Below are positions 1 to 57,786 of a stretch of 57,786 nt of DNA, piece after piece; position 1 is the first letter of the stretch; each line of letters begins with the position of its first letter. Both the position numbers and the translations under genes were made by a program. The DNA lies in NCBI GenBank assembly GCA_036679645.1, contig JAZDCY010000037.1, forward strand, positions 1 to 57,786. The letters run 5' to 3'. The stretch comes from Gemmatimonadota bacterium. GTDB lineage: Bacteria > Gemmatimonadota > Gemmatimonadetes > Gemmatimonadales > GWC2-71-9. A model generated the notes under the pieces. It saw only the letters and a program-made list of their open reading frames with translations, did not search any database and was not told the origin of the DNA.

Positions 1-113
1 TGATCGCTGCGTTAACAGCGGTCGGAGTTCGGGTTCACCTGCACCCGAGGAGCTTCCTCTTTTTTCTCCCCCCTGTCGAGGGTCAGCAATTACACAAAGA
101 TAGGGACACTACC
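1..113 (-). mobile_element. Probable end (terminal inverted repeat) of an IS256-family element; the rest lies beyond the left edge
   Basis: Minus strand from 113 reads GGTAGTGTCCCTATCTTTGTGTAATT, resembling the IS256-family IR pattern (GnnnnnGTCC...TTGTGTAA) as recalled from memory. It coincides with the abrupt end of the upstream lipoprotein ORF. No transposase is in the window. Confidence 0.5.
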
Positions 114-455
114 CGCACGATCTCGGGTCGAGCTTGATCATTGGCCGTGACCGCTATGCCATCCCGATAGCCACGTACCGCATCCGCGACCGCTCTGGAG
201 CGAGCGAGGTCGGTCGTAAGAATTACAACGGTGTCGCCTTCGTAGAAGAGCCCTGCGAACTCAGCGGCAAGGTCGCCGACAGCCGAGAAATGATCGTCGA
301 TCGTGAACGGCTCAGAGACGGCACGCTGGAACGCTACAACGGGTTCGTTCGGCGGCCTCGAGCTATCGGTGCAGGCGGTCGCCAAAGCGATCAACCAGAG
401 AACGAATCCTGCGCGAGCTAGCTGGGCAGGCCGGGGGGGGGGGGGGGGTACGCAT
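83..455 (-). pseudogene. Lipoprotein gene, frameshifted in a C16 tract and 3'-truncated at ~113
   Basis: GAGGA RBS 6 nt before ATG at 455. With C15 instead of C16 it reads MRTPPPPRPAQLARAGFVLWLIALATAC (lipobox). The ORF runs into the IS-like end and stops at 83. Confidence 0.55.
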
Positions 456-835
456 ACGCGGTCCTCGCTTTCCAATCTTCGTTCCGTAGCACCAACGACG
501 AAATGATGCGGATTCTGGCATCGAGTGTCAAGGTCGGCAAGCACCTCCGTGTGACCCGCTTCAGGGAGCAAACCTGCTGTTCCTCAGCACTGTGCAAAAA
601 GCGACATGACGAACGGGCCTAATCCCAAGTGGCACATGTCGATTGTCCTTCAAATAGAAGAATCGGGGTGCAAAATGCGACAGCGCGTGGCGGTGGGCGC
701 CGCTGACGCCGAGCTTCTCCAGCATCAAACTGCGCGGGTACGGGGTGCTCTTACAGGTTTCGCCCGTCGAGACGCCCAGAGGTCATGGTAACCCTCCGAA
801 ACCGCAATGCATCAAAGGTCGTAAGGGGCTTTACC

Positions 836-3208
836 ATGCGCATTGCTGCCTGGATCTGCGGTCGGTCGTCGGCCGGCGTCGTATTCGCGACTGTGGTCGC
901 GCTCGGAAGTGGCGGGCTCACGGCCGTAACAATCGAGGCCGTCGTGCGCGCGCGGCTGGACGGAGCGCACCTCACGGCACCCACCAGGTTCTACGCGCGT
1001 CCCCTCATCCTCGCGCCGGGGAAAACCGTCGCCCGCGAACGGGTTGCCAGCCACCTCGATCGGCTGGGCTACGAGCGCACGCGGCGATCGCGAGTGCGCG
1101 TTGGCGAGTACCGGCTCGATGCGCGTCGCTGGGTAATTGGACGGCGCGCCTTTCGCCATTACGATCGGCTCGATCCCGGTGGGGTGATGGTCGCCGACGT
1201 GGGAGGCGACCGGATCTGGCGTCTCCGCGATGACGACGGTAGGCGCATGGACGCCGTCGCGCTGGAGCCCGAGTTGATTCGAGCCATCGACGGCGATCGG
1301 TTCGACGACCGGCTACCCGTGCGTCTCGCGGACATGCCGGACCAATTGGTCAGTGCGGTGCTGGCTGTCGAGGACCAACGTTTCTTGTCGCATCACGGCC
1401 TCGACGCACGGCGCATTGCGGGGGCTATGCTGGCAAATGTACGCGCCGGTCACATCGTGCAGGGTGCCAGCACCATCACGCAACAGCTCGCAAAGAACCT
1501 CTTTCTCTCGGCACGCCGATCGCCTGTCCGCAAGGTGCGCGAGTGGGCCATGGCGCTCCTGCTCGAGGCGCGCTACGACAAGTCCGAGATCCTCGAGGCC
1601 TATCTCAACGAGGTGTACCTCGGCCAGGACGGCGCGTATGCCATTCACGGGGTCGGCCGGGCGGCTCAGTTTTACTTCGGGAAGGATGTCAGTCAACTCG
1701 ATCTCGCCGAGTCGGCGCTTCTTGCCGGGATAATTCGTGGCCCCAGCCTGTACGCGCCGTTCCGCCGGCCCGACGCCGCCATAGCACGACGCAACCTCGT
1801 GCTCGATCTAATGCACCAGCAGGCGGTGATCCCGGATGAGGCGTACCGGCAGGCGCGCAGCACTGAGCTGGCGCTGCACCACGCGCCGCCCCCCGGGCGC
1901 CATGGCCGGTACTTTGTCGACTACATCGCGGCGCAACTGCGCCGGCGGCACGGGCGTGACGCGCTCCAGCAAGGTATGGCGGTATTCACGACGCTCGACA
2001 TGGGGCTACAGCAAGCGGCGGAGCGGGCGGTAGGGGACGGTTTGCGGCGTCTCGAGCGCGACCACCCGCGGCTAGTGCGCGACAGCACGCTTGTGCAGGC
2101 GGCGCTTGTAGCCATCGACCCGCGCTCCGGCGCAATCCTGGCTATGGTTGGCGGTCGCGATTACGGTCGCTCACAGTTCAATCGGGCCGCACAGGCCCGG
2201 CGGCAACCGGGAAGTGCTTTCAAACCCATCGTCGCCCTGGCTGCGCTCTCGCACGGCGATGACAAGACGGCGCCGAACTTTACTTTGGCCTCGGTACTCG
2301 ATGATACTCCGCTCTCCGTGACAACGCCGGCGGGATCGTGGGAGCCGCAGAACTACGACCGACGGTTCCGCGGCGCCGTCACCCTGCGCGATGCGCTCGA
2401 ACGATCGCTGAACGTCCCCTTTGCGCGGTTGGGGTTGGCGATCGGTCCCGATCGCGTTGTCGCCACCGCGCGCCGTCTCGGCATCGAGGGGCCGCTCACG
2501 GCGGTACCGAGCATCGCCTTGGGCTCGAACGAGGTGAGCCCGCTCGAGTTGACGCGCGCGTACGGGGTGCTGGCGGCGGGCGGTGTGCGGGTCGATCTGT
2601 CGGGCACGATCGGGGTCTTCGATCACACAGGGCAGTTCATCGAGCAGCCGACCCGCCGTGCGGAACGTGTCTTTGACGCTGCCGAAGCCTACCTCGTTAC
2701 GTCGGCACTGCGCGGAGCGGTGGAGCGTGGCACGGGACGGTCGTTGCGGCGTCTTGGGCTCTACGGAGCGGTTGCCGCCAAGTCCGGGACGACGAACGGG
2801 TTCAGAGACGCATGGTTCATAGGGTATACGCCCACGATTACCGTCGGTGTGTGGGTCGGTTTCGACGATGGCGCCAGCCTCGGACTGCCCGGATCCCGCG
2901 CCGCTCTTCCCATCTTCGCCGCATTCCTACGGTCAGCGCTGGGACCGGAGGGCGAGGCCGGCGACTTCCAAATGCCCACGGGTGTGGAGGTGAGGGAGAT
3001 CAGTGTAGAAACCGGTCCGCGTGCAGGCAGGGGCTGTCAGGGCCTACGTGAGGTTTTTCTTCGTGGCACCGCACCGGTGGAGAGCTGCGCTCGCTGGCCG
3101 TCCTCCTGGAGCCGTTACTCCGCGACGGCGCGCCGGTGGTACCGCGACGAGCTTACCCCGCTGGTCCGAGATCTCCGCCGCCGCGCGCGACGCCGGAGGG
3201 GCGATTGA
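836..3208 (+). CDS. mrcB: Class A penicillin-binding protein (PBP1B-like transglycosylase/transpeptidase)
   Basis: GT51 motifs EDQRFLSHHG, GASTITQQLAKN, RKVRE; transpeptidase SAFK, SLN, KSGT; UB2H-like N-terminal region. Start at 836 or 785. Confidence 0.9.
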   Translation: MRIAAWICGRSSAGVVFATVVALGSGGLTAVTIEAVVRARLDGAHLTAPTRFYARPLILAPGKTVARERVASHLDRLGYERTRRSRVRVGEYRLDARRWVIGRRAFRHYDRLDPGGVMVADVGGDRIWRLRDDDGRRMDAVALEPELIRAIDGDRFDDRLPVRLADMPDQLVSAVLAVEDQRFLSHHGLDARRIAGAMLANVRAGHIVQGASTITQQLAKNLFLSARRSPVRKVREWAMALLLEARYDKSEILEAYLNEVYLGQDGAYAIHGVGRAAQFYFGKDVSQLDLAESALLAGIIRGPSLYAPFRRPDAAIARRNLVLDLMHQQAVIPDEAYRQARSTELALHHAPPPGRHGRYFVDYIAAQLRRRHGRDALQQGMAVFTTLDMGLQQAAERAVGDGLRRLERDHPRLVRDSTLVQAALVAIDPRSGAILAMVGGRDYGRSQFNRAAQARRQPGSAFKPIVALAALSHGDDKTAPNFTLASVLDDTPLSVTTPAGSWEPQNYDRRFRGAVTLRDALERSLNVPFARLGLAIGPDRVVATARRLGIEGPLTAVPSIALGSNEVSPLELTRAYGVLAAGGVRVDLSGTIGVFDHTGQFIEQPTRRAERVFDAAEAYLVTSALRGAVERGTGRSLRRLGLYGAVAAKSGTTNGFRDAWFIGYTPTITVGVWVGFDDGASLGLPGSRAALPIFAAFLRSALGPEGEAGDFQMPTGVEVREISVETGPRAGRGCQGLREVFLRGTAPVESCARWPSSWSRYSATARRWYRDELTPLVRDLRRRARRRRGD

Positions 3209-3287
3209 TGCCCTGTAGGGCTCGGACCGGGCACAGCTAGCGGCCCCCGTCACTCGACTTCATATTCGGCGCTCTAGTCATGGGTGA

Positions 3288-3935
3288 GTGTTGCCGATGA
3301 GCAGCCGATGTTGCTGGGCCGTGGTCCCGCTAGTCCTTCTGGCGTGCTCGCAACCCGACCCCGCGGGGCCCGGGGACGGCAATACCACCGGGGGGCCGGC
3401 GGAGATTCCCGATCTTTCCGGTATCTGGGTCGTTACGCAGGCGGACAACGGCTCGTTCCAGACGAGTGACGCACAGGGCGGTGACGTGCAGGAGCGCGCT
3501 AGTGGTGAGTGTGTCATGCGGGCGAGTGGTGGCGGGCCGTGGCGTCTGGTCATTGTCCAGGATGGGAGCAACGCGACCGCCGAGTTCCCGGCGCGGCAGT
3601 TGTCGTGCGAGGGTGAGGACACATCGCCAGATACGCCCGCGGAGGGGACGGTGCGCCTGAGTGAGACGTTCGAGGGCTTCACGGTCGGGGTGCGCTTCGG
3701 CGGTGATGGCAGTGCGAGTTTCGTCCCACACAACACCTGCGACGATGCGGCGTTCGCGCGAGACATCGTCTCGGCATGCAGTTGGAGCGAGTCCATGTCA
3801 CTGACTCGTGAGGGAACCGGCGATATCATGGGGACCTTCACCGTGCGGTTGGATTACACGGTGGTTTCAACCCGTCGTTCGTACGAGGTCATCCGCGGAA
3901 ACCTGCTTGCGGAGTGGATCGGGCCGCCGCCGTGA
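3288..3935 (+). CDS. Hypothetical lipoprotein
   Basis: Signal peptide with lipobox VLLAC; normal composition; fills the gap between genes. Confidence 0.65.
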   Translation: MLPMSSRCCWAVVPLVLLACSQPDPAGPGDGNTTGGPAEIPDLSGIWVVTQADNGSFQTSDAQGGDVQERASGECVMRASGGGPWRLVIVQDGSNATAEFPARQLSCEGEDTSPDTPAEGTVRLSETFEGFTVGVRFGGDGSASFVPHNTCDDAAFARDIVSACSWSESMSLTREGTGDIMGTFTVRLDYTVVSTRRSYEVIRGNLLAEWIGPPP

Positions 3936-3965
3936 GCTGACGTCAGCGAGACGCCCGTTCTGGGG

Positions 3966-4844
3966 TCAGTGGCGCGTGATGCGATTGCGGCCCTTGCCTT
4001 TGGCCGTTGCGAGCGCGTTAGCCGCTGCATCGACGAGCGGATCAGAAGCCTTGTCTGGCGAGGGGACTTGCGCCGCGACACCGCCACTGACCGTTACGCG
4101 CTCGTCTATCCCTTTTGGATGATTCAGGTTCAGCGTGTGGATATCCACGCGCATCCGCTCGCATAGCTCTTCCGCCTGTTTCACCTCCAGTCCACCGGCG
4201 AAGATTAGACCAAAGGTCCCACCGTGGTACCGCGAGACCAAGTCGCCAGAGCGCCGCAAATGATCTGACAGGACTTCGGCAACCCGGCGCAGCGCCTTGT
4301 CACCATCGAGGTGTCCCCATTCGTCGTTGTAAGCGCGGAGATGATCCACGTCGAGGAGCGCTACCGCGAGCGGCACCTTGAGACGCCCGGCACGGCGCCA
4401 CTCCTCCTTCAGGTTATTGTCCCAGACGCGGCGGTTGGGCGCCCCCGTGATGCCGTCCACGCGATCCTCGCGTTGCTTGCGATCGGTGATGTCGCGAGCC
4501 ACTGCGTAGAGCAGTCCAGTCTTCGCTTCGGGATAGGATGTCCAGTGGAGATACTTGTACGAGCCGTCCTTGCAGCGGAACCGGTTCTCGAACGAGAGAG
4601 TGAGCTGGCCGGAAGCGAGCTTACCCACTTCGGCGAGGGTCTGTTCACGATCGTCGGGGTGCACGAGGTCGACGAACGGATGTGCCAGCAGCTCTTCGGT
4701 CTCGTAGCCCAAGACGCGGGTGAAGGCCGGGTTCACGCGCCGGAAGAAGCCCTTGGTGTCCGCGATACAGAACAGGTCAACCGCGAAGTTGAAGAACTTC
4801 TCCAGGTCGTAGGTGTTGTCTGCCTTGCGGGGAGGAGTTGCCAC
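3966..4844 (-). CDS. PAS-GGDEF protein with a degenerate active site
   Basis: PAS/PAC (VNPAF...VHPDD...FENRFRCKDGSY...ARDITDRK), then a GGDEF fold (DGITGAPNRR, LLDVDH, GHLDGD, KGKGRNR). The signature is replaced by HGGTF. Confidence 0.9.
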   Translation of the reverse strand: MATPPRKADNTYDLEKFFNFAVDLFCIADTKGFFRRVNPAFTRVLGYETEELLAHPFVDLVHPDDREQTLAEVGKLASGQLTLSFENRFRCKDGSYKYLHWTSYPEAKTGLLYAVARDITDRKQREDRVDGITGAPNRRVWDNNLKEEWRRAGRLKVPLAVALLDVDHLRAYNDEWGHLDGDKALRRVAEVLSDHLRRSGDLVSRYHGGTFGLIFAGGLEVKQAEELCERMRVDIHTLNLNHPKGIDERVTVSGGVAAQVPSPDKASDPLVDAAANALATAKGKGRNRITRH

Positions 4845-4898
4845 ACCGTCCTCTCTTCCTGATGACTCATCTGGCGCTCGCCGTGAGGCGAGGGCGAG

Positions 4899-4972
4899 TC
4901 GGGGCGGCCGGATTCGAACCGGCGACCCCCTGCTCCCAAAGCAGGTGCGCTACCGGACTGCGCCACGCCCCG
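4899..4972 (-). tRNA. tRNA-Pro(TGG), CCA not encoded
   Basis: CGGGGCG acceptor stem, anticodon arm CCTGC-TTTGGGA-GCAGG, T arm GCCGG-TTCGAAT-CCGGC, discriminator A. Confidence 0.97.
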
Positions 4973-5300
4973 ATGTGCCCTATTCTAGCCGACCTACGGC
5001 TCTTGAGGAAGTATGAAGGCGGGGCGGTCCGTAAGTTTCCTCGTAAGTGGTTGGCCCAACCGTGACTCTTCAGTGCTAGCACTAGGGAACGTATCGCTCC
5101 CGAGTCGTGGGAGGATGCCAGAGCGGAGGCGGGGGGCGCGATCCCCGGCAACTGCACGATCCGTTTGCTCGGTTGTGCAAAGAAGTGTGCGAGAACGAAT
5201 CGCCGGGTTGGTGTATGCGGCGTACGAGACTACGCCGACCTGGCGTCCTCTTGCCCCGTGATGTGTGACTGCGGGTGAAAACGGGGTGTGTGGAGCAGAG

Positions 5301-5437
5301 TCCCAAAGCAGGTGCGCACGCCGTCGCGGAGCGTGAGCGACGCGCGGCGGGAGAACACCCGCGAGGCGGCAGCGAGCCGACGGCGAGCGTCAGCGCCATG
5401 CGGGGGTTCTCAACCGGACTGCGCCACGCCCCGATGT
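5301..5437 (-). repeat. Duplicate of the tRNA-Pro 5' half, interrupted by a ~95-nt hairpin-forming insert
   Basis: 5413-5437 is identical to 4952-4976 and 5301-5317 is identical to 4934-4950. The insert carries an inverted repeat, GAGAACACCCGC/GCGGGGGTTCTC. Confidence 0.85.
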
Positions 5438-5438
5438 T

Positions 5439-5470
5439 CAGACGCTCAGACGCTCAGGTGCTCAGACGCC
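5439..5470. repeat. Tandem octamer repeat CAGRYGCT x4
   Basis: cagacgct cagacgct caggtgct cagacgcc. Confidence 0.8.
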
Positions 5471-5500
5471 GTCGAGAGCGAGTATCTAATCTAGGACTTA

Positions 5501-5548
5501 CTACCGTTCGCCACTAGCCGCCGTCTGAGCGAACCACTCGGCGAAGGC
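5501..5548 (-). repeat. Diverged direct repeat of the rdgB 3' end
   Basis: Translates [15 protein letters not shown], matching the rdgB C-terminus at ~6700-6747 with synonymous changes. Confidence 0.85.
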
Positions 5549-5556
5549 AAGGTCAG

Positions 5557-5844
5557 TTAGTCTTCGGGCTCGATCTCCACCGCAATTCCCCCGACGAAGC
5601 CAGCGATCATGTTGTAGAACCAACACGCGAGCACAGTTGTGACCCACCCGAAAGCCGCGTACAGCAAAGGGAAGATGAACAGCGTGACCCCACTGAACCA
5701 GGCCATTCCAGTGTCATCGACGCTGTCCGGCAGTACGCTGATCAAGATGTAGACCGGGACGAGGAAGATGATGGTCATAACTAAATACATCATGGCGGCC
5801 ATGTTGGCGGTCTGGATGACTCCAAAGCGTCGTACGCGATGCAT
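5557..5844 (-). CDS. Small two-TM membrane protein (DUF3566-like)
   Basis: 95 aa, two hydrophobic helices, C-terminal YNMIAGFVGGIAVEIE. Confidence 0.75.
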   Translation of the reverse strand: MHRVRRFGVIQTANMAAMMYLVMTIIFLVPVYILISVLPDSVDDTGMAWFSGVTLFIFPLLYAAFGWVTTVLACWFYNMIAGFVGGIAVEIEPED

Positions 5845-5933
5845 GAGGGCCCCTTTGAGAGGAGAGTGCGGGGGCTAACATGTGGGCGCATTACGACCGG
5901 GACAAGGCACGGGTGCTCCTCCCCATGCCGTGT

Positions 5934-6578
5934 CTAGAGGGTCGCTATGAAATCCACCGTAGTCTGTGGCTCGGGCCGAAATCTGTAGTCGGGGTCACTA
6001 TCGACAGATCGAATGACGCCGCCGGAATCGATTACGAATCTGCCCGGCATGGGCAGCGTCCATCTGTCGACTCCCTGGTCCCCGGGAAGGTCAATGCCGA
6101 ATTTGCGGTACACCTCGATGAGATCGTCGGGTAGGTCAAACGCGAGACCGAACTGTTTGGCCAGCTCGTTGTTGTGATCCCACAGGATATCAAAGCCTAG
6201 CTCATGCTGTTCGATCATCGCGCTGCTGTGCTCTGGTTTTTGCGGCGTGATTAGGATCAGCGTGGCACCGAGTTCTTCGAATTGACCAGCGGCTCGCCCC
6301 AGAGCATACAGCTCTGCATTGCAGTAGGGTCACCACTTGCCACGAAAGAAACTCAGCACAAGAGGTCCCTTTGCCAGAAGGTCTGCAGAGTTCACGGTTT
6401 CGCCGCGCGTGTTCTCGAGGTTGAACGCGGGCACGCTGTCGCCGATCTTGAGGACGCGGTCCATGATCCCCGACGCGCGAAGGTCATCGGTGGCTCTGTG
6501 CATAATGGCAATGCTGTCTGCTGGTATGCGCTCGGCGGCACCATCACGAATTCTCTCGAGCTGTTTGGTCAGGCCCAT
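5934..6578 (-). CDS. Peroxiredoxin-like (AhpC/TSA) selenoprotein, in-frame UGA at 6330-6332 read as Sec
   Basis: ORFs 6330-6578 and 5934-6218 share a frame and join as ...SFFRGKW-U-PYCNAEL..., the family RGxWCPYC motif with TGA at the first Cys. A CAGAGC-TGTAT-GCTCTG hairpin follows. tRNA-Sec is present in the window. Confidence 0.88.
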
Positions 6579-6696
6579 TCAGTTGACCTCAAGGTGATTG
6601 GGACATCCTCGCCTTCTCCGCTACGGGCGGAGGAGGGGGCTCGTACTGCTCGGCAAGCGCAAGACCCGCACGCCGTCGCGGAGCTACAGCTGGAAT

Positions 6697-7338
6697 CTAC
6701 GGCCGTTCGCCACTGGCGGCAGTCTGAGCGAACCACTCGGCGAACGCGCTGAACGCACATCCTCGATGGCTGACGCCGTCCTTTTCCGCTTGTGACGCTT
6801 CCCCGAAACCCTTCCCGAGATCATCGGAGAAGAACAACGGGTCGTAGCCGAATCCTCCAGTGCCGCACGCTTTGTCGAGAATGCGCCCGGTGCACTGGGC
6901 CTCAAAGACGCGAGGGATGCCGTCCCAGGTCTCCAGGAACGCAATGACACACCGATACCGTGCCCGACGCCGGTCCGCGGGCGCTCCTGCGAGGCGGTTG
7001 AGCAACTCCGCGTTGTTGGCGGCGTCCTGGTCGCGCGGGTCGGCCGTTGGGAGCGCAAACCGTTTTGAGCGCACGCCCGGCTCCCCGCCCAGTGCAAACA
7101 CCTCGATGCCGGAGTCCTCCGCCACGGTGGGAAGTCGCGAGTGCTTGGCGAAGTAGACAGCTTTCTTCTTGGCGTTCGTCTCGAACGACTCGCCGTCCTC
7201 GATATTGGCCTCCTCAGGCCGCTCCCAGATGCCTTGTTCTTCGGGGAATACGATCCGGTACGACAGATCCGCCAGCAGCAATCTTATCTCGCGCTGTTTC
7301 CCCTCACTACGGGTTGCAACGAGCAGTTTTGGTTTCAT
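6697..7338 (-). CDS. rdgB: Non-canonical purine NTP pyrophosphatase (Ham1/RdgB)
   Basis: [28 protein letters not shown] and SHRG motifs; ATGA overlap with rph. Confidence 0.95.
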
Positions 7339-8042
7339 CCCAGCACCTTTCGCTGCGCGGCAAACAGCTGGGCGATGCCCTGGTCCGCGAGGCCCAACAG
7401 AGCATTCAGCTCGTCCCGGCCGAACGAGCCTTTCTCTCCGGTTCCCTGCACCTCCACGTAACGGTCGGGCTCTACCATCACAACGTTGGCATCGACATCG
7501 GCGTTTCGATCTTCCTCGTAGCACAGATCGAGCACGGGTTCCCCGTTGACGATCCCTACCGACACCGCTGCGCAGAGCCGGCCAAAGGGATCGGAAACAT
7601 CATGTACGTTGGCCATCCACTTACAGGCGTCGGCCAACGCCACCGTCCCACCGGTAATGGCCGCGGTACGCGTGCCGCCGTCCGCCTGGAGTACGTCACA
7701 ATCGATGTGGATAGTGCGCTCGCCGAACGCGAAGGTCTTGAGCGCCGCGCGCAAGCTGCGCCCAATCAGGCGCTGGATCTCACGGGTTCGTCCCCCTGCC
7801 CCGCTCCGCTCGCGCGACGTGCGTTGGGTCGTGGCGCGCGGAAGCATGGCGTACTCCGCCGTGAGCCAGCCCTCGCCGCGACCGGCGCGCCAACCGGGGA
7901 CTTGTCCGACGACGCTTGCCGTGCAGAGCACGTGCGTTTCCCCAAACCGCACCAGGCACGAGCCCTCGGCGTGCGGGTTCACGCCGCGCTCGATTCCGAT
8001 GGGGCGCAGGTCATTCGCGGCTCGTCCGTCAGGTCGTGGCAT
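7335..8042 (-). CDS. rph: Ribonuclease PH
   Basis: [50 protein letters not shown]. Confidence 0.97.
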
Positions 8043-8502
8043 GGATGCGCTCCACCAGGGCCGTAGTTGAGTATCCCTCTCGCAGGGTGATGACCGATAC
8101 GTCTCCGCCGCGTGCAAGGACAACCTCGCGGCCGGGTACGGCATCGGCGGTGTAGTCGGCGCCCTTTACGAGTACGTCAGGTGTCATGGCCTCGATCAAT
8201 GTTGCCGGGGTGTCCTCGTCGAACAGTACTACGCAATCCACCGCAGCCAGCGCCGCCACGACGCGTGCGCGGTCCACGCCTGGGACGACCGGCCGGCCGG
8301 CGCCTTTGCCCAGGCGCGCGGCCGAGGCATCGGAGTTCACGCCCACGACGAGCGCATCTCCAAGTGCCCGCGCTTCCTCGAGCAGTGCAATGTGTCCGGG
8401 GTGCAGGAGATCGAATACGCCGTTGGTGAAGACGACACGCTTCCCCTCGCGCGCCCGCCACCGTGCGGCCTCGCTGCGCGAACGGATCTTCGTGCTCGTC
8501 AT
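8029..8502 (-). CDS. rfaE2: D-glycero-beta-D-manno-heptose 1-phosphate adenylyltransferase
   Basis: [32 protein letters not shown] motifs. Confidence 0.93.
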
Positions 8503-9791
8503 GGGGGCGCCGCCGCGTCGGTCTGCCCGCCGCGCGCAAAGACGAGCTTCAGGAGAGGAGGTGCCACGAACGTCGTACCTATCACCATCAGAAGGATGCC
8601 TCCAAAGAGTTCGGGCGAGAGCACCCCGCTCGTGATGCCGATGTTGGCGAAGATCAGTCCTACCTCACCGCGCGGGATCATGCCGACGCCCACCGCGAGT
8701 CGGTTGAACTTGCGCCAGAACACCGCGTAGCCGGCGACCACCTTGCCGAGGACCGCGATGAGGAACAGCGCACCGCCGATGGCGAGGACCGCACGATTTG
8801 TGGGACTGGATGGGTTCAGCAGGCTGATATTGAACTGCGCCCCGATGCTCATGAAGAATATCGGCGTGAAGATATCCGCGACGGGTTTGATGCGGTCCTC
8901 TATGATATCGAACTGATTCGTTCCGGACAGGATCAATCCGGAAGCGAACGCTCCAATGATCATGGCCGACCCAGCGCGATCCGCGAGCCATGCTACGATC
9001 AACGTGAAGGCGAAGGCGGAGACAAGCAGCATGCCGCGCACCCTCATCCGATCGATGATGTTGAAGACACGCGGCGCGAGCGCGGTCCCGATGATGAGTG
9101 CGGCGGCGAGGAAACCGATCGCGACGGCGAGTCCGCGACCGATCTCGAAGACACCCACGGACGCTCCCGAGACCAACGCGGCGACGACGCCGAGGATGAC
9201 CAAGCCGAGCACGTCGTCGATGACTGCAGCGCCCAACACGAGTTGGCCCTCAACCGAGCGCAGGGCCCGCAGGTCCGTCATCACGCGCGCGGTGATCCCG
9301 ACCGACGTGGCGGTGAGCGTGGCCCCAATGAAGATCGCGGTTGTAGAATTGGCGACCAAATTGAAGCGCTCGGTTGCCAGCGGCGATATCCAGAACAAGA
9401 AGCCGAGCAGGAACGGCAGGGCGACGCCCACCGCGGCTACGGTAGTAGCGCCCGCGCCGACGCGCACGAGTTGTTTCAGGTCGGTGCCGAGGCCGATCTC
9501 GAACAACAGGACGACGACTCCGATTTCGGCAAGAACCCTAACGATATCGGCAACCGGGTCGGCTGCCCCTATGGGGATGACGCCGAGGAGGGAGGGGCCA
9601 AGCAGGGCCCCGGCGATCAACTCGCCGAGTACCGCCGGTTGTCCCATCCGCTCGAAGACCTCAGCCGAGATCTTGCCGGCGACGAGCAGGACCGGGAGAA
9701 TCCAGAACAACCGCGTAATTAAATCGTCACCCGCGGACGTGCTCATTCCTGTGAGCGCGGTGGGCACCGCGGCAAGAAGCGGCGCGATCAC
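8499..9791 (-). CDS. Cation:proton antiporter (CPA2/NapA-like)
   Basis: Multi-[29 protein letters not shown] motifs. Start uncertain. Confidence 0.92.
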
Positions 9792-9797
9792 GGTGTA

Positions 9798-10175
9798 CTA
9801 GAGCGCCGAGCGCGCTTCGGGTTTGCGCGTGACGACGAGTTGCCAGAACGGGAGTGCGAGCGTGTCCTGCCACGAGGTCGAGATGACGATTTCGCGCGGG
9901 CGGCCCCGGCGCCGTATCGAGATACGCCGTGCGTCGGTGGGCAGGCCCAGCTCCGTGCTCTTGTCGCGGAGCCGATGCCGAATCGCGTCGTCATCGAGGT
10001 TCGTGCCGAAGCGCGCTTGTGTATCCATGTAGTCCTTCATTTGCTCATAGCGAATCTGTAACTGTGCCGGCGCGATCCCGTAATACACCGACGCGCCGAG
10101 GAGGACGAGCACCAGCAGACACCCCAAGTTCGTCTTGCCGCGGTGGTTTTGTGTCTGGCGCAACCGGTCTACCAC
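9798..10175 (-). CDS. Hypothetical single-TM protein (DUF4845-like)
   Basis: RGKTNLGCLLVLVLLG pilin-like N-terminus; GTG start overlapping the lptE stop. Confidence 0.7.
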   Translation of the reverse strand: MVDRLRQTQNHRGKTNLGCLLVLVLLGASVYYGIAPAQLQIRYEQMKDYMDTQARFGTNLDDDAIRHRLRDKSTELGLPTDARRISIRRRGRPREIVISTSWQDTLALPFWQLVVTRKPEARSAL

Positions 10176-10693
10176 TGCGACTGGGCTCCGTCCACGATGT
10201 CGTTTACCAACTTCGACAGGGCTTTTTCCCGCCCCTCCTTCTCCTTGGGCGGCTCGTACTCGCCGTCGACCACCAGGCTTTGCCGTTCCCACAGCGCCCT
10301 TCCCTCGATCTGATCGAAGATCTCGACCGACAGGGTGAGCTGCACCCGCCGTGCGGTGACCTGAACGGTCCCGATTCTCCCCGGTTGGATCGAGAGGGGG
10401 ATGTCCGGCTCGTATCGGATGATGGCGCCTCGCACTATGGCATCGGCGTTGGCTTCCGACGCCAGGCGCAGGCCCAGCCGACTCTCGAGCGCCTCCCGCA
10501 GGGCGTCGTTCACTTCCTGCGTGAGCACGGGCTCGGGCGTCTGGTTGTCGAATGGGAGAATTGCAACTGTCCTGATGTGAGACGGCAGACCGCCGCCGGC
10601 GAACCCATAGAGGCACCCCGCCACGGCGAGCGCGGCGACTAGCGCGCACGCTATGCTACGAGCGCGTCCAGGTATCCGGAGCGAACGCGGCAA
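10169..10693 (-). CDS. lptE: LptE-family lipoprotein
   Basis: Lipobox VAGC followed by YGFAGGGLPSHIRTVAILPFDNQT; ends in W. The TTG start at 10693 is inferred. Confidence 0.75.
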   Translation of the reverse strand: MPRSLRIPGRARSIACALVAALAVAGCLYGFAGGGLPSHIRTVAILPFDNQTPEPVLTQEVNDALREALESRLGLRLASEANADAIVRGAIIRYEPDIPLSIQPGRIGTVQVTARRVQLTLSVEIFDQIEGRALWERQSLVVDGEYEPPKEKEGREKALSKLVNDIVDGAQSQW

Positions 10694-11375
10694 CGGTGTC
10701 GATCCCCTCGAAGGTGAACGAGAATCGCGCGGCGTCACGAGGGAACGTCATGAGCGCGCCAATCGGCTGGCCGGTTTCCGGGTCGAGGTCGAGTTCACTG
10801 ACTCCCTGAATGCGGTGCGCCACCCTCCACTCCGCTAGCAGCCGGGTTGTGGGTGCGCGCACCAGGATGAAGTCCATTTCGTCCTTGCCTACGACGTAGC
10901 GCCACGCACGTCGCTCGGCGGCATCCACTCCGAAGATCGTGGCACCCGGCGGCGGTGCGCCGGGAATACCGAGCGCCGCCCAGAAAAGCGCCGCTGCTGG
11001 AATCAAGTTCCGAAAATCTTGTTCGGGTTGCGCCCAGAGGGCACGGTTGCCGATGATCACGGCGCTGCCGGACTTGCCGAACGGTCCGCGGTAATCGAAT
11101 CGGAGTGTGTCGGGCGGGGCGTACCGAACCACAGCTCGTCCCGCGGACGACCCCTGTTGGTTCATGAACCGCCACCGAAGGTTGAGTCTGAGCGGACGAT
11201 CCGGCGCGAGCTCGCCGACCCATTGAGCGACAACCGCCGGCTCTAGTGGTACCAAGTTGTCCGGTGCGATGCTGCGCAGCTTGCCCGTGCAACCGGCGAG
11301 CCCAAGCAACCCGATCGCGACCAGCGGATAATAGAGAGCCCGCCTGCCGCGGTCAAGCGGAAATCCTTGTCCCAT
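10656..11375 (-). CDS. Hypothetical lipoprotein (possibly LolA/LolB-like fold)
   Basis: Lipobox LAGC; beta-rich; in-operon position. Start uncertain. Confidence 0.65.
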   Translation of the reverse strand: MGQGFPLDRGRRALYYPLVAIGLLGLAGCTGKLRSIAPDNLVPLEPAVVAQWVGELAPDRPLRLNLRWRFMNQQGSSAGRAVVRYAPPDTLRFDYRGPFGKSGSAVIIGNRALWAQPEQDFRNLIPAAALFWAALGIPGAPPPGATIFGVDAAERRAWRYVVGKDEMDFILVRAPTTRLLAEWRVAHRIQGVSELDLDPETGQPIGALMTFPRDAARFSFTFEGIDTVAAFAPDTWTRS

Positions 11376-14209
11376 CAGTAGTTAAAGCCGAAAAAGAAAT
11401 CCACGAACCGCCGCGATTGGTTCGGATCAGCAATGGAGTACCCCCGCGTATCGCCGAACGCGAATCTGAACCCGAAGTCCAGCCGCAGGATGATGGGGAA
11501 AATAACCGGCATGCGCAGTGCGAACCCGCTGCTGCCCAGGACACCGCGCGCGGAGGCATCTTGGGGCCACGCACCCCCGAGGTCGGCGAAGAGTGCCCCC
11601 TGGACGCCCGGAAATCTAATGGTCCCGAATGGGAACCCGATCGCGAGGAAGTTCGAGAGCGGGAAGCGGATCTCCTGGTTGAACAAGAAGGCGCGTGTGC
11701 CACCGATATTGCCGATACGCGGGTAGCCGCGCAGTGCCCACGGCCCACCGATACTCACGCGTCGCGGCCGGTTCCCCGCCGAGTAGTAGCCGAACAGCCG
11801 GACCGCGTACGAGGACCGCTGCCCGATCCGGAAGTAGCTGCGTTGATCGAGCGCCGCGAGCCACGAGTCGAAGCGACCGTTCGAGAGATCGTTGGTGACT
11901 CCGAGGGTCAAGTTCCGCCGTTGCCCGTCGATCGGACCGGTCTGCAGCCACAGCGTATTGTCGGTGACGAAGCTGAGGAGGTTGGTCGCAAGCCACCCGA
12001 CCCGCCGGGGCTCGATCGGATCGCCGCCGACCAGATCGAACCGATCGGACCGTTCCATACGGAACTGGGCCTCCACGCGAGAGAAGCGCGAGAAGGGCCA
12101 CCGCACTTCGCCAAAGATCCCAAACGACGTTTCCTCGAATACCGTACGGAAGTCGCCTTCGAAGAACACGCCCTTTGTACGGAACGCTCCCAGACCCCAA
12201 TTGAGGCGCCTCTTCTGATTGAGGTAGAAAACCGATCCGTTGATGTTGTCGAAGAGACTGCCCCCAATTCCGCTTCCCGCAAACGACGTGAGCGCCAGGA
12301 AGACCAAATGGTCGCTCAAGAGGTCGGAGAAGAGAAAGAGCGCCCCTTGGGCCGATCCAAGGCCGGGTGACACGATCGCGTCGCCCGCCGCGAGATCGAG
12401 TGAGAAGCGGCGTTTGTACGGGGTGGGGTCGGCGCGCGCGTAGCGTGAATCCGCCAGTTCGGGCCAGGGCCATCCGTGCGGCGTGCGGTCTCCCGTGAGG
12501 GCGAACGTCGTGCGCGGCACGCTGTCCTGCATCGGGCGCGCCTTGAAGATGCCAAGCGTCAGGTCATGGAATCCGCCGAAGACGATCGATCCTTCGGCTT
12601 CGACCCACTGAGGATCGAACGCGCCGGACAACGTCGCCGTCTCCTGTTGCCCGTATCCCAGTGAGTCGACGGAGTACACGTCGAACACCCCGTCTCGGTC
12701 GGAGGAGAAGTAGACGAGCCCGGTGGATGCCCAGCGCGGAGTTTCGTCGCGCCAGGGACCGCGCGTCAGGTGACGGATTTCTCCGGACGACACGTCCAGA
12801 AGAAAGAGATTCTGCGCGCCATCGGCGCCGAACTCGGTGCGATCCGACCCGAACACGATTGTGCGGCCGTCAGGACTGAAGCTGGGATCGAGGTCTTCGT
12901 ACCGATCGGTCGTGAGTGCTTCCAGCCGGCCGCTCGGGAGCCAGAGTCGATACAGATCAGAGTATCCCGAGATGGACAGCCCGCTGAACACGACGCTCTC
13001 GCCGTCCGGTGCCCACGCCGGGGAGAGAACGGAAACCAATTCGGGAAACTGGTACCGACCGACGATGTGCCGCCGCTCGATCTCGTAGAAGAAGAGCGCG
13101 TCCCGTTCCTGATATTTGCTCGCGAAGATGGCGATGCCGTCGCGCACGTCCAAACGTGACGCGAAGGGATGGAACGATTCGAACTCCGCCGACCGCTCAC
13201 CTTTGACGACCGCCTCTGCCTCTCTCGCTCCCTGAAAATTGGCCCGGTAGATGTTCATGTATCCGGTTCGGGGCGAGAGGTACAGGAACCGCGTTGTGGA
13301 GTCGGCCGGGTCGGTGTAGGCAATGGGTTTGATCGCGGCGTCGGCGATCCGCCGTGCGGTCAGCGCGAGGGGCTTGCGATCGTTGACTGCCGGGAAGTAG
13401 CGCTGGCGGAAGTAATGCTCGAACCGATTCCCGAGATCCTCGAGCGACGCGCCGTAGACTGCCTCGACCGCTTGCTCGAACGAACCATATTTCCAGAGGT
13501 CACGATACAGTACTTGCACTCGCCACTCGCCGTACTCCGCGGCCAGCCACCGATGCAAGGCGCCGCCGAGCGGGTACTCGATCCCACCTCCGAGGAAGGC
13601 TAGTTGCCGTAGGGGCGGCAGGAGTCCTGCGATCGTGATCTCGCGCAGGATCATCTCGTCGCGCGAGTCCTCGCCTTGCGACCAGAACTCGGCCAGACCC
13701 TCGCTCCACCAGAGCGGAATGAACGGACGGCTGGCGCGCGAATGGCGCCGGAAGGTCTCGCTCATGATGCTCAGTTGGAATACGTGCACCATCTCGTGGC
13801 GCAGCGTGAACCGGAATTGGGCGTAGTTACCGCGGAACGGTACCGCGACACGCCGCTTGAGGAACTCCGTTACGCCGAGGATGCCCTCGGGAGGAACGAA
13901 CGGCAGGATATTGGTTTGTTCGAAGTCTATGTGCGACGCGTATATGATGAGCGGAACGCGCCGGGTCGGGGAATGCCCGAACTTGTGTTCCAGGACCGTG
14001 AAGCTCTCTTCCGCGTAGGCCAACGCGAGGCGCGCGAGTTCGTCCTCTTCGGGGTAGTGGTAGAGATCTACGTGCTCGCCGCGGAGGACGCGCCATGCAA
14101 ACGAGCGATACTGAATCTTGTTCCTGCCGAAGTAGTTGTTCTGCGCGGTAAGGGCCACGGGCAGGCCGAGTAGCAGGACAATGACGGCAAGCACCGCGCG
14201 AGGTGTCAT
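11375..14209 (-). CDS. Outer-membrane protein: peptidase MA-like domain, TolB-like beta-propeller and BamA/TamA-type barrel
   Basis: Signal peptide; HEMVH...WWSEGLAE zincin motif; PAWAPDG/PSFSPDG repeats; LRGY and terminal FFFGFNY barrel signature. Confidence 0.88.
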   Translation of the reverse strand: MTPRAVLAVIVLLLGLPVALTAQNNYFGRNKIQYRSFAWRVLRGEHVDLYHYPEEDELARLALAYAEESFTVLEHKFGHSPTRRVPLIIYASHIDFEQTNILPFVPPEGILGVTEFLKRRVAVPFRGNYAQFRFTLRHEMVHVFQLSIMSETFRRHSRASRPFIPLWWSEGLAEFWSQGEDSRDEMILREITIAGLLPPLRQLAFLGGGIEYPLGGALHRWLAAEYGEWRVQVLYRDLWKYGSFEQAVEAVYGASLEDLGNRFEHYFRQRYFPAVNDRKPLALTARRIADAAIKPIAYTDPADSTTRFLYLSPRTGYMNIYRANFQGAREAEAVVKGERSAEFESFHPFASRLDVRDGIAIFASKYQERDALFFYEIERRHIVGRYQFPELVSVLSPAWAPDGESVVFSGLSISGYSDLYRLWLPSGRLEALTTDRYEDLDPSFSPDGRTIVFGSDRTEFGADGAQNLFLLDVSSGEIRHLTRGPWRDETPRWASTGLVYFSSDRDGVFDVYSVDSLGYGQQETATLSGAFDPQWVEAEGSIVFGGFHDLTLGIFKARPMQDSVPRTTFALTGDRTPHGWPWPELADSRYARADPTPYKRRFSLDLAAGDAIVSPGLGSAQGALFLFSDLLSDHLVFLALTSFAGSGIGGSLFDNINGSVFYLNQKRRLNWGLGAFRTKGVFFEGDFRTVFEETSFGIFGEVRWPFSRFSRVEAQFRMERSDRFDLVGGDPIEPRRVGWLATNLLSFVTDNTLWLQTGPIDGQRRNLTLGVTNDLSNGRFDSWLAALDQRSYFRIGQRSSYAVRLFGYYSAGNRPRRVSIGGPWALRGYPRIGNIGGTRAFLFNQEIRFPLSNFLAIGFPFGTIRFPGVQGALFADLGGAWPQDASARGVLGSSGFALRMPVIFPIILRLDFGFRFAFGDTRGYSIADPNQSRRFVDFFFGFNY

Positions 14210-16242
14210 GGCCGTCGGACCCGCCGGATCCGATCTCCTCGTGTGATGAGGTGCACGATGTCCATGCTAGACTCTACCCGCCCGATTACCGTGTAGGTCC
14301 CATTCAGGTCTGGTTGTGGACTGAGCGTGATGAAGAACTGGCTGCCTCCCGTGTCCGGTCCGGAGAGCGCCATTCCAACCGTGCCTTCGCGGTACCGATG
14401 GACGTTGATCTCGTCTCGCAGGGCAAAGCCAGGCCCGCCCCACCCGTCGCCCCTTGGGTCGCCGGCCTGGATCACGAAGTTGGGAATGACGCGGTGCCAG
14501 GTACTCCCGTCGAAATACCGTTGGTCGACGAGGCGAAACAGTGCTGCCACAGTCAGCGGCGCGTCCTCGGTGAAGAGTGCGATCTCAACACGCCCGCGGT
14601 CGGTCTCGATTACGAGGTGTCGTTCGCCGTCGCCTCCCGGTGCTACGAAGCGGCGTGCAATATCGCGGTAGTCCTCGAGGCTCAGTCCCGTCGCGATGGG
14701 TGTCACCGGTCCCCACCGTCGCGCCGCCTCTGGATAGAGTTCCTCCGCCATGCGCCGAATGATGTAGTCGTCGTTCGTCAGGTGTTGCGAGAGAAACCGC
14801 TCCTCGACCGCGAACCGCTCCGACATGCCGCGTTCGGCAATGTGCCCAAGGGCGGTAAGCACGGCGATGCGTGCGTCGGGAATCGAGTCGCGATCGGCCA
14901 GATCCCAGGCCCTAACGAGCCGGTCGATGTCGGCCGTATCCGGGACACTGGCCAGCCGGTCGGCGGCGACAGCCCGGATCACGGCATCCGGATGTTCGAT
15001 CAACCGGCGCGCGCGCTGCGTTGCGGCTTCCGGCGCGAGCGCGATCAAGCTTTGCAGCGCCACGGTGGCAACCCGCGGATCCTGATCGCGCGTCATGTGA
15101 ACGAGCCAGGGGATCACGGTGTCCCGCGCGATGTATCCGAGGGCCTCGGCGCCCGCGGCCCGGGAACGCCAGTCCTCATCAGTGAGCCAGCCGCCGATTG
15201 CTCCCAGGGCGTCCAGCCCTGCGAGTCGGGCGAGGGCAATCAACGCGGCGCGTTGTACTGCCCACGGACGCCGTCGCACTTCTTCCCTGAGCCGCTCCAC
15301 CGCGGCGCTGCCACCCAACTCGGCCAGCGTGGTGACTGCACGCAGGCGCACGTTGGCGTCTTGGTCGGACAGCCGGTCGATGACCGTTGGGGCCAAGAGC
15401 GAATCGTGATACGACGCGAGCGATCGGAGCGCGTTGATCCGAACGTGTGGATCCTCGTCCGAGACCAGCCGACGCACGCGGTTTGCCAGGGCGGTTCGGT
15501 CCAGCCCCGCTGAGTCGGCGTATGCCGCTGTGAGTGCCCGGACAGCATGGTACCGAATCTCCTCCTCGCCCGAACCGGTCGCCGCCAGCAACACGTCGGC
15601 GGCGGCGGGGCTGCGCAGGCGCGCCAGCGAGTAGACGGCCCCGATTTTCGCGCGCCGGAGAGGCGAGACGGTGAACTCGATGAGAAGATCGACCGGCGCC
15701 AGGGGCCCGAGTCGCCAACTCTCCTCGAGCGCCACCGCAACCGTCAGCGGGGGTGCCGCCGACCCGCCGCGAATAGCCCAGGGACCGAGCAACTCGCGAA
15801 AAAAGAATGCCGCCTGCCCGCCTCCGATCTTGGCGATGGCGATCACGGACTCCTCGTGGATACCATACTGCTCGTCCTGCGGCGTGTTCAGCGCGATCTC
15901 GCGCAGTCGCGAGAATGCCACGCTGTCACGCAGCAGTCCGAGTGCAAACGCCGCGTAACGTTGCACGGACGTGTCCCGGTCGGTCAGTTGCTCGATCAGT
16001 AGCGGTGTGGCTGCGTAGTCACCGATCCGTCCCATTGCCAGTGCCGCCGCGCGTCGCACGACTGGCTCGGGATCTCTCGATGCCGCCTCGAGCAGCGGGC
16101 CGTTGTACTGCCGTGTGTCCTCGCTCTGGAGCACGCCGGCGAGTACGTCGACCAGCGCCGCATCTTGCGCGGCGAGGGGCGCTACCGTGAGCGCGACTGC
16201 GCTACAGGCGGACAGGATCCGGACTTGGGACCAGAATGGCAC
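14206..16242 (-). CDS. Secreted HEAT-repeat protein with C-terminal cyclophilin-type PPIase
   Basis: Repeated D..P.VR..AA.ALG units; HRVIPNFVIQAGDP, GMALSGPDTGGSQFFI. Start uncertain. Confidence 0.9.
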   Translation of the reverse strand: MPFWSQVRILSACSAVALTVAPLAAQDAALVDVLAGVLQSEDTRQYNGPLLEAASRDPEPVVRRAAALAMGRIGDYAATPLLIEQLTDRDTSVQRYAAFALGLLRDSVAFSRLREIALNTPQDEQYGIHEESVIAIAKIGGGQAAFFFRELLGPWAIRGGSAAPPLTVAVALEESWRLGPLAPVDLLIEFTVSPLRRAKIGAVYSLARLRSPAAADVLLAATGSGEEEIRYHAVRALTAAYADSAGLDRTALANRVRRLVSDEDPHVRINALRSLASYHDSLLAPTVIDRLSDQDANVRLRAVTTLAELGGSAAVERLREEVRRRPWAVQRAALIALARLAGLDALGAIGGWLTDEDWRSRAAGAEALGYIARDTVIPWLVHMTRDQDPRVATVALQSLIALAPEAATQRARRLIEHPDAVIRAVAADRLASVPDTADIDRLVRAWDLADRDSIPDARIAVLTALGHIAERGMSERFAVEERFLSQHLTNDDYIIRRMAEELYPEAARRWGPVTPIATGLSLEDYRDIARRFVAPGGDGERHLVIETDRGRVEIALFTEDAPLTVAALFRLVDQRYFDGSTWHRVIPNFVIQAGDPRGDGWGGPGFALRDEINVHRYREGTVGMALSGPDTGGSQFFITLSPQPDLNGTYTVIGRVESSMDIVHLITRGDRIRRVRRP

Positions 16243-16618
16243 GAACACGATCCGGGAGACGGGTGAGTCGATGTGAGCGGTCGAGGGCCGCCAGTGCGGT
16301 ACGGGCGGTCGCGATCGAGCGGCCGGTGTCGGCCGCCTGAATGGCATACCCGAACTCGACCTTCCTGGTTGCACACTCACGAACCCAGCACCGCACCGTC
16401 AGTCGATCGTCGTACCGGGCCGCGCCTCTGTACCGCACGGCGGTCTCGATCACCGCCAGCAGCAGGCCTCCCTCTTCGAGCGCACGGTAACTCATGCCCC
16501 GCTCGCGGAGGTACTCGGTGCGCGCGACGTCGCACCACGCGAGATAGTTCGCATGGTATGCGACCCCCATCTGATCGGTCTCTCCGTATCGGACCCTGAT
16601 ATCGACGTGTGTTTCCAT
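16202..16618 (-). CDS. Acyl-CoA thioesterase (YbgC/FadM family)
   Basis: VRYGETDQMGVAYHANY hotdog motif. Confidence 0.92.
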   Translation of the reverse strand: METHVDIRVRYGETDQMGVAYHANYLAWCDVARTEYLRERGMSYRALEEGGLLLAVIETAVRYRGAARYDDRLTVRCWVRECATRKVEFGYAIQAADTGRSIATARTALAALDRSHRLTRLPDRVRAILVPSPDPVRL

Positions 16619-16667
16619 GGGTACAGTGCGAATAGCGTAGGTCGTGGAATGACAATATACTGCGCCT

Positions 16668-17402
16668 GTGCCCAACGAAACCGCCGTGATCGTCTCGGAC
16701 GTCCACCTGGGTCATGCCTCCGAACACTTCGCTCGGTCATTTCACCGGTTCCTGGAGCGCGTTCCGGATCTGGGAACCCACTTGGTCATCAACGGCGATC
16801 TGTTCGATTTCTGGTTCGAGTACCGTCATGTGATCCCTCGGCGTGCCTTTCCGACCTTGAGCCGCCTAGCCCGGATCCGCGCGGCCGGCGTAGCCGTCAC
16901 GATGACCGGCGGGAACCATGACCGATGGGGTGGCGCCTTCTGGCGTGACGAGCTCGACGCCTCATTCCACCCGGATGGAGTGACCCTCAGGCTCGCCGGG
17001 TGGAATGCCCACGTGACACATGGCGACGGGTTGACCGAACAGCGCCTGGTCGCCCGGCTGATGCACCGGGTGACTCGATGGCGCATGACCGCGTGGGTCT
17101 TCTCCTGGATCCACCCAGATCTGGGGCTCCCGCTGGCCGATGTGATGTCCGGTGCGCTCGCCGACCGGACGCGCGAACCCGAGGTCCTGCGACGCGTGGC
17201 CGACGGACAGGAGGCCTATGCCCGGCGGTACCTCGGGGCCCATCGCGAGATCGATCTCGTCGTGATGGGACACACACATTGTCCGGCGCTCGTCTCTGTG
17301 AGCGACGGGCGGTGGTACGTCAATCCCGGTGCCTGGATTGGGGGAGAGTGCTACGCGACGGTCGGGCCGGAGGGCCCGCGGTTGTGCGGGGGAGACGTCT
17401 GA
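16668..17402 (+). CDS. lpxH: UDP-2,3-diacylglucosamine diphosphatase (LpxH-like metallophosphoesterase)
   Basis: SDVHLG, GDLFDFW, GNHD, HGD, GHTH, NPGAW. Confidence 0.85.
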   Translation: MPNETAVIVSDVHLGHASEHFARSFHRFLERVPDLGTHLVINGDLFDFWFEYRHVIPRRAFPTLSRLARIRAAGVAVTMTGGNHDRWGGAFWRDELDASFHPDGVTLRLAGWNAHVTHGDGLTEQRLVARLMHRVTRWRMTAWVFSWIHPDLGLPLADVMSGALADRTREPEVLRRVADGQEAYARRYLGAHREIDLVVMGHTHCPALVSVSDGRWYVNPGAWIGGECYATVGPEGPRLCGGDV

Positions 17403-17405
17403 GCG

Positions 17406-17906
17406 CTACGGGACGGGGATGCGGAATCCCATGCCCGTGCGACCTGCCGGAAGGGCGCGGGCCTCGAGCTCTACCGGGAAATCCCACAGCATGGCCGACA
17501 CATACGCCTCGGCACCGGCAACGAGGTGGTTGAACACCAGGAGGACGACCCAGTCCTGGATCTCCTGTCTCTTGGCTTCCACGCGCTCGGGCGCGCCGAT
17601 GTCTTCGAGGTATCCAAGCTGGTGCTTGGCCTTGAGCACCATCGTGAGGGTGATTCCCTCCCAGAACACAAAATAGGCCCCGGTCACGCGTCGGCGCAGC
17701 ATTGACTGTCCCCAGCCCGGCACCAGCATCGACCGGCCAAGGGCACCGAGCGGCGAGATGGGGGGCTCCACGCGAAACGGTGGCACCTTGACGGTATCTG
17801 CCCCGGTCGAATCCCGTTGGCGCTGTACGGGGATTGGTAGCGGGATCTGCGCCGTCACATCCCCGGCGCACACGGTGAGGACCGCGATCGCTATTAGGTG
17901 GCGCAT
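17406..17906 (-). CDS. Hypothetical membrane protein (DUF5683-like)
   Basis: Signal peptide; SPLGALGRSMLVPGWGQ and AEAYVSAMLWDF. Confidence 0.75.
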   Translation of the reverse strand: MRHLIAIAVLTVCAGDVTAQIPLPIPVQRQRDSTGADTVKVPPFRVEPPISPLGALGRSMLVPGWGQSMLRRRVTGAYFVFWEGITLTMVLKAKHQLGYLEDIGAPERVEAKRQEIQDWVVLLVFNHLVAGAEAYVSAMLWDFPVELEARALPAGRTGMGFRIPVP

Positions 17907-18787
17907 AGCACCGGGAGGCGGCGAGGGACAACGGTCGCCTCGACGACGCCCGAGTACTCGCGCAACTCGCCGTCGAGATGGGCCAGCAGCGGCACTCCCT
18001 CGGCTCCCACACGCACGTGCGTCGCGCGCACGATCGCGACCTCGGGCAGAGCGGTATGGCGACCACTGATCACCTTGGGAACGTAGCGCAGGAACCGGGC
18101 AAGTCCTACCTCTCGAATGACGCACACATCGAACTGCCCGTCTTCCGGATCGGCGTCTGGCGTCAAGCGAAACCCGCCACCAGCGGTCGTGCCAATCGAC
18201 ACCTCGGCCAGCATGATGGCGGCCGTCTCGCGCAACGACTCCGCTTCCACCGGGATCGTCATGGGACGGTATCGAAAAAAGGTTGGGAACACGGCACCGA
18301 GGTAGAGGGCAAAGCCACGCAGTCTGGGAAGTCGCTGCATTTGCCGGATGACCGCCGGACCGAACCCCACCCCGAAACCGTTGGTGAAGTACTCGCCCTC
18401 GACCAGACCAACGTCAAATCGCCGCGGTTCGGCGGAATCGAGAGCCGCAACGGCCTCGCGCACATTCTTTATGGGTGCGCCGGTGAGCTTGGCAAAATCG
18501 TTTCCCGTACCTATTGCGATGATGCCGAGCGTCGCGGCGGCGGGCTCGGCATCGAGTAATCCGTTTGCAACGCCGTGTATCGTGCCATCACCACCGGCTG
18601 CGACGACCGTTGGCCAACCCGCGCGGGCTCCTTCAGCAGCCAGGCTTCGCTCGTCCCCAGCCACGGCGGTGGGACGGATCTCGGCTTCCCAACCCGCCGC
18701 GCGCAGCGCCTCGGCCAGCGGTTGTCCCAGGCGCCGGCCGAGACCACGGCCGGCTGCTGGATTGAGCACCACAAACGCGCGCTTCAT
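17894..18787 (-). CDS. Diacylglycerol/lipid kinase family (YegS/BmrU)
   Basis: VLNPAAGRG, AGGDGT, GTGNDFA, GGGF, DGE motifs. The true start is the ATG at 18787, downstream of the tRNA. Confidence 0.93.
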   Translation of the reverse strand: MKRAFVVLNPAAGRGLGRRLGQPLAEALRAAGWEAEIRPTAVAGDERSLAAEGARAGWPTVVAAGGDGTIHGVANGLLDAEPAAATLGIIAIGTGNDFAKLTGAPIKNVREAVAALDSAEPRRFDVGLVEGEYFTNGFGVGFGPAVIRQMQRLPRLRGFALYLGAVFPTFFRYRPMTIPVEAESLRETAAIMLAEVSIGTTAGGGFRLTPDADPEDGQFDVCVIREVGLARFLRYVPKVISGRHTALPEVAIVRATHVRVGAEGVPLLAHLDGELREYSGVVEATVVPRRLPVLCAT

Positions 18788-18793
18788 GATGAG

Positions 18794-18890
18794 TGGCGGG
18801 AGCGTGTGGGAATCGAACCCACCGGAGCCGCCGCAGGCGCCTCCCAACGGTTTTGAAGACCGCACGGACCACCAGACCCGATCCGCCCCC
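18794..18890 (-). tRNA. selC: tRNA-Sec(TCA)
   Basis: Anticodon arm GCGGT-CTTCAAA-ACCGT; 6-bp D stem CGGGTC/GGTCCG with a 4-nt loop; long variable arm; extended acceptor stem; G discriminator plus encoded CCA. Confidence 0.95.
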
Positions 18891-18897
18891 CAGACAA

Positions 18898-19275
18898 CTA
18901 GCCGCGCACTGCGATCAGATCGATCTCGACCTTCGCGTGCTTGGGTAACGTGCGCACCGCGACGGTAGACCGCGCTGGACGATTGTCGCCGAACGCCCGT
19001 GCGTATACCTCGTTCATGGCGGGAAAATCACCCATGTCGGCGAGGTATACACCGGCCCGAACGACCCGGTCGAACCCGCTACCGGCGGCCTGTAGTACCG
19101 CCCCGAGATTGGCAAAGACCTGCTCGGTTTGCGCGGCAACATCTCCATCGACGAGTTCCATCGTCTTCGGGTCGAGCGCAATCTGGCCCGCCGTATAGAT
19201 CATGTTGCCCGCGATGACCGCTTGGCTGTACGGTCCAATCGCTGCAGGGGCGGCGTTGGTCGCTACGATATCCAT
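18898..19275 (-). CDS. ridA: RidA/YjgF family enamine deaminase
   Basis: APAAIGPYSQA, GQIALDP, PARSTV, VEIDLIA. Confidence 0.95.
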   Translation of the reverse strand: MDIVATNAAPAAIGPYSQAVIAGNMIYTAGQIALDPKTMELVDGDVAAQTEQVFANLGAVLQAAGSGFDRVVRAGVYLADMGDFPAMNEVYARAFGDNRPARSTVAVRTLPKHAKVEIDLIAVRG

Positions 19276-19296
19276 GCGTCGTCTCCCAACCCGTGA

Positions 19297-20985
19297 CTAG
19301 AACAGGCCTTCAATACTGCCATCGGCATTCACGCGCATGCGGTGGGCCGCAGGAGTCTTCCCGAGTCCCGGCATCGTCATGATATCGCCGGCTAGCGCGA
19401 CGACGAAACCGGCGCCGGCGGAGGGGTACATATCGCGGATGGTAATCCGGAATCCCGTTGGCGCCCCGAGTATGGTCTGATCGTCCGTAAACGAGTACTG
19501 TGTCTTCGCTATACACACTGGTGTATCGCCCAGTCCGAAGGTGACGAGCTGCTGCATCGCACGCTCCGCCGTGCGCGTAAAGTCCACGCCGTCGGCCCGA
19601 TACACCTTGGTCGCAATGGTCTCGATCTTATCTCGGATCGGCGCCGCCGTATCGTAGATTGGCCGGAACGCAGCACCGCCCTCCTCCAGCACCGCGAGGA
19701 CGAGATCGGCAAGCTCCATTCCTCCGTCGCCGCCTTTCTCCCACACTTCGGTGAGCGCCACGCGAACGCCCTGGGCCTCGCAGCCGCGCCGTATCACATC
19801 TAGCTCTTCGTCGCTGTCGGTCACGAACCTGTTCAGCGCCACAACAGCCGGAACGTCGAACAGGGCGATGTTCTCCAGGTGTCGCATGAGGTTGCCAAGG
19901 CCCGCCTCGACGGCTGCCGGGTCCGGCGTTGCGAGGTCGCTCTTGGCCGCTCCTCCGTGGAGCTTCAGGGCGCGTACGGTCGCCACGACGATCGCCGCCT
20001 CGGGCTCGAGCTTGCCCGCGCGGCACTTGATGTCGAAGAACTTCTCCGCGCCCAGATCGGCACCGAACCCTGCTTCAGTGATGACGAGGTCGGCGACGCG
20101 CAACGCCGCGTCGGTTGCCACGACCGAGTTACACCCGTGCGCAATGTTGCCGAAGGGTCCGCAGTGCACGAAAGCGGGTCCGCCCTCGAGCGTCTGAACG
20201 AGGTTGGGCGCGAGAGCGTCCTTGAGCAGGAGCGCCATTGCTCCCTGCGCCTTCAGGTCACATGCGCGTACGGGCTGCCGGTCCCGTGTCGAACCCACGA
20301 TGATGCGCGCAAGACGCTCCTCGAGGTCCTCGCGATCCTGCGCGAGTGACATGATCGCCATGATCTCACTCGCCGGCGTAATGACGAAGCGCTCCTCGCG
20401 CGGGATGCCACCCAATGGTCCACCAAGTCCGATCGTGACGTGCCGCAAGGCGCGGTCGTTCATGTCGATGGTACGCGGCCATGTGATCCGTCGGTGATCG
20501 AGCCCCGTGGCATTGCCCTGGTGCAGATGGTTGTCGAGCATCGCCGACAACAGGTTGTGCGCGCTCGAGATTGCGTGAAAGTCACCGGTGAAGTGCAGGT
20601 TGATGTCTTCCATGGGGACGACCTGCGCGTACCCACCACCCGCGGCGCCGCCCTTGATGCCGAAGACGGGTCCTAGGCTGGGCTCCCGAATGCACGCAAC
20701 CGCGCTAAGCGACCGCTTCTGGAGTGCTTGGGTCAGGCCGATCGTGACCGTCGATTTCCCTTCCCCGGCTGCCGTCGGGTTGATGCCAGTCACGAGCACG
20801 AGGCGACCCCGACGGGGCTGTTGGCGGACAGCGTCGAGCCGCACCTTCGCCTTCGTATGGCCGTACGGGATCAGCTCGTCTGGTCCGAGACCCAACGTCT
20901 CTGCGACCTCCGAGATGGGCCGAAGGGTGGCCGCTTGGGCGATCTCGATATCAGTCGGAACGGTCGAAGTGGTCGGAGTGGTCAT
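19297..20985 (-). CDS. fhs: Formate-tetrahydrofolate ligase
   Basis: TDIEIAQ, GEGKSTV, KGGAAGGGYAQV, GAEKFFDIKCR, IMTMPGL. Confidence 0.98.
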   Translation of the reverse strand: MTTPTTSTVPTDIEIAQAATLRPISEVAETLGLGPDELIPYGHTKAKVRLDAVRQQPRRGRLVLVTGINPTAAGEGKSTVTIGLTQALQKRSLSAVACIREPSLGPVFGIKGGAAGGGYAQVVPMEDINLHFTGDFHAISSAHNLLSAMLDNHLHQGNATGLDHRRITWPRTIDMNDRALRHVTIGLGGPLGGIPREERFVITPASEIMAIMSLAQDREDLEERLARIIVGSTRDRQPVRACDLKAQGAMALLLKDALAPNLVQTLEGGPAFVHCGPFGNIAHGCNSVVATDAALRVADLVITEAGFGADLGAEKFFDIKCRAGKLEPEAAIVVATVRALKLHGGAAKSDLATPDPAAVEAGLGNLMRHLENIALFDVPAVVALNRFVTDSDEELDVIRRGCEAQGVRVALTEVWEKGGDGGMELADLVLAVLEEGGAAFRPIYDTAAPIRDKIETIATKVYRADGVDFTRTAERAMQQLVTFGLGDTPVCIAKTQYSFTDDQTILGAPTGFRITIRDMYPSAGAGFVVALAGDIMTMPGLGKTPAAHRMRVNADGSIEGLF

Positions 20986-21767
20986 GACGTTCTAGGTAGA
21001 GGTTGGGTGACACGTGTACCGAAACAGCGTGTCGCGTTAGCCGTCGTCGCATCGATGAGCTCATGCAACGTGACACCGCGCGTCTCGGCAACGCGCGCGG
21101 CTACATGCCGGACAAAGGCGGGCTCGTTGCGCTTTCCCCGATGAGGGGCGGGGGTCAAGTATGGCGCGTCGGTCTCGATCAGCATGCGGTCGGTTGGGCA
21201 CGCGGACAACCAATCGGACAGTTTCCAGTTCTTGAACGTGACCATTCCGCTCCAGCCAAAGTACGCACCGATCTCCATGCCGGCATCGAAGACGTCCGCA
21301 CCTGAACTGAACGAGTGCAGCACGAGTGCGGGGACGGCGTTTCCGTGCTCGCGGAGTATTGCGGCCATATCGTCGTCCGCGTCGCGCGCGTGCACCACGA
21401 CTGGTAGGCCCACATTGGCGGCCATTGCGAGTTGCGCCTCGAAGGCTGTGCGCTGTACCTCGCGCGGTGCGTGGTCGTAGTGGTAGTCCAGTCCCGTTTC
21501 ACCCACCGCGACGACGGCCGGGTCATCGAGCGCCTCGCGCACGCTCGCGGCGGTTTCCGCGCTCCAGCTGGACGCTTCATGCGGGTGTACGCCGGCGGTG
21601 GCCGACAAGCCCGGACCGGCCAGCGCTCGGGCACGCGTCGTGGCCTCGGCCGATTCCGCAATCACCACGATGTGTCCGATGTCGGTGGCCGCGGCCCGGG
21701 CCACCACCTCGGCTCGGTCACCGTCGAACGCCCGGTCGCCGAGATGGCAGTGGGTGTCGATGAGCAT
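20982..21767 (-). CDS. tatD: TatD family hydrolase
   Basis: DTHCHL, GVHPH, GETGLDY, ETDAPY. Confidence 0.95.
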   Translation of the reverse strand: MLIDTHCHLGDRAFDGDRAEVVARAAATDIGHIVVIAESAEATTRARALAGPGLSATAGVHPHEASSWSAETAASVREALDDPAVVAVGETGLDYHYDHAPREVQRTAFEAQLAMAANVGLPVVVHARDADDDMAAILREHGNAVPALVLHSFSSGADVFDAGMEIGAYFGWSGMVTFKNWKLSDWLSACPTDRMLIETDAPYLTPAPHRGKRNEPAFVRHVAARVAETRGVTLHELIDATTANATRCFGTRVTQPLPRTS

Positions 21768-21773
21768 CTGGGC

Positions 21774-22763
21774 TCAACTGGCTGGGTGATGTCTTCGCCG
21801 CGCCGCTTCCGCGTGGCGCGGCTGTGCCACCAGTGTGCGCGCGCCGCGAACGTCCTCGCCTGGCCACCGTCGCTCGATCCACAGGAGTACCGGAGACGCG
21901 ATGTAAATCGACGACAAGGTCCCCACGACGATCCCGAACGTCATGACCCAGGCGAATCCCTTGATCACCTCGCCGCCGAAGATGAGCAACGCCAGAGTGG
22001 CGACCAGAGTCGTGAGGCTCGTCATGGCGGTCCGCGGCAGGGTCTCGTTGATGCTCTGGTTGAGCAACTCGTAGATGTTCTGCCGTTTGAACTTGCGGAG
22101 GTTCTCGCGGACCCGGTCGAAGACGACGATCGTATCGTTCAGCGAGTACCCTACAATAGTGAGCACGGCGGCCACGACCACTAGCGAGACCTCGAGATGC
22201 ATGACCCCTATGAAGGCGATCGTCGTCACGATGTCGTGCAAGGTCGCGGCAATCGCGGCGATCCCAAAACGCCACTCGAAGCGGAACCAGAGATAGATCA
22301 GGGTCGCACCGAAGGACAAGAGAATGGCGAGCAGGGCTTTTGTGCGTAGCTCGCTCCCAACCTTGGGCCCGACCGCTTCCACACGCTCGACGGTGAACCC
22401 GTCCGCTCCAAACGCGGTGGTGAGCGCCGCGTTTACCCGATCGTTGGTCTCCTGCTCGCTGAGTGGTGCGTCTTCAGATGCGATCACGACCTTGATGAGA
22501 AAATCGCTGGTTGTACCGAACGTCGTGATCTCCGCACCGCCGATGCCGGCGCCCACGAGGGTGGTGCGAATGGATGCGGTATTCACGGCATCGTTTGTGG
22601 TCGAGATTTGAATGAGCGTCCCGCCCGTGAATTCGATGCTCTCGCTCAGGCCCCGAACGCCGAGGAAGGTGAGGCCGATGATCGTCAACGCCCCGCTGAC
22701 GGTAAACGACGTCTTGCGAATCCGGAGGAAGTCGTAGCTGGTGTCTTGGAAGAACCGGAACAT
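21774..22763 (-). CDS. secF: Protein translocase subunit SecF
   Basis: IEFTGGT, VGPKVGSEL, GYSLNDTIVVFDRVREN. Confidence 0.97.
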   Translation of the reverse strand: MFRFFQDTSYDFLRIRKTSFTVSGALTIIGLTFLGVRGLSESIEFTGGTLIQISTTNDAVNTASIRTTLVGAGIGGAEITTFGTTSDFLIKVVIASEDAPLSEQETNDRVNAALTTAFGADGFTVERVEAVGPKVGSELRTKALLAILLSFGATLIYLWFRFEWRFGIAAIAATLHDIVTTIAFIGVMHLEVSLVVVAAVLTIVGYSLNDTIVVFDRVRENLRKFKRQNIYELLNQSINETLPRTAMTSLTTLVATLALLIFGGEVIKGFAWVMTFGIVVGTLSSIYIASPVLLWIERRWPGEDVRGARTLVAQPRHAEAARRRHHPAS

Positions 22764-24397
22764 TAGATCACGAACTCCTTGGTCTGCGCCCGTCGCTGGA
22801 GCCAGATCAGGAAGAGCGTACGTGTCACGAAGACCGCGGTGATGAACGAGGCCGCGATGCCGACGATGAGGGTCAGGGCGAATCCGCGCACCGGTCCCGT
22901 GCCGAACTGCAACAGAAACAGCGCGGTGAGCACCGTCGTGATGTTGGAATCAATGATGGCGGGGAGCGCGTGCTCGAAACCGCCATCTACGGCGGCACGC
23001 GTCGTCTTTTTTTGCGCGAGTTCCTCGCGTATGCGCTCGAAGATCAGCACGTTTGCGTCAACGGCCATGCCCACCGACAAGACGAACCCTGCCAGTCCCG
23101 GCAGCGTGATGGTGAAGCCAAAACTGGCCAGCCCCCCCAGCGTGAAGAGAAGGAAGAGCGACAGGGCAGCGACCGCGAGGAGTCCGGCAAAGCGATAGTA
23201 GAGTGCGACGAGAATCACCACGAGAATCGCCCCGATCGCGATTGCCCGCTTGCCCCGCTCGATCGAGTCCTGTCCCAAGCTCGGCCCGACGGTCCGTTCC
23301 TCGACAATGCGGAGCGGGGCCGGCAAGGCGCCTGCGCGGAGCACCAGTGCGAGGTCGCGTGCGTCTTCGAGATCCGCACTGCCCAATTCGATCTGTCCGT
23401 CCCGGTTGATCTGCGAGCGGATTACCGGGGGCGTGCCCTGGACGCGACCGTCAAGCACAATCGCCATGTTGTCGCCGATGTGGCGCGCGGTTTCTCTGCC
23501 GAAGATCCTGCCGCCGGCGCGTGTGAGCCGGAAGCGGACAATCGCCCCCCGGCTGACCTGGTCGATCGTGGCCGATGCGTCGCTCAACTGGTCACCCGTA
23601 ATGACCGGCCGACGAGCAACGGCGTACAACGGGCGGTAAGACTGCGCGCCCTGCGCCCGCGGGTCGGCTCCCCAAAGCAATTCCAGTCCCCGCGGGATCT
23701 CGCGCCGCACCGATTCGATCGTGATCATCGAATCGACTCGCGGGAAATCTTGCTCCGGAACCAGGTATTCGCCCTCCACGCTCCCCTGAAACAGCAGACT
23801 GCTCAATGGTCCCGGAGCGCTGGCGTCCTGCGAGTCTGCCGCGGTCGTGTCGTCGGTCGCGGCGGTGTCCAGACCAATGAGTTGCTCGATGGCCGACGGT
23901 GCTCCCGCACCGGCAGGCCCGGTGACGCCTGCCCGCCGGAGCGCGGCATCGATGCGGGGCAGCGCGTCGCGGAACTCACCGTTCATATCCGTGACCCGCC
24001 ATTCGAGGAACGCGGATCGTTGAACGATCTCTTTGGCGCGCTGCGGATCGCGTTCACCGGGCAGTTCCACGATGATCCGGGCATCGCCGAACCGCTGGAC
24101 GGTGGGCTCGGACACGCCGAACTCGTCGATCCGCTGCCGGATGATCTCGAGCGCCCGTTCCAGGGCGTCGTCCGGGTTGGGGACGGTGCCCTTGCTCTCG
24201 TCGATCTCGAGCGCGAGGTGGATCCCGCCTTGAAGGTCGAGGCCGTACTTGAGCGGCGTGCGCTGGACGACGATATCCTGCAAACGTCCATCGGGCCCAA
24301 GCTGGCGGATAGTGATCTCTCGGGGCCATAACGACCACCCGGAAAGGGCGACCAAGGTCCCGATGAGAAGAAGTCTGTTGCGAATAGAGCTTAGCAT
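22763..24397 (-). CDS. secD: Protein translocase subunit SecD
   Basis: GLDLQGG, RIDEFGVSEP, VGPSLG, GMAVDANVLIFERIREE. Confidence 0.97.
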   Translation of the reverse strand: MLSSIRNRLLLIGTLVALSGWSLWPREITIRQLGPDGRLQDIVVQRTPLKYGLDLQGGIHLALEIDESKGTVPNPDDALERALEIIRQRIDEFGVSEPTVQRFGDARIIVELPGERDPQRAKEIVQRSAFLEWRVTDMNGEFRDALPRIDAALRRAGVTGPAGAGAPSAIEQLIGLDTAATDDTTAADSQDASAPGPLSSLLFQGSVEGEYLVPEQDFPRVDSMITIESVRREIPRGLELLWGADPRAQGAQSYRPLYAVARRPVITGDQLSDASATIDQVSRGAIVRFRLTRAGGRIFGRETARHIGDNMAIVLDGRVQGTPPVIRSQINRDGQIELGSADLEDARDLALVLRAGALPAPLRIVEERTVGPSLGQDSIERGKRAIAIGAILVVILVALYYRFAGLLAVAALSLFLLFTLGGLASFGFTITLPGLAGFVLSVGMAVDANVLIFERIREELAQKKTTRAAVDGGFEHALPAIIDSNITTVLTALFLLQFGTGPVRGFALTLIVGIAASFITAVFVTRTLFLIWLQRRAQTKEFVI

Positions 24398-24426
24398 CGT
24401 CGTATTCAGAAAAAAGCCCGAAAAAG

Positions 24427-25338
24427 TTAACCCTTCGCCGCCTCTGGTGGCACCGCCAACGCGGCGAAGGCCGCATCACGATCCTGGTCCAGCTGCTCTT
24501 TCAGCGCGCTGGCCGAGCCGAACGACATTACATCTCGCAGCCGCCGGACCCACGATACCTTGGCATCGCTGCCGTAGAGGCTCGGCTCCGCCCCAAAGAG
24601 GTGCACCTCGAGAGACCGTTCCTCATCGTCGAACGTCGGGCGGGGGCCAAGGTGCATCATCCCGCCCGCCGATCCGTCCCGCCACTCCGTACGCACCGCG
24701 TATACGCCGTCGGGCGGAAGGAGTTTCCTCGGATCAGGCGGTGAGAGGTTGATGGTCCGGTAGCCCAGGTCCCGCCCGCGACCCGCCCCCTCGATAACCG
24801 TCCCGGTCATGGAGTACAATCGCCCAAGATGCCGGGCAGCCGTCTCCAGGTTCCCACCCGCGATTGCCCGCCGGATGAGGGTGGACGAGACCTCGCGGCC
24901 CTCAATATCGACCGGTGGCACGAGGTCGACCGCGAAGCGAAGCTGGGTTCCCAGCTCGCGCAGGAGCTGGACATCGCCGGCCCGCCCGCGTCCGAACCCG
25001 TGATCGTGCCCAATGACGAGCTCTCGCATCCCGAATCGTTCATAGAGCAGCCGCACGAACGACTCGGGAGGTGTGTTGGCGAGTTGGCGCGTGAACGCCA
25101 GAAACACTACCGCATCGAGTTCGCTCTGAGCCAGGACCTCGCGCCGTTCTCCGTCCAGGGTCAGCAAGGGTGGAGCAGCCTGCGGGTTCACGATCTCCAG
25201 CGGATGCGGGACGAACGTAACCAGGAGACTGCGCCGCTCGGACCGCCGTGCGCGCTCGGCGATCTCCTCGAGCACGGCCCGGTGTCCCAGGTGCACGCCG
25301 TCGAAGCTCCCGACGGTCACCACGGTCTCGCGCGTCAC
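24427..25338 (-). CDS. ribF: Bifunctional riboflavin kinase/FAD synthetase
   Basis: GSFDGVHLGH, SSTLIR, GRDLGYRTIN, EVHL; GTG start overlaps the truB stop. Confidence 0.95.
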   Translation of the reverse strand: MTRETVVTVGSFDGVHLGHRAVLEEIAERARRSERRSLLVTFVPHPLEIVNPQAAPPLLTLDGERREVLAQSELDAVVFLAFTRQLANTPPESFVRLLYERFGMRELVIGHDHGFGRGRAGDVQLLRELGTQLRFAVDLVPPVDIEGREVSSTLIRRAIAGGNLETAARHLGRLYSMTGTVIEGAGRGRDLGYRTINLSPPDPRKLLPPDGVYAVRTEWRDGSAGGMMHLGPRPTFDDEERSLEVHLFGAEPSLYGSDAKVSWVRRLRDVMSFGSASALKEQLDQDRDAAFAALAVPPEAAKG

Positions 25339-26192
25339 GGCTCGAAGACGACACGGGGCTTCAGAAGTTCCCCTGCGGGCTCGGCGATGGCCACGAGGGT
25401 CTCGTTGGCGAGCAGTGCGACTGCCGGTGCGTCCCACACCCTCGTGTCCGCGAGCGGTCGGCCATGTTGCACCGCCAGGCGCTCGGAGGCGTCCAGCGGC
25501 CGGCTAGGCAGGTGGGGGACGGCGTCAGCTGCCGGCCGGGGGCTCACCGTACCCGCTTCGATGTCCTCGAGCGAGACGGCATCAGTGACATCCCACGGGC
25601 CCACCGACAGACGACGGAGCGACGCCAGGGACGCCCCACACCCCAGGACCTCGCCGATGTCGCGCGCGAGCGCGCGGATGTAGGTACCGCTGCTCACGGA
25701 CGTATGGAAGGAGACCTCTGGTCCATCACGGTGCACGACGTGCAGGTCGAAGACCTCGATGGACTGTGTGGGCAGCCTGACGTACTCGCCCCTCCGCGCC
25801 CGGCGGTGCGCGGGGCGGCCGCCGATCTTCTTTGCCGAGTACTCGGGCGGGCGTTGTTCCAGTTGGCCGGTGTGCTCGGCGAAAGCTGACGCGAGCGCCG
25901 CGTCTGTCACCCCGGCGGCGTCGCGTTCCTCGACCACCGCTCCCGTCAGGTCGTCGGTGTCCGTGCGGCAACCAAGGCGGATCATTCCCGTATAGCTCTT
26001 GGGAAGACCCACGAGGTATGGCATCAAGCGCGTCGCGCGACCCACGAGCAGAAGGAGTAGTCCTGTGGCAAACGGATCGAGCGTCCCCCCGTGTCCCACG
26101 CGACGGGTAGCGAGGGCTCGTCGGACCACGCTCACCACGTCGTGTGACGTCGGGCCAGCGGGTTTGTCGACCAGCAGGAAGCCCTCGCTCAC
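25335..26192 (-). CDS. truB: tRNA pseudouridine(55) synthase
   Basis: DKPAGPTSHDVV, GHGGTLDPFATG, SSGTYIRALARD. Confidence 0.97.
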   Translation of the reverse strand: MSEGFLLVDKPAGPTSHDVVSVVRRALATRRVGHGGTLDPFATGLLLLLVGRATRLMPYLVGLPKSYTGMIRLGCRTDTDDLTGAVVEERDAAGVTDAALASAFAEHTGQLEQRPPEYSAKKIGGRPAHRRARRGEYVRLPTQSIEVFDLHVVHRDGPEVSFHTSVSSGTYIRALARDIGEVLGCGASLASLRRLSVGPWDVTDAVSLEDIEAGTVSPRPAADAVPHLPSRPLDASERLAVQHGRPLADTRVWDAPAVALLANETLVAIAEPAGELLKPRVVFEP

Positions 26193-26560
26193 GAGTCGTG
26201 CTCCTCCACCTCGTGGATCTGATCCAGCAGCGCATCGATGCGGCGCGCGTGTTCCGGCCCGCGATCCATAACGAAGTGCAGCTCGGGCGCGACGCGGAGT
26301 GGCAGCGCGCGCGCGAGATGGCTGCGAAGAAATCCGCGTGCACTCACGAGCCCTTCATGCGCGTGCGCCCTATCCTCGTCCGAGCCCAGGATGCTCACCC
26401 ACACGGTGGCGTGCGTCCCATCCGGGCTTACTTCAACACCTGTAATGGTCGCAAACCCCACACGCGGATCTTTCAGTTCGGAGACCATCACCGGGGCGAG
26501 GGTTTCCTGAATCAGCGCGGCCAGGCGCTGCGATCGATGCCGACTGCCGGAGCGACTCAT
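26189..26560 (-). CDS. rbfA: Ribosome-binding factor A
   Basis: KDPRVGFATITGVEVSPD, PELHF. Confidence 0.96.
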   Translation of the reverse strand: MSRSGSRHRSQRLAALIQETLAPVMVSELKDPRVGFATITGVEVSPDGTHATVWVSILGSDEDRAHAHEGLVSARGFLRSHLARALPLRVAPELHFVMDRGPEHARRIDALLDQIHEVEEHDS

Positions 26561-26838
26561 AGGAACGTCAGGGTCGAATCGATGACGCGAGCGAGATCAT
26601 GCCCGGATACCAGACCGTCCGCCGAGGTGAGCACCTGCTCGGCGTGCCGCCTGTCCGTCGCGACGACGCAGCACGAGAGCTCGGCACGTTGCCACCGGTC
26701 GTGATGTGCCGTCTCCGCGACGGACACGTTGAACTGCTGGTGTAGTCTGTCCTTGAGGCTCTTGAGAATACGGCGCTTGTCCTTCAGGGATGCGCACCCG
26801 TTGAGATGCAGGTCCCACGTGACGACCGCTATAGTCAC
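26557..26838 (-). CDS. DUF503 (YlxP-like) protein
   Basis: SLKDKRR...FNVSVAE; typical position between infB and rbfA. Confidence 0.92.
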   Translation of the reverse strand: MTIAVVTWDLHLNGCASLKDKRRILKSLKDRLHQQFNVSVAETAHHDRWQRAELSCCVVATDRRHAEQVLTSADGLVSGHDLARVIDSTLTFL

Positions 26839-26850
26839 TTGTTCCGGCGA

Positions 26851-29565
26851 CTATTCCGGCGTGGCCTTGGTCTGTTCGGCGCGCCAAGCTCCGGTGTCCG
26901 TAGGCTCGAGAGTTCGGGCGATCTCCTCAATCCGATAGGTCTCGAGACGGTCGCCGGCCTTGATGTCGTTGAAGTTCTCGACACCGATACCGCACTCGAG
27001 TCCTTCTTTGACCTCGCGCACATCGTCCTTGAAGCGTTTCAGACTCGACAGCGTGCCTTCGTAGACCTCGGTGCCGTCGCGCACTAGACGCACGCGGGCT
27101 TCGCGTCGGATCGTGCCGCTGGTCACCTGGCAGCCGGCAATGGTTCCGGTACCGGAAATCTTGAAAGCCTGGAGGACCTCTGCCTCGCCCTCGACGATTT
27201 CCCGCTGTTCCGGTGCGAGCATGCCCTCGAGGGCGGACTTCACCTCTGCTACCGCCTCGTAGATCACGCGGTAGGTGCGAACGTCCACCTTCTCGCGCTC
27301 CGCCGCCGACCGGGCGTTTGCGTCGGGTCGGACGTGGAAGCCAATGACAATTGCCTCCGACGCCTTTGCGAAGATGACGTCGCTCTCTGAGATCGCGCCG
27401 ACACCACGGTGGATGACCTGGACGGCCACTTCACTGGTGGAGAGCTGTGCAAAGGCGTCGGCGAGCGCTTCGGCCGGTCCGGCCTGATCGGCCTTGATGA
27501 TGATCTTGAGTGCCTGGACCTCGCCCTCTTCGATCCGGCGGGAGAGCTCCTCGAGTGACACCCCCCGCGTCGTCCGGCGGTGCTGGGCTTCGCGGTCCAA
27601 CCGCTGACGTTTCTGCGCGATCTCGCGCGCCTGCTGCGCGTCGGACACCATCGTGAAGTGGTCACCCGCCTGCGGCACGCCATCGATTCCCAGCACCTGC
27701 ACCGGGATGGACGGACCCGCGGACGTGACTCGCTTGCCCCGCTCGTCGAACAGGGCGCGCACGCGACCAGCGAGGCTCCCGCAAATGAGATTCTGCCCGA
27801 TCCTCAACGTGCCGTTCTGGATCAGGACCGTCGCGACGGGACCCCTTCCAGGATCGAGCGAACTCTCGATCACCGTGCCACGAGCATCGCGGTCGGGGTT
27901 GGCCCGTTTGTCGAGCAGTTCGGCCTGTAGCAGGATCTTCTCTAGCAGGTCGTCTACGCCCTGACCCGACTTGGCCGAGATTGCCGAAGACAGCGTGTCC
28001 CCGCCGAAGTCCTCGATCACGACCTCGTGCTGCAACAGCCCCTGCTTGACCTTCTCGATGTTCGCCGCCGGGAGATCGATCTTGTTGATCGCGACGATTA
28101 TCGGCACGCCGGCGTTCTTCGCGTGGCTGATCGCCTCGATCGTCTGCGGCATGACCTGATCGTCGGCCGCCACGACCAGTACCACCAGATCCGTCATCTG
28201 CGCCCCGCGCGCACGCATGGCGGTGAACGCCTCGTGCCCTGGCGTGTCGAGGAAGGTGATGCCCTTCCCCTCGGCGACCTCGACGTGATAGGCGCCGATG
28301 TGCTGCGTGATACCGCCGGCCTCTCCCGCGATCACGTTGGTCTTCCGGATGTGGTCGAGGAGCGATGTCTTGCCGTGGTCCACGTGACCCATCACCGTCA
28401 CTACGGGTGGTCTGGGACGCAGGTCTTCCTGCGCATCCGGCTCCTCGGTGGTGAGTGTGTCCGCGGGTACGTATTCCTCTTCCTGCTCCGCCTGGAACCC
28501 GAAAGCGCCGGCAATCAGCTCGATCTGATCGAAATCGAGTCGCTGATTCACCGTGACCATCATGCCCAGTTCCTTGAAGCAGAAGGAGACGATGTCGGTG
28601 CGAGTGACCTTCAATGTCTCGGCCAGCTCCGACACCGTGATAAACTCGTTGACGCGCACGAGCGTCTTCTCGCGTTCCTTCTCCTCTTGGCGGCGCTGCT
28701 CCTCGCGCTGACGGAACGACGGCTCGTCGTCACGTCGCCGTGTTTTCTTGCTGGGTCCGCTCTTGAGCGACGCGAGCGTCTTGCTGATGTTGGCCTGCAC
28801 GGCTTCCTGGTCCACCTGCGACCGCTTCCCTTTGCGCCGCTTCTTGCCCTTGTCGCGGCGCCGTTCTTCGGTGACTTCGCCTGGGGTGGCGGACGCGATG
28901 GGTCGCGGTGTGGCGGAGGCAACCGGCTTGATCCGGGGAGCGCCACCCGAGGGCCGGGCGATGCGCATCGGCTTGACCGCTTCGGGCGCCGACTCCGGCT
29001 TGGTCGGGACGGTGCCATGGGGCGCCGCGAGCCGGTCTGGCGTGTCCGCCACGGGTGGTGCAGTGGCGGTTGCAGCGGCTTGCTCCACCTCCACCGGCTC
29101 CACCGGCGGTGCCGGCGTCTCGACTCCTGCGGGTTGGTCCCCAAAGAGGGCGGCCGCTCGCTCCTCGAGCGACTGTTCCTTCGCCGTCTCGACGATTTCC
29201 TCGGGCGCGGCCGCCACGGCGGCCGCTTCGCGCTCGAGTCGCTCCATTTCCTCTTCGGCCGCGATTTTGGCCACCTCCGCGGCGGTGCGGCGACGGCGGC
29301 GCGGACGCGGGGGAGCTTTGACGGGCTCGGCCACGATCTTGGCGGCCTTCGTCCGGCGACGTGTTTTCTTCTTCTTGTCGTCGGCGCCGGCTTTCCGCCG
29401 CTTGTCGCGCTCCCATCGGGCGCGCGCGAGCGACACCTGATCGGCGTCGAGTGACGACAGGTGACTCCTGACGTGAATGCCGATATCGGCGAGCATCTGC
29501 AGCAGGTTATCGCTCTGAATCGCGAACTCCGCCGCGAGATCGTGGACTCGCGTCTTAGTCGCCAC
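26851..29565 (-). CDS. infB: Translation initiation factor IF-2
   Basis: [36 protein letters not shown]. Confidence 0.99.
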
Positions 29566-29887
29566 TTAGGCCTCCTGCACTGCGGCCGGTCTGCTTGGCC
29601 ATGATTCCCTCGGCGAGCTGCTTGTCGGTGATCCCAACCGCCTGCACGGTCGCACGGCCAACGCGGTGACCCAGCGTTGCTGCCGGCGGTCCTTCGACGA
29701 TGGGTACGCCGCGCGCCCGCGCAAGTCGTTCCACCTTCTCTTTGGTTCTGGTGGTGCGGTCCGCTGCGATCACCACCGCCCGCACTCTGTCTCTCTTGAG
29801 TTCCGCACGTACTACCCCTGTACCGATCAGTACTGTCCCGGCCCGGACACCAAGTCCCAACAATCCGAGCGCGCCGTCGTGCATCAT
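29555..29887 (-). CDS. L7Ae/L30e-family RNA-binding protein (YlxQ-like)
   Basis: LGLLGLGVRAG...LGHRVGR...AVGITDKQLAEGI; lies between nusA and infB. Confidence 0.88.
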   Translation of the reverse strand: MMHDGALGLLGLGVRAGTVLIGTGVVRAELKRDRVRAVVIAADRTTRTKEKVERLARARGVPIVEGPPAATLGHRVGRATVQAVGITDKQLAEGIMAKQTGRSAGGLSGD

Positions 29888-31332
29888 ACCGCGGAGGTGT
29901 CCTCCGCCCCCTCATCCGCGGCAGCGGCAGCAGGGGCTTCCGTCTCCTGGTCCGGGGCCTGTGCCGCCTCCGTTCCCTCCTCTGCGGCGGCAACAGCAGG
30001 GGCTTCCGTGTCCGGTGCCGGCGGAGCCTCCGGTTTCTCGCTGTCCTCGGTCAACTCGGTCAGGAAGGCCACGAGCGTGTCGGCATGCTCTTTGGAGATG
30101 TCCGGGAGAGCCCTTACCTCTTCGGGCTCCAAGTCGATTACGTCGCCCAGCCGTTTGAGACCCTGCGCGGCAAGGGTCGCCACCATCTCCGCCGGCAGGC
30201 CCTTCAGGTCGGTCAGGACCACGTCCACGACGCTCTCTTCTTCCTCTTCTAGCGGGGCAAAGAGCGGACTTTCACCGCCCCGCTCGAGCCACTCGCGGCT
30301 CGAGTAGAGATCGATCTTCCAGCCGGTCAACTCCGACGCCAGCCGCACATTCTGACCGTTTCGGCCAATTGCCAGCGACAACTGATCTTCATCTACGACG
30401 GCCTGAATCGTCTTGGTTTCCGGTTCGGAGAAGACGCGAGCGACGCGCGCCGGCGCCAACGCGAGCTTCGCGAACCGTTCGGGATCTGGTGACCACGGGA
30501 CGATATCTATCCGCTCCCCGCCCAGTTCGTTGACGACCGCCTGGACGCGGCTGCCCTTCAGTCCCACGCATGCCCCGACCGGGTCAATGGCATCGTCCCG
30601 GCTGACGACGGCGATCTTGGTACGACTTCCCACCTCGCGAGCGGCGGCACGCACGGATACGACGCCCTGCTGGATTTCGGGAACCTCGAGCCTGAAGAGT
30701 GCCTGCACAAACAGGGGGTCACCCCGCGACAACACCAATCGTGGGCCCTTGGGTGTCTCCTCGAGCCGCTTCAGCACGGCCCGAATCGTGTCGCCCTGGT
30801 GGAAGTGTTCCCGATGGTTCTGTTCCCGATATGGGATGATTGCCTCCGCCTCGCGGAAGCGGTTGATCATGATGACGAGTTTGCCGCGCTCGATTTGCTG
30901 GATCTCGCCCGACAGGAGTTCGCCCACCCTGTCCGCGAACTCCTCGCGAATCCGAGCGCGCTCCCCCTCGCGCACGCGCTGGATGATGCGCTGCTTCGCC
31001 GCCTGGACGGCAATGCGCCCGAAGTCCTCGAACGGGACCTCTTCCTCCAACACGTCGCCCACCTCGAAGTCGGAGTCCTCCCACTGGGCGTCCTCCAGAG
31101 AAATCTGGCAGGCCGCGTCCTCGACCTCTTCCACCACACTGCGGAGGAGGGTGACCCGGAGTTCGCCCTTCATCTCGTCGACTTCAATCTCCGCGCGGAC
31201 GGTCGCCCCATACTTCTTCACTAGGGCGGCGTTGATACCGTCCTTGAGAAGGTCCAGGAGGCTGTCCCGATCCAGTTGCTTGCTGCTTGCCAGCTCCTGG
31301 ATCGCCGCCAGAACGTCGGCGGGAGTCGCCAT
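29884..31332 (-). CDS. nusA: Transcription termination factor NusA
   Basis: FGRIAVQAAKQ, S1 and KH domains, LSLAIGRNGQNVRLAS. Confidence 0.98.
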   Translation of the reverse strand: MATPADVLAAIQELASSKQLDRDSLLDLLKDGINAALVKKYGATVRAEIEVDEMKGELRVTLLRSVVEEVEDAACQISLEDAQWEDSDFEVGDVLEEEVPFEDFGRIAVQAAKQRIIQRVREGERARIREEFADRVGELLSGEIQQIERGKLVIMINRFREAEAIIPYREQNHREHFHQGDTIRAVLKRLEETPKGPRLVLSRGDPLFVQALFRLEVPEIQQGVVSVRAAAREVGSRTKIAVVSRDDAIDPVGACVGLKGSRVQAVVNELGGERIDIVPWSPDPERFAKLALAPARVARVFSEPETKTIQAVVDEDQLSLAIGRNGQNVRLASELTGWKIDLYSSREWLERGGESPLFAPLEEEEESVVDVVLTDLKGLPAEMVATLAAQGLKRLGDVIDLEPEEVRALPDISKEHADTLVAFLTELTEDSEKPEAPPAPDTEAPAVAAAEEGTEAAQAPDQETEAPAAAAADEGAEDTSAV

Positions 31333-31341
31333 GACTTCTCC

Positions 31342-31830
31342 TTACCTAGGTGATGTTCCGAGCGCGTCCCAATCGACCGCAAGTGTCGCATTGCGTAGCG
31401 TATCGAGCGGTACCGTGATTTCCTCTTCCCGATCAACGAGGCGCAGCGCCACCTTCTCTCCCTCCACACCGGCGATCGTTGCCCGCACGCGTCCCACATC
31501 CGTCACCGTGACGTTCACGTCCCGCCCAACGAACCGGACCCAGTGCTCGCGCCACCGGAGTGGGCGTTCCACGCCGGGCGACGACACCTCGAGGACATAG
31601 CGCGGGCCCAAGACGCCGGTTTCGTCCAACCACTGTTCGAGCGCCCGCGACACCTCAGCGCATTCATCGACGGTGATTCCCTGTCCCGGAACCGCGTCGG
31701 GGCGATCGATGCGGATCTGAACTCGCATCTGTCTGCCAGCTCCCCTACGCCGCAGGTCGGCCACATCGTAGCCCAGGCTCGCAACGCGCGCGCGAACCTC
31801 CTGCGTGAACTGAGCTAGGGTGTCTGCCAT
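31342..31830 (-). CDS. rimP: Ribosome maturation factor RimP
   Basis: GITVDECAEVSR, YVLEVSSPGVERPL. Confidence 0.96.
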   Translation of the reverse strand: MADTLAQFTQEVRARVASLGYDVADLRRRGAGRQMRVQIRIDRPDAVPGQGITVDECAEVSRALEQWLDETGVLGPRYVLEVSSPGVERPLRWREHWVRFVGRDVNVTVTDVGRVRATIAGVEGEKVALRLVDREEEITVPLDTLRNATLAVDWDALGTSPR

Positions 31831-31848
31831 CGAGACATACCGTCAGAC

Positions 31849-31880
31849 AAAAAAAAGCGCGGGCATAGCTTCGCCCGCTT
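31849..31880 (-). terminator. rimP-leader terminator/attenuator hairpin
   Basis: GCGGGC-N8-GCCCGC followed by a T8 run between the promoter and the rimP start, matching the known rimP leader arrangement. Confidence 0.75.
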
Positions 31881-31891
31881 CACAGTTATGG

Positions 31892-31919
31892 AATATATCG
31901 GCCGCCTGCTGTCCGTCAA
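31892..31919 (-). promoter_or_regulatory. Sigma70-type promoter of the rimP-nusA-infB operon
   Basis: TTGACG-16 nt-TATATT. Confidence 0.65.
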
Positions 31920-31962
31920 GCACTCCCGGACCCCCTGCCGAAACCGGAGGCAAGTCCTTGGT

Positions 31963-32627
31963 TTACCCCTCTAATCCGCGGGGCCGGCCGAGGTAGGCGA
32001 TACCGCGTCCAGCTCGCGAGCCGTCGCGTCGATGGGAATGGAATCGGCGTCCGTCATGTGCCGTGCACCAGGTGCTCATCGAGATCTGACGGATCCCGAG
32101 GGCCCGTGCCCGTAGCGCCAACTCCCCGCGCAGATCCAGGTGCGTCGCGCCCTCGGGCTCCGCACCCCTGACCTCGCGAGCCACCTCAGAACCCACTTCA
32201 TAACAAGACCCGCAAATACTTATGCCAAAATGGATTAGGATCTCGTAGCGTGAACAGGATGCCCGCGTGGCGAGCGCGTCGACACCCTTTTCGAGGATCC
32301 CTTTCGCCGTTCCCCGCCATCCGGCGTGGAGTAGTCCGAGGGTGCCGGTGCCGGGGTGAGCCAGGTAACACGGTACGCAGTCGGCGACGGTGACGGTGAG
32401 GAGGAGGCCCGGGGCTGCGGTTACGTGCCCATCGATGTCGTCGAGCACGGTCCAACCGGTGAGCGGCCGATCGTGGACGGCGATTTCCGCGAGAAACCCT
32501 CTGCCCGTTCCGTGATGCCCGCGACGACGCCGAGCTCTTTCCAGCCCGGGATCTCGAGGAGCGGAAGGTCGGTGGGATTGTGGGATGCCGGGCGCTCGGC
32601 AACGCGGGGGAAGTCGTCTCCGGTCAC
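31963..32627 (-). pseudogene. pgeF: PgeF/YfiH (laccase-domain) gene with an apparent internal deletion and frameshift near 32490
   Basis: N-terminus (VVAGITERAEGF) is in one frame; DGHVT...VADCVP...HAGWRG...CYEVG...WCT...SHRR is in another. The QVH motif segment is absent. Confidence 0.75.
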
Positions 32628-33922
32628 TGCTCCGGATCGGGATCGCCGACGCGCTCGATATCGGCGCCCAACGCCCTGAGCCGCTCGTCGATGCGCTCGT
32701 AGCCGCGGTCGATCTGCCCGATGTTATGGATGACACTCTCGCCTTGGGCGGCGAGCGCCGCGAGGAGCATGGCCATGCCCGCTCGGATATCGGGACTCTC
32801 TACTACGCCCCCGCGCAGGCGGGCCGGTCCCGAGATCACAACCCGGTGTGGATCGCAGAGCACCGCGCGCGCACCGAGTCCGACCAGTTTGTCCACGAAG
32901 AAGAGTCGCGATTCGAACATCTTCTCGAAGACCATTACTACACCGTCGCACTGTGTCGCCACGACCACCGCGATCGAGGTCAGATCAGCGGGGAATGCCG
33001 GCCAGGGACCGTCCTCGATCTTGGGCACGTGCCCGTCCAGATCCGGACGGATGCGGCGTTCCTGCGAACTGGCGATATGCAGCCGGTCGTTGTCGATGCG
33101 GGGCCGAACGCCAAGGCGATCGAACGGCAGGAGGATGGGCAGGAGATCGTCGGGTCGCACGCCCTCGACGGTGATGTCGCCATCGGTGACGGCAGCCAAG
33201 CCGATGAAACTCCCGACCTCGATATGGTCGGGTCCGACCTCGATGGATGCGCCCGAGAGCCGATCCACGCCCTCGATGTTGAGCACGTTAGTGCCTATGC
33301 CGTCGATCTGCGCGCCCATGGTGACGAGACCGCGCGCGAGATCCTGCACGTGCGGCTCGCACGCGGCGTTGCGAAGGACGGTGCGTCCCTTGGCGAGTAC
33401 CGCCGCCATCAGGGCGTTCTCCGTGGCGGTCACACTGGGCTCATCTAGAAAGAGATTGGTCCCCGCAAGCGCCCGAGCCGTTACCTGGTAGGCGTCCCCT
33501 ATCTCGACCTCGGCCCCCAGACGCTCAAAGGCGAGGAAGTGCGTGTCGAGTCGGCGCCGCCCAATGACATCGCCGCCCGGTGGCGGCAGTATCACAGAGC
33601 CATGCCGCGCGAGCAACGGGCCCGCCAATAGCACGGAGGCCCTGAGCTGCGCGCACAGGGCGGGATTCGGGGCCTGATGTTGCAAGCCCGCAGGATCGAG
33701 CCGGAGCGTATTTCCGCCGGTCCACTCAACCGTGACGCCAAGGTCACCGAGAATCTGAAGCAGGATGTCGACGTCCCGAATGCGCGGCACGTTGCGCACC
33801 TCGGTTGGCTCATCGGTCAACAGTGCGGACGCGATGATCGGCAGGGCGGCGTTCTTGTTTCCCGCCGGCCGGACAGTGCCCTTTAGGGGCTGGCCTCCAC
33901 GAACGACGAAGCGTTGAGCCAT
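32624..33922 (-). CDS. murA: UDP-N-acetylglucosamine 1-carboxyvinyltransferase
   Basis: GNKNAALP, LRASVL, PGGDVIGRR, SVTATEN, DIRAG, IDRGYE. Confidence 0.97.
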   Translation of the reverse strand: MAQRFVVRGGQPLKGTVRPAGNKNAALPIIASALLTDEPTEVRNVPRIRDVDILLQILGDLGVTVEWTGGNTLRLDPAGLQHQAPNPALCAQLRASVLLAGPLLARHGSVILPPPGGDVIGRRRLDTHFLAFERLGAEVEIGDAYQVTARALAGTNLFLDEPSVTATENALMAAVLAKGRTVLRNAACEPHVQDLARGLVTMGAQIDGIGTNVLNIEGVDRLSGASIEVGPDHIEVGSFIGLAAVTDGDITVEGVRPDDLLPILLPFDRLGVRPRIDNDRLHIASSQERRIRPDLDGHVPKIEDGPWPAFPADLTSIAVVVATQCDGVVMVFEKMFESRLFFVDKLVGLGARAVLCDPHRVVISGPARLRGGVVESPDIRAGMAMLLAALAAQGESVIHNIGQIDRGYERIDERLRALGADIERVGDPDPEQ

Positions 33923-34040
33923 GTGCCGCGAACCATATGCGCAGGCCGCTCATAGCGTCAAGCGTCAGTTGACACTCGCAGGGGCCGGCGGGATGTTTCA
34001 CGGCAGAGCGTGGGACCAACGCTCGCTTGGAGGAAGGCAC

Positions 34041-34481
34041 GTGACGGGTTGGACTGCAGTGTTGACGGCGCTGTCGACGGCTATCATCGCGCTCGCTGTT
34101 GTGGCGTTTTCGGTGGCGGTCATAGCACTCACCAGGCGAATGACGGATTTGTCGCGCAACGTCGAGCGTCTTCTCGACACCATGGATCGTGATGCCCGCC
34201 CGGCACTGGAGGCGGTCCGCCGCACCGCCGATGAGGCGAGCCGCGTGGCGATCCTCGTCCGGGACGAAGCCGAGGGCGTCGTCCGTACGTCGAAGAGCGT
34301 GCGCGACCGCGTAGAACGAACGGCGGCGTCGCTCGAGGATCGGTTTATCGAGCTCGAGACGCTCGTTGGCCTGCTACAAAGCGAGGTGGAGGAAACTGTG
34401 CTGGATGTTGCCGCGGCGCTGCGGACGACCCGTCGCGGGTCGGGTCTCCTGAAGAAGATCAAGCGGGCGCTCGCGCGGTGA
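34041..34481 (+). CDS. Hypothetical membrane-anchored coiled-coil protein (DUF948-like)
   Basis: GGAGG RBS plus GTG; N-terminal TM then a helical region. Confidence 0.75.
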   Translation: MTGWTAVLTALSTAIIALAVVAFSVAVIALTRRMTDLSRNVERLLDTMDRDARPALEAVRRTADEASRVAILVRDEAEGVVRTSKSVRDRVERTAASLEDRFIELETLVGLLQSEVEETVLDVAAALRTTRRGSGLLKKIKRALAR

Positions 34482-34491
34482 GGTCCGGAGC

Positions 34492-35442
34492 ATGACCGCA
34501 CGGAGGGTCGCGGTGGCCGCCATTGCTGCCGTGCTCGCCATCGCGTTGGTCCCTTCCGACGCGCTGGCCTGGACGCCCGCCACACACATCTATCTCGGCG
34601 AGACGGTTCTGGCCAACCTGTCGCAGCTGCCTGTCGCCGTTGCGGCTCTGCTGCGGGCCTATCCCTACGACTATCTGTACGGCAACATCGCGGCTGATAC
34701 GTCCATGGCGAAGAAATACGCGCCGGTCGGTCGGCATTGTCATTCGTGGCACGTCGGGCAGGAGATCTACGATCGAGCGGACAGCGAGGCGCTGCGCGCG
34801 TTCGGGCTGGGGTATCTCTCCCATCTCGCGGCCGACGCCGTAGCCCACAACTTCTTCGTCCCGTGGCAGCTGGTTGTCACGTCGAGCACGATCGCCATCG
34901 GCCATTCCTATTGGGAAAGCCGGTTCGAGACCCATCTCGGCGAGCACTACGCGCGCAGCGCGATGGACGTGATTCGTCTGAACCACGCGGCCGCCGACGA
35001 GCATCTCGATCTGATTCTGTCACCCACGATCTTTTCCGTGCGCACGAGCCGACGGCTGTTCCGTGGCATGGTGGGGATTACCGAGACGCAGAGTTGGCAG
35101 CGCGCCTTCCGTCTCATGTCCGAGCGGAGTCGCTGGGATCTGGATGACGCGGAGGTGGAGCGTCAGATGGCGACGGCGTTTCAGCTCACCGTGGAGATGT
35201 TGATCGACGCCGGGCCGGTGCAGTTGGCGCGCAAGCTGGATCCATCTGGTGAGACGTCGCTTCACTTGGCAAAACGAATGCGTGTGGACGTGATACGGAG
35301 TCGCATTCCCAATGATGCCGGCCTGTTGCAGGAACTGGCAGAGGAGAACTTCGGTCTACCGTCCTATTCCCTGCCGTTCTGGGAGGCGTCACCGTCTGAG
35401 CGTCCATGGCGTATTGGCAACGGGAGCGCCCGCACGGCGTAA
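34492..35442 (+). CDS. Zinc-dependent phospholipase C family protein
   Basis: Signal peptide then W-TPATH, GNIAAD, GYLSHLAADAVAH, HSYWE. Confidence 0.85.
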   Translation: MTARRVAVAAIAAVLAIALVPSDALAWTPATHIYLGETVLANLSQLPVAVAALLRAYPYDYLYGNIAADTSMAKKYAPVGRHCHSWHVGQEIYDRADSEALRAFGLGYLSHLAADAVAHNFFVPWQLVVTSSTIAIGHSYWESRFETHLGEHYARSAMDVIRLNHAAADEHLDLILSPTIFSVRTSRRLFRGMVGITETQSWQRAFRLMSERSRWDLDDAEVERQMATAFQLTVEMLIDAGPVQLARKLDPSGETSLHLAKRMRVDVIRSRIPNDAGLLQELAEENFGLPSYSLPFWEASPSERPWRIGNGSARTA

Positions 35443-35468
35443 CTGCCAGCCCTCGGAATTCACTTCCG

Positions 35469-37700
35469 TCATGCGGATTCCCAGTCGCGCTCGAGGCCCG
35501 CGTAGGCGACGAGCAACTGTTTGCGGCCGATCTCTCCATCGTCGAACTCGACATCTACCTTGAGGTCGCGTCCGCGGCCCGCGAGACCGCAGATTGTGCC
35601 CGACCCGAAGCGCCGGTGCCGCACGCGCTCGCCTTTCACATATCGGGGCAGGTCCTGCGACACGTTCGCGATGTCGTCGTCGGCTTCCAGCGACGGCGCC
35701 GCGACGGCACCGAGCCAAGGTGGCGGTGTGGGCTTCTTGCGGAAAAGGTCGCCGCCGAATACGCCGCTGCTCCGGCGCTCATCGACGATGCCGGGCGGGA
35801 TCGCGTCGAGGAAACGCGATCTTGTTCCCGGCATGAGCTGCCCACCGCGGCGCCGAGCCCGTGCCCAGCTGAGGTAGAGTCGATCCCGCGCTCGTGTCAC
35901 AGCGACATACGCCAGGCGACGCTCCTCCTCCACGCCCTCCGCGGTCTCCAGCGAGCGGCTCAGCGGGAACAGGCCGTCTTCCAGCCCCGTGGCGAAGACC
36001 ACGGGCCACTCGAGACCCTTGGCGGTGTGCACGGTCATGAGTGAGACCCCGTCGGGGTCCCCACCCGCCTGCTCGGCCGACGTCGTGAGCGTTGCCGATG
36101 CGAGGAACCGTTCCACCGGAGATGTCGGATCCTCCGCGTCGGCCTCCTCCGACCACTCCGCCGCGCCTGCGAGAAGCTCACGCACGTTCTCGACGCGTTC
36201 CATTCCTTCGGGACCATCGTCCTCGAGGTACGACTCGTACTGGATGGCCTCGACGATCCGCTCGAGCAGTGCGGCGGGCGTGGTGTCCTCGATGTGGTTG
36301 CGCAACCCGTCGATCAAGGCAACGAAGTCTTCGAGGGCCCGCGTCGCGCGTGCACGGAGCCCGGGCACGCGTCCAGCGATGCGCGCGGTCTCGAACAGCG
36401 TCTTGCCCCACTGACCGGCGTTTTCCTGCAGGATGGCGAGCGTCGTGAGGCCCAAGCCTCGCTTCGGGACCTGCGTCGCGCGCATGAACGACTCGTTGTC
36501 GGCCGGATTCACCGTCAGGCGCAGATAGGCGAGCAGATCCTTCACCTCGCGGCGTTCGTAGAAGCTGATCGCGCCGACGACCTGGTACGGCACGCTCACG
36601 CGCCTGAACGACTCTTCGAACGCGCGTGACTGCGCGTTGGTGCGGTACAACACCGCCATGTCCCGGTGCGCATAGAGATCGGTTGCCGCCCGCTCACGGA
36701 TCTCGCGCGCTATCCACTCGGCCTCGTCCCGTTCGTCCGCCGTTGCGACGAGCGTGACGGGTTCTCCGCCGCGTCGGTTGGTAAAGAGCGTCTTGCCCAG
36801 CCGGTCGGTGTTTTCCGCGATGAGCCCATTGGCAGCATCGAGGATGATCTGGGTCGAGCGGTAGTTCTCTTCGAGACGGACCAGCGTAGTACCGGGAAAA
36901 TCGTTCTGGAAGTCGAGCATGTTGCGCAGATCCGCGCCGCGCCATCCGTAGATCGATTGATCGTCGTCGCCCACGACACAGATGTGTCGGTGCTTGCGCG
37001 CGAGGTGTCGGACCAGAAGATACTGTGCGCGGTTGGTATCCTGGAACTCGTCCACGAGAATCGCGCGGAACCGTTGTTGGTACCGCTCGAGTCGTTCGGG
37101 GCGCTCGTGAAAGAGCGTCAGCGGATGGAGCAGCAGGTCGTCGAAATCCATGGCGTTCGCCATACGGAGCGCCTCGCTCAACGCGCGGTAGATCTCCGCT
37201 GCGACGCGCTCGGTGTTATCCTCGGCCGCTGCCGCCATCTCCTCGGGAAGCACCATCCGGTTCTTGGCGTGTGAGATGATGTGCCGAATCAGCTTGGGCG
37301 GGTAGGCGCGAGGGGCGTATCCCCGTTGTTCGAGCAGCCGCTTGATCAGGGCCTGACGGTCTGCCTCGTCGTAAATCGAGAACTGGGGCGTGAAGCCCAG
37401 ATGATGTGCCTCGCGCCGTAGGAGCCGTGCGGCCAACGAATGAAACGTCCCGATCCAGAGTCCAGCCGGTTCCCGCCCGAGCAGCTCTGCCACCCTGTGG
37501 CGCATCTCGCGCGCCGCCTTGTTCGTGAATGTGACGGCGAAGATGCAATCGGGCCGGAGCCCGTGCTGTGTCACGAGATGTACGAGCCGGGCGGTCAGGA
37601 CACGTGTCTTACCGGAACCGGCGCCCGCTAGTACGAGCAGCGGCCCGTCGGCATACTCGACGGCTGCGCGCTGCGCGTTGTTTAGAGGGACGTCCGTCAC
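35469..37700 (-). CDS. pcrA: ATP-dependent DNA helicase PcrA/UvrD
   Basis: AGAGSGKT, VDEFQDTN, GDDDQSIYGWRGA, NYRST, HTAKGLE, EERRLAYVAVTRA, C-terminal Tudor. Confidence 0.96.
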   Translation of the reverse strand: MTDVPLNNAQRAAVEYADGPLLVLAGAGSGKTRVLTARLVHLVTQHGLRPDCIFAVTFTNKAAREMRHRVAELLGREPAGLWIGTFHSLAARLLRREAHHLGFTPQFSIYDEADRQALIKRLLEQRGYAPRAYPPKLIRHIISHAKNRMVLPEEMAAAAEDNTERVAAEIYRALSEALRMANAMDFDDLLLHPLTLFHERPERLERYQQRFRAILVDEFQDTNRAQYLLVRHLARKHRHICVVGDDDQSIYGWRGADLRNMLDFQNDFPGTTLVRLEENYRSTQIILDAANGLIAENTDRLGKTLFTNRRGGEPVTLVATADERDEAEWIAREIRERAATDLYAHRDMAVLYRTNAQSRAFEESFRRVSVPYQVVGAISFYERREVKDLLAYLRLTVNPADNESFMRATQVPKRGLGLTTLAILQENAGQWGKTLFETARIAGRVPGLRARATRALEDFVALIDGLRNHIEDTTPAALLERIVEAIQYESYLEDDGPEGMERVENVRELLAGAAEWSEEADAEDPTSPVERFLASATLTTSAEQAGGDPDGVSLMTVHTAKGLEWPVVFATGLEDGLFPLSRSLETAEGVEEERRLAYVAVTRARDRLYLSWARARRRGGQLMPGTRSRFLDAIPPGIVDERRSSGVFGGDLFRKKPTPPPWLGAVAAPSLEADDDIANVSQDLPRYVKGERVRHRRFGSGTICGLAGRGRDLKVDVEFDDGEIGRKQLLVAYAGLERDWESA

Positions 37701-38863
37701 GCGCTCGTCGTCGGAATCTCGGCCAGGAACGCCGCTCCCTCCTCGGATGGCATGAGGCGCAGCGACCCTTCGTGCACGTCCTCGATGATCCGCCGGGTAA
37801 GGGCGAGTCCGATACCCCACCCTCCCGGCTTGCTGGTGACGCCGGGTTCGAACACGCGCGCTCGCAGCTCTGCCGGCACGCCGGGGCCGTTGTCGGAAAT
37901 GCAGATTGCCGCCCCATTGCCCGTCTCGCCGACCTCAACGCGGATCGTGCCGCCGCGCCCGCTCAAGGCATCGATTGCGTTACGCACCATCGCCTCGACG
38001 GCCCACTCGAGGAGAATCGCGTCGCCGTGCAAGAATGGTCCCGCGTCTGGTGCCTCTACCACGATCGTCACCTGGTGCGCGTGACGTGGCAGCCGCGGCG
38101 TGAAGTAGTGAGCCACGCGCTCCGCCACGGCGCCCAGCCCCACGCGGTCGCGCCGCGCCGGTCGGCCAATGCGCTCGAAACGTTGTGCCACGCGTTGCAG
38201 TCGCTCGAGATCGGCTTTCAGGTAGCGACTGACCTCCGTCACGTCGCTGTCCCCGTCCGTCAGCCGATCGATCCAGGCGTTCGCGCTCATCAGCGGCGTA
38301 CCGAGCTGATGTGCCGACTCGCGCGCCATCGCCACCCAGAGGCGGTCTTGGTCGCGCCGCATGGCGGCGTGATAGGCCCAGAACCCCGCAGCAACCGCGC
38401 TGATGAGCAGGGTGAACTGCAGGGCGGCGAGCAAGCGCAGGCGGCGGGTCACGGGTAGATCACCAAAATGCACTTCCCCGAGTCCGGGGATCGCGATGGG
38501 TGGGTGGTTCTGGTCCAACCGGCGTACGAAGTCTGCCACCCGCGGATCTTCGGGTGAGGCATCGAACGGCAGGTTCTGCGCGCTCGTGGGCCTGCCCGCA
38601 GTGTCGGTCACGACTACGGGGAGCCCGGTTGCTCGAATCTGGGTTACCAAGTGCAACAGCACCTCGACGTGGGCGCCGGGTGTGGTGTCTCCAAGCGCCG
38701 CGATCACCTGACCGAAGATCCGGGAGTTGCCGCGCGCCTCGCTGCGAAGGTGTCCCGACACGTCCCAGGCCTGCCAGAGCGAGACGCCGCTCAACAGGAC
38801 GACGAGTCCCAGGACAACCCCCGGGCCGTAATGCCGGAGCCGACGGGATAGTCTAGTCGTCAC
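37697..38863 (-). CDS. Membrane sensor histidine kinase
   Basis: Two TMs; H-box ESAHQLGTP; NAIDA, DNGPG, GWGIGLAL. Confidence 0.93.
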   Translation of the reverse strand: MTTRLSRRLRHYGPGVVLGLVVLLSGVSLWQAWDVSGHLRSEARGNSRIFGQVIAALGDTTPGAHVEVLLHLVTQIRATGLPVVVTDTAGRPTSAQNLPFDASPEDPRVADFVRRLDQNHPPIAIPGLGEVHFGDLPVTRRLRLLAALQFTLLISAVAAGFWAYHAAMRRDQDRLWVAMARESAHQLGTPLMSANAWIDRLTDGDSDVTEVSRYLKADLERLQRVAQRFERIGRPARRDRVGLGAVAERVAHYFTPRLPRHAHQVTIVVEAPDAGPFLHGDAILLEWAVEAMVRNAIDALSGRGGTIRVEVGETGNGAAICISDNGPGVPAELRARVFEPGVTSKPGGWGIGLALTRRIIEDVHEGSLRLMPSEEGAAFLAEIPTTSA

Positions 38864-40133
38864 CGGGCGCCAGCCGGTCGGCGCCGACATAGGGAGCCAG
38901 GGCGTCCGGCAGCCTGACCGAGCCGTCCGATTGCTGGTGGTTCTCCAGCAGGGCGATGATCGTGCGCGGGAACGCCACACCCGACGCATTCAGAGTGTGC
39001 ACGAAAGATGGCTTTGCGTTTGGCGTGGGCCGGTACCGAATGTTCGCACGACGGGCCTGAAAATCTGCAAACGTGCTTGCGCTGGAGACCTCGAGCCATC
39101 TGTCGACGCCAGGGGCCCACACCTCGAGATCGTACGTCCTGGCGCTCGCAAACCCGAGCTCGCCGGTCGCGAGCGAGACTACGCGGTAGGGCAGCTCGAG
39201 GCGCTCCAGCACCGCGGCGGCCTGTGTGACTAGCAGCTCCAACGCCTCTGCCGAGTCTTCGGGGCGTGTAAAACGGACCAGCTCGACCTTGTCGAACTGG
39301 TGGACCCGGATGAGACCGCGCGTGTCCTTACCGTGGGCGCCCGCCTCGCGTCGGAAGCACGGTGTGCAGGCGGTGTAAGCTACCGGTAGGGCCGCGGCCG
39401 GCAGGATCTCGTCGCGGTGCAGGTTGGTCAGCGGCACCTCCGCCGTCGGTACCAGATAGAATCCGTCGGCGGTCACGTACATCGTTCCTTCTTTGTCGGG
39501 TAGCTGGCCGGTCCCGCGCGCGGAGTCGGCGTTCACCATCAGCGGGGGGGCAATCTCCGTATAGCCGTGGTCCCCGGTGTGGATATCGAGCATGAACGAG
39601 GCCAATGCTCGTACCAGGCGCGCCCCCTGGCCCACGAACACGGGGAATCCGCTCCCGGTTACCTTGGCGCCCCGCGCCAGGTCGAGGATCCCAAGCGCTT
39701 CCCCCAAGTCCCAATGCGGCCGTGGCGTAAAGGCGAAGGAGGGACGCTCGCCCCACGTCCGGACGACCTCGTTAGCCTCTTCACCGCCGGTCGCTACGTC
39801 GTCGAGCGGCGGATTGGGGATCTGCAGCAGTGTGTGCTCGAGCGCAGCGTCCACGCCGCCGGTCTCGTCGTCCAGGCTCTTGATAGAGTCGCTCAGTTGC
39901 TTGAGCGCTTCCAGGAGATGGGCGGCGTCTTCGCCCGACCTTTTTTTTCGAGCGACCTCCTGCGACTGCGCGTTGCGATTGGCCTTGAGTCCCTCGACTT
40001 CTTTCAGGAGATCGCGCCGGCGGTGATCTAGGCGCAGGGCCTCATCGAGCAACTCGGCCGCCGCTGGGTCGCGGCGAACGAGCGCCGCCCGCACGGACCC
40101 GGGCGATTCGCGTACGGCGCGGATGTCGAGCAC
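38853..40133 (-). CDS. serS: Seryl-tRNA synthetase
   Basis: PTAEVP, CFRREAG, RVHQFDKVE, EVSSAS, HTLNAS. Confidence 0.98.
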   Translation of the reverse strand: MLDIRAVRESPGSVRAALVRRDPAAAELLDEALRLDHRRRDLLKEVEGLKANRNAQSQEVARKKRSGEDAAHLLEALKQLSDSIKSLDDETGGVDAALEHTLLQIPNPPLDDVATGGEEANEVVRTWGERPSFAFTPRPHWDLGEALGILDLARGAKVTGSGFPVFVGQGARLVRALASFMLDIHTGDHGYTEIAPPLMVNADSARGTGQLPDKEGTMYVTADGFYLVPTAEVPLTNLHRDEILPAAALPVAYTACTPCFRREAGAHGKDTRGLIRVHQFDKVELVRFTRPEDSAEALELLVTQAAAVLERLELPYRVVSLATGELGFASARTYDLEVWAPGVDRWLEVSSASTFADFQARRANIRYRPTPNAKPSFVHTLNASGVAFPRTIIALLENHQQSDGSVRLPDALAPYVGADRLAPGDD

Positions 40134-40139
40134 GCGACG

Positions 40140-40718
40140 TCAGTCGATCGGGAGGCCCGGCTCGAGGCCGCGGAAGCCGCAGTTGACGTTCACGAGCGTC
40201 TCGACGGTAAGTACCCGCTGCTGCGTATCGATGGCGAGCACGCGGAATTTCCCGTACCGGGGCAGCGACCCCAGCAAGCCGCACTGGGTGTTGGTCACGC
40301 GCGAGCGGGCCACGAACACATCACCAACTTGGATGGCGACCGCGACGCTGTCGGCGTACCCCTCGAGGGGCGCATCGGTCACGGCGTCGAACGTCGAGTC
40401 GCTGACGAGAATACCGGCGGTGACGCTGACCCCGAGTGTGCGTGCCGGGAGCAGCACGGCCCGTCCGTTTGCGTCGATGTCGAAGGCGAAGTCGAACGGT
40501 TCGGACCTGTCGGTGCGCGCCGTTTGGTTGGTCACGATGTCGAACGCGCTCGGGAGCTGAATGGCCGTCCCGCGCAGGGCGTAGATGGTGGTCGTATCTA
40601 CCGCGTTCTCGAAGAAGGCTCGTCCCAGGTCGAACGGATTGTTACAGGCCGCGAGCGACACCACGCCGCCGGCACCGGTGAGCCAGAAAACCCAATGAGA
40701 CAAGGACATAGCACGCAT
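40140..40718 (-). CDS. Hypothetical lipoprotein
   Basis: Lipobox LAAC; C-terminal NVNCGFRGL. Confidence 0.75.
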   Translation of the reverse strand: MRAMSLSHWVFWLTGAGGVVSLAACNNPFDLGRAFFENAVDTTTIYALRGTAIQLPSAFDIVTNQTARTDRSEPFDFAFDIDANGRAVLLPARTLGVSVTAGILVSDSTFDAVTDAPLEGYADSVAVAIQVGDVFVARSRVTNTQCGLLGSLPRYGKFRVLAIDTQQRVLTVETLVNVNCGFRGLEPGLPID

Positions 40719-40807
40719 CGAAGTGCTGAAGCTTAGCGGTGGCTGAAAAGAGGGTCAACCTCCCCATTTGCCTTGACTTCCGTCGCAGACGGTCATTAGG
40801 TTGGCGC

Positions 40808-41161
40808 ATGCCGACCATCCGCGACGTGGTACGGGCACTCGGCGGGCGGGACGGGGTGGACGCGGTCATCGTCCTGGGCCGCGACGGGCTTCCCATCGAC
40901 TCCCACGCGACAGACGGTATCGACACCGAGAGCGTCGCCGCACTCGTGCCGACGGTGGTCGGCGCGTGCGATCGTCTTGGTAGTGCGTCGGGCCGGGGCG
41001 AGTTCGGCACCAGCGTCGTCGAGTACGATGGCGGCATGATCATGGTGACGGGCCTGACCGACGAGACGCTCCTGACCATTCTCGTAGCGCCCTCGACGAA
41101 CATCGGCGCCCTGCTCTACGAAATCCACCGGCACCGGTCCGCCATCGCGGACCTGCTCTGA
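40808..41161 (+). CDS. Roadblock/LC7 (MglB-like) protein
   Basis: GVDAVIVLGRDGLPI...NIGALLYEI, 117 aa. Confidence 0.88.
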   Translation: MPTIRDVVRALGGRDGVDAVIVLGRDGLPIDSHATDGIDTESVAALVPTVVGACDRLGSASGRGEFGTSVVEYDGGMIMVTGLTDETLLTILVAPSTNIGALLYEIHRHRSAIADLL

Positions 41162-41185
41162 GCCACACGGGGCACGAGTGATTCG

Positions 41186-42220
41186 ATGAGCCGGTGGGCA
41201 GCGGTGTTGGCCGGCGGATCCGGCACGCGGTTCTGGCCGCTCTCGACAACAGCCCGACCCAAGCAGATGCTCCCGCTCGCCGGCGGCGAGTCACTATTGG
41301 GCGATACCGTGGCACGGCTCGACGGGCTCGTGTCACCTTCCCATGTGCTCGTCATCACGTCCAAGGCGTTCGCGGACGAAACGCGGCAACTTCTCTCGCA
41401 ACTGCCCCCAGAGAACGTATTGGCTGAGCCGCGCGCCGCGTCGACCGGTCCCGCGCTCGCCTGGGCGACCGCCGTTGTACGCGAGCGGGATTCCGAGGGC
41501 GTCGTCCTCTCGCTGCACGCCGACTGGTGGGTTGGCGACGCGGAGGCATTTCGGGAGACCGCGAGCCGTGCGTTGGACGTGGCGGCCCACTACGACGCGC
41601 TGGTCACGGTGGGCATCGTGCCGACCCGCCCCGATACAGGATACGGCTACATCGAGCCGACTGGATATCTCGAGGATGACGTCCGCTCCGTCGGTCAGTT
41701 CACGGAAAAACCCAACGCCGTGCGCGCCGCACAGCTCGTCCAGCGTGGCGCGTTGTGGAACAGCGGATTGTTCGCGTGGACCGTGCCGCGCTTCTTCGCG
41801 GAAACCGAGGCGCACGCGACCGAGATCGCGCCGCACGTGGAGCGGCTCGAGCGCGGCGATGTAGACGGTTATTTCAATGCCGTCACGCCCATCGCCATCG
41901 ACCTGTCACACTTCGAGCGCTCGTCGCGCGTCGTAGTCGTTCCCGGTCGGTTCCCTTGGGACGACGTGGGAACGTGGGCGGCGCTTGCGCGCGTGCGCGA
42001 GCAGGATTCTTCACGCAACGTCATTGTCGGTGACTCATACGTACGTGGCACGGCGGACTCCGTCGTGTGGGCCGACGATGGACCGATCGTCGTGGATGGG
42101 GTTAGCGGCCTCGTGATCGTGCGTGCCAACGGACGTGTGCTTGTTACGACCCGGGAACGTGCGGTGCACCTGAAGGATGTGCTCGAGTACCTGCCAGATG
42201 AGATTCGGCGTGTCGAATGA
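41186..42220 (+). CDS. manC: Mannose-1-phosphate guanylyltransferase
   Basis: LAGGSGTRFWPLS...PKQ, GYGYI, FTEKP, WNSG, WDDVGTW. Confidence 0.92.
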   Translation: MSRWAAVLAGGSGTRFWPLSTTARPKQMLPLAGGESLLGDTVARLDGLVSPSHVLVITSKAFADETRQLLSQLPPENVLAEPRAASTGPALAWATAVVRERDSEGVVLSLHADWWVGDAEAFRETASRALDVAAHYDALVTVGIVPTRPDTGYGYIEPTGYLEDDVRSVGQFTEKPNAVRAAQLVQRGALWNSGLFAWTVPRFFAETEAHATEIAPHVERLERGDVDGYFNAVTPIAIDLSHFERSSRVVVVPGRFPWDDVGTWAALARVREQDSSRNVIVGDSYVRGTADSVVWADDGPIVVDGVSGLVIVRANGRVLVTTRERAVHLKDVLEYLPDEIRRVE

Positions 42221-43386
42221 CCGATCTCATTCTCGTTGACCCCGAGCCCTCTAGCGCGTGGTACCCGTTCCAGCACTCGCGGCCGGTGTGCGAACTGCGC
42301 GCCGGCGCATGGCTCATTCGTGAGCGGTGGGAGGCGATCGTGGATGGCGAGACGCGCGCGATCTTCGCAGCCGGGCCGCTCACGGCGTTTCGGGAAGACG
42401 ACGTCCCGTCCGTTCAGGTGACCGAGCCGGTAACGGGTCCCGCGGTCGTCGCGCGCTCCGTCTTTGCGCCGTCCGGTGTCTCTCCCGAATGGGGGAGCGA
42501 GCCGGCTGAACTCGTCAACGACGGGACTGTGGTAGGCTGGACTGTGCCCGAGGGCGCGGTATGGGAACCGGGTGTCACCGGCTGGGCGCAGTTGGAGATC
42601 GATGGCGTGCTGCTGCACGGCGCGTACGATCTGTTGGAGGCGCTCGACCACTTTCTCGAGGCAGACGTCGCCGATTTCGTCACGGAGTCCGGTGACCCCG
42701 TTCCGGACGGAAGTACGATCATTGGCGACCCTCACGAGATCGTCATCCTGAGCGCCACGGTCGAGCCCGGTGTCACGTTCGACGTGCGGCACGGTGCCAT
42801 CGTAATCGAGCAACACGCCTACGTAAGCGGCGGCACCCGACTCGAGGGTCCCATCTACGTAGGGCCGGGGTCGCACATTCTCGGTGGGCAGATTGGACGC
42901 ACCGCCATCGGTCCACGCTGCAAAGTGCGTGGGGAGGTTGCCGGGAGCGTGTTCCTCGGGTTCGCCAACAAGGCACACGACGGGTTTCTGGGCGATTCGG
43001 TGGTGGGGCGGTGGGCCAATCTGGGTGCCGGGACGACGACGTCGAATCTCAAGAACACGTACGGACCGGTGCGCGTAGAGGTGGCGGGCGAGCGCATCGA
43101 GACGGGCCGCCAGTTTCTCGGCACACTCGTGGGCGATCATGCCAAGTCGGCGATTGGGACCATGTTCGCGACGGGCACGGTCGTTGGTGTCGGCGCCAAC
43201 GTGTTTGCGGCGGTGCGTCCGCCCCCGTACGTCGCGCCGTTCGCGTGGGGTCCCGGCGAGGAGTCGATGAGGCTGGATGGATTTCTGCGTATCGCGGAGC
43301 GCGTGATGCCGCGACGTGAAGTCGAGTTCACGCCGGAAGTGAGAGAGATGCTCACGACCATATACAACGCGACCGTATCGACGTGA
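42217..43386 (+). CDS. Putative sugar nucleotidyltransferase/acetyltransferase (alternative GlmU-like)
   Basis: RPVCELRAG N-terminus; hexapeptide repeats; NKAHDGFLGDS...NLGAGTTTSNLKNTYG. Confidence 0.85.
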   Translation: MTDLILVDPEPSSAWYPFQHSRPVCELRAGAWLIRERWEAIVDGETRAIFAAGPLTAFREDDVPSVQVTEPVTGPAVVARSVFAPSGVSPEWGSEPAELVNDGTVVGWTVPEGAVWEPGVTGWAQLEIDGVLLHGAYDLLEALDHFLEADVADFVTESGDPVPDGSTIIGDPHEIVILSATVEPGVTFDVRHGAIVIEQHAYVSGGTRLEGPIYVGPGSHILGGQIGRTAIGPRCKVRGEVAGSVFLGFANKAHDGFLGDSVVGRWANLGAGTTTSNLKNTYGPVRVEVAGERIETGRQFLGTLVGDHAKSAIGTMFATGTVVGVGANVFAAVRPPPYVAPFAWGPGEESMRLDGFLRIAERVMPRREVEFTPEVREMLTTIYNATVST

Positions 43387-44207
43387 GAATCGCGGTGCTC
43401 GGCTCCGGGAGCCGCGGCAATGCCATAGCACTGCGCGTCGACGGCGCCACCCTCCTAATCGATGCGGGGTTCGGACCGCGCACCGTAACGCGACGCGCAC
43501 TCTCCGTTGCGATGCAACTGGAACCGCTCGAGGGAATCGTCGTGACGCACGAACACGGCGATCATGCCCGGTCGGCGCTGCGGCTGGCGGTGCGGTTCGG
43601 GTGTTCCGTATTCGGCTCGCGGGGGACTCTTGCGGCCCTGGCGCAAAACGACGAAGTAACGACCGGCACCCTTACGCCGGGATGCCCACGGCAGATCGGT
43701 CCGTTCACGGTGAACGCCGCGCCGAGCAGCCACGACGCCAACGAACCACTGGCGCTTGCCGTGACTGGGCCAAACGGGCCCAAAGTGGGGATCGCCTACG
43801 ACCTCGGGCGGCCCACGGCGGCTGTGCGCTACCTGCTACGCGGGTGCGCGGCGCTGGTGCTAGAGGCGAATTACGACGACGTACTCCTGCGGACGGGTCC
43901 CTACCCTGCCAGCGTCCGCCAGCGCATTGCTGGTTCGGGCGGGCACCTGTCCAACCGCGCCGCGGCAGAACTCGCGGTCGATTTGCACTCGGACCGGCTC
44001 GAGGCGGTGATCCTCGTCCACCTGAGCGAGCGGTGCAACCGACCTGATTTGGCGCTAGCAGCCGTCACCAGAGCTCTGGCGGCGCGGCGATACACCGGTG
44101 AGGTCCTGGTGGCCGGTCAGAACGAACCGCTGGAGGCCGTGACGGTCGGGGTCGGCGCTGACCCGCAACTGGCGCTCAGCTTGCCGGAACTTCCTCCTCT
44201 TCCGTAA
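43383..44207 (+). CDS. MBL-fold metallo-hydrolase (YycJ/WalJ-like)
   Basis: LGSGSRGN, THEHGDH, SHDA, EANYD, GHLSN, HLSERCN. Confidence 0.9.
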   Translation: MRIAVLGSGSRGNAIALRVDGATLLIDAGFGPRTVTRRALSVAMQLEPLEGIVVTHEHGDHARSALRLAVRFGCSVFGSRGTLAALAQNDEVTTGTLTPGCPRQIGPFTVNAAPSSHDANEPLALAVTGPNGPKVGIAYDLGRPTAAVRYLLRGCAALVLEANYDDVLLRTGPYPASVRQRIAGSGGHLSNRAAAELAVDLHSDRLEAVILVHLSERCNRPDLALAAVTRALAARRYTGEVLVAGQNEPLEAVTVGVGADPQLALSLPELPPLP

Positions 44208-45354
44208 CCACCGCCACTTTCGGTTCCCACTCGCGCATCATGTGGACGAACGAATGGGCGGCCACACCGTCGAACTCTACTCCGGCTCTCTCCTCGATAT
44301 AGGCCATCACCTTGTCTGACGGCCACGCGTCACGGTACGGACGGTTGGTACGGAGGGCGTCGTACACGTCACATACGTGCACGAGTTTGCTGGCGGTATG
44401 GCAGTCGCGTTGATACTTGAGGCTGGGATACCCGCCACCATTGATCATGATGTGGTGCTCGTAGGCCACGACGGCGGCGAGATCCAGGTCCGGTTCGGAC
44501 GTGATGATGATCCGGGCCCCTTCCGAAGGGTGAGCGTTCATGATGGTCCGCTCCTCGGGACTCAGCTTCCCCTTCTTGTTGAGGATCTCCTCCGGGATTT
44601 TCACCTTGCCCAGATCGTGGAGCAGACCGGCAACGCCAAACGTGCGGACATCGCGCGCGCCCATGCCCATCCACTCGGCCAGGCCCATCGCGAGCACCGA
44701 CACGTTGATCGAGTGCGTCGTGGTGTATTGGTCGAATTCCCGGATGCGCAGCAGGGGAATCATCAGATCCTGGTCGCCGTGCATGGCGACGGACAGCCCG
44801 CGCACTACGGCTTCTGCCTCTAGCATGGGTAAGGCGCCGCCGTCGGTCAGCTCCTCGTGCATCCACCGGACCGTATCCGCTTCGATCCCCAATGTCATTT
44901 GCAGGGTCGCGATGCGAGCCTCTTTGTCGGGCTCGAGTTCCTTCTCGTCGGAGCCGTCGAGACCGATAGCCCCGTAGCGGATGCCGCTCGCGCGGGTCTG
45001 GCGTGCCTCGGACGTGTCGATTGCCTGGAGCGTCAAGCGTGCCAACACCAGGTCGAGGAACTCCCCGACCTCGTCTCGTGTGACGGTCGCATCGAACAAC
45101 ACCCGCTGGAACCCGGCCTCGGCGAGCCGACGGTTCCAGTCCCACCCACGCATCTCCCGCAGCGGATTGTTGCCGTAGATCACCTCGTCGCCGAGGAACG
45201 AGAAAGACGGCGTGGAGTCCTCGTCGAGCAGATCGCGCAGTGTCCCGTACACCAGATCGACCGCGCGCTCCCGCGATGGATGCCCGTCGGGATACATGGC
45301 CAATGCCGCTAGTGACTGGGCGAGGCCGTAGAGAAACTCGACTGGGGCGGACAC
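44176..45354 (-). CDS. HD-GYP domain phosphohydrolase
   Basis: HSINV, LLHDLGK, EHH...GGGYP, DVYDAL. Confidence 0.92.
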   Translation of the reverse strand: MSAPVEFLYGLAQSLAALAMYPDGHPSRERAVDLVYGTLRDLLDEDSTPSFSFLGDEVIYGNNPLREMRGWDWNRRLAEAGFQRVLFDATVTRDEVGEFLDLVLARLTLQAIDTSEARQTRASGIRYGAIGLDGSDEKELEPDKEARIATLQMTLGIEADTVRWMHEELTDGGALPMLEAEAVVRGLSVAMHGDQDLMIPLLRIREFDQYTTTHSINVSVLAMGLAEWMGMGARDVRTFGVAGLLHDLGKVKIPEEILNKKGKLSPEERTIMNAHPSEGARIIITSEPDLDLAAVVAYEHHIMINGGGYPSLKYQRDCHTASKLVHVCDVYDALRTNRPYRDAWPSDKVMAYIEERAGVEFDGVAAHSFVHMMREWEPKVAVVTEEEEVPAS

Positions 45355-47459
45355 TAGGTGGTGTGGTCTCCACTCGCATCTGTCCCGAGTGCTGCGCGCA
45401 CGACGTCGGGGTCACGGGACTGCCCGGCGCGTGCCAGGAGGTTGCGGACGCGCGGGTCATCGCCCCACCGCGTCAGCGCGCCCAAGGCTGCGAGGTACTC
45501 GCGGGACTTCGCGGGACCCTTCAGGCCGAGCAGTGAACGGCGCCGCGGCATCGCGAGCGCGATGAGCGTCTCGAGTGCCTGGGGCGATCCAGAGCCAGCG
45601 AGCACGCGAATCGCCGTCACTCGCTGGTCGGTGTTGGCTCCCTGGGACGCGCGCGAGATCAGGAGTGGTACGGCCGCGTCGGGACAGCCCTTCGACGCTC
45701 CCGTGAGTCCCAGCCGTACGTTGTGATCGTCCTTATCCGTGAGGGCGAGACAGATCGCGCGATCACGCGTTTCGGGCTCACGCAGAATGATGCGAAAGGC
45801 TTCGCGACGCACGCGTGAGTCTGGATCGCTCGCGTACCTCATTGGATCGAATCCGGGTGGCAGGTGGCTCAACTCAGACAACATGGAGAGCATGTTGCGG
45901 CGTACGTACCACCGCTTGTCATCGGTACGCGAAGCCAACGCCGGTCCCACCTCGTGGCCCAGACCCAGAATGCGATCGATCAACAGGCGTCGTACATGCG
46001 AGGACTCCGTCGCGATCAACGCGTCGACCATCGGATCGGCCGACTCGATGCCGAGATGCTCGATCTGGGTATCGAGGAGGTAGACGTCGATACGTTCGTC
46101 GCGCACGACCTTGGTGATCTCGTCGATGCTCGCGATGTGGTCCAACAATACCTTGCGCGCCGTCGGGGCGTCGGCCTCGTTGGCCCGGTCCAGCATCCAA
46201 CTGGCGCGATCCTGGGCCAGCAAGGTTTCGATCGATCGCTCGACGGCATCTCCGGTCGTATCGAGTTCGAGGGCCATCTGGAAGATGCGTTCCGCTTCAG
46301 GGAGGTATTGCTGTTCCACGGCGACCGCAAACACGGGTGCGGCCGTCGAGATTTTTTCCAGCACGTCACGGTACTGGTCTGGGTTCGGGTCGTTGAGAGT
46401 CCAGTCCTGGATCAGGCTTGCCACCTGCTCGCGTACCGACGACTCGGCGACACGTGCCCGCCGCCCGGTCGAGTGCTCGGCGTGCTGCGCCAGCTTCTGC
46501 AGCATGCGCAGCATCGAGTTGGATACGGTCTGCTCGCTGGTTTGGCTTGCGGCCTGCACGAGATCGACCACCGCATCGACCGCCATCCCTTCCGAGGCGG
46601 ACAGCAGGAACTGGCGTTGTTGCCCACGGTCGCCACCCATGGTCATCATGTGGCTCAGCGTATCTTTGTCGAGCGTCGAGACGAGGTCCGACACCCGTTT
46701 CTTGAGGTGGGTAGACTCGGGCGATCGTCCGGCTTTCAACTCGTCGGCAATCTGTAGCATGTAGCCCACGATCACCTGATCGTATGCGTTCTCGCGGCTG
46801 TGGCTGTCGATGGCCTGGGCCACGATCGAGGGGTCCGTCTGTTCGGCCTCGTCGTCGTCCAACACGTCCACGGAGGCCGAATCGGCCGCGATTGCGGCGC
46901 GCGCCAGGCCAATCCAGAGCTGTGCCGCTCGGGTGCGCGCGGAACGGGTTGCATCGTCCTTGTCGGCAAACTCTTCGTCTACGAGTCGCAACCGTTCGTA
47001 TGTCACCGGGAACATTCGAATGTGCTCCCAGATTGGTTTGTTAATACTCGGGTCAAGTCCGATCGGCTTGCCCGACCGGTCCGGATCGACGGCAATCATC
47101 TCGAGCAGCTCGTGCACTTCCATGTGCGCGGTCTCACGCCGGAAGGTGATGGCCCCTATGTGATGGCGGTGGAGCCTGCTCGCGAGGTCCTTGAGCACGG
47201 CGTTCTTGGGATCGGTCGCGATTCCCTCGATGACGAGCTGGTTGCGGGCGACGCCGAGCGACAGGGTCCCAATGGTGGCCATGAGGTCGGTGAGATGATT
47301 CATCAGGTGGTCGACCGTGGGACCGAGCGACGGGTGGCTCGCCGGGTACATGCCATAACGGTGAAGCGCGATCGAGAACTGGATCAGGAAATCGGACAGC
47401 TCGCGCGACAGCGCGCCCTGTTCGTCGACGGCGGCAGTGACTTTGGGTTCGTCGCTCAC
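45354..47459 (-). CDS. HEAT-repeat protein paired with HD-GYP
   Basis: N-terminal MYPASHP domain similar to the HD-GYP N-terminus (MYPDGHP); DKRWYVRRN and DPDSRVRREA repeats. Confidence 0.85.
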   Translation of the reverse strand: MSDEPKVTAAVDEQGALSRELSDFLIQFSIALHRYGMYPASHPSLGPTVDHLMNHLTDLMATIGTLSLGVARNQLVIEGIATDPKNAVLKDLASRLHRHHIGAITFRRETAHMEVHELLEMIAVDPDRSGKPIGLDPSINKPIWEHIRMFPVTYERLRLVDEEFADKDDATRSARTRAAQLWIGLARAAIAADSASVDVLDDDEAEQTDPSIVAQAIDSHSRENAYDQVIVGYMLQIADELKAGRSPESTHLKKRVSDLVSTLDKDTLSHMMTMGGDRGQQRQFLLSASEGMAVDAVVDLVQAASQTSEQTVSNSMLRMLQKLAQHAEHSTGRRARVAESSVREQVASLIQDWTLNDPNPDQYRDVLEKISTAAPVFAVAVEQQYLPEAERIFQMALELDTTGDAVERSIETLLAQDRASWMLDRANEADAPTARKVLLDHIASIDEITKVVRDERIDVYLLDTQIEHLGIESADPMVDALIATESSHVRRLLIDRILGLGHEVGPALASRTDDKRWYVRRNMLSMLSELSHLPPGFDPMRYASDPDSRVRREAFRIILREPETRDRAICLALTDKDDHNVRLGLTGASKGCPDAAVPLLISRASQGANTDQRVTAIRVLAGSGSPQALETLIALAMPRRRSLLGLKGPAKSREYLAALGALTRWGDDPRVRNLLARAGQSRDPDVVRAALGTDASGDHTT

Positions 47460-47490
47460 CGAGGCCGTGCGTGCCGTGGCAAGAGCGGGT

Positions 47491-47883
47491 TCATTGGTCG
47501 AAGACGTCGGCGCGACGGCTCATGGGCGGTGCCGGCGGTACGGGCACACCGGAGGGCCGCGGCGTCGCAGGACCGACCCGTTCGAGTTCGATGGGATCGA
47601 CCAGGTCGCCGCCCGACAACGTGAGCGCGTTGCGGTCGAGTCGGTAGTTGTACACCATCCACTCATCGCCGAACGCGAGGAATATCGAGTCCGCGATGAG
47701 CCGCCAGCGCACGGTCTCGTCGCCCCAGCTGGCGGATGAGTCCGCGCGCACGACGATCTCGTGCGGTCCGTCGGGGGTCTCGGTGCGCCACGTCCCCTCG
47801 AGCACCGGGAGCGACGCTTGCGCCAACGCGGTTCCCGGGACGCTCAGCAGCGCGGCGACCCCAAGGACCGTAGAGAGTGTCAT
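47491..47883 (-). CDS. Hypothetical secreted protein
   Basis: Signal peptide ending ALA-Q; LEGTW lipocalin-like start. Confidence 0.75.
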   Translation of the reverse strand: MTLSTVLGVAALLSVPGTALAQASLPVLEGTWRTETPDGPHEIVVRADSSASWGDETVRWRLIADSIFLAFGDEWMVYNYRLDRNALTLSGGDLVDPIELERVGPATPRPSGVPVPPAPPMSRRADVFDQ

Positions 47884-48007
47884 AGCAACAATTTAGCGGT
47901 TTCACGAGTTTCGCGCCAACGGGCCGCAGCTTCCCTTTGGCGCGCGTAGACAGGAGAATACGACGCGCCTGGCGCGGAGTCCCTTGAACCCCTGATGTGG
48001 AGGCAAC

Positions 48008-49030
48008 ATGCGGCGGATAACATTCTTGCTCCCGCTGGTGATCGGTATTGCGGGTGCAACGCTCAACGCGCGGGCCGAGGCCCAGGTACGCCCCCGCCCC
48101 CGCCCCATCCGACCCGCGCACACGTTCTCGATCGTCGCCGTCGATACCGTGACCGGCGAGATCGGCGCGGCGGTGCAGTCCCATTGGTTCAGCGTCGGGA
48201 GCATTGTCACGTGGGCGGAGCCGGGTGTGGGTGCGGTGGCGACCCAGTCGTTCGTCGACCCCAGCTACGGTCCGCGCGGGTTGTATCTCATGCGGACCGG
48301 AACACCCGCCCCGGAGGCGTTGTCGGCGCTACTGCGCGCGGATCCCGATTCGCAGGTGCGTCAGGTGGCAATGATCGATGCGGCGGGCCGCGTGGCGGCG
48401 CACACCGGATCGCGCGACATCCCCGCCGCCGGGCAGCACGTGGGCAATGGGTACTCCGTGCAGGCGAACCTCATGCGCAATGACCGCATCTGGCCGGCCA
48501 TGGCGCACGCGTTCGAGACGACCGAGGGCGACCTCGCCGCGCGCATGCTCGCGGCACTCGAGGCCGGGCAGGAAGCGGGGGGTGACATTCGCGGGCAGCA
48601 GTCGGCGGCGCTAGTAGTCGTGAGTGGCGATCCCGACGCCCAGCCCTGGGAACGCGTATTCGATTTACGAGTTGAAGATCATCCCACCCCCATTGCCGAA
48701 CTGCGGCGATTGGTGCACGTGGCTCGCGCCTACGCGGCGGCGACCGAGGGTGACAACTGGATGACCGTGGGCGAGGTGGATTCGGCGCTCGTGGCCTACC
48801 GGCGGGCGTCGGAGATCCTGCCGGACGAGGCGACGAACGGTGAGTTGATCTACTGGGTAGCCGTGACGCTTGCGGATTTGGGGCGCATCGATGAGGCGAT
48901 CCCCTTGTTCCGCCGGTCGTTTGCGCAGGACGAAAGTTGGATCGAGCTGTTACGCCGGCTGCCCGATGCGGGGTTACTCGGGGCCGACGAGGCTACGATT
49001 GAGCGGATTGTGCGGGAGGCGAGGAGATAG
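48008..49030 (+). CDS. DUF1028 (Ntn-hydrolase-like) protein with C-terminal TPR
   Basis: TFSIVAVD...GAVATQS...QANLM...AGGDIRGQQSAAL...DLRVEDH. Confidence 0.92.
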   Translation: MRRITFLLPLVIGIAGATLNARAEAQVRPRPRPIRPAHTFSIVAVDTVTGEIGAAVQSHWFSVGSIVTWAEPGVGAVATQSFVDPSYGPRGLYLMRTGTPAPEALSALLRADPDSQVRQVAMIDAAGRVAAHTGSRDIPAAGQHVGNGYSVQANLMRNDRIWPAMAHAFETTEGDLAARMLAALEAGQEAGGDIRGQQSAALVVVSGDPDAQPWERVFDLRVEDHPTPIAELRRLVHVARAYAAATEGDNWMTVGEVDSALVAYRRASEILPDEATNGELIYWVAVTLADLGRIDEAIPLFRRSFAQDESWIELLRRLPDAGLLGADEATIERIVREARR

Positions 49031-49067
49031 GTGCTCGGGTGCTCAGGGGCGCAGGTGCTCAGGGGGT
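49028..49067. repeat. Degenerate tandem octamer repeat (CAGGTGCT-like)
   Basis: taggtgct cgggtgct caggggcg caggtgct cagggggt. Confidence 0.6.
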
Positions 49068-49497
49068 GCGACAGTGATTGTGCGGTCGGTGGAGGCTTGG
49101 CGGCCGTGTGATAGATTCGTCACCGTGAGCGAGACGCGGTACTAGCCCGACGCATCTGGGACCTCAGGCAGCAAACGTTCCGGCAGAGTAGGAGCATGAC
49201 CGAGCCCCACGTCCCAAGTTAGCTCTGTGTCTTACGTTCGCCGCACGCCGGGCACCGCGCGAATGCCCTGGCCGGAACGGGTTGCCCGGCCGCGTCAGCA
49301 ATGCGGAAACGAACCCGATGGCGCGCGGCGGTTGATTCTGGCAGGCTCGTTTCGGATCGTCGGACTGTTGCGGTTCGCCCCACCCGGGCGCACAACTCCG
49401 AGACGCGAGCGAGCCACCGGCGATCATGGTGGTCAGCATCAGGCGTGACTAGGCGCCGCACGTACCGCCGTCGTCGTGACCGCCAGGGGGTTCGCGG

Positions 49498-50079
49498 TCA
49501 ACGAGCCGACTCAAGCAGGCACCCGTTGCAGGTTCGCACGTAGGCTGTAACGCAGCCACACTCCTCGAAATGATTCGCATCGCCTACTGCGGGACAGAGG
49601 CGAGCGCACCTCCGGTGAAACCACTCTGGGAGCCTGGGGGTCGTCGCCGCAGAGTCCAAATGAAGCAGAACTTCTATGACGTTCCCGTCGCGTTTGACGA
49701 GGATGCGGGCTCTTCCCTGACGGTCAATCTTTCTTTGGAGAAGTTGCCAGAAAGCTGTCGTCGTTGCGGTTCGGGATCTTTCGAGTCCAAGGATCGAGTC
49801 GCCTGGAGCTAGCCCCGCCCACCATCCCGGACCCCCGCTATCGACCGCCGCGACAACTAGCGTACCCATGCTGCCGGACTGATCGTCGTGGAGCTCAATC
49901 CCCGTGCGAACCGCGGCGTCACCGACATCGATCTCTGACTGGCATTGGATCAGGCCTATGGTCGCAACGAGCGTCGCGCCGATGGCAACGTGGGTTCTTA
50001 CCCATTGCGCGGGACGACGCTTCGTGAAGCGAGGGGTGCGGGAGCAGACGACGGATCCGCGAACTCGGCGATTCGGCAT
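49498..50079 (-). CDS. Membrane-anchored PDZ-domain protein with a Cys-rich C-terminal tail
   Basis: TM/signal segment; PDZ pattern GIEL...VVAAVDSGGPGWWAGLAPGDSIL...VKRDG; tail CARLC...ECGC...TCNGCLL. ATG is 1 nt after the upstream stop. Confidence 0.75.
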   Translation of the reverse strand: MPNRRVRGSVVCSRTPRFTKRRPAQWVRTHVAIGATLVATIGLIQCQSEIDVGDAAVRTGIELHDDQSGSMGTLVVAAVDSGGPGWWAGLAPGDSILGLERSRTATTTAFWQLLQRKIDRQGRARILVKRDGNVIEVLLHLDSAATTPRLPEWFHRRCARLCPAVGDANHFEECGCVTAYVRTCNGCLLESAR

Positions 50080-50080
50080 G

Positions 50081-51205
50081 TCAATTTCTGTCTCTCGGAG
50101 CGGGGCACGCTACACTACCCGAGACTTCAAATATCCCAATCGATTGCTCGCCCCACGAATCCTCCAGAACACCCGCGACGACGTCCTGCCACACCGTCAC
50201 ATGTTTGAGGGCGGCCGGAAGCAGCAGCGGCCGAAGGGCGCGCCCATCGACACTCCATCTGTCCCACTGCACCCACTCGGGGGTTTCCCAGTACGTCTTT
50301 GCAAGGATGGACCCGTCGCGGCTCCCGACCAACCCCCTCACCGACGGAAGGACCTCGGGAAACGACAGGTGTTGAGCCAAAGAAGAGTCCCCGAGATTCC
50401 GGGCAAAGAGGCTGCGATATTGATCCGACATTCGCACCCGAGTACTTCGCCCCCTGATTACGCGTTCGGTCGAGCCGTCGGGGGCGATGATGCGGATCGC
50501 ATACTCTTCGGTCGATAGGAGCGCAACTCGATCCGGAGCAACGGGGGCCAACATCGGGAACACGGCATATGGAACAGGCAGCTCCATCACTCGTCCTCGT
50601 AGCGTCGTCCGTCTTCCAATTACATGAACGAACTCCAGAAGCGTATCGGTCTGGCCTTCACCGATAGAAGATGCGACGACGACTCCTCCAAGCTCTTCAG
50701 GTGCCGCGCCGCGCCAGGGAGGCAAGACTGCGGCCACGACTCTGCCACCCGACGTCACGAGGGTGGCTGGGGTCCCCGGGAATAGAAGAGTCGCCATCGG
50801 GACCACACCTACGTGTTCGCCGGAGCGACTCCAGATCGTCAGACGACCGTTGGCGAGGTCCCGAAAAATGAGGTTCGTGTCAAGCCAACCAAGTTCCATT
50901 CCTCCTTGGAACTCCCTTGGACCAGAACCGCTGCGGCCACGGATCCAGAGCGCTCGCCCGAGAGAATCAAACGCCATGATCCGGTGAGTTCCCCCGTCAA
51001 GCACGAACACGCGCTTCGACTCATCCAGGACGAGTCCTGTTATCTGCACAAACGGGTCGGTGTCCGCACGCCCGGGGCCAATCGTCCGGACAAGGCGTAC
51101 GGTGCCGCATAGCGATTCGCCTAAGGAGGGTCGAGGAGAATCGCACGAAAAGACCGATCCGCACGCAGTCATTGCGACCGCGAGGAGGCGTAGCCTCAAG
51201 TACAC
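50081..51205 (-). CDS. 6-bladed beta-propeller (NHL-like) exported protein/lipoprotein
   Basis: Signal with Cys; RVFVLD...IMAFDSLG...GRSGSGPREF repeat signature. Confidence 0.82.
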   Translation of the reverse strand: MYLRLRLLAVAMTACGSVFSCDSPRPSLGESLCGTVRLVRTIGPGRADTDPFVQITGLVLDESKRVFVLDGGTHRIMAFDSLGRALWIRGRSGSGPREFQGGMELGWLDTNLIFRDLANGRLTIWSRSGEHVGVVPMATLLFPGTPATLVTSGGRVVAAVLPPWRGAAPEELGGVVVASSIGEGQTDTLLEFVHVIGRRTTLRGRVMELPVPYAVFPMLAPVAPDRVALLSTEEYAIRIIAPDGSTERVIRGRSTRVRMSDQYRSLFARNLGDSSLAQHLSFPEVLPSVRGLVGSRDGSILAKTYWETPEWVQWDRWSVDGRALRPLLLPAALKHVTVWQDVVAGVLEDSWGEQSIGIFEVSGSVACPAPRDRN

Positions 51206-51239
51206 GGATCGACTCTCGGGGCCTTTCAGGTCGCCGCTT

Positions 51240-51815
51240 TCAGTACGAACGCCTCGGTTCTGGACACGCCGCGAGCGCCTCGGCTGAATCGACGCTCGAA
51301 GAGGGACCCAGTACGTGCTTCACCACGCCCGCCCGGCCGAGAATCAGCGTCGTTGGGACCGCGAGAATGCCAAGGCGGGCGGCAACGGCCGAGGATGCCG
51401 TTCCGACGGCGTACGTGGAGAAGGAGAGTGCGTGCCGGCGAACAAAGCTGTCCGCCGACGCCCACTCTGAGAAAGAAATGCCGATCACGTTCCGCCGCCG
51501 CTCGGGGGCGAAATCAGTAGCCCACCTTGGAGCCAGCGCTTCACACGTGGCGCATGAAGGAGACAGAAACAGCACGACGGAGCACTCCGGCAGGTCGCGG
51601 AACGAGATGGTCAACGATCGACCGAGCCCACTGCGTGCAGTCAGCGTGTCCAGTTCCGCCCCGGCCTGGATCCACTCGGTACCCCCTGTTGCTCTCCTCA
51701 CCAACAGCAAGCCCTGGATGATTCCGCCGAGCACAAGAGCGGCAAGCAAAGCGGTCAGCCACCGCTGCTGGCCAGGAGTTGAGCTGCTACCCGTGCCCCG
51801 CTCAGGCGTTGCCAT
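51240..51815 (-). CDS. Membrane-anchored TlpA/ResA-like thiol-disulfide oxidoreductase
   Basis: TM helix; VVLFLSPSCATC (CxxC); cis-Pro loop AVPTTLILGRAGVV. ATG overlaps the peptide stop (TGATG). Confidence 0.85.
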   Translation of the reverse strand: MATPERGTGSSSTPGQQRWLTALLAALVLGGIIQGLLLVRRATGGTEWIQAGAELDTLTARSGLGRSLTISFRDLPECSVVLFLSPSCATCEALAPRWATDFAPERRRNVIGISFSEWASADSFVRRHALSFSTYAVGTASSAVAARLGILAVPTTLILGRAGVVKHVLGPSSSVDSAEALAACPEPRRSY

Positions 51816-52039
51816 CAGCCGGGGATAATCAGACACCCATTACAGGATTCGGCGCAAACCGTGCAGCAGCAGGACCAATCCGTGGGGTCTGACGCACACT
51901 GGCATTGGCACTTGCGGGCTGGATGTTCCGGCGGGCAACCTCCCTGTGCTAGAGTGGACGCCCTCAAACCGCCCGTCGCGAGCCCGATGTTGAGCAACGC
52001 GAAGGTGAGGACCAGCAGCCATTTAGTTCTTTTCCGCAT
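51815..52039 (-). CDS. Secreted 10-Cys peptide B (74 aa)
   Basis: GGAGG RBS; Sec-type signal; core CPPEHPARKCQCQCASDPTDWSCCCTVCAESCNGCLIIPG; paralog adjacent. Confidence 0.88.
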   Translation of the reverse strand: MRKRTKWLLVLTFALLNIGLATGGLRASTLAQGGCPPEHPARKCQCQCASDPTDWSCCCTVCAESCNGCLIIPG

Positions 52040-52119
52040 TTGGTGCCTCCGACATTAAGACTAGCCGCCATTGAGGCTTCGTGTGCGCCTGTGCGTGCCA
52101 CGTAGCCGCCGGGCCGATG

Positions 52120-52335
52120 TCAACCGGGAACCACCAGGCATCCATTGCATGAGGAGGCGCAAACCGAACAGCAACAGCCCCAGTCCGTGGGGTCTCCCGC
52201 ACACTGGCATTGACATTTGCGAGGAGGGTTCTCCGGGGGGCACGGATGCTGCGCAAACGCGAGGTTCCCTCCGGCGAGCCCAAGGTTGATGATCACGAAC
52301 GCCGTCACTAATAGCCAGCGAGTCTTGTCACGCAT
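52120..52335 (-). CDS. Secreted 10-Cys peptide A (71 aa)
   Basis: GGAGG RBS; signal ending AFA-Q; core CPPENPPRKCQCQCAGDPTDWGCCCSVCASSCNGCLVVPG. Confidence 0.88.
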   Translation of the reverse strand: MRDKTRWLLVTAFVIINLGLAGGNLAFAQHPCPPENPPRKCQCQCAGDPTDWGCCCSVCASSCNGCLVVPG

Positions 52336-52519
52336 AGCTGCCTCCAAGCTGGTGGTTCAACCGCAAGTGAAGCGCCGCGGCGAATCCTTGCTCCCGCAGG
52401 GCCTCGGGCCAGAAGATGCCCCGATACTGGGACATCGTGGGCGCTGCATCCCGCCACATTCGAAAACCGCCAGAACTCACCGTCCATCAACGTTCGGCTA
52501 TTCGGATCAATACGATTTG

Positions 52520-52596
52520 CATTGTCTTGAAGACAATGACCGTTTGCGCTGACCTGGTGCGCTGACCTCTTGCGCGGGGGGGGGGGGGGGAGATTC
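52520..52596. promoter_or_regulatory. Divergent control region: 9-bp inverted repeat, 13-bp-period direct repeats and a G15 tract
   Basis: CATTGTCTT-G-AAGACAATG (52520-52538); TGCGCTGACCT at 52545 and 52558, TGCGC at 52571; G15 at 52576-52590. Confidence 0.6.
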
Positions 52597-52630
52597 TACT
52601 TTACCGTAGCCGTCCCCGAGGACTTTCACG

Positions 52631-53110
52631 ATGTTGGTGCGGAAGCTCGTAGTGAGCCTGCTCAGCCAAGCCGCTGTTGCCGATCGCCGTGTGCACCGTG
52701 TGGTCGAGGCGCTGGCTGACCGACGAGGGCTCCTACGGAACGCCGACGACTTCGCTCGGGACCTCGGCTTCGGCTCGCGACACCAGCTTCACCATTGCCT
52801 CAAACGCCACCGTCTCCCGCCCATTCGCCGGCTCGCCGCCTGGATACGCCTCCTGACGATTGCCGTCGAGATGACCGAAAGCGGAATGAGCCTGGAAGAC
52901 ATTGCGTGGCGCGACGGTATCGATCCGTCGGTGGAACATCGCCGGGCCCGGCGGATACTCGGTGTATCGTTGGGCACCGCTCTGCAGAACGGCGTCGAGG
53001 GTGTCCTGGTCCGGATTTGGGAGGACTGGGCGCGGCACTTGGCAGCGGATCGTGATCCTGTGGCAGCACAGAGAGCAATCTCGCGTATCCTCCGTGACGC
53101 AAGCGCGTAG
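52631..53110 (+). CDS. AraC-type HTH regulator (DNA-binding domain only)
   Basis: ADDFARDLGFGSRHQLHHCLK...WIRLL...SLEDIAWRDGIDPS...RRILG double-HTH pattern. Confidence 0.7.
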   Translation: MLVRKLVVSLLSQAAVADRRVHRVVEALADRRGLLRNADDFARDLGFGSRHQLHHCLKRHRLPPIRRLAAWIRLLTIAVEMTESGMSLEDIAWRDGIDPSVEHRRARRILGVSLGTALQNGVEGVLVRIWEDWARHLAADRDPVAAQRAISRILRDASA

Positions 53111-53152
53111 GGCGCCCTTCCCTGCCATCGAGCTGTCTGTTAGCGCGATGCA

Positions 53153-53211
53153 CAGGCGCTCAGGCGCTCAGGCGCTCAGGCGCTCAGGCGCTCAGGCGCT
53201 CAGGTGCTCAG
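53153..53211. repeat. Tandem octamer repeat (CAGGCGCT)x6 + CAGGTGCT
   Basis: Six perfect units, one variant unit, then CAG. Confidence 0.95.
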
Positions 53212-53418
53212 ATCGATGCTCCATCCCGTGTGTGACGCGGGCGAAACCGCGTAGGCCCCGGGGCGTCAAATCGGCGGTCAGCGTCACCCACTCGAGTAGA
53301 TACGCCTCATGCATGTGATGGGCGCACGGGTGTCAGTGGCCGAGCCGCGACGCGGATGACCTGCTTGAGTTGGGTCGCTCAGCGGTCGAGTGACAAAGTG
53401 AGAATGGCCCGAAGACGA

Positions 53419-54225
53419 CTACGCCGCGCGATCCGCAACCTGCGGCAGTACGCTGCTGGGGCTACCGAAATGGGTGACCAGTTCCTGACTTTCCAGGTCA
53501 GCATCCGATCGAGGGATGACAAGACGTTGCTCGGCGGTAGCGAAGTAGAGGCAGCCCAGTTCTTCGGGCGGCCGTGTCCGCGCAAACCGCTCGGCGGCTT
53601 CGAGGGCCTGGAGCCACATCTGCTTGGCGCCTGTCGCGTCGAACGGTTCGGTGAGTTGCAGGCGGGCGATGTCCTCTGGTCGGTGTTTCCCGCGACGCCG
53701 CAGCAGTTCCAGGAGTGAGAGTGGGGTGAAGCCCGGGTCCTTGCCCACGGCGGCCCAGACGAGTCCCGCCAGAGGAAGCACGTTCGCGTGAACGAAAAGC
53801 GTGTCGACATAGTCTCGTGGTTCGTCTCTGCCCGCGAGCGCGAGGATCTTGTTGGCTGCGAGATCGACCTGGTGCAGCAGGAGCCCGCCGAGCGGGTCGC
53901 GTTGGAGCGGCATGAAGCGCCATGCAGAGTCGTGCGCCCAGTCGATCCGCGTGGCGTCCGTGCCACGACGCACGATGGCGCGCACGAACCCGGGCTGGCT
54001 CAGGGTCACGTCAACGTCATAGCCCGCTCGGTCGAGTTGCGCGCGGTCCGCCTCGAACGTGGATGCCACTCGTTCGACCGAATCGTGAAAGAAATCCAGG
54101 TCGTCACTATGACGGATGGAATTGGCGGCGAAGTGCAGTGCCGCTCCGCCGGCGAGATAGCGGTCGTTCGTCCGCGAGTGCGCGAGTTCGGCGAGAATCT
54201 GTAGCTGGAAGTCGGTTATTGGCAC
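53419..54225 (-). CDS. AbiEii/AbiGii-like nucleotidyltransferase toxin family protein
   Basis: YLAGGAAL...RHSDDLDFF...DLAANKILALAGRDEPRDYVD. Confidence 0.8.
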   Translation of the reverse strand: MPITDFQLQILAELAHSRTNDRYLAGGAALHFAANSIRHSDDLDFFHDSVERVASTFEADRAQLDRAGYDVDVTLSQPGFVRAIVRRGTDATRIDWAHDSAWRFMPLQRDPLGGLLLHQVDLAANKILALAGRDEPRDYVDTLFVHANVLPLAGLVWAAVGKDPGFTPLSLLELLRRRGKHRPEDIARLQLTEPFDATGAKQMWLQALEAAERFARTRPPEELGCLYFATAEQRLVIPRSDADLESQELVTHFGSPSSVLPQVADRAA

Positions 54226-54401
54226 AGGCGACTCGCCACGCGCCACGCTTCGCGATTGCCGTGCCGCATGAGCTGGTCCGCCACCCACTGCACGTCGGCG
54301 ATGCCGATCTCGAGGTCGGGCCGGTACGACCAGAAGCAGCTTGCCCGGAAGCGTCGGAACGCGCGCCGCGCCTCGCGCACCTTTACCATTCGCCGCGCCA
54401 C
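54216..54401 (-). CDS. Small protein coupled to the AbiEii-like gene (putative antitoxin, DUF6922-like)
   Basis: CFWSYRPDL...VADQLMRHG; overlaps the toxin start. Confidence 0.6.
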   Translation of the reverse strand: MARRMVKVREARRAFRRFRASCFWSYRPDLEIGIADVQWVADQLMRHGNREAWRVASRLCQ

Positions 54402-54405
54402 GGCC

Positions 54406-54441
54406 TCATAAGCAGCTTATGATATAACGTCAAGTATTCAA
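54406..54441 (-). promoter_or_regulatory. Operator palindrome overlapping the promoter of the AbiEii-like pair
   Basis: TCATAAGC-A-GCTTATGA (54406-54422) in an AT-rich patch with TTGACG/TTGAAT -35-like hexamers. Confidence 0.6.
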
Positions 54442-54469
54442 ACCTATTATCTGCCCCCTACTCTAACCG

Positions 54470-54790
54470 TCAGCCCAGCGGCAACACCACCGCTGCAACG
54501 TCGACATGAGCCGGCACGACATTTCCCATCCCCCGGTCGAACGTCGCAAGCCGCCCTTCATGGCGCAGCGCGACGGCCACGAGGTGTGCCTCGGTCACCT
54601 GGCGGTGGCCGACGAGGCGCTCCGGGGCAATGAACTGGGACTGACAGAACGAAACGTCATCCGACCAAAACCGATGGCCGTCCAGCGCGGTGATCGGCGA
54701 TGGCTTCCGCGGGGCGCCGCAGCCGCGTGGTGCACGTGATTGGGCTACGCGAGCGCAATGAGCACGTTCACGTCCGAGCAGGACTGTCAT
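54470..54790 (-). pseudogene. vapC: vapC copy 3: +1 frameshift, TGG>TAG nonsense and internal deletions
   Basis: Clear nucleotide similarity to 57119-57556; the central part is missing. Confidence 0.88.
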
Positions 54791-54791
54791 G

Positions 54792-54885
54792 TCACTTGTC
54801 GAGCGCCGCCGGCACCATCTCCGGCGTGAGCGGAGGAGCATCAGGCGGCACGTCGAAGGTGGGAACGCCGTGCTCGCCGATTGGC
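54792..54885 (-). pseudogene. vapB: vapB 3' remnant
   Basis: IGEHGVPTFDVPPDAPPLTPEMVPAALDK* matches the C-terminus of 57558-57779. Confidence 0.85.
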
Positions 54886-54988
54886 TCGCCCGATTGACGC
54901 TGCGCTTGCCGTTGAGCATCAGCAGTAAGGCGTCGCATGTGAAGCGGGCGCCGGAACGCAGCCTGGCATCGTACGGCGAACTGTGCTA

Positions 54989-55002
54989 GGTTACATGTAA
55001 CC
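54989..55002. promoter_or_regulatory. Perfect 14-bp palindrome, probable mazEF operator
   Basis: GGTTACATGTAACC 18 nt upstream of the antitoxin start. Confidence 0.65.
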
Positions 55003-55019
55003 CTAAGCCGGAGTGCCCG

Positions 55020-55232
55020 GTGGGATCATCGAAACGTCCGAGCACGTCGCGGGATAAGGTCCGGGCCTACCGCGCACGGCTGCGGCAGCAGGGCTTGCGC
55101 CCGATCCAGATCTGGGTCCCCGACGTTCGCTCGCCGGGCTTCGCCCAGGAGGCGCATCGCCAATCCCTGGCTGCCGCGAACAGCCGACACGCTGCGGACG
55201 ATCAGGAATTCATCGACGCGATCTCGGAATGA
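55020..55232 (+). CDS. MazE-like antitoxin (DUF3018 family)
   Basis: RDKVRAYRARLRQQGLRPIQIWVPDVRSPGFAQEAHRQS; ATGA overlap with the toxin. Confidence 0.9.
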   Translation: MGSSKRPSTSRDKVRAYRARLRQQGLRPIQIWVPDVRSPGFAQEAHRQSLAAANSRHAADDQEFIDAISE

Positions 55233-55574
55233 AACGCGGAGGCATCTGGACGGTCGCGGGGGGCAAGGACTACGCCGGAAAGCCCCGGCCCGCCGTGATC
55301 ATCCAGGATGATCGCTTCAATCGTACGAGTTCGGTCACGCTGTGTGCCCTCACGTCCGACCCGACCGACGCTCCCCTTTTCCGCCTGCCCCGTCATACCG
55401 AGCGACCGCAATGGGTTGCACGCGCCCTGCCAGGTGATGGTGGACAAGATCACGACCGTGCCGAAGGTGAAACTGGGGTCCAGGATCGGCGACCTCGATG
55501 ATGAGGACATGCTTCGGCTCAACCGAGCGATTCTCGTGTTTCCCGGACTCGCTGGAGGCTCGGCGGTCGGCTAG
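55229..55574 (+). pseudogene. mazF: MazF/PemK toxin, frameshifted by one extra C near 55387-55390
   Basis: MKRGGIW...GKPRPAVIIQDD...APLFRLP in frame 1 continues as VIPSDRNGL...MVDKITTV...IGDL in another frame. Confidence 0.88.
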
Positions 55575-55624
55575 GTTACCGCCCGGTCAGTCAGGCACAG
55601 ACGCTCAGTTGCACAGACGCTCAG

Positions 55625-55663
55625 AAAAAGCAAACGCCCCGGAGAGCTATTCCGGAGCATTTG
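55625..55663 (-). terminator. Intrinsic terminator downstream of vapC copy 2
   Basis: CAAATGCTCCGGA/TCCGGGGCGTTTG stem with G-U pairs on the minus strand, then CTTTTT. Confidence 0.6.
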
Positions 55664-55728
55664 GCTGGACCGCGTAGCAGAATGCTGCCAAACGTCTAGC
55701 CGTCTAGTCCATTTCTCCCTACCCCCCC

Positions 55729-56107
55729 TCAGTCAAGCAGCAACACCACCCCGTCGGAGTCAACATGAGCCGGCACGACATCCCCCATCCCCCGGTCGAA
55801 CGTCGCAAGCCGCCCTTCATGGCGCAGCGCGAGGGCCACGAGGTGCGCATCGGTCACGTGGCCGTGGCCGATGATACGTTCCGGCGCAATGAACGAGGAG
55901 TGACAGAACGAAACGTCATCCGACCAAAACCGATGGCCGTCCAGTGCGGTGATCGCGCGGAGCACGGCGATGGCCTCCGCAGGCCGCTTCGCATCTGGAA
56001 TGACGCGCATGTTGGACGAGATCCGCACGAAACCGCTCTCGGTGACGGGGCACGTTGCCCACCCGTCGGCACGATGCGCCGTGAACCACTCGACCGCCGC
56101 CGCGTGG
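55729..56107 (-). pseudogene. vapC: vapC copy 2, 5'-truncated (lacks the DVNV catalytic Asp)
   Basis: Near-identical to 57119-57497; homology stops at 56107. A fortuitous ATG lies at 56127. Confidence 0.85.
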
Positions 56108-56287
56108 CTATGCCCGATGACGCTCATTGTTGCACTTCAAAGTTGATACTAAATGTCCCCCGCCGCGATCGCCCGGGTCCTCGGCCGCCATCGGTCCACG
56201 GGTAGCGTATCGGAGACGCTCGAGGTCACCGTCCGGGAGAATCCGGTCAGACAACTCGAGGTGGAACCCCGTACGGTGACCGCGCGC

Positions 56288-56515
56288 GCAAGATGTGTGG
56301 ATGAGTGAGCTTCGCGGCAATTCTCGATCTCGCGGAGGAACCGCTCCGGCCCCAACGTCGGCCAGCTCTGATCGCAACACTTTGACCGCGACTTTGCGAT
56401 GGTGGCGCACGTCCTCGGCCAGATACACGGTGGCCATGCCGCCCGCACCAATCTCCTTCTCTATGGAATAGCGATCCGCGAGCGCGTCGCGTAGCCGGCC
56501 GATGAGGTCAGACAT
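56288..56515 (-). pseudogene. Ser/Thr protein kinase N-terminal relic with frameshifts
   Basis: MSDLIGRLRDALADRYSIEKEIGAGGMATVYLAEDVRHHRKVAVKVLR / LGPERFLREIE / IAAKLTHPHIL across different frames. Confidence 0.85.
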
Positions 56516-56780
56516 GGGCCCAAGATACGGAGCGGAGGTGAAAGCCGCGAGCGCGCCCGGCTCCTCGATGGTGGCCGTGCCCGAGTGGTGCAGTTCGCGT
56601 AGGGACCGACGGCTCGCGAGGCGAGAGCTATTCCTGTCACCTCGCCACAAACTGATCCCCGCACGCAACAAAACGATACCGGCATCGGACCACCTCCCAC
56701 CCATCTTGCACTCGCGGTTTCGATGGAGACTTGTTGGGCCCGCGTCGCAATACCATGGCCGTCGAATCGAAGAAGTGGTG

Positions 56781-56864
56781 GCCGGCGTGGCGGAATTGGT
56801 AGACGCACAGACTTGACAAGTCTCGGAGCGCAAGCTCGTGTGGGTTCGAATCCCACCGCCGGCA
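56781..56864 (+). tRNA. Type II tRNA with a tRNA-Leu body and a GAC (Val) anticodon
   Basis: GCCGGCG/CGCCGGC acceptor; D arm GCGGAATTGGTAGACGC; anticodon loop TTGACAA; variable stem GAGC-GCAA-GCTC; T arm GTGGG-TTCGAAT-CCCAC; A73. Confidence 0.9.
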
Positions 56865-56948
56865 CCCACCGGACCACTTGCTTTGAACGCGGGGCCGAGC
56901 ATAGGTTTCAAGTACTTGTCAGGTCTGTGTAGCGTTTTCCGCTACGTC

Positions 56949-56992
56949 CGAAAGCCGAGGCTGGGGATTCCCTACCTCGGCTTTCGTTTTCT
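56949..56992 (+). terminator. Intrinsic terminator downstream of the tRNA
   Basis: 12-bp perfect stem CGAAAGCCGAGG/CCTCGGCTTTCG followed by TTTTCT. Confidence 0.7.
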
Positions 56993-57118
56993 ATCCCGCT
57001 ATCCGCGGTCCGTATAAAGACTCTAAGCGATGCGCAGACGACGAGTTCTGTGTTGCCGTCTGTGCGCGGGACGACGTCGGACGTCGCGGTAGAGGTTGGA
57101 CTCTTTCCCCTACTACCC

Positions 57119-57556
57119 TCAGTCCAGCAGCAACACCACCCTGTCGGCATCGACGTGAGCCGGCACGACATCTCCCATGCCCCGATCAAACGTTGCAAGC
57201 TGCCCTTCACGTTGCAGTGCAAGGGCAACGAGGTGCGCATCGGTCACTTGGCCGTGGCCGATGATACGCTCCGGCGCAACGAAAGAGGAGTGACAGAACG
57301 AAACGTCATCCGACCAAAACCGATGGCTGTCCAGCGCGGTGATCGCGCGGAGCACGGCGATGGCCTCCGCAGGCCGCTTCGCATCTGGAATGACGCGCGT
57401 GTTGGACGAGATCCGCACGAAACCGCTCTCGGTGACGGGGCACGTTGCCCATCCGTCGGCGCGATGCACCGTGAACCACTCGACCGCCGCCGCGTGGTGC
57501 ACATGATTGGGCCACGCGAGCGCAATCAGCACGTTCACATCGAGCAGGACCGTCAT
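57119..57556 (-). CDS. vapC: VapC PIN-domain toxin (mycobacterial Mtu_PIN-like), intact
   Basis: LLDVNVLIALAWPNHVHH, TCPVTESGFVRI, QVTDAHLVALA, LATFD. Confidence 0.93.
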   Translation of the reverse strand: MTVLLDVNVLIALAWPNHVHHAAAVEWFTVHRADGWATCPVTESGFVRISSNTRVIPDAKRPAEAIAVLRAITALDSHRFWSDDVSFCHSSFVAPERIIGHGQVTDAHLVALALQREGQLATFDRGMGDVVPAHVDADRVVLLLD

Positions 57557-57557
57557 T

Positions 57558-57779
57558 TCACTCGTCGAGCACTTCCCGCACCATCTCCGGCGTGAGCGGA
57601 GGAGCATCAGGTGGCACGTCGAAGATTGGAACGCCGTGCTCGCCGATCTGGGGCTCAGCGGGACGCAATCCTCGGCGGGCCAGATCGGAAATGACATCCC
57701 CGATGCTGCGGTTCTCCGTGGCAGCCAGGCTCCGGGCCGCCCGGAGGATGTCGTCATCCAACGTGAGCGTTGTTCGCAT
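57558..57779 (-). CDS. vapB: VapB antitoxin (RHH/CopG type)
   Basis: MRTTLTLDDDILRAARSLA...SIGDVISDLARRGL; stop is 1 nt before the vapC ATG. Confidence 0.92.
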   Translation of the reverse strand: MRTTLTLDDDILRAARSLAATENRSIGDVISDLARRGLRPAEPQIGEHGVPIFDVPPDAPPLTPEMVREVLDE

Positions 57780-57786
57780 CAAGGCA

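Follow-up and report, generated by a model that had tools for sequence, protein, structure and literature searches.

The operon described here is an elaborated variant of a recurring cassette in which genes for a Cys-rich exported peptide, a thioredoxin-fold protein and a DUF5128/NHL propeller lipoprotein lie together. It was found in a 57,786-nucleotide stretch of DNA from a Gemmatimonadota bacterium (hereafter the window), and it encodes two paralogous Cys-rich peptides, a TlpA-like protein, a β-propeller and a PDZ protein with a Cys-rich tail. We put at about one half the probability that its products are two exported ten-Cys mini-proteins served by the TlpA-like protein as a folding helper, with the propeller and PDZ proteins acting as binders in the cell envelope. 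This reading is supported by selection on the peptide coding sequences, the existence of an eight-member peptide family, the reappearance of the unit on a metagenome contig, the sharing of a CNGC motif between peptides and PDZ protein, and the sister cassettes of this genome and its relatives. It would also fit the Gly-only invariant columns of the propeller, the paired strands in a predicted peptide model and the precedent of PedC.

Organisation and conservation of the operon

The five genes all run in one direction, on the minus strand (49498-52335; Table 1). The propeller and PDZ-Cys genes meet at a TGA-C-ATG junction, and 80 nt separate pepA from pepB. An earlier account of this DNA, made from the sequence alone (the sequence-only reading), had described this gene order, the ribosome-binding sites, the overlaps and the Cys framework of the peptides, all of which agree with the coordinates and sequence. 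Its report that a RiPP enzyme and a peptidase-ABC exporter are absent holds for the operon and its flanks (45354 to window end); within the same limits we found neither a metal pump nor a metal-sensing regulator nor an oxidase, and the operon encodes neither a PHM-like copper monooxygenase nor a tailoring enzyme of another kind. We assigned signal peptides, membrane anchors and the lipobox by eye, and the Pfam scores of the partner proteins fall mostly under the curated cut-offs.

Table 1. Features of the operon and of the adjoining divergent region
Feature	Position	Strand	Description
PDZ-Cys gene	49498-50079	-	193 aa; PDZ protein, predicted to be membrane-anchored
Propeller gene	50081-51205	-	six-bladed NHL-type β-propeller, predicted lipoprotein
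TlpA-like gene	51240-51815	-	191 aa from an ATG overlapping the pepB stop codon (TGATG)
pepB	51815-52039	-	74 aa, paralogue of pepA; GGAGG at 52046-52050, 6 nt 5′ of ATG
pepA	52120-52335	-	71-aa precursor; GGAGG at 52342-52346, 6 nt 5′ of ATG
Perfect palindrome, 19 bp	52520-52538		CATTGTCTTGAAGACAATG; between the divergent genes
15-G run	52576-52590		15 C on the operon strand; 41 nt 5′ of the regulator ATG
HTH_18 regulator gene	52631-53110	+	159 aa; divergent from the operon

Strong purifying selection acts on pepA and pepB: between their core regions dN is 0.19 and dS 1.53 (pS 0.65), so that synonymous sites are near saturation. These values, together with distant homologues elsewhere, indicate that the two genes are more than chance open reading frames. 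The PDZ-Cys, peptide, TlpA-like and propeller families are all present, at 32–36% identity, on the metagenome contig L013, where their order (PDZ-peptide-TlpA-propeller) is permuted relative to the operon. The presence of all four in a different order indicates that these genes travel together, as befits the single pathway proposed from the sequence, for which recurrence of the neighbourhood had been named as a check. The operon and L013 are the only two loci that provide genomic context for the peptide family, and in both the TlpA-like gene begins right after the peptide stop codon or in overlap with it.

The peptides and the co-encoded thioredoxin-fold protein

Both peptides conform exactly to the framework C-x8-CxCxC-x8-CCC-x2-C-x3-C-x2-C-LxxPG, and both leaders are predicted Sec-type signals with a hydrophobic core. 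Cleavage of the pepA product is predicted between AFA and QHP, leaving a 43-aa core with 10 Cys (23%); the pepB product, 68% identical and also with 10 Cys, would be cut between TLA and QGG. The framework, which the sequence-only reading did not recognise from any named family, matches nothing in Pfam, NCBIfam, PADLOC or the PDB. Searches of billions of proteins yielded a family of eight (pepA, pepB and six others), with no members in 400 other genomes of the phylum and none in the species-representative collection; the family is genuine yet very rare. Fourteen core positions are invariant across the eight members, including eight Cys and the SCNGC motif.

The number of Cys residues is even in every member (10, 10, 10, 8, 8, 8, 8 and 8). 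All three ten-Cys members have both Cys48 and Cys57, and all five eight-Cys members lack the two, which is the pattern expected of a disulfide pair. The predicted export, the even counts and the joint gain or loss of two Cys make a disulfide-rich mini-protein more likely than a chelator of metal, and the Cys pattern is consistent with the five disulfides suggested earlier. The best AlphaFold2 model obtained for the mature peptide (pLDDT 71.6) pairs a strand carrying KCQCQC with one carrying CCCTVC; it is a weak model (pTM 0.35, with the other four at pLDDT 50–62), and no PDB fold was found to match it.

The TlpA-like protein carries a CxxC active site (SPSCATC; SPSCPSC in the L013 orthologue, which is 36% identical) and, N-terminal of the thioredoxin domain, a hydrophobic stretch WLTALLAALVLGGIIQGLLLV that we judged by eye to be a membrane anchor; in both respects it resembles the TlpA/ResA/CcmG (DsbE-type) family. 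Its closest PDB relative is CycY/CcmG (1kng, E 4.3e-5). It scores 25.0 bits against Pfam AhpC-TSA (cut-off 26, E 1.9e-5), and the L013 orthologue passes the Redoxin cut-off (32.4 bits against 26.6). Characterised enzymes of the TlpA/CcmG/ResA type are reductants, supplied by CcdA/DsbD, which weakens the mini-protein reading, since a reductant suits a substrate that is kept reduced as much as one that is isomerised.

The peptides could accordingly be periplasmic chelators or metallochaperones for Cu, Zn or Cd, their core thiolates binding metal and the TlpA-like reductase maintaining the reduced state, much as TlpA keeps ScoI/CoxB reduced. The CxCxC, CCC and CxxC-x3-CxxC motifs, putative metal-binding elements in a core with 10 Cys per 43 residues, and the kinship of the enzyme with CycY are what such a function would lead one to expect. 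We nevertheless consider it rather unlikely: apart from the parity and pairing of the Cys residues, no His or Met ligand is conserved in the family, the operon and its flanks lack the pump, metal sensor or oxidase noted above, and the thioredoxins of sister cassettes are of the DsbA type. The metallothionein-like alternative offered from the sequence is thus less well supported than disulfide bonding.

Another genome (L015) encodes a weak relative, an exported protein that is rich in His and carries GCCDLCVASCAGC, directly upstream of a TonB-dependent receptor. Its composition and position would suit metal handling; however, it reaches only E 0.19 against DUF2946, leaving its tie to the peptide family mostly to a short motif and the signal peptide.

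Related cassettes in the same genome and its relatives

A profile built from the operon propeller and six relatives (A3) finds 18 paralogues in the genome at E <1e-10. Contig C22 of the same genome holds three further cassettes, two of which comprise a Cys-rich exported peptide, a DsbA-type thioredoxin and a propeller; in the third, pep2 is situated between the DsbA-type gene of the first cassette and its own propeller gene, without a separate thioredoxin gene. In relatives, too, a peptide gene is found immediately upstream of a propeller gene. Two propeller paralogues on C22 pass the DUF5128 cut-off of 22.9 bits (30.8 and 28.4 bits), as do the relatives L005 and P0003; the operon propeller has no match to PF17170 (DUF5128) at E 1 or better, and is a paralogue of DUF5128-positive genes of this genome.

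What the operon has in common with the other cassettes is a gene for a small exported Cys-rich peptide just upstream of one for a propeller lipoprotein, an adjoining gene for a membrane-tethered CxxC thioredoxin-fold protein and a small divergent regulator. It differs in that its peptide family (8 or 10 Cys, SCNGC) is unrelated in sequence to theirs, its peptide gene occurs in two copies, its enzyme resembles TlpA and not DsbA, and there is an additional PDZ protein bearing the terminal motif of the peptides. Cys counts in the other propeller-linked peptides are sometimes odd (5, 5, 7 and 7, counted by eye), a point against the mini-protein reading. The literature yielded no paper on this type of cassette. 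A candidate new system had been proposed from the sequence; with three more cassettes in the genome and others in relatives, the operon is instead one variation on a recurring theme.

The divergent regulator has little beyond a putative AraC-type HTH_18 DNA-binding domain (28.3 bits, cut-off 33.6, E 2.2e-6), and its 159 aa are too few to accommodate a ligand-binding domain as well. With the divergent regulator that adjoins a C22 cassette it shares 34% identity (E 2e-13). The palindrome between the divergent genes, a candidate operator, was matched in 0 of 100 shuffles and is the sole copy in the genome at up to 3 mismatches; together with the small regulator it probably takes part in control of the operon. 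The 15-G run, one of 29 G/C runs of at least 10 bases in the 4.05-Mb genome, may serve as a slipped-strand switch.

Low in GC3, the operon is an accessory insertion missing from two same-genus genomes, and its island adjoins toxin–antitoxin genes and a tRNA gene. Between cassettes the peptides are wholly different, whereas the propellers remain homologous. These observations would suit a narrower form of the mini-protein reading, namely a Sec-dependent disulfide-rich bacteriocin for which the propeller, the PDZ protein or both confer immunity. Dedicated thiol–disulfide oxidoreductases are a known feature of peptide operons, BdbA and BdbB of the sublancin operon being one example. PedC of pediocin is described in the same role, as the dedicated oxidoreductase for the peptide disulfides (PMC4919988, PMC5465099), and offers a thioredoxin-type precedent for a small secreted peptide and a helper in one operon, although the dependence on disulfides is here a prediction. 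The peptides of such operons, however, are Gram-positive products with double-glycine leaders, ABC exporters and one or two disulfides, in contrast to the Sec-type signal, five predicted disulfides and predicted periplasmic location of the peptides considered here, whose operon has a propeller and a PDZ protein in place of known immunity and transport genes. A class II bacteriocin with a PedC-like helper was rejected on account of the Sec-type signal and because no ABC/C39 gene occurs in the operon or its flanks (45354 to window end). The broader bacteriocin proposal seems to us distinctly unlikely, as a route across the outer membrane, a double-glycine leader and an ABC exporter are all lacking, and as 14 of the 18 propeller paralogues have no adjoining peptide gene. 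Peptide and thioredoxin genes together adjoin just four, which indicates that the propeller family is independent of such peptides.

The propeller and PDZ proteins

Against Pfam the operon propeller gives only a weak NHL repeat match. Its AlphaFold2 model (pLDDT 82.4, pTM 0.81) has six four-stranded blades, and the nearest structures are NHL domains: the top Foldseek matches are Thin, Brat and TRIM NHL domains (E 2e-12), and VIA-align aligns 259 residues with the Brat NHL domain (Z 21.0, rmsd 3.6). The six-bladed propeller recognised in the sequence-only reading is thereby borne out as an NHL-type fold. A lipobox is predicted by eye (…AMTAC, and LSAC in the L013 orthologue). In an alignment of seven propellers only five columns are invariant, each of them Gly, and no residue of a catalytic type is conserved, a pattern that would fit a binding scaffold.

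The propeller might conversely be an enzyme acting on a RiPP-like precursor, for example by removing a C-terminal glycine to leave an amide in the manner of peptidyl-alpha-hydroxyglycine alpha-amidating lyase (PAL), or by cross-linking. The peptides end in Pro-Gly in four of the eight family members, and the propeller model aligns with PAL over 259 residues (Z 16.6, rmsd 4.1). We regard this as very improbable, given that the binding-scaffold NHL domains score higher (Z 21.0), four of the eight members lack a terminal Gly, and the operon is devoid of a PHM-like copper monooxygenase or tailoring enzyme. PAL needs three zinc-binding His and a catalytic Tyr/Arg; identity with PAL was rejected because no His is kept between the operon propeller and its L013 orthologue (alignment read by eye) and Gly alone is invariant among the seven paralogues.

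The PDZ-Cys protein scores 22.8 bits against PDZ_2 (cut-off 27, E 1.2e-4), and its L013 orthologue (35% identity, tail kept) passes the PDZ_6, PDZ_2 and PDZ cut-offs. A profile of these two sequences retrieves the RseP/DegP PDZ domains from the PDB at E 6e-10, which identifies a PDZ fold of that type. The C-terminal tail has six Cys and ends ECGCVTAxxxTCNGCLL. Across the 8.1 million residues of the six-frame translation of the genome, CNGC is found 13 times; three of these instances belong to the operon, where each reads [ST]CNGCL and stands close to a C-terminus, so that the PDZ tail has the terminal motif of the peptides in common with them. The similarity of the tail to the peptides by hhalign is weak (E 0.042, 15 columns). 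A PDZ protein with such a terminal motif was seen in the operon and L013 alone.

Comparison with known systems

In methylamine dehydrogenase, MauD is a thioredoxin-like accessory protein, MauA a small disulfide-rich exported subunit and MauB a β-propeller partner. The operon likewise encodes a membrane-anchored thioredoxin-like protein with a β-propeller and an exported peptide predicted to be disulfide-rich, and among the named NCBIfam models MauD (TIGR02661) gives the TlpA-like protein its highest score (E 2e-4). At 20.9 bits, and 27.2 for the L013 orthologue, both scores are far under the cut-off of 188.6 bits, and no MauA/B/E model matches any operon protein, so that identity with MauD was rejected. 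In addition, the operon propeller has six NHL-type blades where MauB has seven, and a second Trp for the TTQ cofactor and mauE/F/G are missing.

The pairing of a TlpA-like thioredoxin fold with an NHL propeller recalls NHLRC2 of animals and SOQ1 of plants, in which a thioredoxin-like domain is fused to a six-bladed NHL propeller (PMC6107167). Here the genes are separate, and a dedicated Cys-rich peptide and PDZ protein are present; the propeller model appears structurally closer to TRIM-type NHL domains than to the NHLRC2 NHL domain (Z 13.9) or the SOQ1 lumenal domain (Z 14.7).

CutF and CruR (DUF2946) are exported copper-sensing leader peptides, described as tightly coupled to the gene that follows and as having a Sec signal, a Cys motif and a C-terminus that contains Pro (10.1101/2022.11.11.516240). 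By analogy, a nascent peptide of the operon might sense a periplasmic cue and control translation of the overlapping gene: all eight members combine a Sec-type signal with an invariant CxxxC (C62-C66) and with a tail that contains, or is rich in, Pro, and the peptide stop overlaps or abuts the TlpA-like start. This is the least probable of the readings considered, since the 14 core positions that never vary and the purifying selection on two tandem paralogues speak for a product that folds, pepA is followed by the 80-nt spacer and no coupled gene, no metal-handling gene lies downstream, the core is well conserved and far richer in Cys, DUF2946 matches neither pepA nor pepB at E up to 1 (nor P0001, P0002 or the L013 peptide at E up to 5), and the Cys domain lies 5–20 residues from the stop, as against about 45 in CutF as described there, so that it would still be within the ribosome or translocon at termination.

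In conclusion, the mini-protein reading envisages that the pepA and pepB products are exported via Sec and their signals cleaved, that the membrane-anchored TlpA-like thioredoxin probably makes or proof-reads five predicted disulfide bonds, and that, in the cell envelope, the propeller lipoprotein with its NHL-type fold and the membrane-anchored PDZ protein are the probable binders of the folded peptides; the disulfide state and the pairing of binding partners are to be taken as predictions. Of the interpretation drawn from the sequence, the conserved unit, the absence of RiPP and exporter genes, the unmatched framework and the fit with disulfides stand, while the novelty of the type is not upheld and the metallothionein alternative is the less well supported. 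As peptides are hypervariable between cassettes, cassettes are multi-copy and the operon lies in an accessory island, our guess is that its biological output may be a lineage-specific module for recognition or antagonism at the cell envelope.

Results

The five co-directional genes, the ribosome-binding sites, the couplings and the cysteine framework described in the sequence-only reading were all confirmed, on the minus strand (see table). The stop codon of pepB overlaps the ATG of the thioredoxin-like gene in the sequence TGATG. In both peptide leaders a basic N-terminus runs into a hydrophobic core ~18 residues long, and the leader closes on an AxA-like end, AFA↓Q in pepA and TLA↓Q in pepB; a prepilin-type (class III) signal was rejected by eye, as the hydrophobic core abuts the positive N-region and there is no G↓F-type site. 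The mature cores, 43 residues each, have the identical framework C-x8-CxCxC-x8-CCC-x2-C-x3-C-x2-C-LxxPG. The two proteins are 68% identical, with only 66% identity at the DNA level, and for the core pS is 0.65, dS 1.53 (synonymous sites near saturation) and dN 0.19, the difference between dS and dN pointing to long-standing purifying selection on the peptide protein. Neither peptide matched any Pfam, NCBIfam or PADLOC model, in keeping with the sequence-only reading, which did not recognise the framework from any named bacterial family. PADLOC returned zero matches for the five operon proteins, and for the 159-aa regulator one weak match (mad1, E 0.0088).

Positions and properties of the features discussed in the text
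Locus	Feature	Position	Strand	Properties
Window	HTH_18 protein	52631-53110	divergent to operon	159 aa
Window	G run	52576-52590		15 G, within the divergent region
Window	pepA	52120-52335	-	71 aa; GGAGG 6 nt before ATG
Window	pepB	51815-52039	-	74 aa; GGAGG 6 nt before ATG
Window	thioredoxin-like gene	51240-51815	-	motif SPSCATC; one N-terminal hydrophobic helix
Window	propeller gene	50081-51205	-	374 aa; 34-nt gap after thioredoxin-like gene
Window	PDZ-Cys gene	49498-50079	-	193 aa; ATG one base past propeller-gene stop
Window	tRNA-Val(GAC)	56781-56866
Window	G/C run	433-448
L013, metagenome contig	gene 1			PDZ protein, C-terminus …ECGCVTAECKTCNGCRM
L013	gene 2			family peptide P0004
L013	gene 3			TlpA-like protein, start 2 nt past peptide stop
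L013	gene 4			propeller, canonical LSAC lipobox
L014, own contig C22 77001-87505	three cassettes	919-5888, 7916-10222
C22	set 1			divergent small regulator, 8-Cys exported peptide, propeller, DsbA-type thioredoxin
C22	set 2	next to set 1		8-Cys peptide ending IPEG, 165-aa protein without assignment, propeller
C22	set 3	~5 kb further		6-Cys peptide, DsbA-type thioredoxin, propeller
Own contigs C12, C88, C97	G/C runs	C12 16704; C88 268, 3395; C97 4476
L055, genome G030, contig C55	two cassettes	2289-5685, 7003-8600
L054, genome G093, contig C3 24000-42000	tandem 4-Cys paralogues	3599-3796, 3883-4086
L054	7-Cys peptide	8447-8641
L056, own contig C19 1-9000	68-aa 8-Cys peptides	370-576, 2940-3146, 5524-5730
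L015, genome G416	His-rich exported protein	1369-1728	-	119 aa

The peptides belong to a family that is, on the evidence of sequence searches, real and very rare. A word-based search with pepB alone gave no match. A profile made from the two peptides, scored against all 1.84 billion representative proteins, retrieved 2 at E <= 0.001, and a five-sequence profile retrieved 6 from a collection of 5.8 billion (E 6e-28 to 4e-16), each on 1–3 contigs; with the window pair, these database-wide searches bring the known members to eight. The peptide profile found no family members in the 60 nearest relatives, where the match in one genome (G043) has two TGA stops inside, or in a phylum sample of 400 other genomes, where 4 of 401 matched with the window's own genome included. 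Species-representative genomes gave 11 pattern matches to this profile and 41 to the PDZ-Cys profile, none of them confirmed. The top score in the ESM Atlas was 0.83, to unnamed clusters and useful as a lead only, and searching PDB sequences with the profile gave one chance-level match (E 0.17).

The three other matches of the phylum sample are not family members: the one in G325 was rejected because it contains two TGA stops and falls within a larger gene, in an alternative frame; G030 has an unlike peptide, encoded upstream of a propeller gene; and the match in G416 is a His-rich protein adjoining a TonB-dependent receptor. The last of these, predicted to be exported and carrying HHHAHHG and GCCDLCVASCAGC, is encoded directly upstream of the receptor (Plug domain, E 2e-20); its match to the peptide profile is weak (E 5e-7, in a single-genome search), and DUF2946 reached only E 0.19.

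Invariant in all eight members are M1, L9, N17 and L20 of the signal peptide and C35, R42, C44, Q45, C46, C58, C59, V61, C62, S65, C66, N67, G68 and C69 of the core; the signal-peptide string …LAAANLSA is common to most relatives. Overall identity is ~40%, and the invariance of Asn17 and Leu20 within the predicted hydrophobic core is unusual in an ordinary Sec signal; it might reflect a sequence-specific contact in the membrane. Cysteine counts are even throughout, with 10 in three members and 8 in five. C48, the third cysteine of CxCxC, and C57, the first of CCC, both occur in 3/3 ten-cysteine members and neither in 5/5 eight-cysteine members, which is the pattern expected of a C48–C57 disulfide, though of modest weight, since the ten-cysteine members may share a single event.

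Recurrence of the peptide-TlpA-propeller-PDZ neighbourhood had been proposed as a check on the operon, and it was found, in permuted order, at the one locus recovered by a metagenome scan, L013 (2451 bp). Identity to the window proteins is 35% for the PDZ protein, 36% for the TlpA-like protein, 32% for the propeller (E 2e-58, full length) and about 40–50% for the peptide. That four families stay together at such divergence, with the order rotated, is good evidence from sequence that they form a functional unit, on a basis of two loci only, the window operon and L013, at which the neighbourhood of a family peptide was read.

From its basic N-terminus onwards, the PDZ protein carries a single hydrophobic helix, then a PDZ domain and then a tail with six cysteines; a two-sequence profile matched the PDZ domains of RseP and DegP in the PDB (E 6e-10). 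Its tail finishes in …TCNGCLLESAR, the peptides in …SCNGCL(I/V)(I/V)PG. The six-frame translation of the genome, with 8,099,072 residues, contains CNGC 13 times; three of these copies lie within the operon, and only these three take the form [ST]CNGCL. As the profile-profile alignment of tail and peptides scored weakly (E 0.042, 15 columns), we describe the likeness as a shared terminal motif and withhold any claim of homology. One possibility is that the thioredoxin-like enzyme also serves the PDZ protein, as a third client; another is that this protein acts as a tether, imitating or recognising the end of the peptide.

An AF2 model of the propeller from a seven-sequence alignment (pLDDT 82.4, pTM 0.81) has six blades, and NHL domains were the top matches with both Foldseek and VIA-align. 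The latter gave Z 21.0 against Brat (rmsd 3.6 over 259 residues), followed by PAL (16.6), two Bacteroides exported proteins of unassigned function (16.5), SOQ1 (14.7) and NHLRC2 (13.9). The window propeller did not match PF17170 (DUF5128), which its paralogues and relatives pass. A profile of the window propeller and six relatives found 18 paralogues in the window's own genome (E < 1e-10) and matches in 55 of 121 genomes sampled from the order, with up to 18 per genome. Literature searches under the names DUF5128 and NVEALA found no paper, and a combined search brought up unrelated propeller papers only.

Cassette-type neighbours accompany 4 of the 18 paralogues in the own genome, and three further peptide-propeller cassettes, with peptides of 8, 8 and 6 cysteines, lie on contig C22. 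The regulator of set 1 is 34% identical to the window regulator (E 2e-13). Among 29 propeller loci of relatives (best per genome, 1.5 kb flank each), a rough filter picked out a Cys-rich ORF with a signal at five: at three (L030, L044, L045) it is co-directional with the propeller gene and lies 48–212 nt upstream, and at L031 it lies ~1 kb upstream; the ORF at L024 looks spurious. Genome G030 has two cassettes, and in each an ECF-type sigma factor stands divergent to a 6-Cys exported peptide and a DUF5128 propeller. The type of regulator varies among lineages and the peptide-propeller pair is kept; the peptides of separate cassettes show no sequence relatedness to one another. The operon is thus a variant of a wider, unstudied and recurring cassette type.

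Other small Cys-rich exported peptides were seen in these genomes. A contig of G093 (L054) carries at least three propeller genes and several such peptides, among them two tandem 4-Cys paralogues and one with 7 Cys (see table). A second, unrelated family of 68-aa 8-Cys peptides has three tandem copies on C19 and single copies on C8 and C97 of the own genome, adjoining lipoprotein-like genes of ~450–500 aa (297 aa at the third C19 copy), of which both tested on C19 are DUF4876. A TlpA/Redoxin-like gene lies just upstream of two of the three C19 copies, the first copy being at the contig end; a thioredoxin and a Cys-rich peptide are therefore paired here again, in the company of another partner protein.

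Two same-genus genomes are syntenic with the window up to 49030, the end of a DUF1028 gene. The stretch 49031-53539 has no matching DNA in either, and other genes occupy the site. GC3 of the six genes is 0.64–0.71 versus 0.79–0.81 in core genes to the left, and together these features mark the operon as an accessory insert. To its right (53419-57786) a MazE-like antitoxin is paired with a PemK-like toxin that is short, at 90 aa, and there are three PIN-domain genes, of which two are near-identical repeats; the segment ~56290-56490 has many partial copies in same-genus genomes and so looks like a repeated element.

The 295-nt divergent region contains a perfect, genome-unique 19-bp palindrome and the 15-G run. 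Runs of 10–18 G or C are rare, at 29 in the 4.05-Mb genome, and three of them lie <= 1.2 kb from a propeller gene where 0.44 would be expected (binomial P 0.009); the operon's own promoter-region run is additional. This may reflect slipped-strand phase variation of propeller cassettes. A promoter and terminator scan gave no promoter-like site and one terminator-like site, inside the propeller gene and fewer than in shuffles; Rfam gave one sub-threshold chance match on 48900-53400.

Discussion

The proposal of a new peptide system holds in part: the peptide family is real and very rare and sits in a conserved four-gene unit, but the idea of a stand-alone system without relatives does not survive the three cassettes on C22 and others in related genomes. 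In the reading that we favour, at a probability of about one half, the peptides would pass through Sec and lose their leader to signal peptidase I, and the co-translated, membrane-anchored TlpA-like enzyme would help to oxidise and shuffle their cysteines into five disulfides, as the gene coupling, the even cysteine counts and the paired cysteine change suggest. The product would be a small knot based on a β-hairpin; the best AF2 model (pLDDT 71.6; the other four 50–62) has strands KCQCQC and CCCTVC and found no fold match with Foldseek or VIA. The propeller lipoprotein, joined in this variant by the PDZ-Cys protein, would then hold the folded peptide, a role suggested by the conserved neighbourhood.

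Characterised TlpA-type enzymes are reductants, so the enzyme here may be an isomerase or proof-reader working beside a general oxidase, or may keep the peptide reduced. The latter is the basis of the main rival, in which the reduced peptide is a metal chelator, as the sequence-only reading also envisaged; we regard this as unlikely. A bacteriocin with its immunity function, a narrower form of the favoured reading, is somewhat less likely still. The propeller might instead tailor the peptide in the manner of PAL, and Pro-Gly is indeed the C-terminus of 4 of the 8 family peptides. This reading is weakened by a lack of conserved catalytic residues: five glycines are the only invariant columns among the seven aligned propellers, and by eye no histidine is conserved with the L013 orthologue. 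A binding scaffold therefore fits better than a PAL-like enzyme, and tailoring is improbable. A CutF-like leader peptide is the least probable reading, given the strongly conserved folded core and a Cys motif too near the stop codon.

More tentatively, and at clearly less than even odds, the cassettes could form an undescribed class of modules for recognition at the bacterial envelope. Each mini-protein, hypervariable and locked by disulfides, would be produced together with a thioredoxin of its own and would dock on the face of its cognate NHL propeller lipoprotein; in this operon a PDZ membrane protein with the same CNGC tail would also receive or tether it. Such pairs would diversify like toxin-immunity or ligand-receptor systems, in Gemmatimonadota-like and Bacteroidota genomes.

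In animals, plants and the bacteriocins of Gram-positive bacteria, small secreted proteins that are rich in disulfides and have dedicated folding enzymes have been studied well; from the periplasm of diderms, to our knowledge, hardly any are known. The operon is a compact case, in which two substrates and one thioredoxin-like enzyme are joined by two candidate binding proteins, and it offers the shared CNGC tail as a hint together with sequence evidence for a specific disulfide, Cys48–Cys57. Solving it would inform the large, multi-copy family of DUF5128/NHL propeller lipoproteins, and might bear on the substrates of thioredoxin-NHL proteins such as NHLRC2 and SOQ1.

Follow-up and report, generated by a model that had tools for sequence, protein, structure and literature searches.

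Within the 57,786-nucleotide stretch analysed here (contig JAZDCY010000037.1 of the Gemmatimonadota assembly GCA_036679645.1; hereafter the window), a PDZ protein carries a cysteine-rich C-terminal tail which, judged from shared residues and their spacing, very probably has a common ancestor with two small peptides encoded in the same operon. The protein belongs to a rare PDZ family that is marked by a conserved peptide-like tail, is tied to a specific peptide and to one TlpA clade, and appears to be undescribed.

Organization of the PDZ-tail cassette

The operon is read from the minus strand in the order peptide 2, peptide 1, TlpA-like gene, NHL-type propeller and PDZ-tail gene. Its features and the divergent candidate regulator are as follows.

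49498..50079, minus strand: PDZ-tail gene, 193 aa, with an N-terminal hydrophobic segment, one HtrA-type PDZ domain, a linker and a six-Cys tail
49942..49986, minus strand: hydrophobic segment (residues 32-46), by hydropathy a putative signal peptide or membrane anchor
49651..49923, minus strand: PDZ domain (residues 53-143; Pfam PDZ_2, E 1.2e-4) with carboxylate loop T-G-I and invariant G60
49501..49629, minus strand: peptide-like tail (residues 151-193) with R156-x-C158-x3-C162, C174-G-C176 and C184-N-G-C187; predicted beta-hairpin 154-164/167-181
49516..49530, minus strand: CNGCL of the PDZ tail
50081..51205, minus strand: NHL-type beta-propeller, probable lipoprotein, not obligatory for the cassette
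51240..51836, minus strand: TlpA-like membrane-anchored thioredoxin-fold protein (Pfam AhpC-TSA, E 1.9e-5)
51815..52039, minus strand: peptide 1, 74 aa, with a signal-peptide-like N-terminus, a 10-Cys core and a strong RBS
52120..52335, minus strand: peptide 2, 71 aa from ATG, 68% identical to peptide 1, with 10 Cys and a strong RBS
52631..53110, plus strand: AraC-like HTH gene, divergent, candidate regulator (Pfam HTH_18, E 2.2e-6, below cut-off)

At one of the metagenome loci described below (L175), too, an HTH_18 gene lies ahead of the cassette. Pairing of the ribosome-binding sites with the anti-SD motif ranged from -9.3 to -12.3 for five peptide genes, compared with -3.0 to -6.9 for four PDZ genes whose starts are uncertain. 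A search for sigma-70 promoter-like sites found none. Between the peptide genes and the divergent AraC-like gene lies a run of 15 G (52576-52590) preceded by a 13-bp tandem repeat, together a possible phase-variable promoter element, and 8-bp tandem repeats of similar unit flank the cassette and regulator at 53153-53211 (7.4 copies) and 49029-49063 (4.4 copies). One sequencing run spans 49300-52700 in a single contig with zero differing letters or indels; it may be the source sample and is therefore not counted as independent confirmation of the region. The tail was also considered as a frameshift fusion with a dead peptide gene. This was rejected since no signal-peptide frame lies upstream of the tail and the tail is conserved, its retention in 12 other proteins arguing against a frameshift artefact.

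The PDZ tail and the peptides share a cysteine skeleton

The minus-strand ORF 49498-50079 (193 aa) ends exactly as quoted in the initial annotation of this DNA, and its tail has six cysteines (C158, C162, C174, C176, C184, C187), including a CxC (C174-G-C176). That annotation had also drawn attention to a CNGCL motif common to three products of the operon and had judged the sharing unlikely to be chance. Both observations stand: CNGCL occurs at 49516-49530 in the tail and at 51830-51844 and 52135-52149 in the peptides, and these are the only three occurrences in 8,099,072 six-frame residues of the 4.05-Mb genome, in which the shorter CNGC is found 13 times. As a conserved element the motif survives in part, with CxGC kept and the N and L positions free to vary: peptides can have V or Q, and tails T or L, in place of the Asn of CNGC, and only one of 13 tails retains the Leu that follows.

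The match between tail and peptide is longer than CNGCL, as the R-x-C-x3-C and C-x7-C-x2-C blocks are both in register. The skeleton R-x-C...C-x7-C-x2-C, a post hoc pattern whose complete counts are partly so by construction because it was defined on the same tail and peptide alignments, is common to 13/13 tails and 6/6 peptides and makes the proposal that the tail is a tethered relative of the peptide very likely. It is present in none of the 14 Cys-rich peptides from eight PDZ-less cassettes, loci at which no PDZ-tail was detected. Across the genome the skeleton is found in 22 of 72,691 ORFs, and its stricter CxGC form in five, three of them belonging to this operon. At all four further loci with flanking DNA, a tail-bearing PDZ protein lies beside a peptide with the same skeleton.

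Profile comparisons pointed the same way in one direction of search. Alignment of the PDZ-tail and peptide profiles by hhalign covered 34 columns in the same register (P 1.1e-4, probability 56%), and a peptide-only HMM searched against the 72,691 genome ORFs placed the window tail first among non-peptide entries (E 0.014); the reverse search with a tail HMM recovered no peptide in its best 45 matches (to E 3.6). Homology is thus likely, with modest statistical support. Cys-rich sequences match easily and these profile statistics leave some room for chance or convergence, but we consider that explanation next to negligible: composition-preserving shuffles yield the skeleton, albeit a post hoc pattern, in 0.3-1.7% of trials per peptide and 0.08-1.7% per tail, against all six peptides and all 13 tails observed, equally Cys-rich controls do not have it, and tail and peptide co-occur at 5/5 loci. 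Co-variation of each tail motif with its own peptide, which had been suggested as a check, was not seen; with only five loci and hence low power, 35 of 120 pairings score as well as the true pairs when Cys is left out and 43 of 120 when Cys is included.

A rare PDZ family with a conserved tail

A phmmer search with the PDZ-tail protein over 1.84 billion representatives returned 39 matches, comprising the query, nine short proteins aligned through the tail end, one spider repeat protein (P0003) whose resemblance to the tail was dismissed as chance, and 28 proteins whose best stretch ends before the tail end; three of these 28 were read and have no tail. The family as defined here contains 13 distinct proteins, namely the window protein and 12 others that are 23-31% identical to it. 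The L175 copy nearly equals P0012 and was counted once, and kinship within the set links P0005 with L173, and P0004 and P0016 with L178. The tail was the selection criterion for 11 of the 13, but not for the protein from G362, a genome found through its TlpA.

Invariant in the 13 tails are R156, C158, G175, C176, C184 and C187. Three tails have an odd Cys count (a seventh Cys), the tail C-termini are not conserved, and identity outside Cys is 0.36 for the tails and 0.32 for the PDZ core. Pfam PDZ, PDZ_2 and PDZ_6 match all 13 members at E up to 1 (best 4e-11), and the Gly of the carboxylate loop is invariant and preceded by a hydrophobic residue in 12, with the T-G-I of the window protein being the least canonical loop of all. 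An N-terminal hydrophobic segment is present in 12 members, and the thirteenth comes without its N-terminus. No trypsin-like protease domain was found among the Pfam matches of the 13 proteins (134-204 aa). The Trx7/PDZ (seleno)protein model NF041199 reached 19.1 bits over the PDZ part only, compared with the more than 300 bits and the thioredoxin-like domain needed for membership. Pfam, NCBIfam, PDB and the ESM Atlas gave no match covering the tail or the peptides; in the Atlas the whole protein fell into generic PDZ clusters at 0.89-0.90 and the tail alone had no usable match. Word-index protein searches returned only the query for the PDZ protein and nothing for peptide 1, and a profile search of this kind added no tail-bearing member.

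Peptide, PDZ-tail and TlpA are the constant partners

We examined metagenome contigs with a stricter tail pattern, which gave six loci, three of them real (L173, L175, L178) and three chance; the same pattern gave none in viral contigs, and with a looser pattern on genome contigs none of the matches listed (at least 119 stretches) was real by HMM or by eye. A search of 301 genomes with the TlpA-like protein identified the G362 cassette (E 3e-25), whose flanks hold a PDZ-tail gene and a peptide. Thus peptide, PDZ-tail and TlpA-like gene occur together at 5/5 loci with flanking DNA, in three different gene orders. The peptides at the three tail-selected metagenome loci were not themselves selected for, and all have the skeleton.

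The propeller is less constant. It follows in the window, L175 and L178, and L173 ends too early; in G362 there is none within 16 kb and one weak match genome-wide, on another contig (E 3.4e-7), compared with 17 in the genome of the window. Since G362 has the trio and no cognate propeller, PDZ-tail and TlpA are the only constant partners, and the earlier suggestion that the tail motif is a recognition tag for the propeller is weakened; the motif could still be a tag for the TlpA. Flanking genes of the G362 cassette (L045:5543-10983) are one for a copper amine oxidase, a divergent DsbA-like gene and one for an OmpR-type regulator. PDZ-tail cassettes are rare: overlapping samples of 201, 301, 401, 401, 10, 231, 71, 31 and 101 genomes, often with 8-48 candidates scored per genome, yielded one further carrier, G362. 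Of 31 genomes of G362's own genus one has the cassette, and the 101-genome sample held two distant TlpA genes, neither of them with a PDZ.

The TlpA-like protein has an N-terminal anchor, a thioredoxin fold, a CxxC and a conserved Pro. Its CxxC, a second Cys pair (C85, C191) and the Pro of a conserved VP, which we take to be the thioredoxin cis-Pro, are invariant at 5/5 loci. Against NCBIfam MauD it scored E 2e-4 and 20.9 bits, with a cut-off of 188.6. Matches of the propeller include SOQ1 and NHL proteins, and its PAM match is weak (E 3.3e-6 over two blades). PAL-type amidating lyases have conserved His metal ligands, and a three-sequence propeller alignment contains no invariant His; C-terminal amidation of the peptides was rejected on this ground although four of six end in Gly. 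No protease gene was seen in the cassettes, and no metal transporter or metal regulator at the loci read.

Peptide termini and cysteine pairing

In the six peptides R-x-C and C-x7-C-x-G-C are invariant. The L-I/V-I/V-PG-COOH ends that the initial annotation had taken as conserved are not: the peptides end IIPG, VVPG, CVIK, VVKD, STPG and EPEG, and the stretch after the last Cys differs in length among them by as many as 13 residues. We therefore regard it as highly improbable that, as proposed there, free peptide C-termini act as canonical PDZ ligands that displace the tail. The carboxylate loop of the PDZ is largely intact, and hydrophobic residues follow CxGC in most peptides so that trimming could expose such an end. 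Nonetheless the last encoded residues are G, G, K, D, G and G, none of them hydrophobic, whereas the canonical classes need a hydrophobic last residue (accessible text of PMC2891790). No protease gene was seen in the cassettes, and the tails' own C-termini are likewise unconserved.

Cysteines outside the invariant set are lost together. Numbered as in peptide 1, the G362 peptide is without C35 and C62, that of L175 without C46 and C59, and that of L178 without C48 and C57, and the G362 tail is without both C162 and C174. Contig C22 of the same genome encodes a peptide related to those of the window (hhalign E 5.4e-9) that is without both Cys of the terminal CxxC and retains the N-G between them. 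Its island has no PDZ gene and carries the propeller most closely paralogous to that of the window; the peptide adjoins a DsbA-like gene in place of a window-type TlpA, so that its CxxC loss cannot separate a link to the PDZ from a link to the TlpA. This island (L180, ~77900-86200 of C22) holds three propellers, the DsbA-like gene and two Cys-rich peptides. Read from such correlated loss, the pattern fits structural disulfides plus a separable CxGC pair, and a four-Cys metal site may exist in tail and peptide. The predicted pairs are C35-C62, C46-C59, C48-C57, C44-C58 and C66-C69 in the peptide (peptide 1 numbering) and C162-C174, C158-C176 and C184-C187 in the tail.

No peptide matched NVEALA (PF14055; 0/6 at E up to 1) or any other peptide family, and a PDB sequence search with the peptide profile gave no match. 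A conserved Asn inside the hydrophobic signal region, which we take to be reminiscent of NVEALA peptides, is present in peptides of the window, L045, L175, L178, L180, L046 and L047, related and unrelated alike. Haem binding by the tail was dismissed for want of a CxxCH. Selenocysteine was also set aside: the genome has tRNA-Sec (gene at 18794-18890, minus strand), yet every cassette Cys column translates as Cys and no Sec position was seen in the cassette, the motif patterns being TGY-only and such as would miss Sec variants elsewhere.

Structure prediction and a proposed tethered-placeholder model

AlphaFold2 modelling of the PDZ-tail protein from 11 sequences (mean pLDDT 81.7, pTM 0.69) gave the PDZ, a low-confidence linker (141-150) and the hairpin 154-164/167-181, with pLDDT 91-96 over residues 151-180. 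The PDZ alone makes up 0.47 of the chain and PDZ plus tail 0.67; set against these shares, the pTM, a summary figure, suggests that the tail is placed against the PDZ, and the hairpin is probably docked on its own domain. By VIA-align the PDZ is closest to MamP (PDB 4jj0, Z 12.0), with DegQ and DegP at 11.8, and the DegP/DegQ match has an rmsd of 1.7 A over 75-82 residues (Foldseek E 1e-4 to 1e-3); these fold searches used the full model and aligned only residues 53-143, barely covering the tail. While the tail model was confident, that of the peptide was uninformative (pLDDT 53). Modelling of a complex between the tail-less PDZ (52-146) and mature peptide 1 scored 0.02 against a mark of 0.32 and, its controls not having been folded, was not counted for or against binding.

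Together these observations led us to a tentative model, possible though with less than an even chance of being right, in which the tail is a trimmed peptide copy behind an HtrA-type PDZ that docks on its own protein and is displaced by the free peptide core, with TlpA setting the disulfides. The fused copy would fold as a hairpin, likely disulfide-stapled, and would dock in cis on the PDZ as a placeholder. All parts of the cassette would be exported, and the cassette TlpA would set or switch the disulfides. Free peptide, presumably in excess over the PDZ protein, would then swap with the tail through the common internal core and not through its C-terminus. The PDZ protein might thereby act as an extracytoplasmic holder or sensor of the peptide; since the cassette encodes no output domain, the downstream effect is the weakest step. 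That PDZ domains can bind internal beta-hairpins is illustrated by nNOS with syntrophin (accessible text of PMC2891790), and displacement of the tail by free peptide is plausible only through the peptide's internal core.

Consistent with the placeholder model, the tail invariants match the peptide invariants R, C, C, C, G and C in place, and the closest PDZ-less relative, the C22 peptide, has lost exactly the terminal CxxC. The invariance of the PDZ loop Gly and the stronger predicted RBS of the peptide genes may be counted on the same side. Against it, the tail HMM misses the peptides, pair-specific co-variation is not seen, and the window PDZ loop is the least canonical of 13; moreover, any two homologous disulfide domains would have Cys in common without having to share a binding site. 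A bolder form of the model, which we regard as doubtful, would make the protein a tethered-ligand receptor: an exported stand-alone PDZ whose gate is a homologue, within the same chain, of the disulfide peptide secreted as its ligand, with TlpA switching hairpin exchange via the CxGC thiols. In some genomes this PDZ protein would replace the propeller as the peptide's partner.

Alternative explanations for the shared skeleton

An unlikely alternative holds that the CxGC pair, or all four invariant Cys, form the working site of a redox or metal module in tail and peptide alike, with the same TlpA serving both. The peptide would bind Cu/Zn or buffer thiols in soluble form, with the PDZ-tail protein as its anchored version and the PDZ recruiting clients, so that no contact between peptide and PDZ is necessary. 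Such a module would account for the invariance of four Cys in all 13 tails and 6 peptides, the loss of the terminal CxxC as a unit in the C22 relative, the odd Cys count in 3/13 tails and the intact CxxC of the TlpA at 5/5 loci, and the absence of pair-specific co-variation is as expected for a common enzyme partner. In MamP, the best structural match, a PDZ is combined with small redox domains. G362 has its cassette beside a copper amine oxidase gene, and in Bradyrhizobium TlpA maintains ScoI and CoxB with reduced Cys pairs so that copper can be loaded (accessible text of PMC6669012). However, the variable Cys are gained and lost in pairs, which is typical of structural disulfides, more distant TlpA-like genes serve unrelated peptides without the motif, and no metal transporter or metal regulator was seen at the loci read; the single amine oxidase neighbour may be chance.

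The existence of the homologous domain both free and fused, together with tandem-duplicated peptide genes with strong RBS beside PDZ genes with weak RBS, would also suit co-assembly into an oligomer or surface polymer built mostly of peptides, with the tail as a minor homologous subunit that serves as anchor and brings in the PDZ; the predicted hairpin could extend a beta-sheet. We consider this quite unlikely, as nothing seen here points to oligomerisation, most peptide cassettes read have no such anchor (eight PDZ-less loci), and docking on its own PDZ would leave the tail less free. Shared ancestry alone, whereby an old fusion gave the PDZ a structural disulfide lid that remains in the operon through its need of the same TlpA for folding and does not touch the peptide, is very unlikely in our assessment. 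The tails' non-Cys identity (0.36) is barely above that of the PDZ core (0.32), and the missing pair co-variation and the failure of the tail HMM to find peptides fit such a history. What it leaves unexplained are the non-Cys Arg and Gly and the exact C-x7-C-x2-C spacing held in both, and the CxxC loss in the PDZ-less relative.

Additional features of the window

ARAGORN predicted an 86-nt tRNA-Val(GAC) with a long variable arm and a Leu-like body at 56781-56866 (plus strand); positions listed with it in the same genome are C47:755-840, C59:8761-8847, C7:211521-211606 and C11:12622-12707. Four more copies of the Leu-like body are 78-84% identical and have anticodon loops that read by eye GAC, GGC or CGC. 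A 75-nt Val(GAC) of normal type and a complete Leu set are present in the genome as well, and a tRNA family whose body and anticodon disagree is possible. Around this tRNA, within 54470-57782, PIN-domain/RHH toxin-antitoxin copies recur, some of them apparently partial, together with a MazE-like/MazF-like pair and a fragment resembling by eye the start of a Ser/Thr kinase.

Significance and comparison with known systems

Cassettes of peptide, thioredoxin-fold protein and propeller are unexplained, and their peptides are usually too variable to reveal key residues. The fused peptide copy described here flags them: one Arg, four Cys and a CxG/AC turn. Peptide, tail, PDZ and TlpA also make up a small soluble four-component system in which the peptide's partner and redox state can be tested. 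If the tail is indeed a displaceable cis-ligand, it would be a case of a bacterial PDZ without a protease, controlled by a disulfide peptide via an internal hairpin, for which we found nothing similar in the literature searched. A full-text search, judged by titles and abstracts, found no paper on the PDZ-tail family or on the peptide/thioredoxin/propeller cassettes, and the words cysteine, thioredoxin and Gemmatimonad are absent from the main text of a microbial PDZ survey (PMC6411480).

The PDZ itself (residues 53-143) has the predicted fold of the HtrA, DegP, DegQ and DegS PDZ domains, with the same x-hydrophobic-G-hydrophobic loop and a predicted extracytoplasmic location. In contrast to these proteases, the 13 members have no protease domain, and a single PDZ is followed by a Cys-rich hairpin. 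MamP, tied with DegQ and DegP in structural similarity over the PDZ, is arranged as an anchor, a PDZ and a small Cys-containing module, and its modules bind haem by CxxCH. No tail has the CxxCH of MamP and the magnetochromes, the residue after CxxC being L, R, A or S in 13/13.

To our knowledge the finger of nNOS has no disulfides and no free-standing finger gene. In the extended PDZ of nNOS an internal beta-hairpin fills the PDZ groove of syntrophin or PSD-95 and a free C-terminus is unneeded (accessible text of PMC2891790). That protein is from animals, cytosolic and binds in trans, and we draw an analogy and claim no homology. Bradyrhizobium TlpA, with ScoI/CoxB as partners, is also a membrane-anchored thioredoxin fold, and its CxxC acts on periplasmic Cys pairs (PMC6669012, in the text accessible); the match to MauD is weak. 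No Sco, CoxB or Mau genes were seen in PDZ-tail cassettes, and the MauD score is far below cut-off.

The nearest parallel in gene content is with DUF5128/NVEALA-type neighbourhoods and the NHLRC2/SOQ1 domain pair, which combine the same general set of Cys-rich peptide, thioredoxin fold and six-bladed propeller. Eight PDZ-less peptide loci were read, and the C22 propeller matches DUF5128. Further PDZ-less cassettes combine unrelated Cys-rich exported peptides with a TlpA-like protein, a propeller or both (L046, L047, L048, L049, L187, L188, L003), those of L187 and L188 representing a common two-peptide type that ends G-C-L-x-G-C. Compared with peptide/thioredoxin/propeller cassettes, the PDZ-tail cassette has an extra component, a PDZ protein that carries a peptide-like domain, and may be without the propeller, as in G362.
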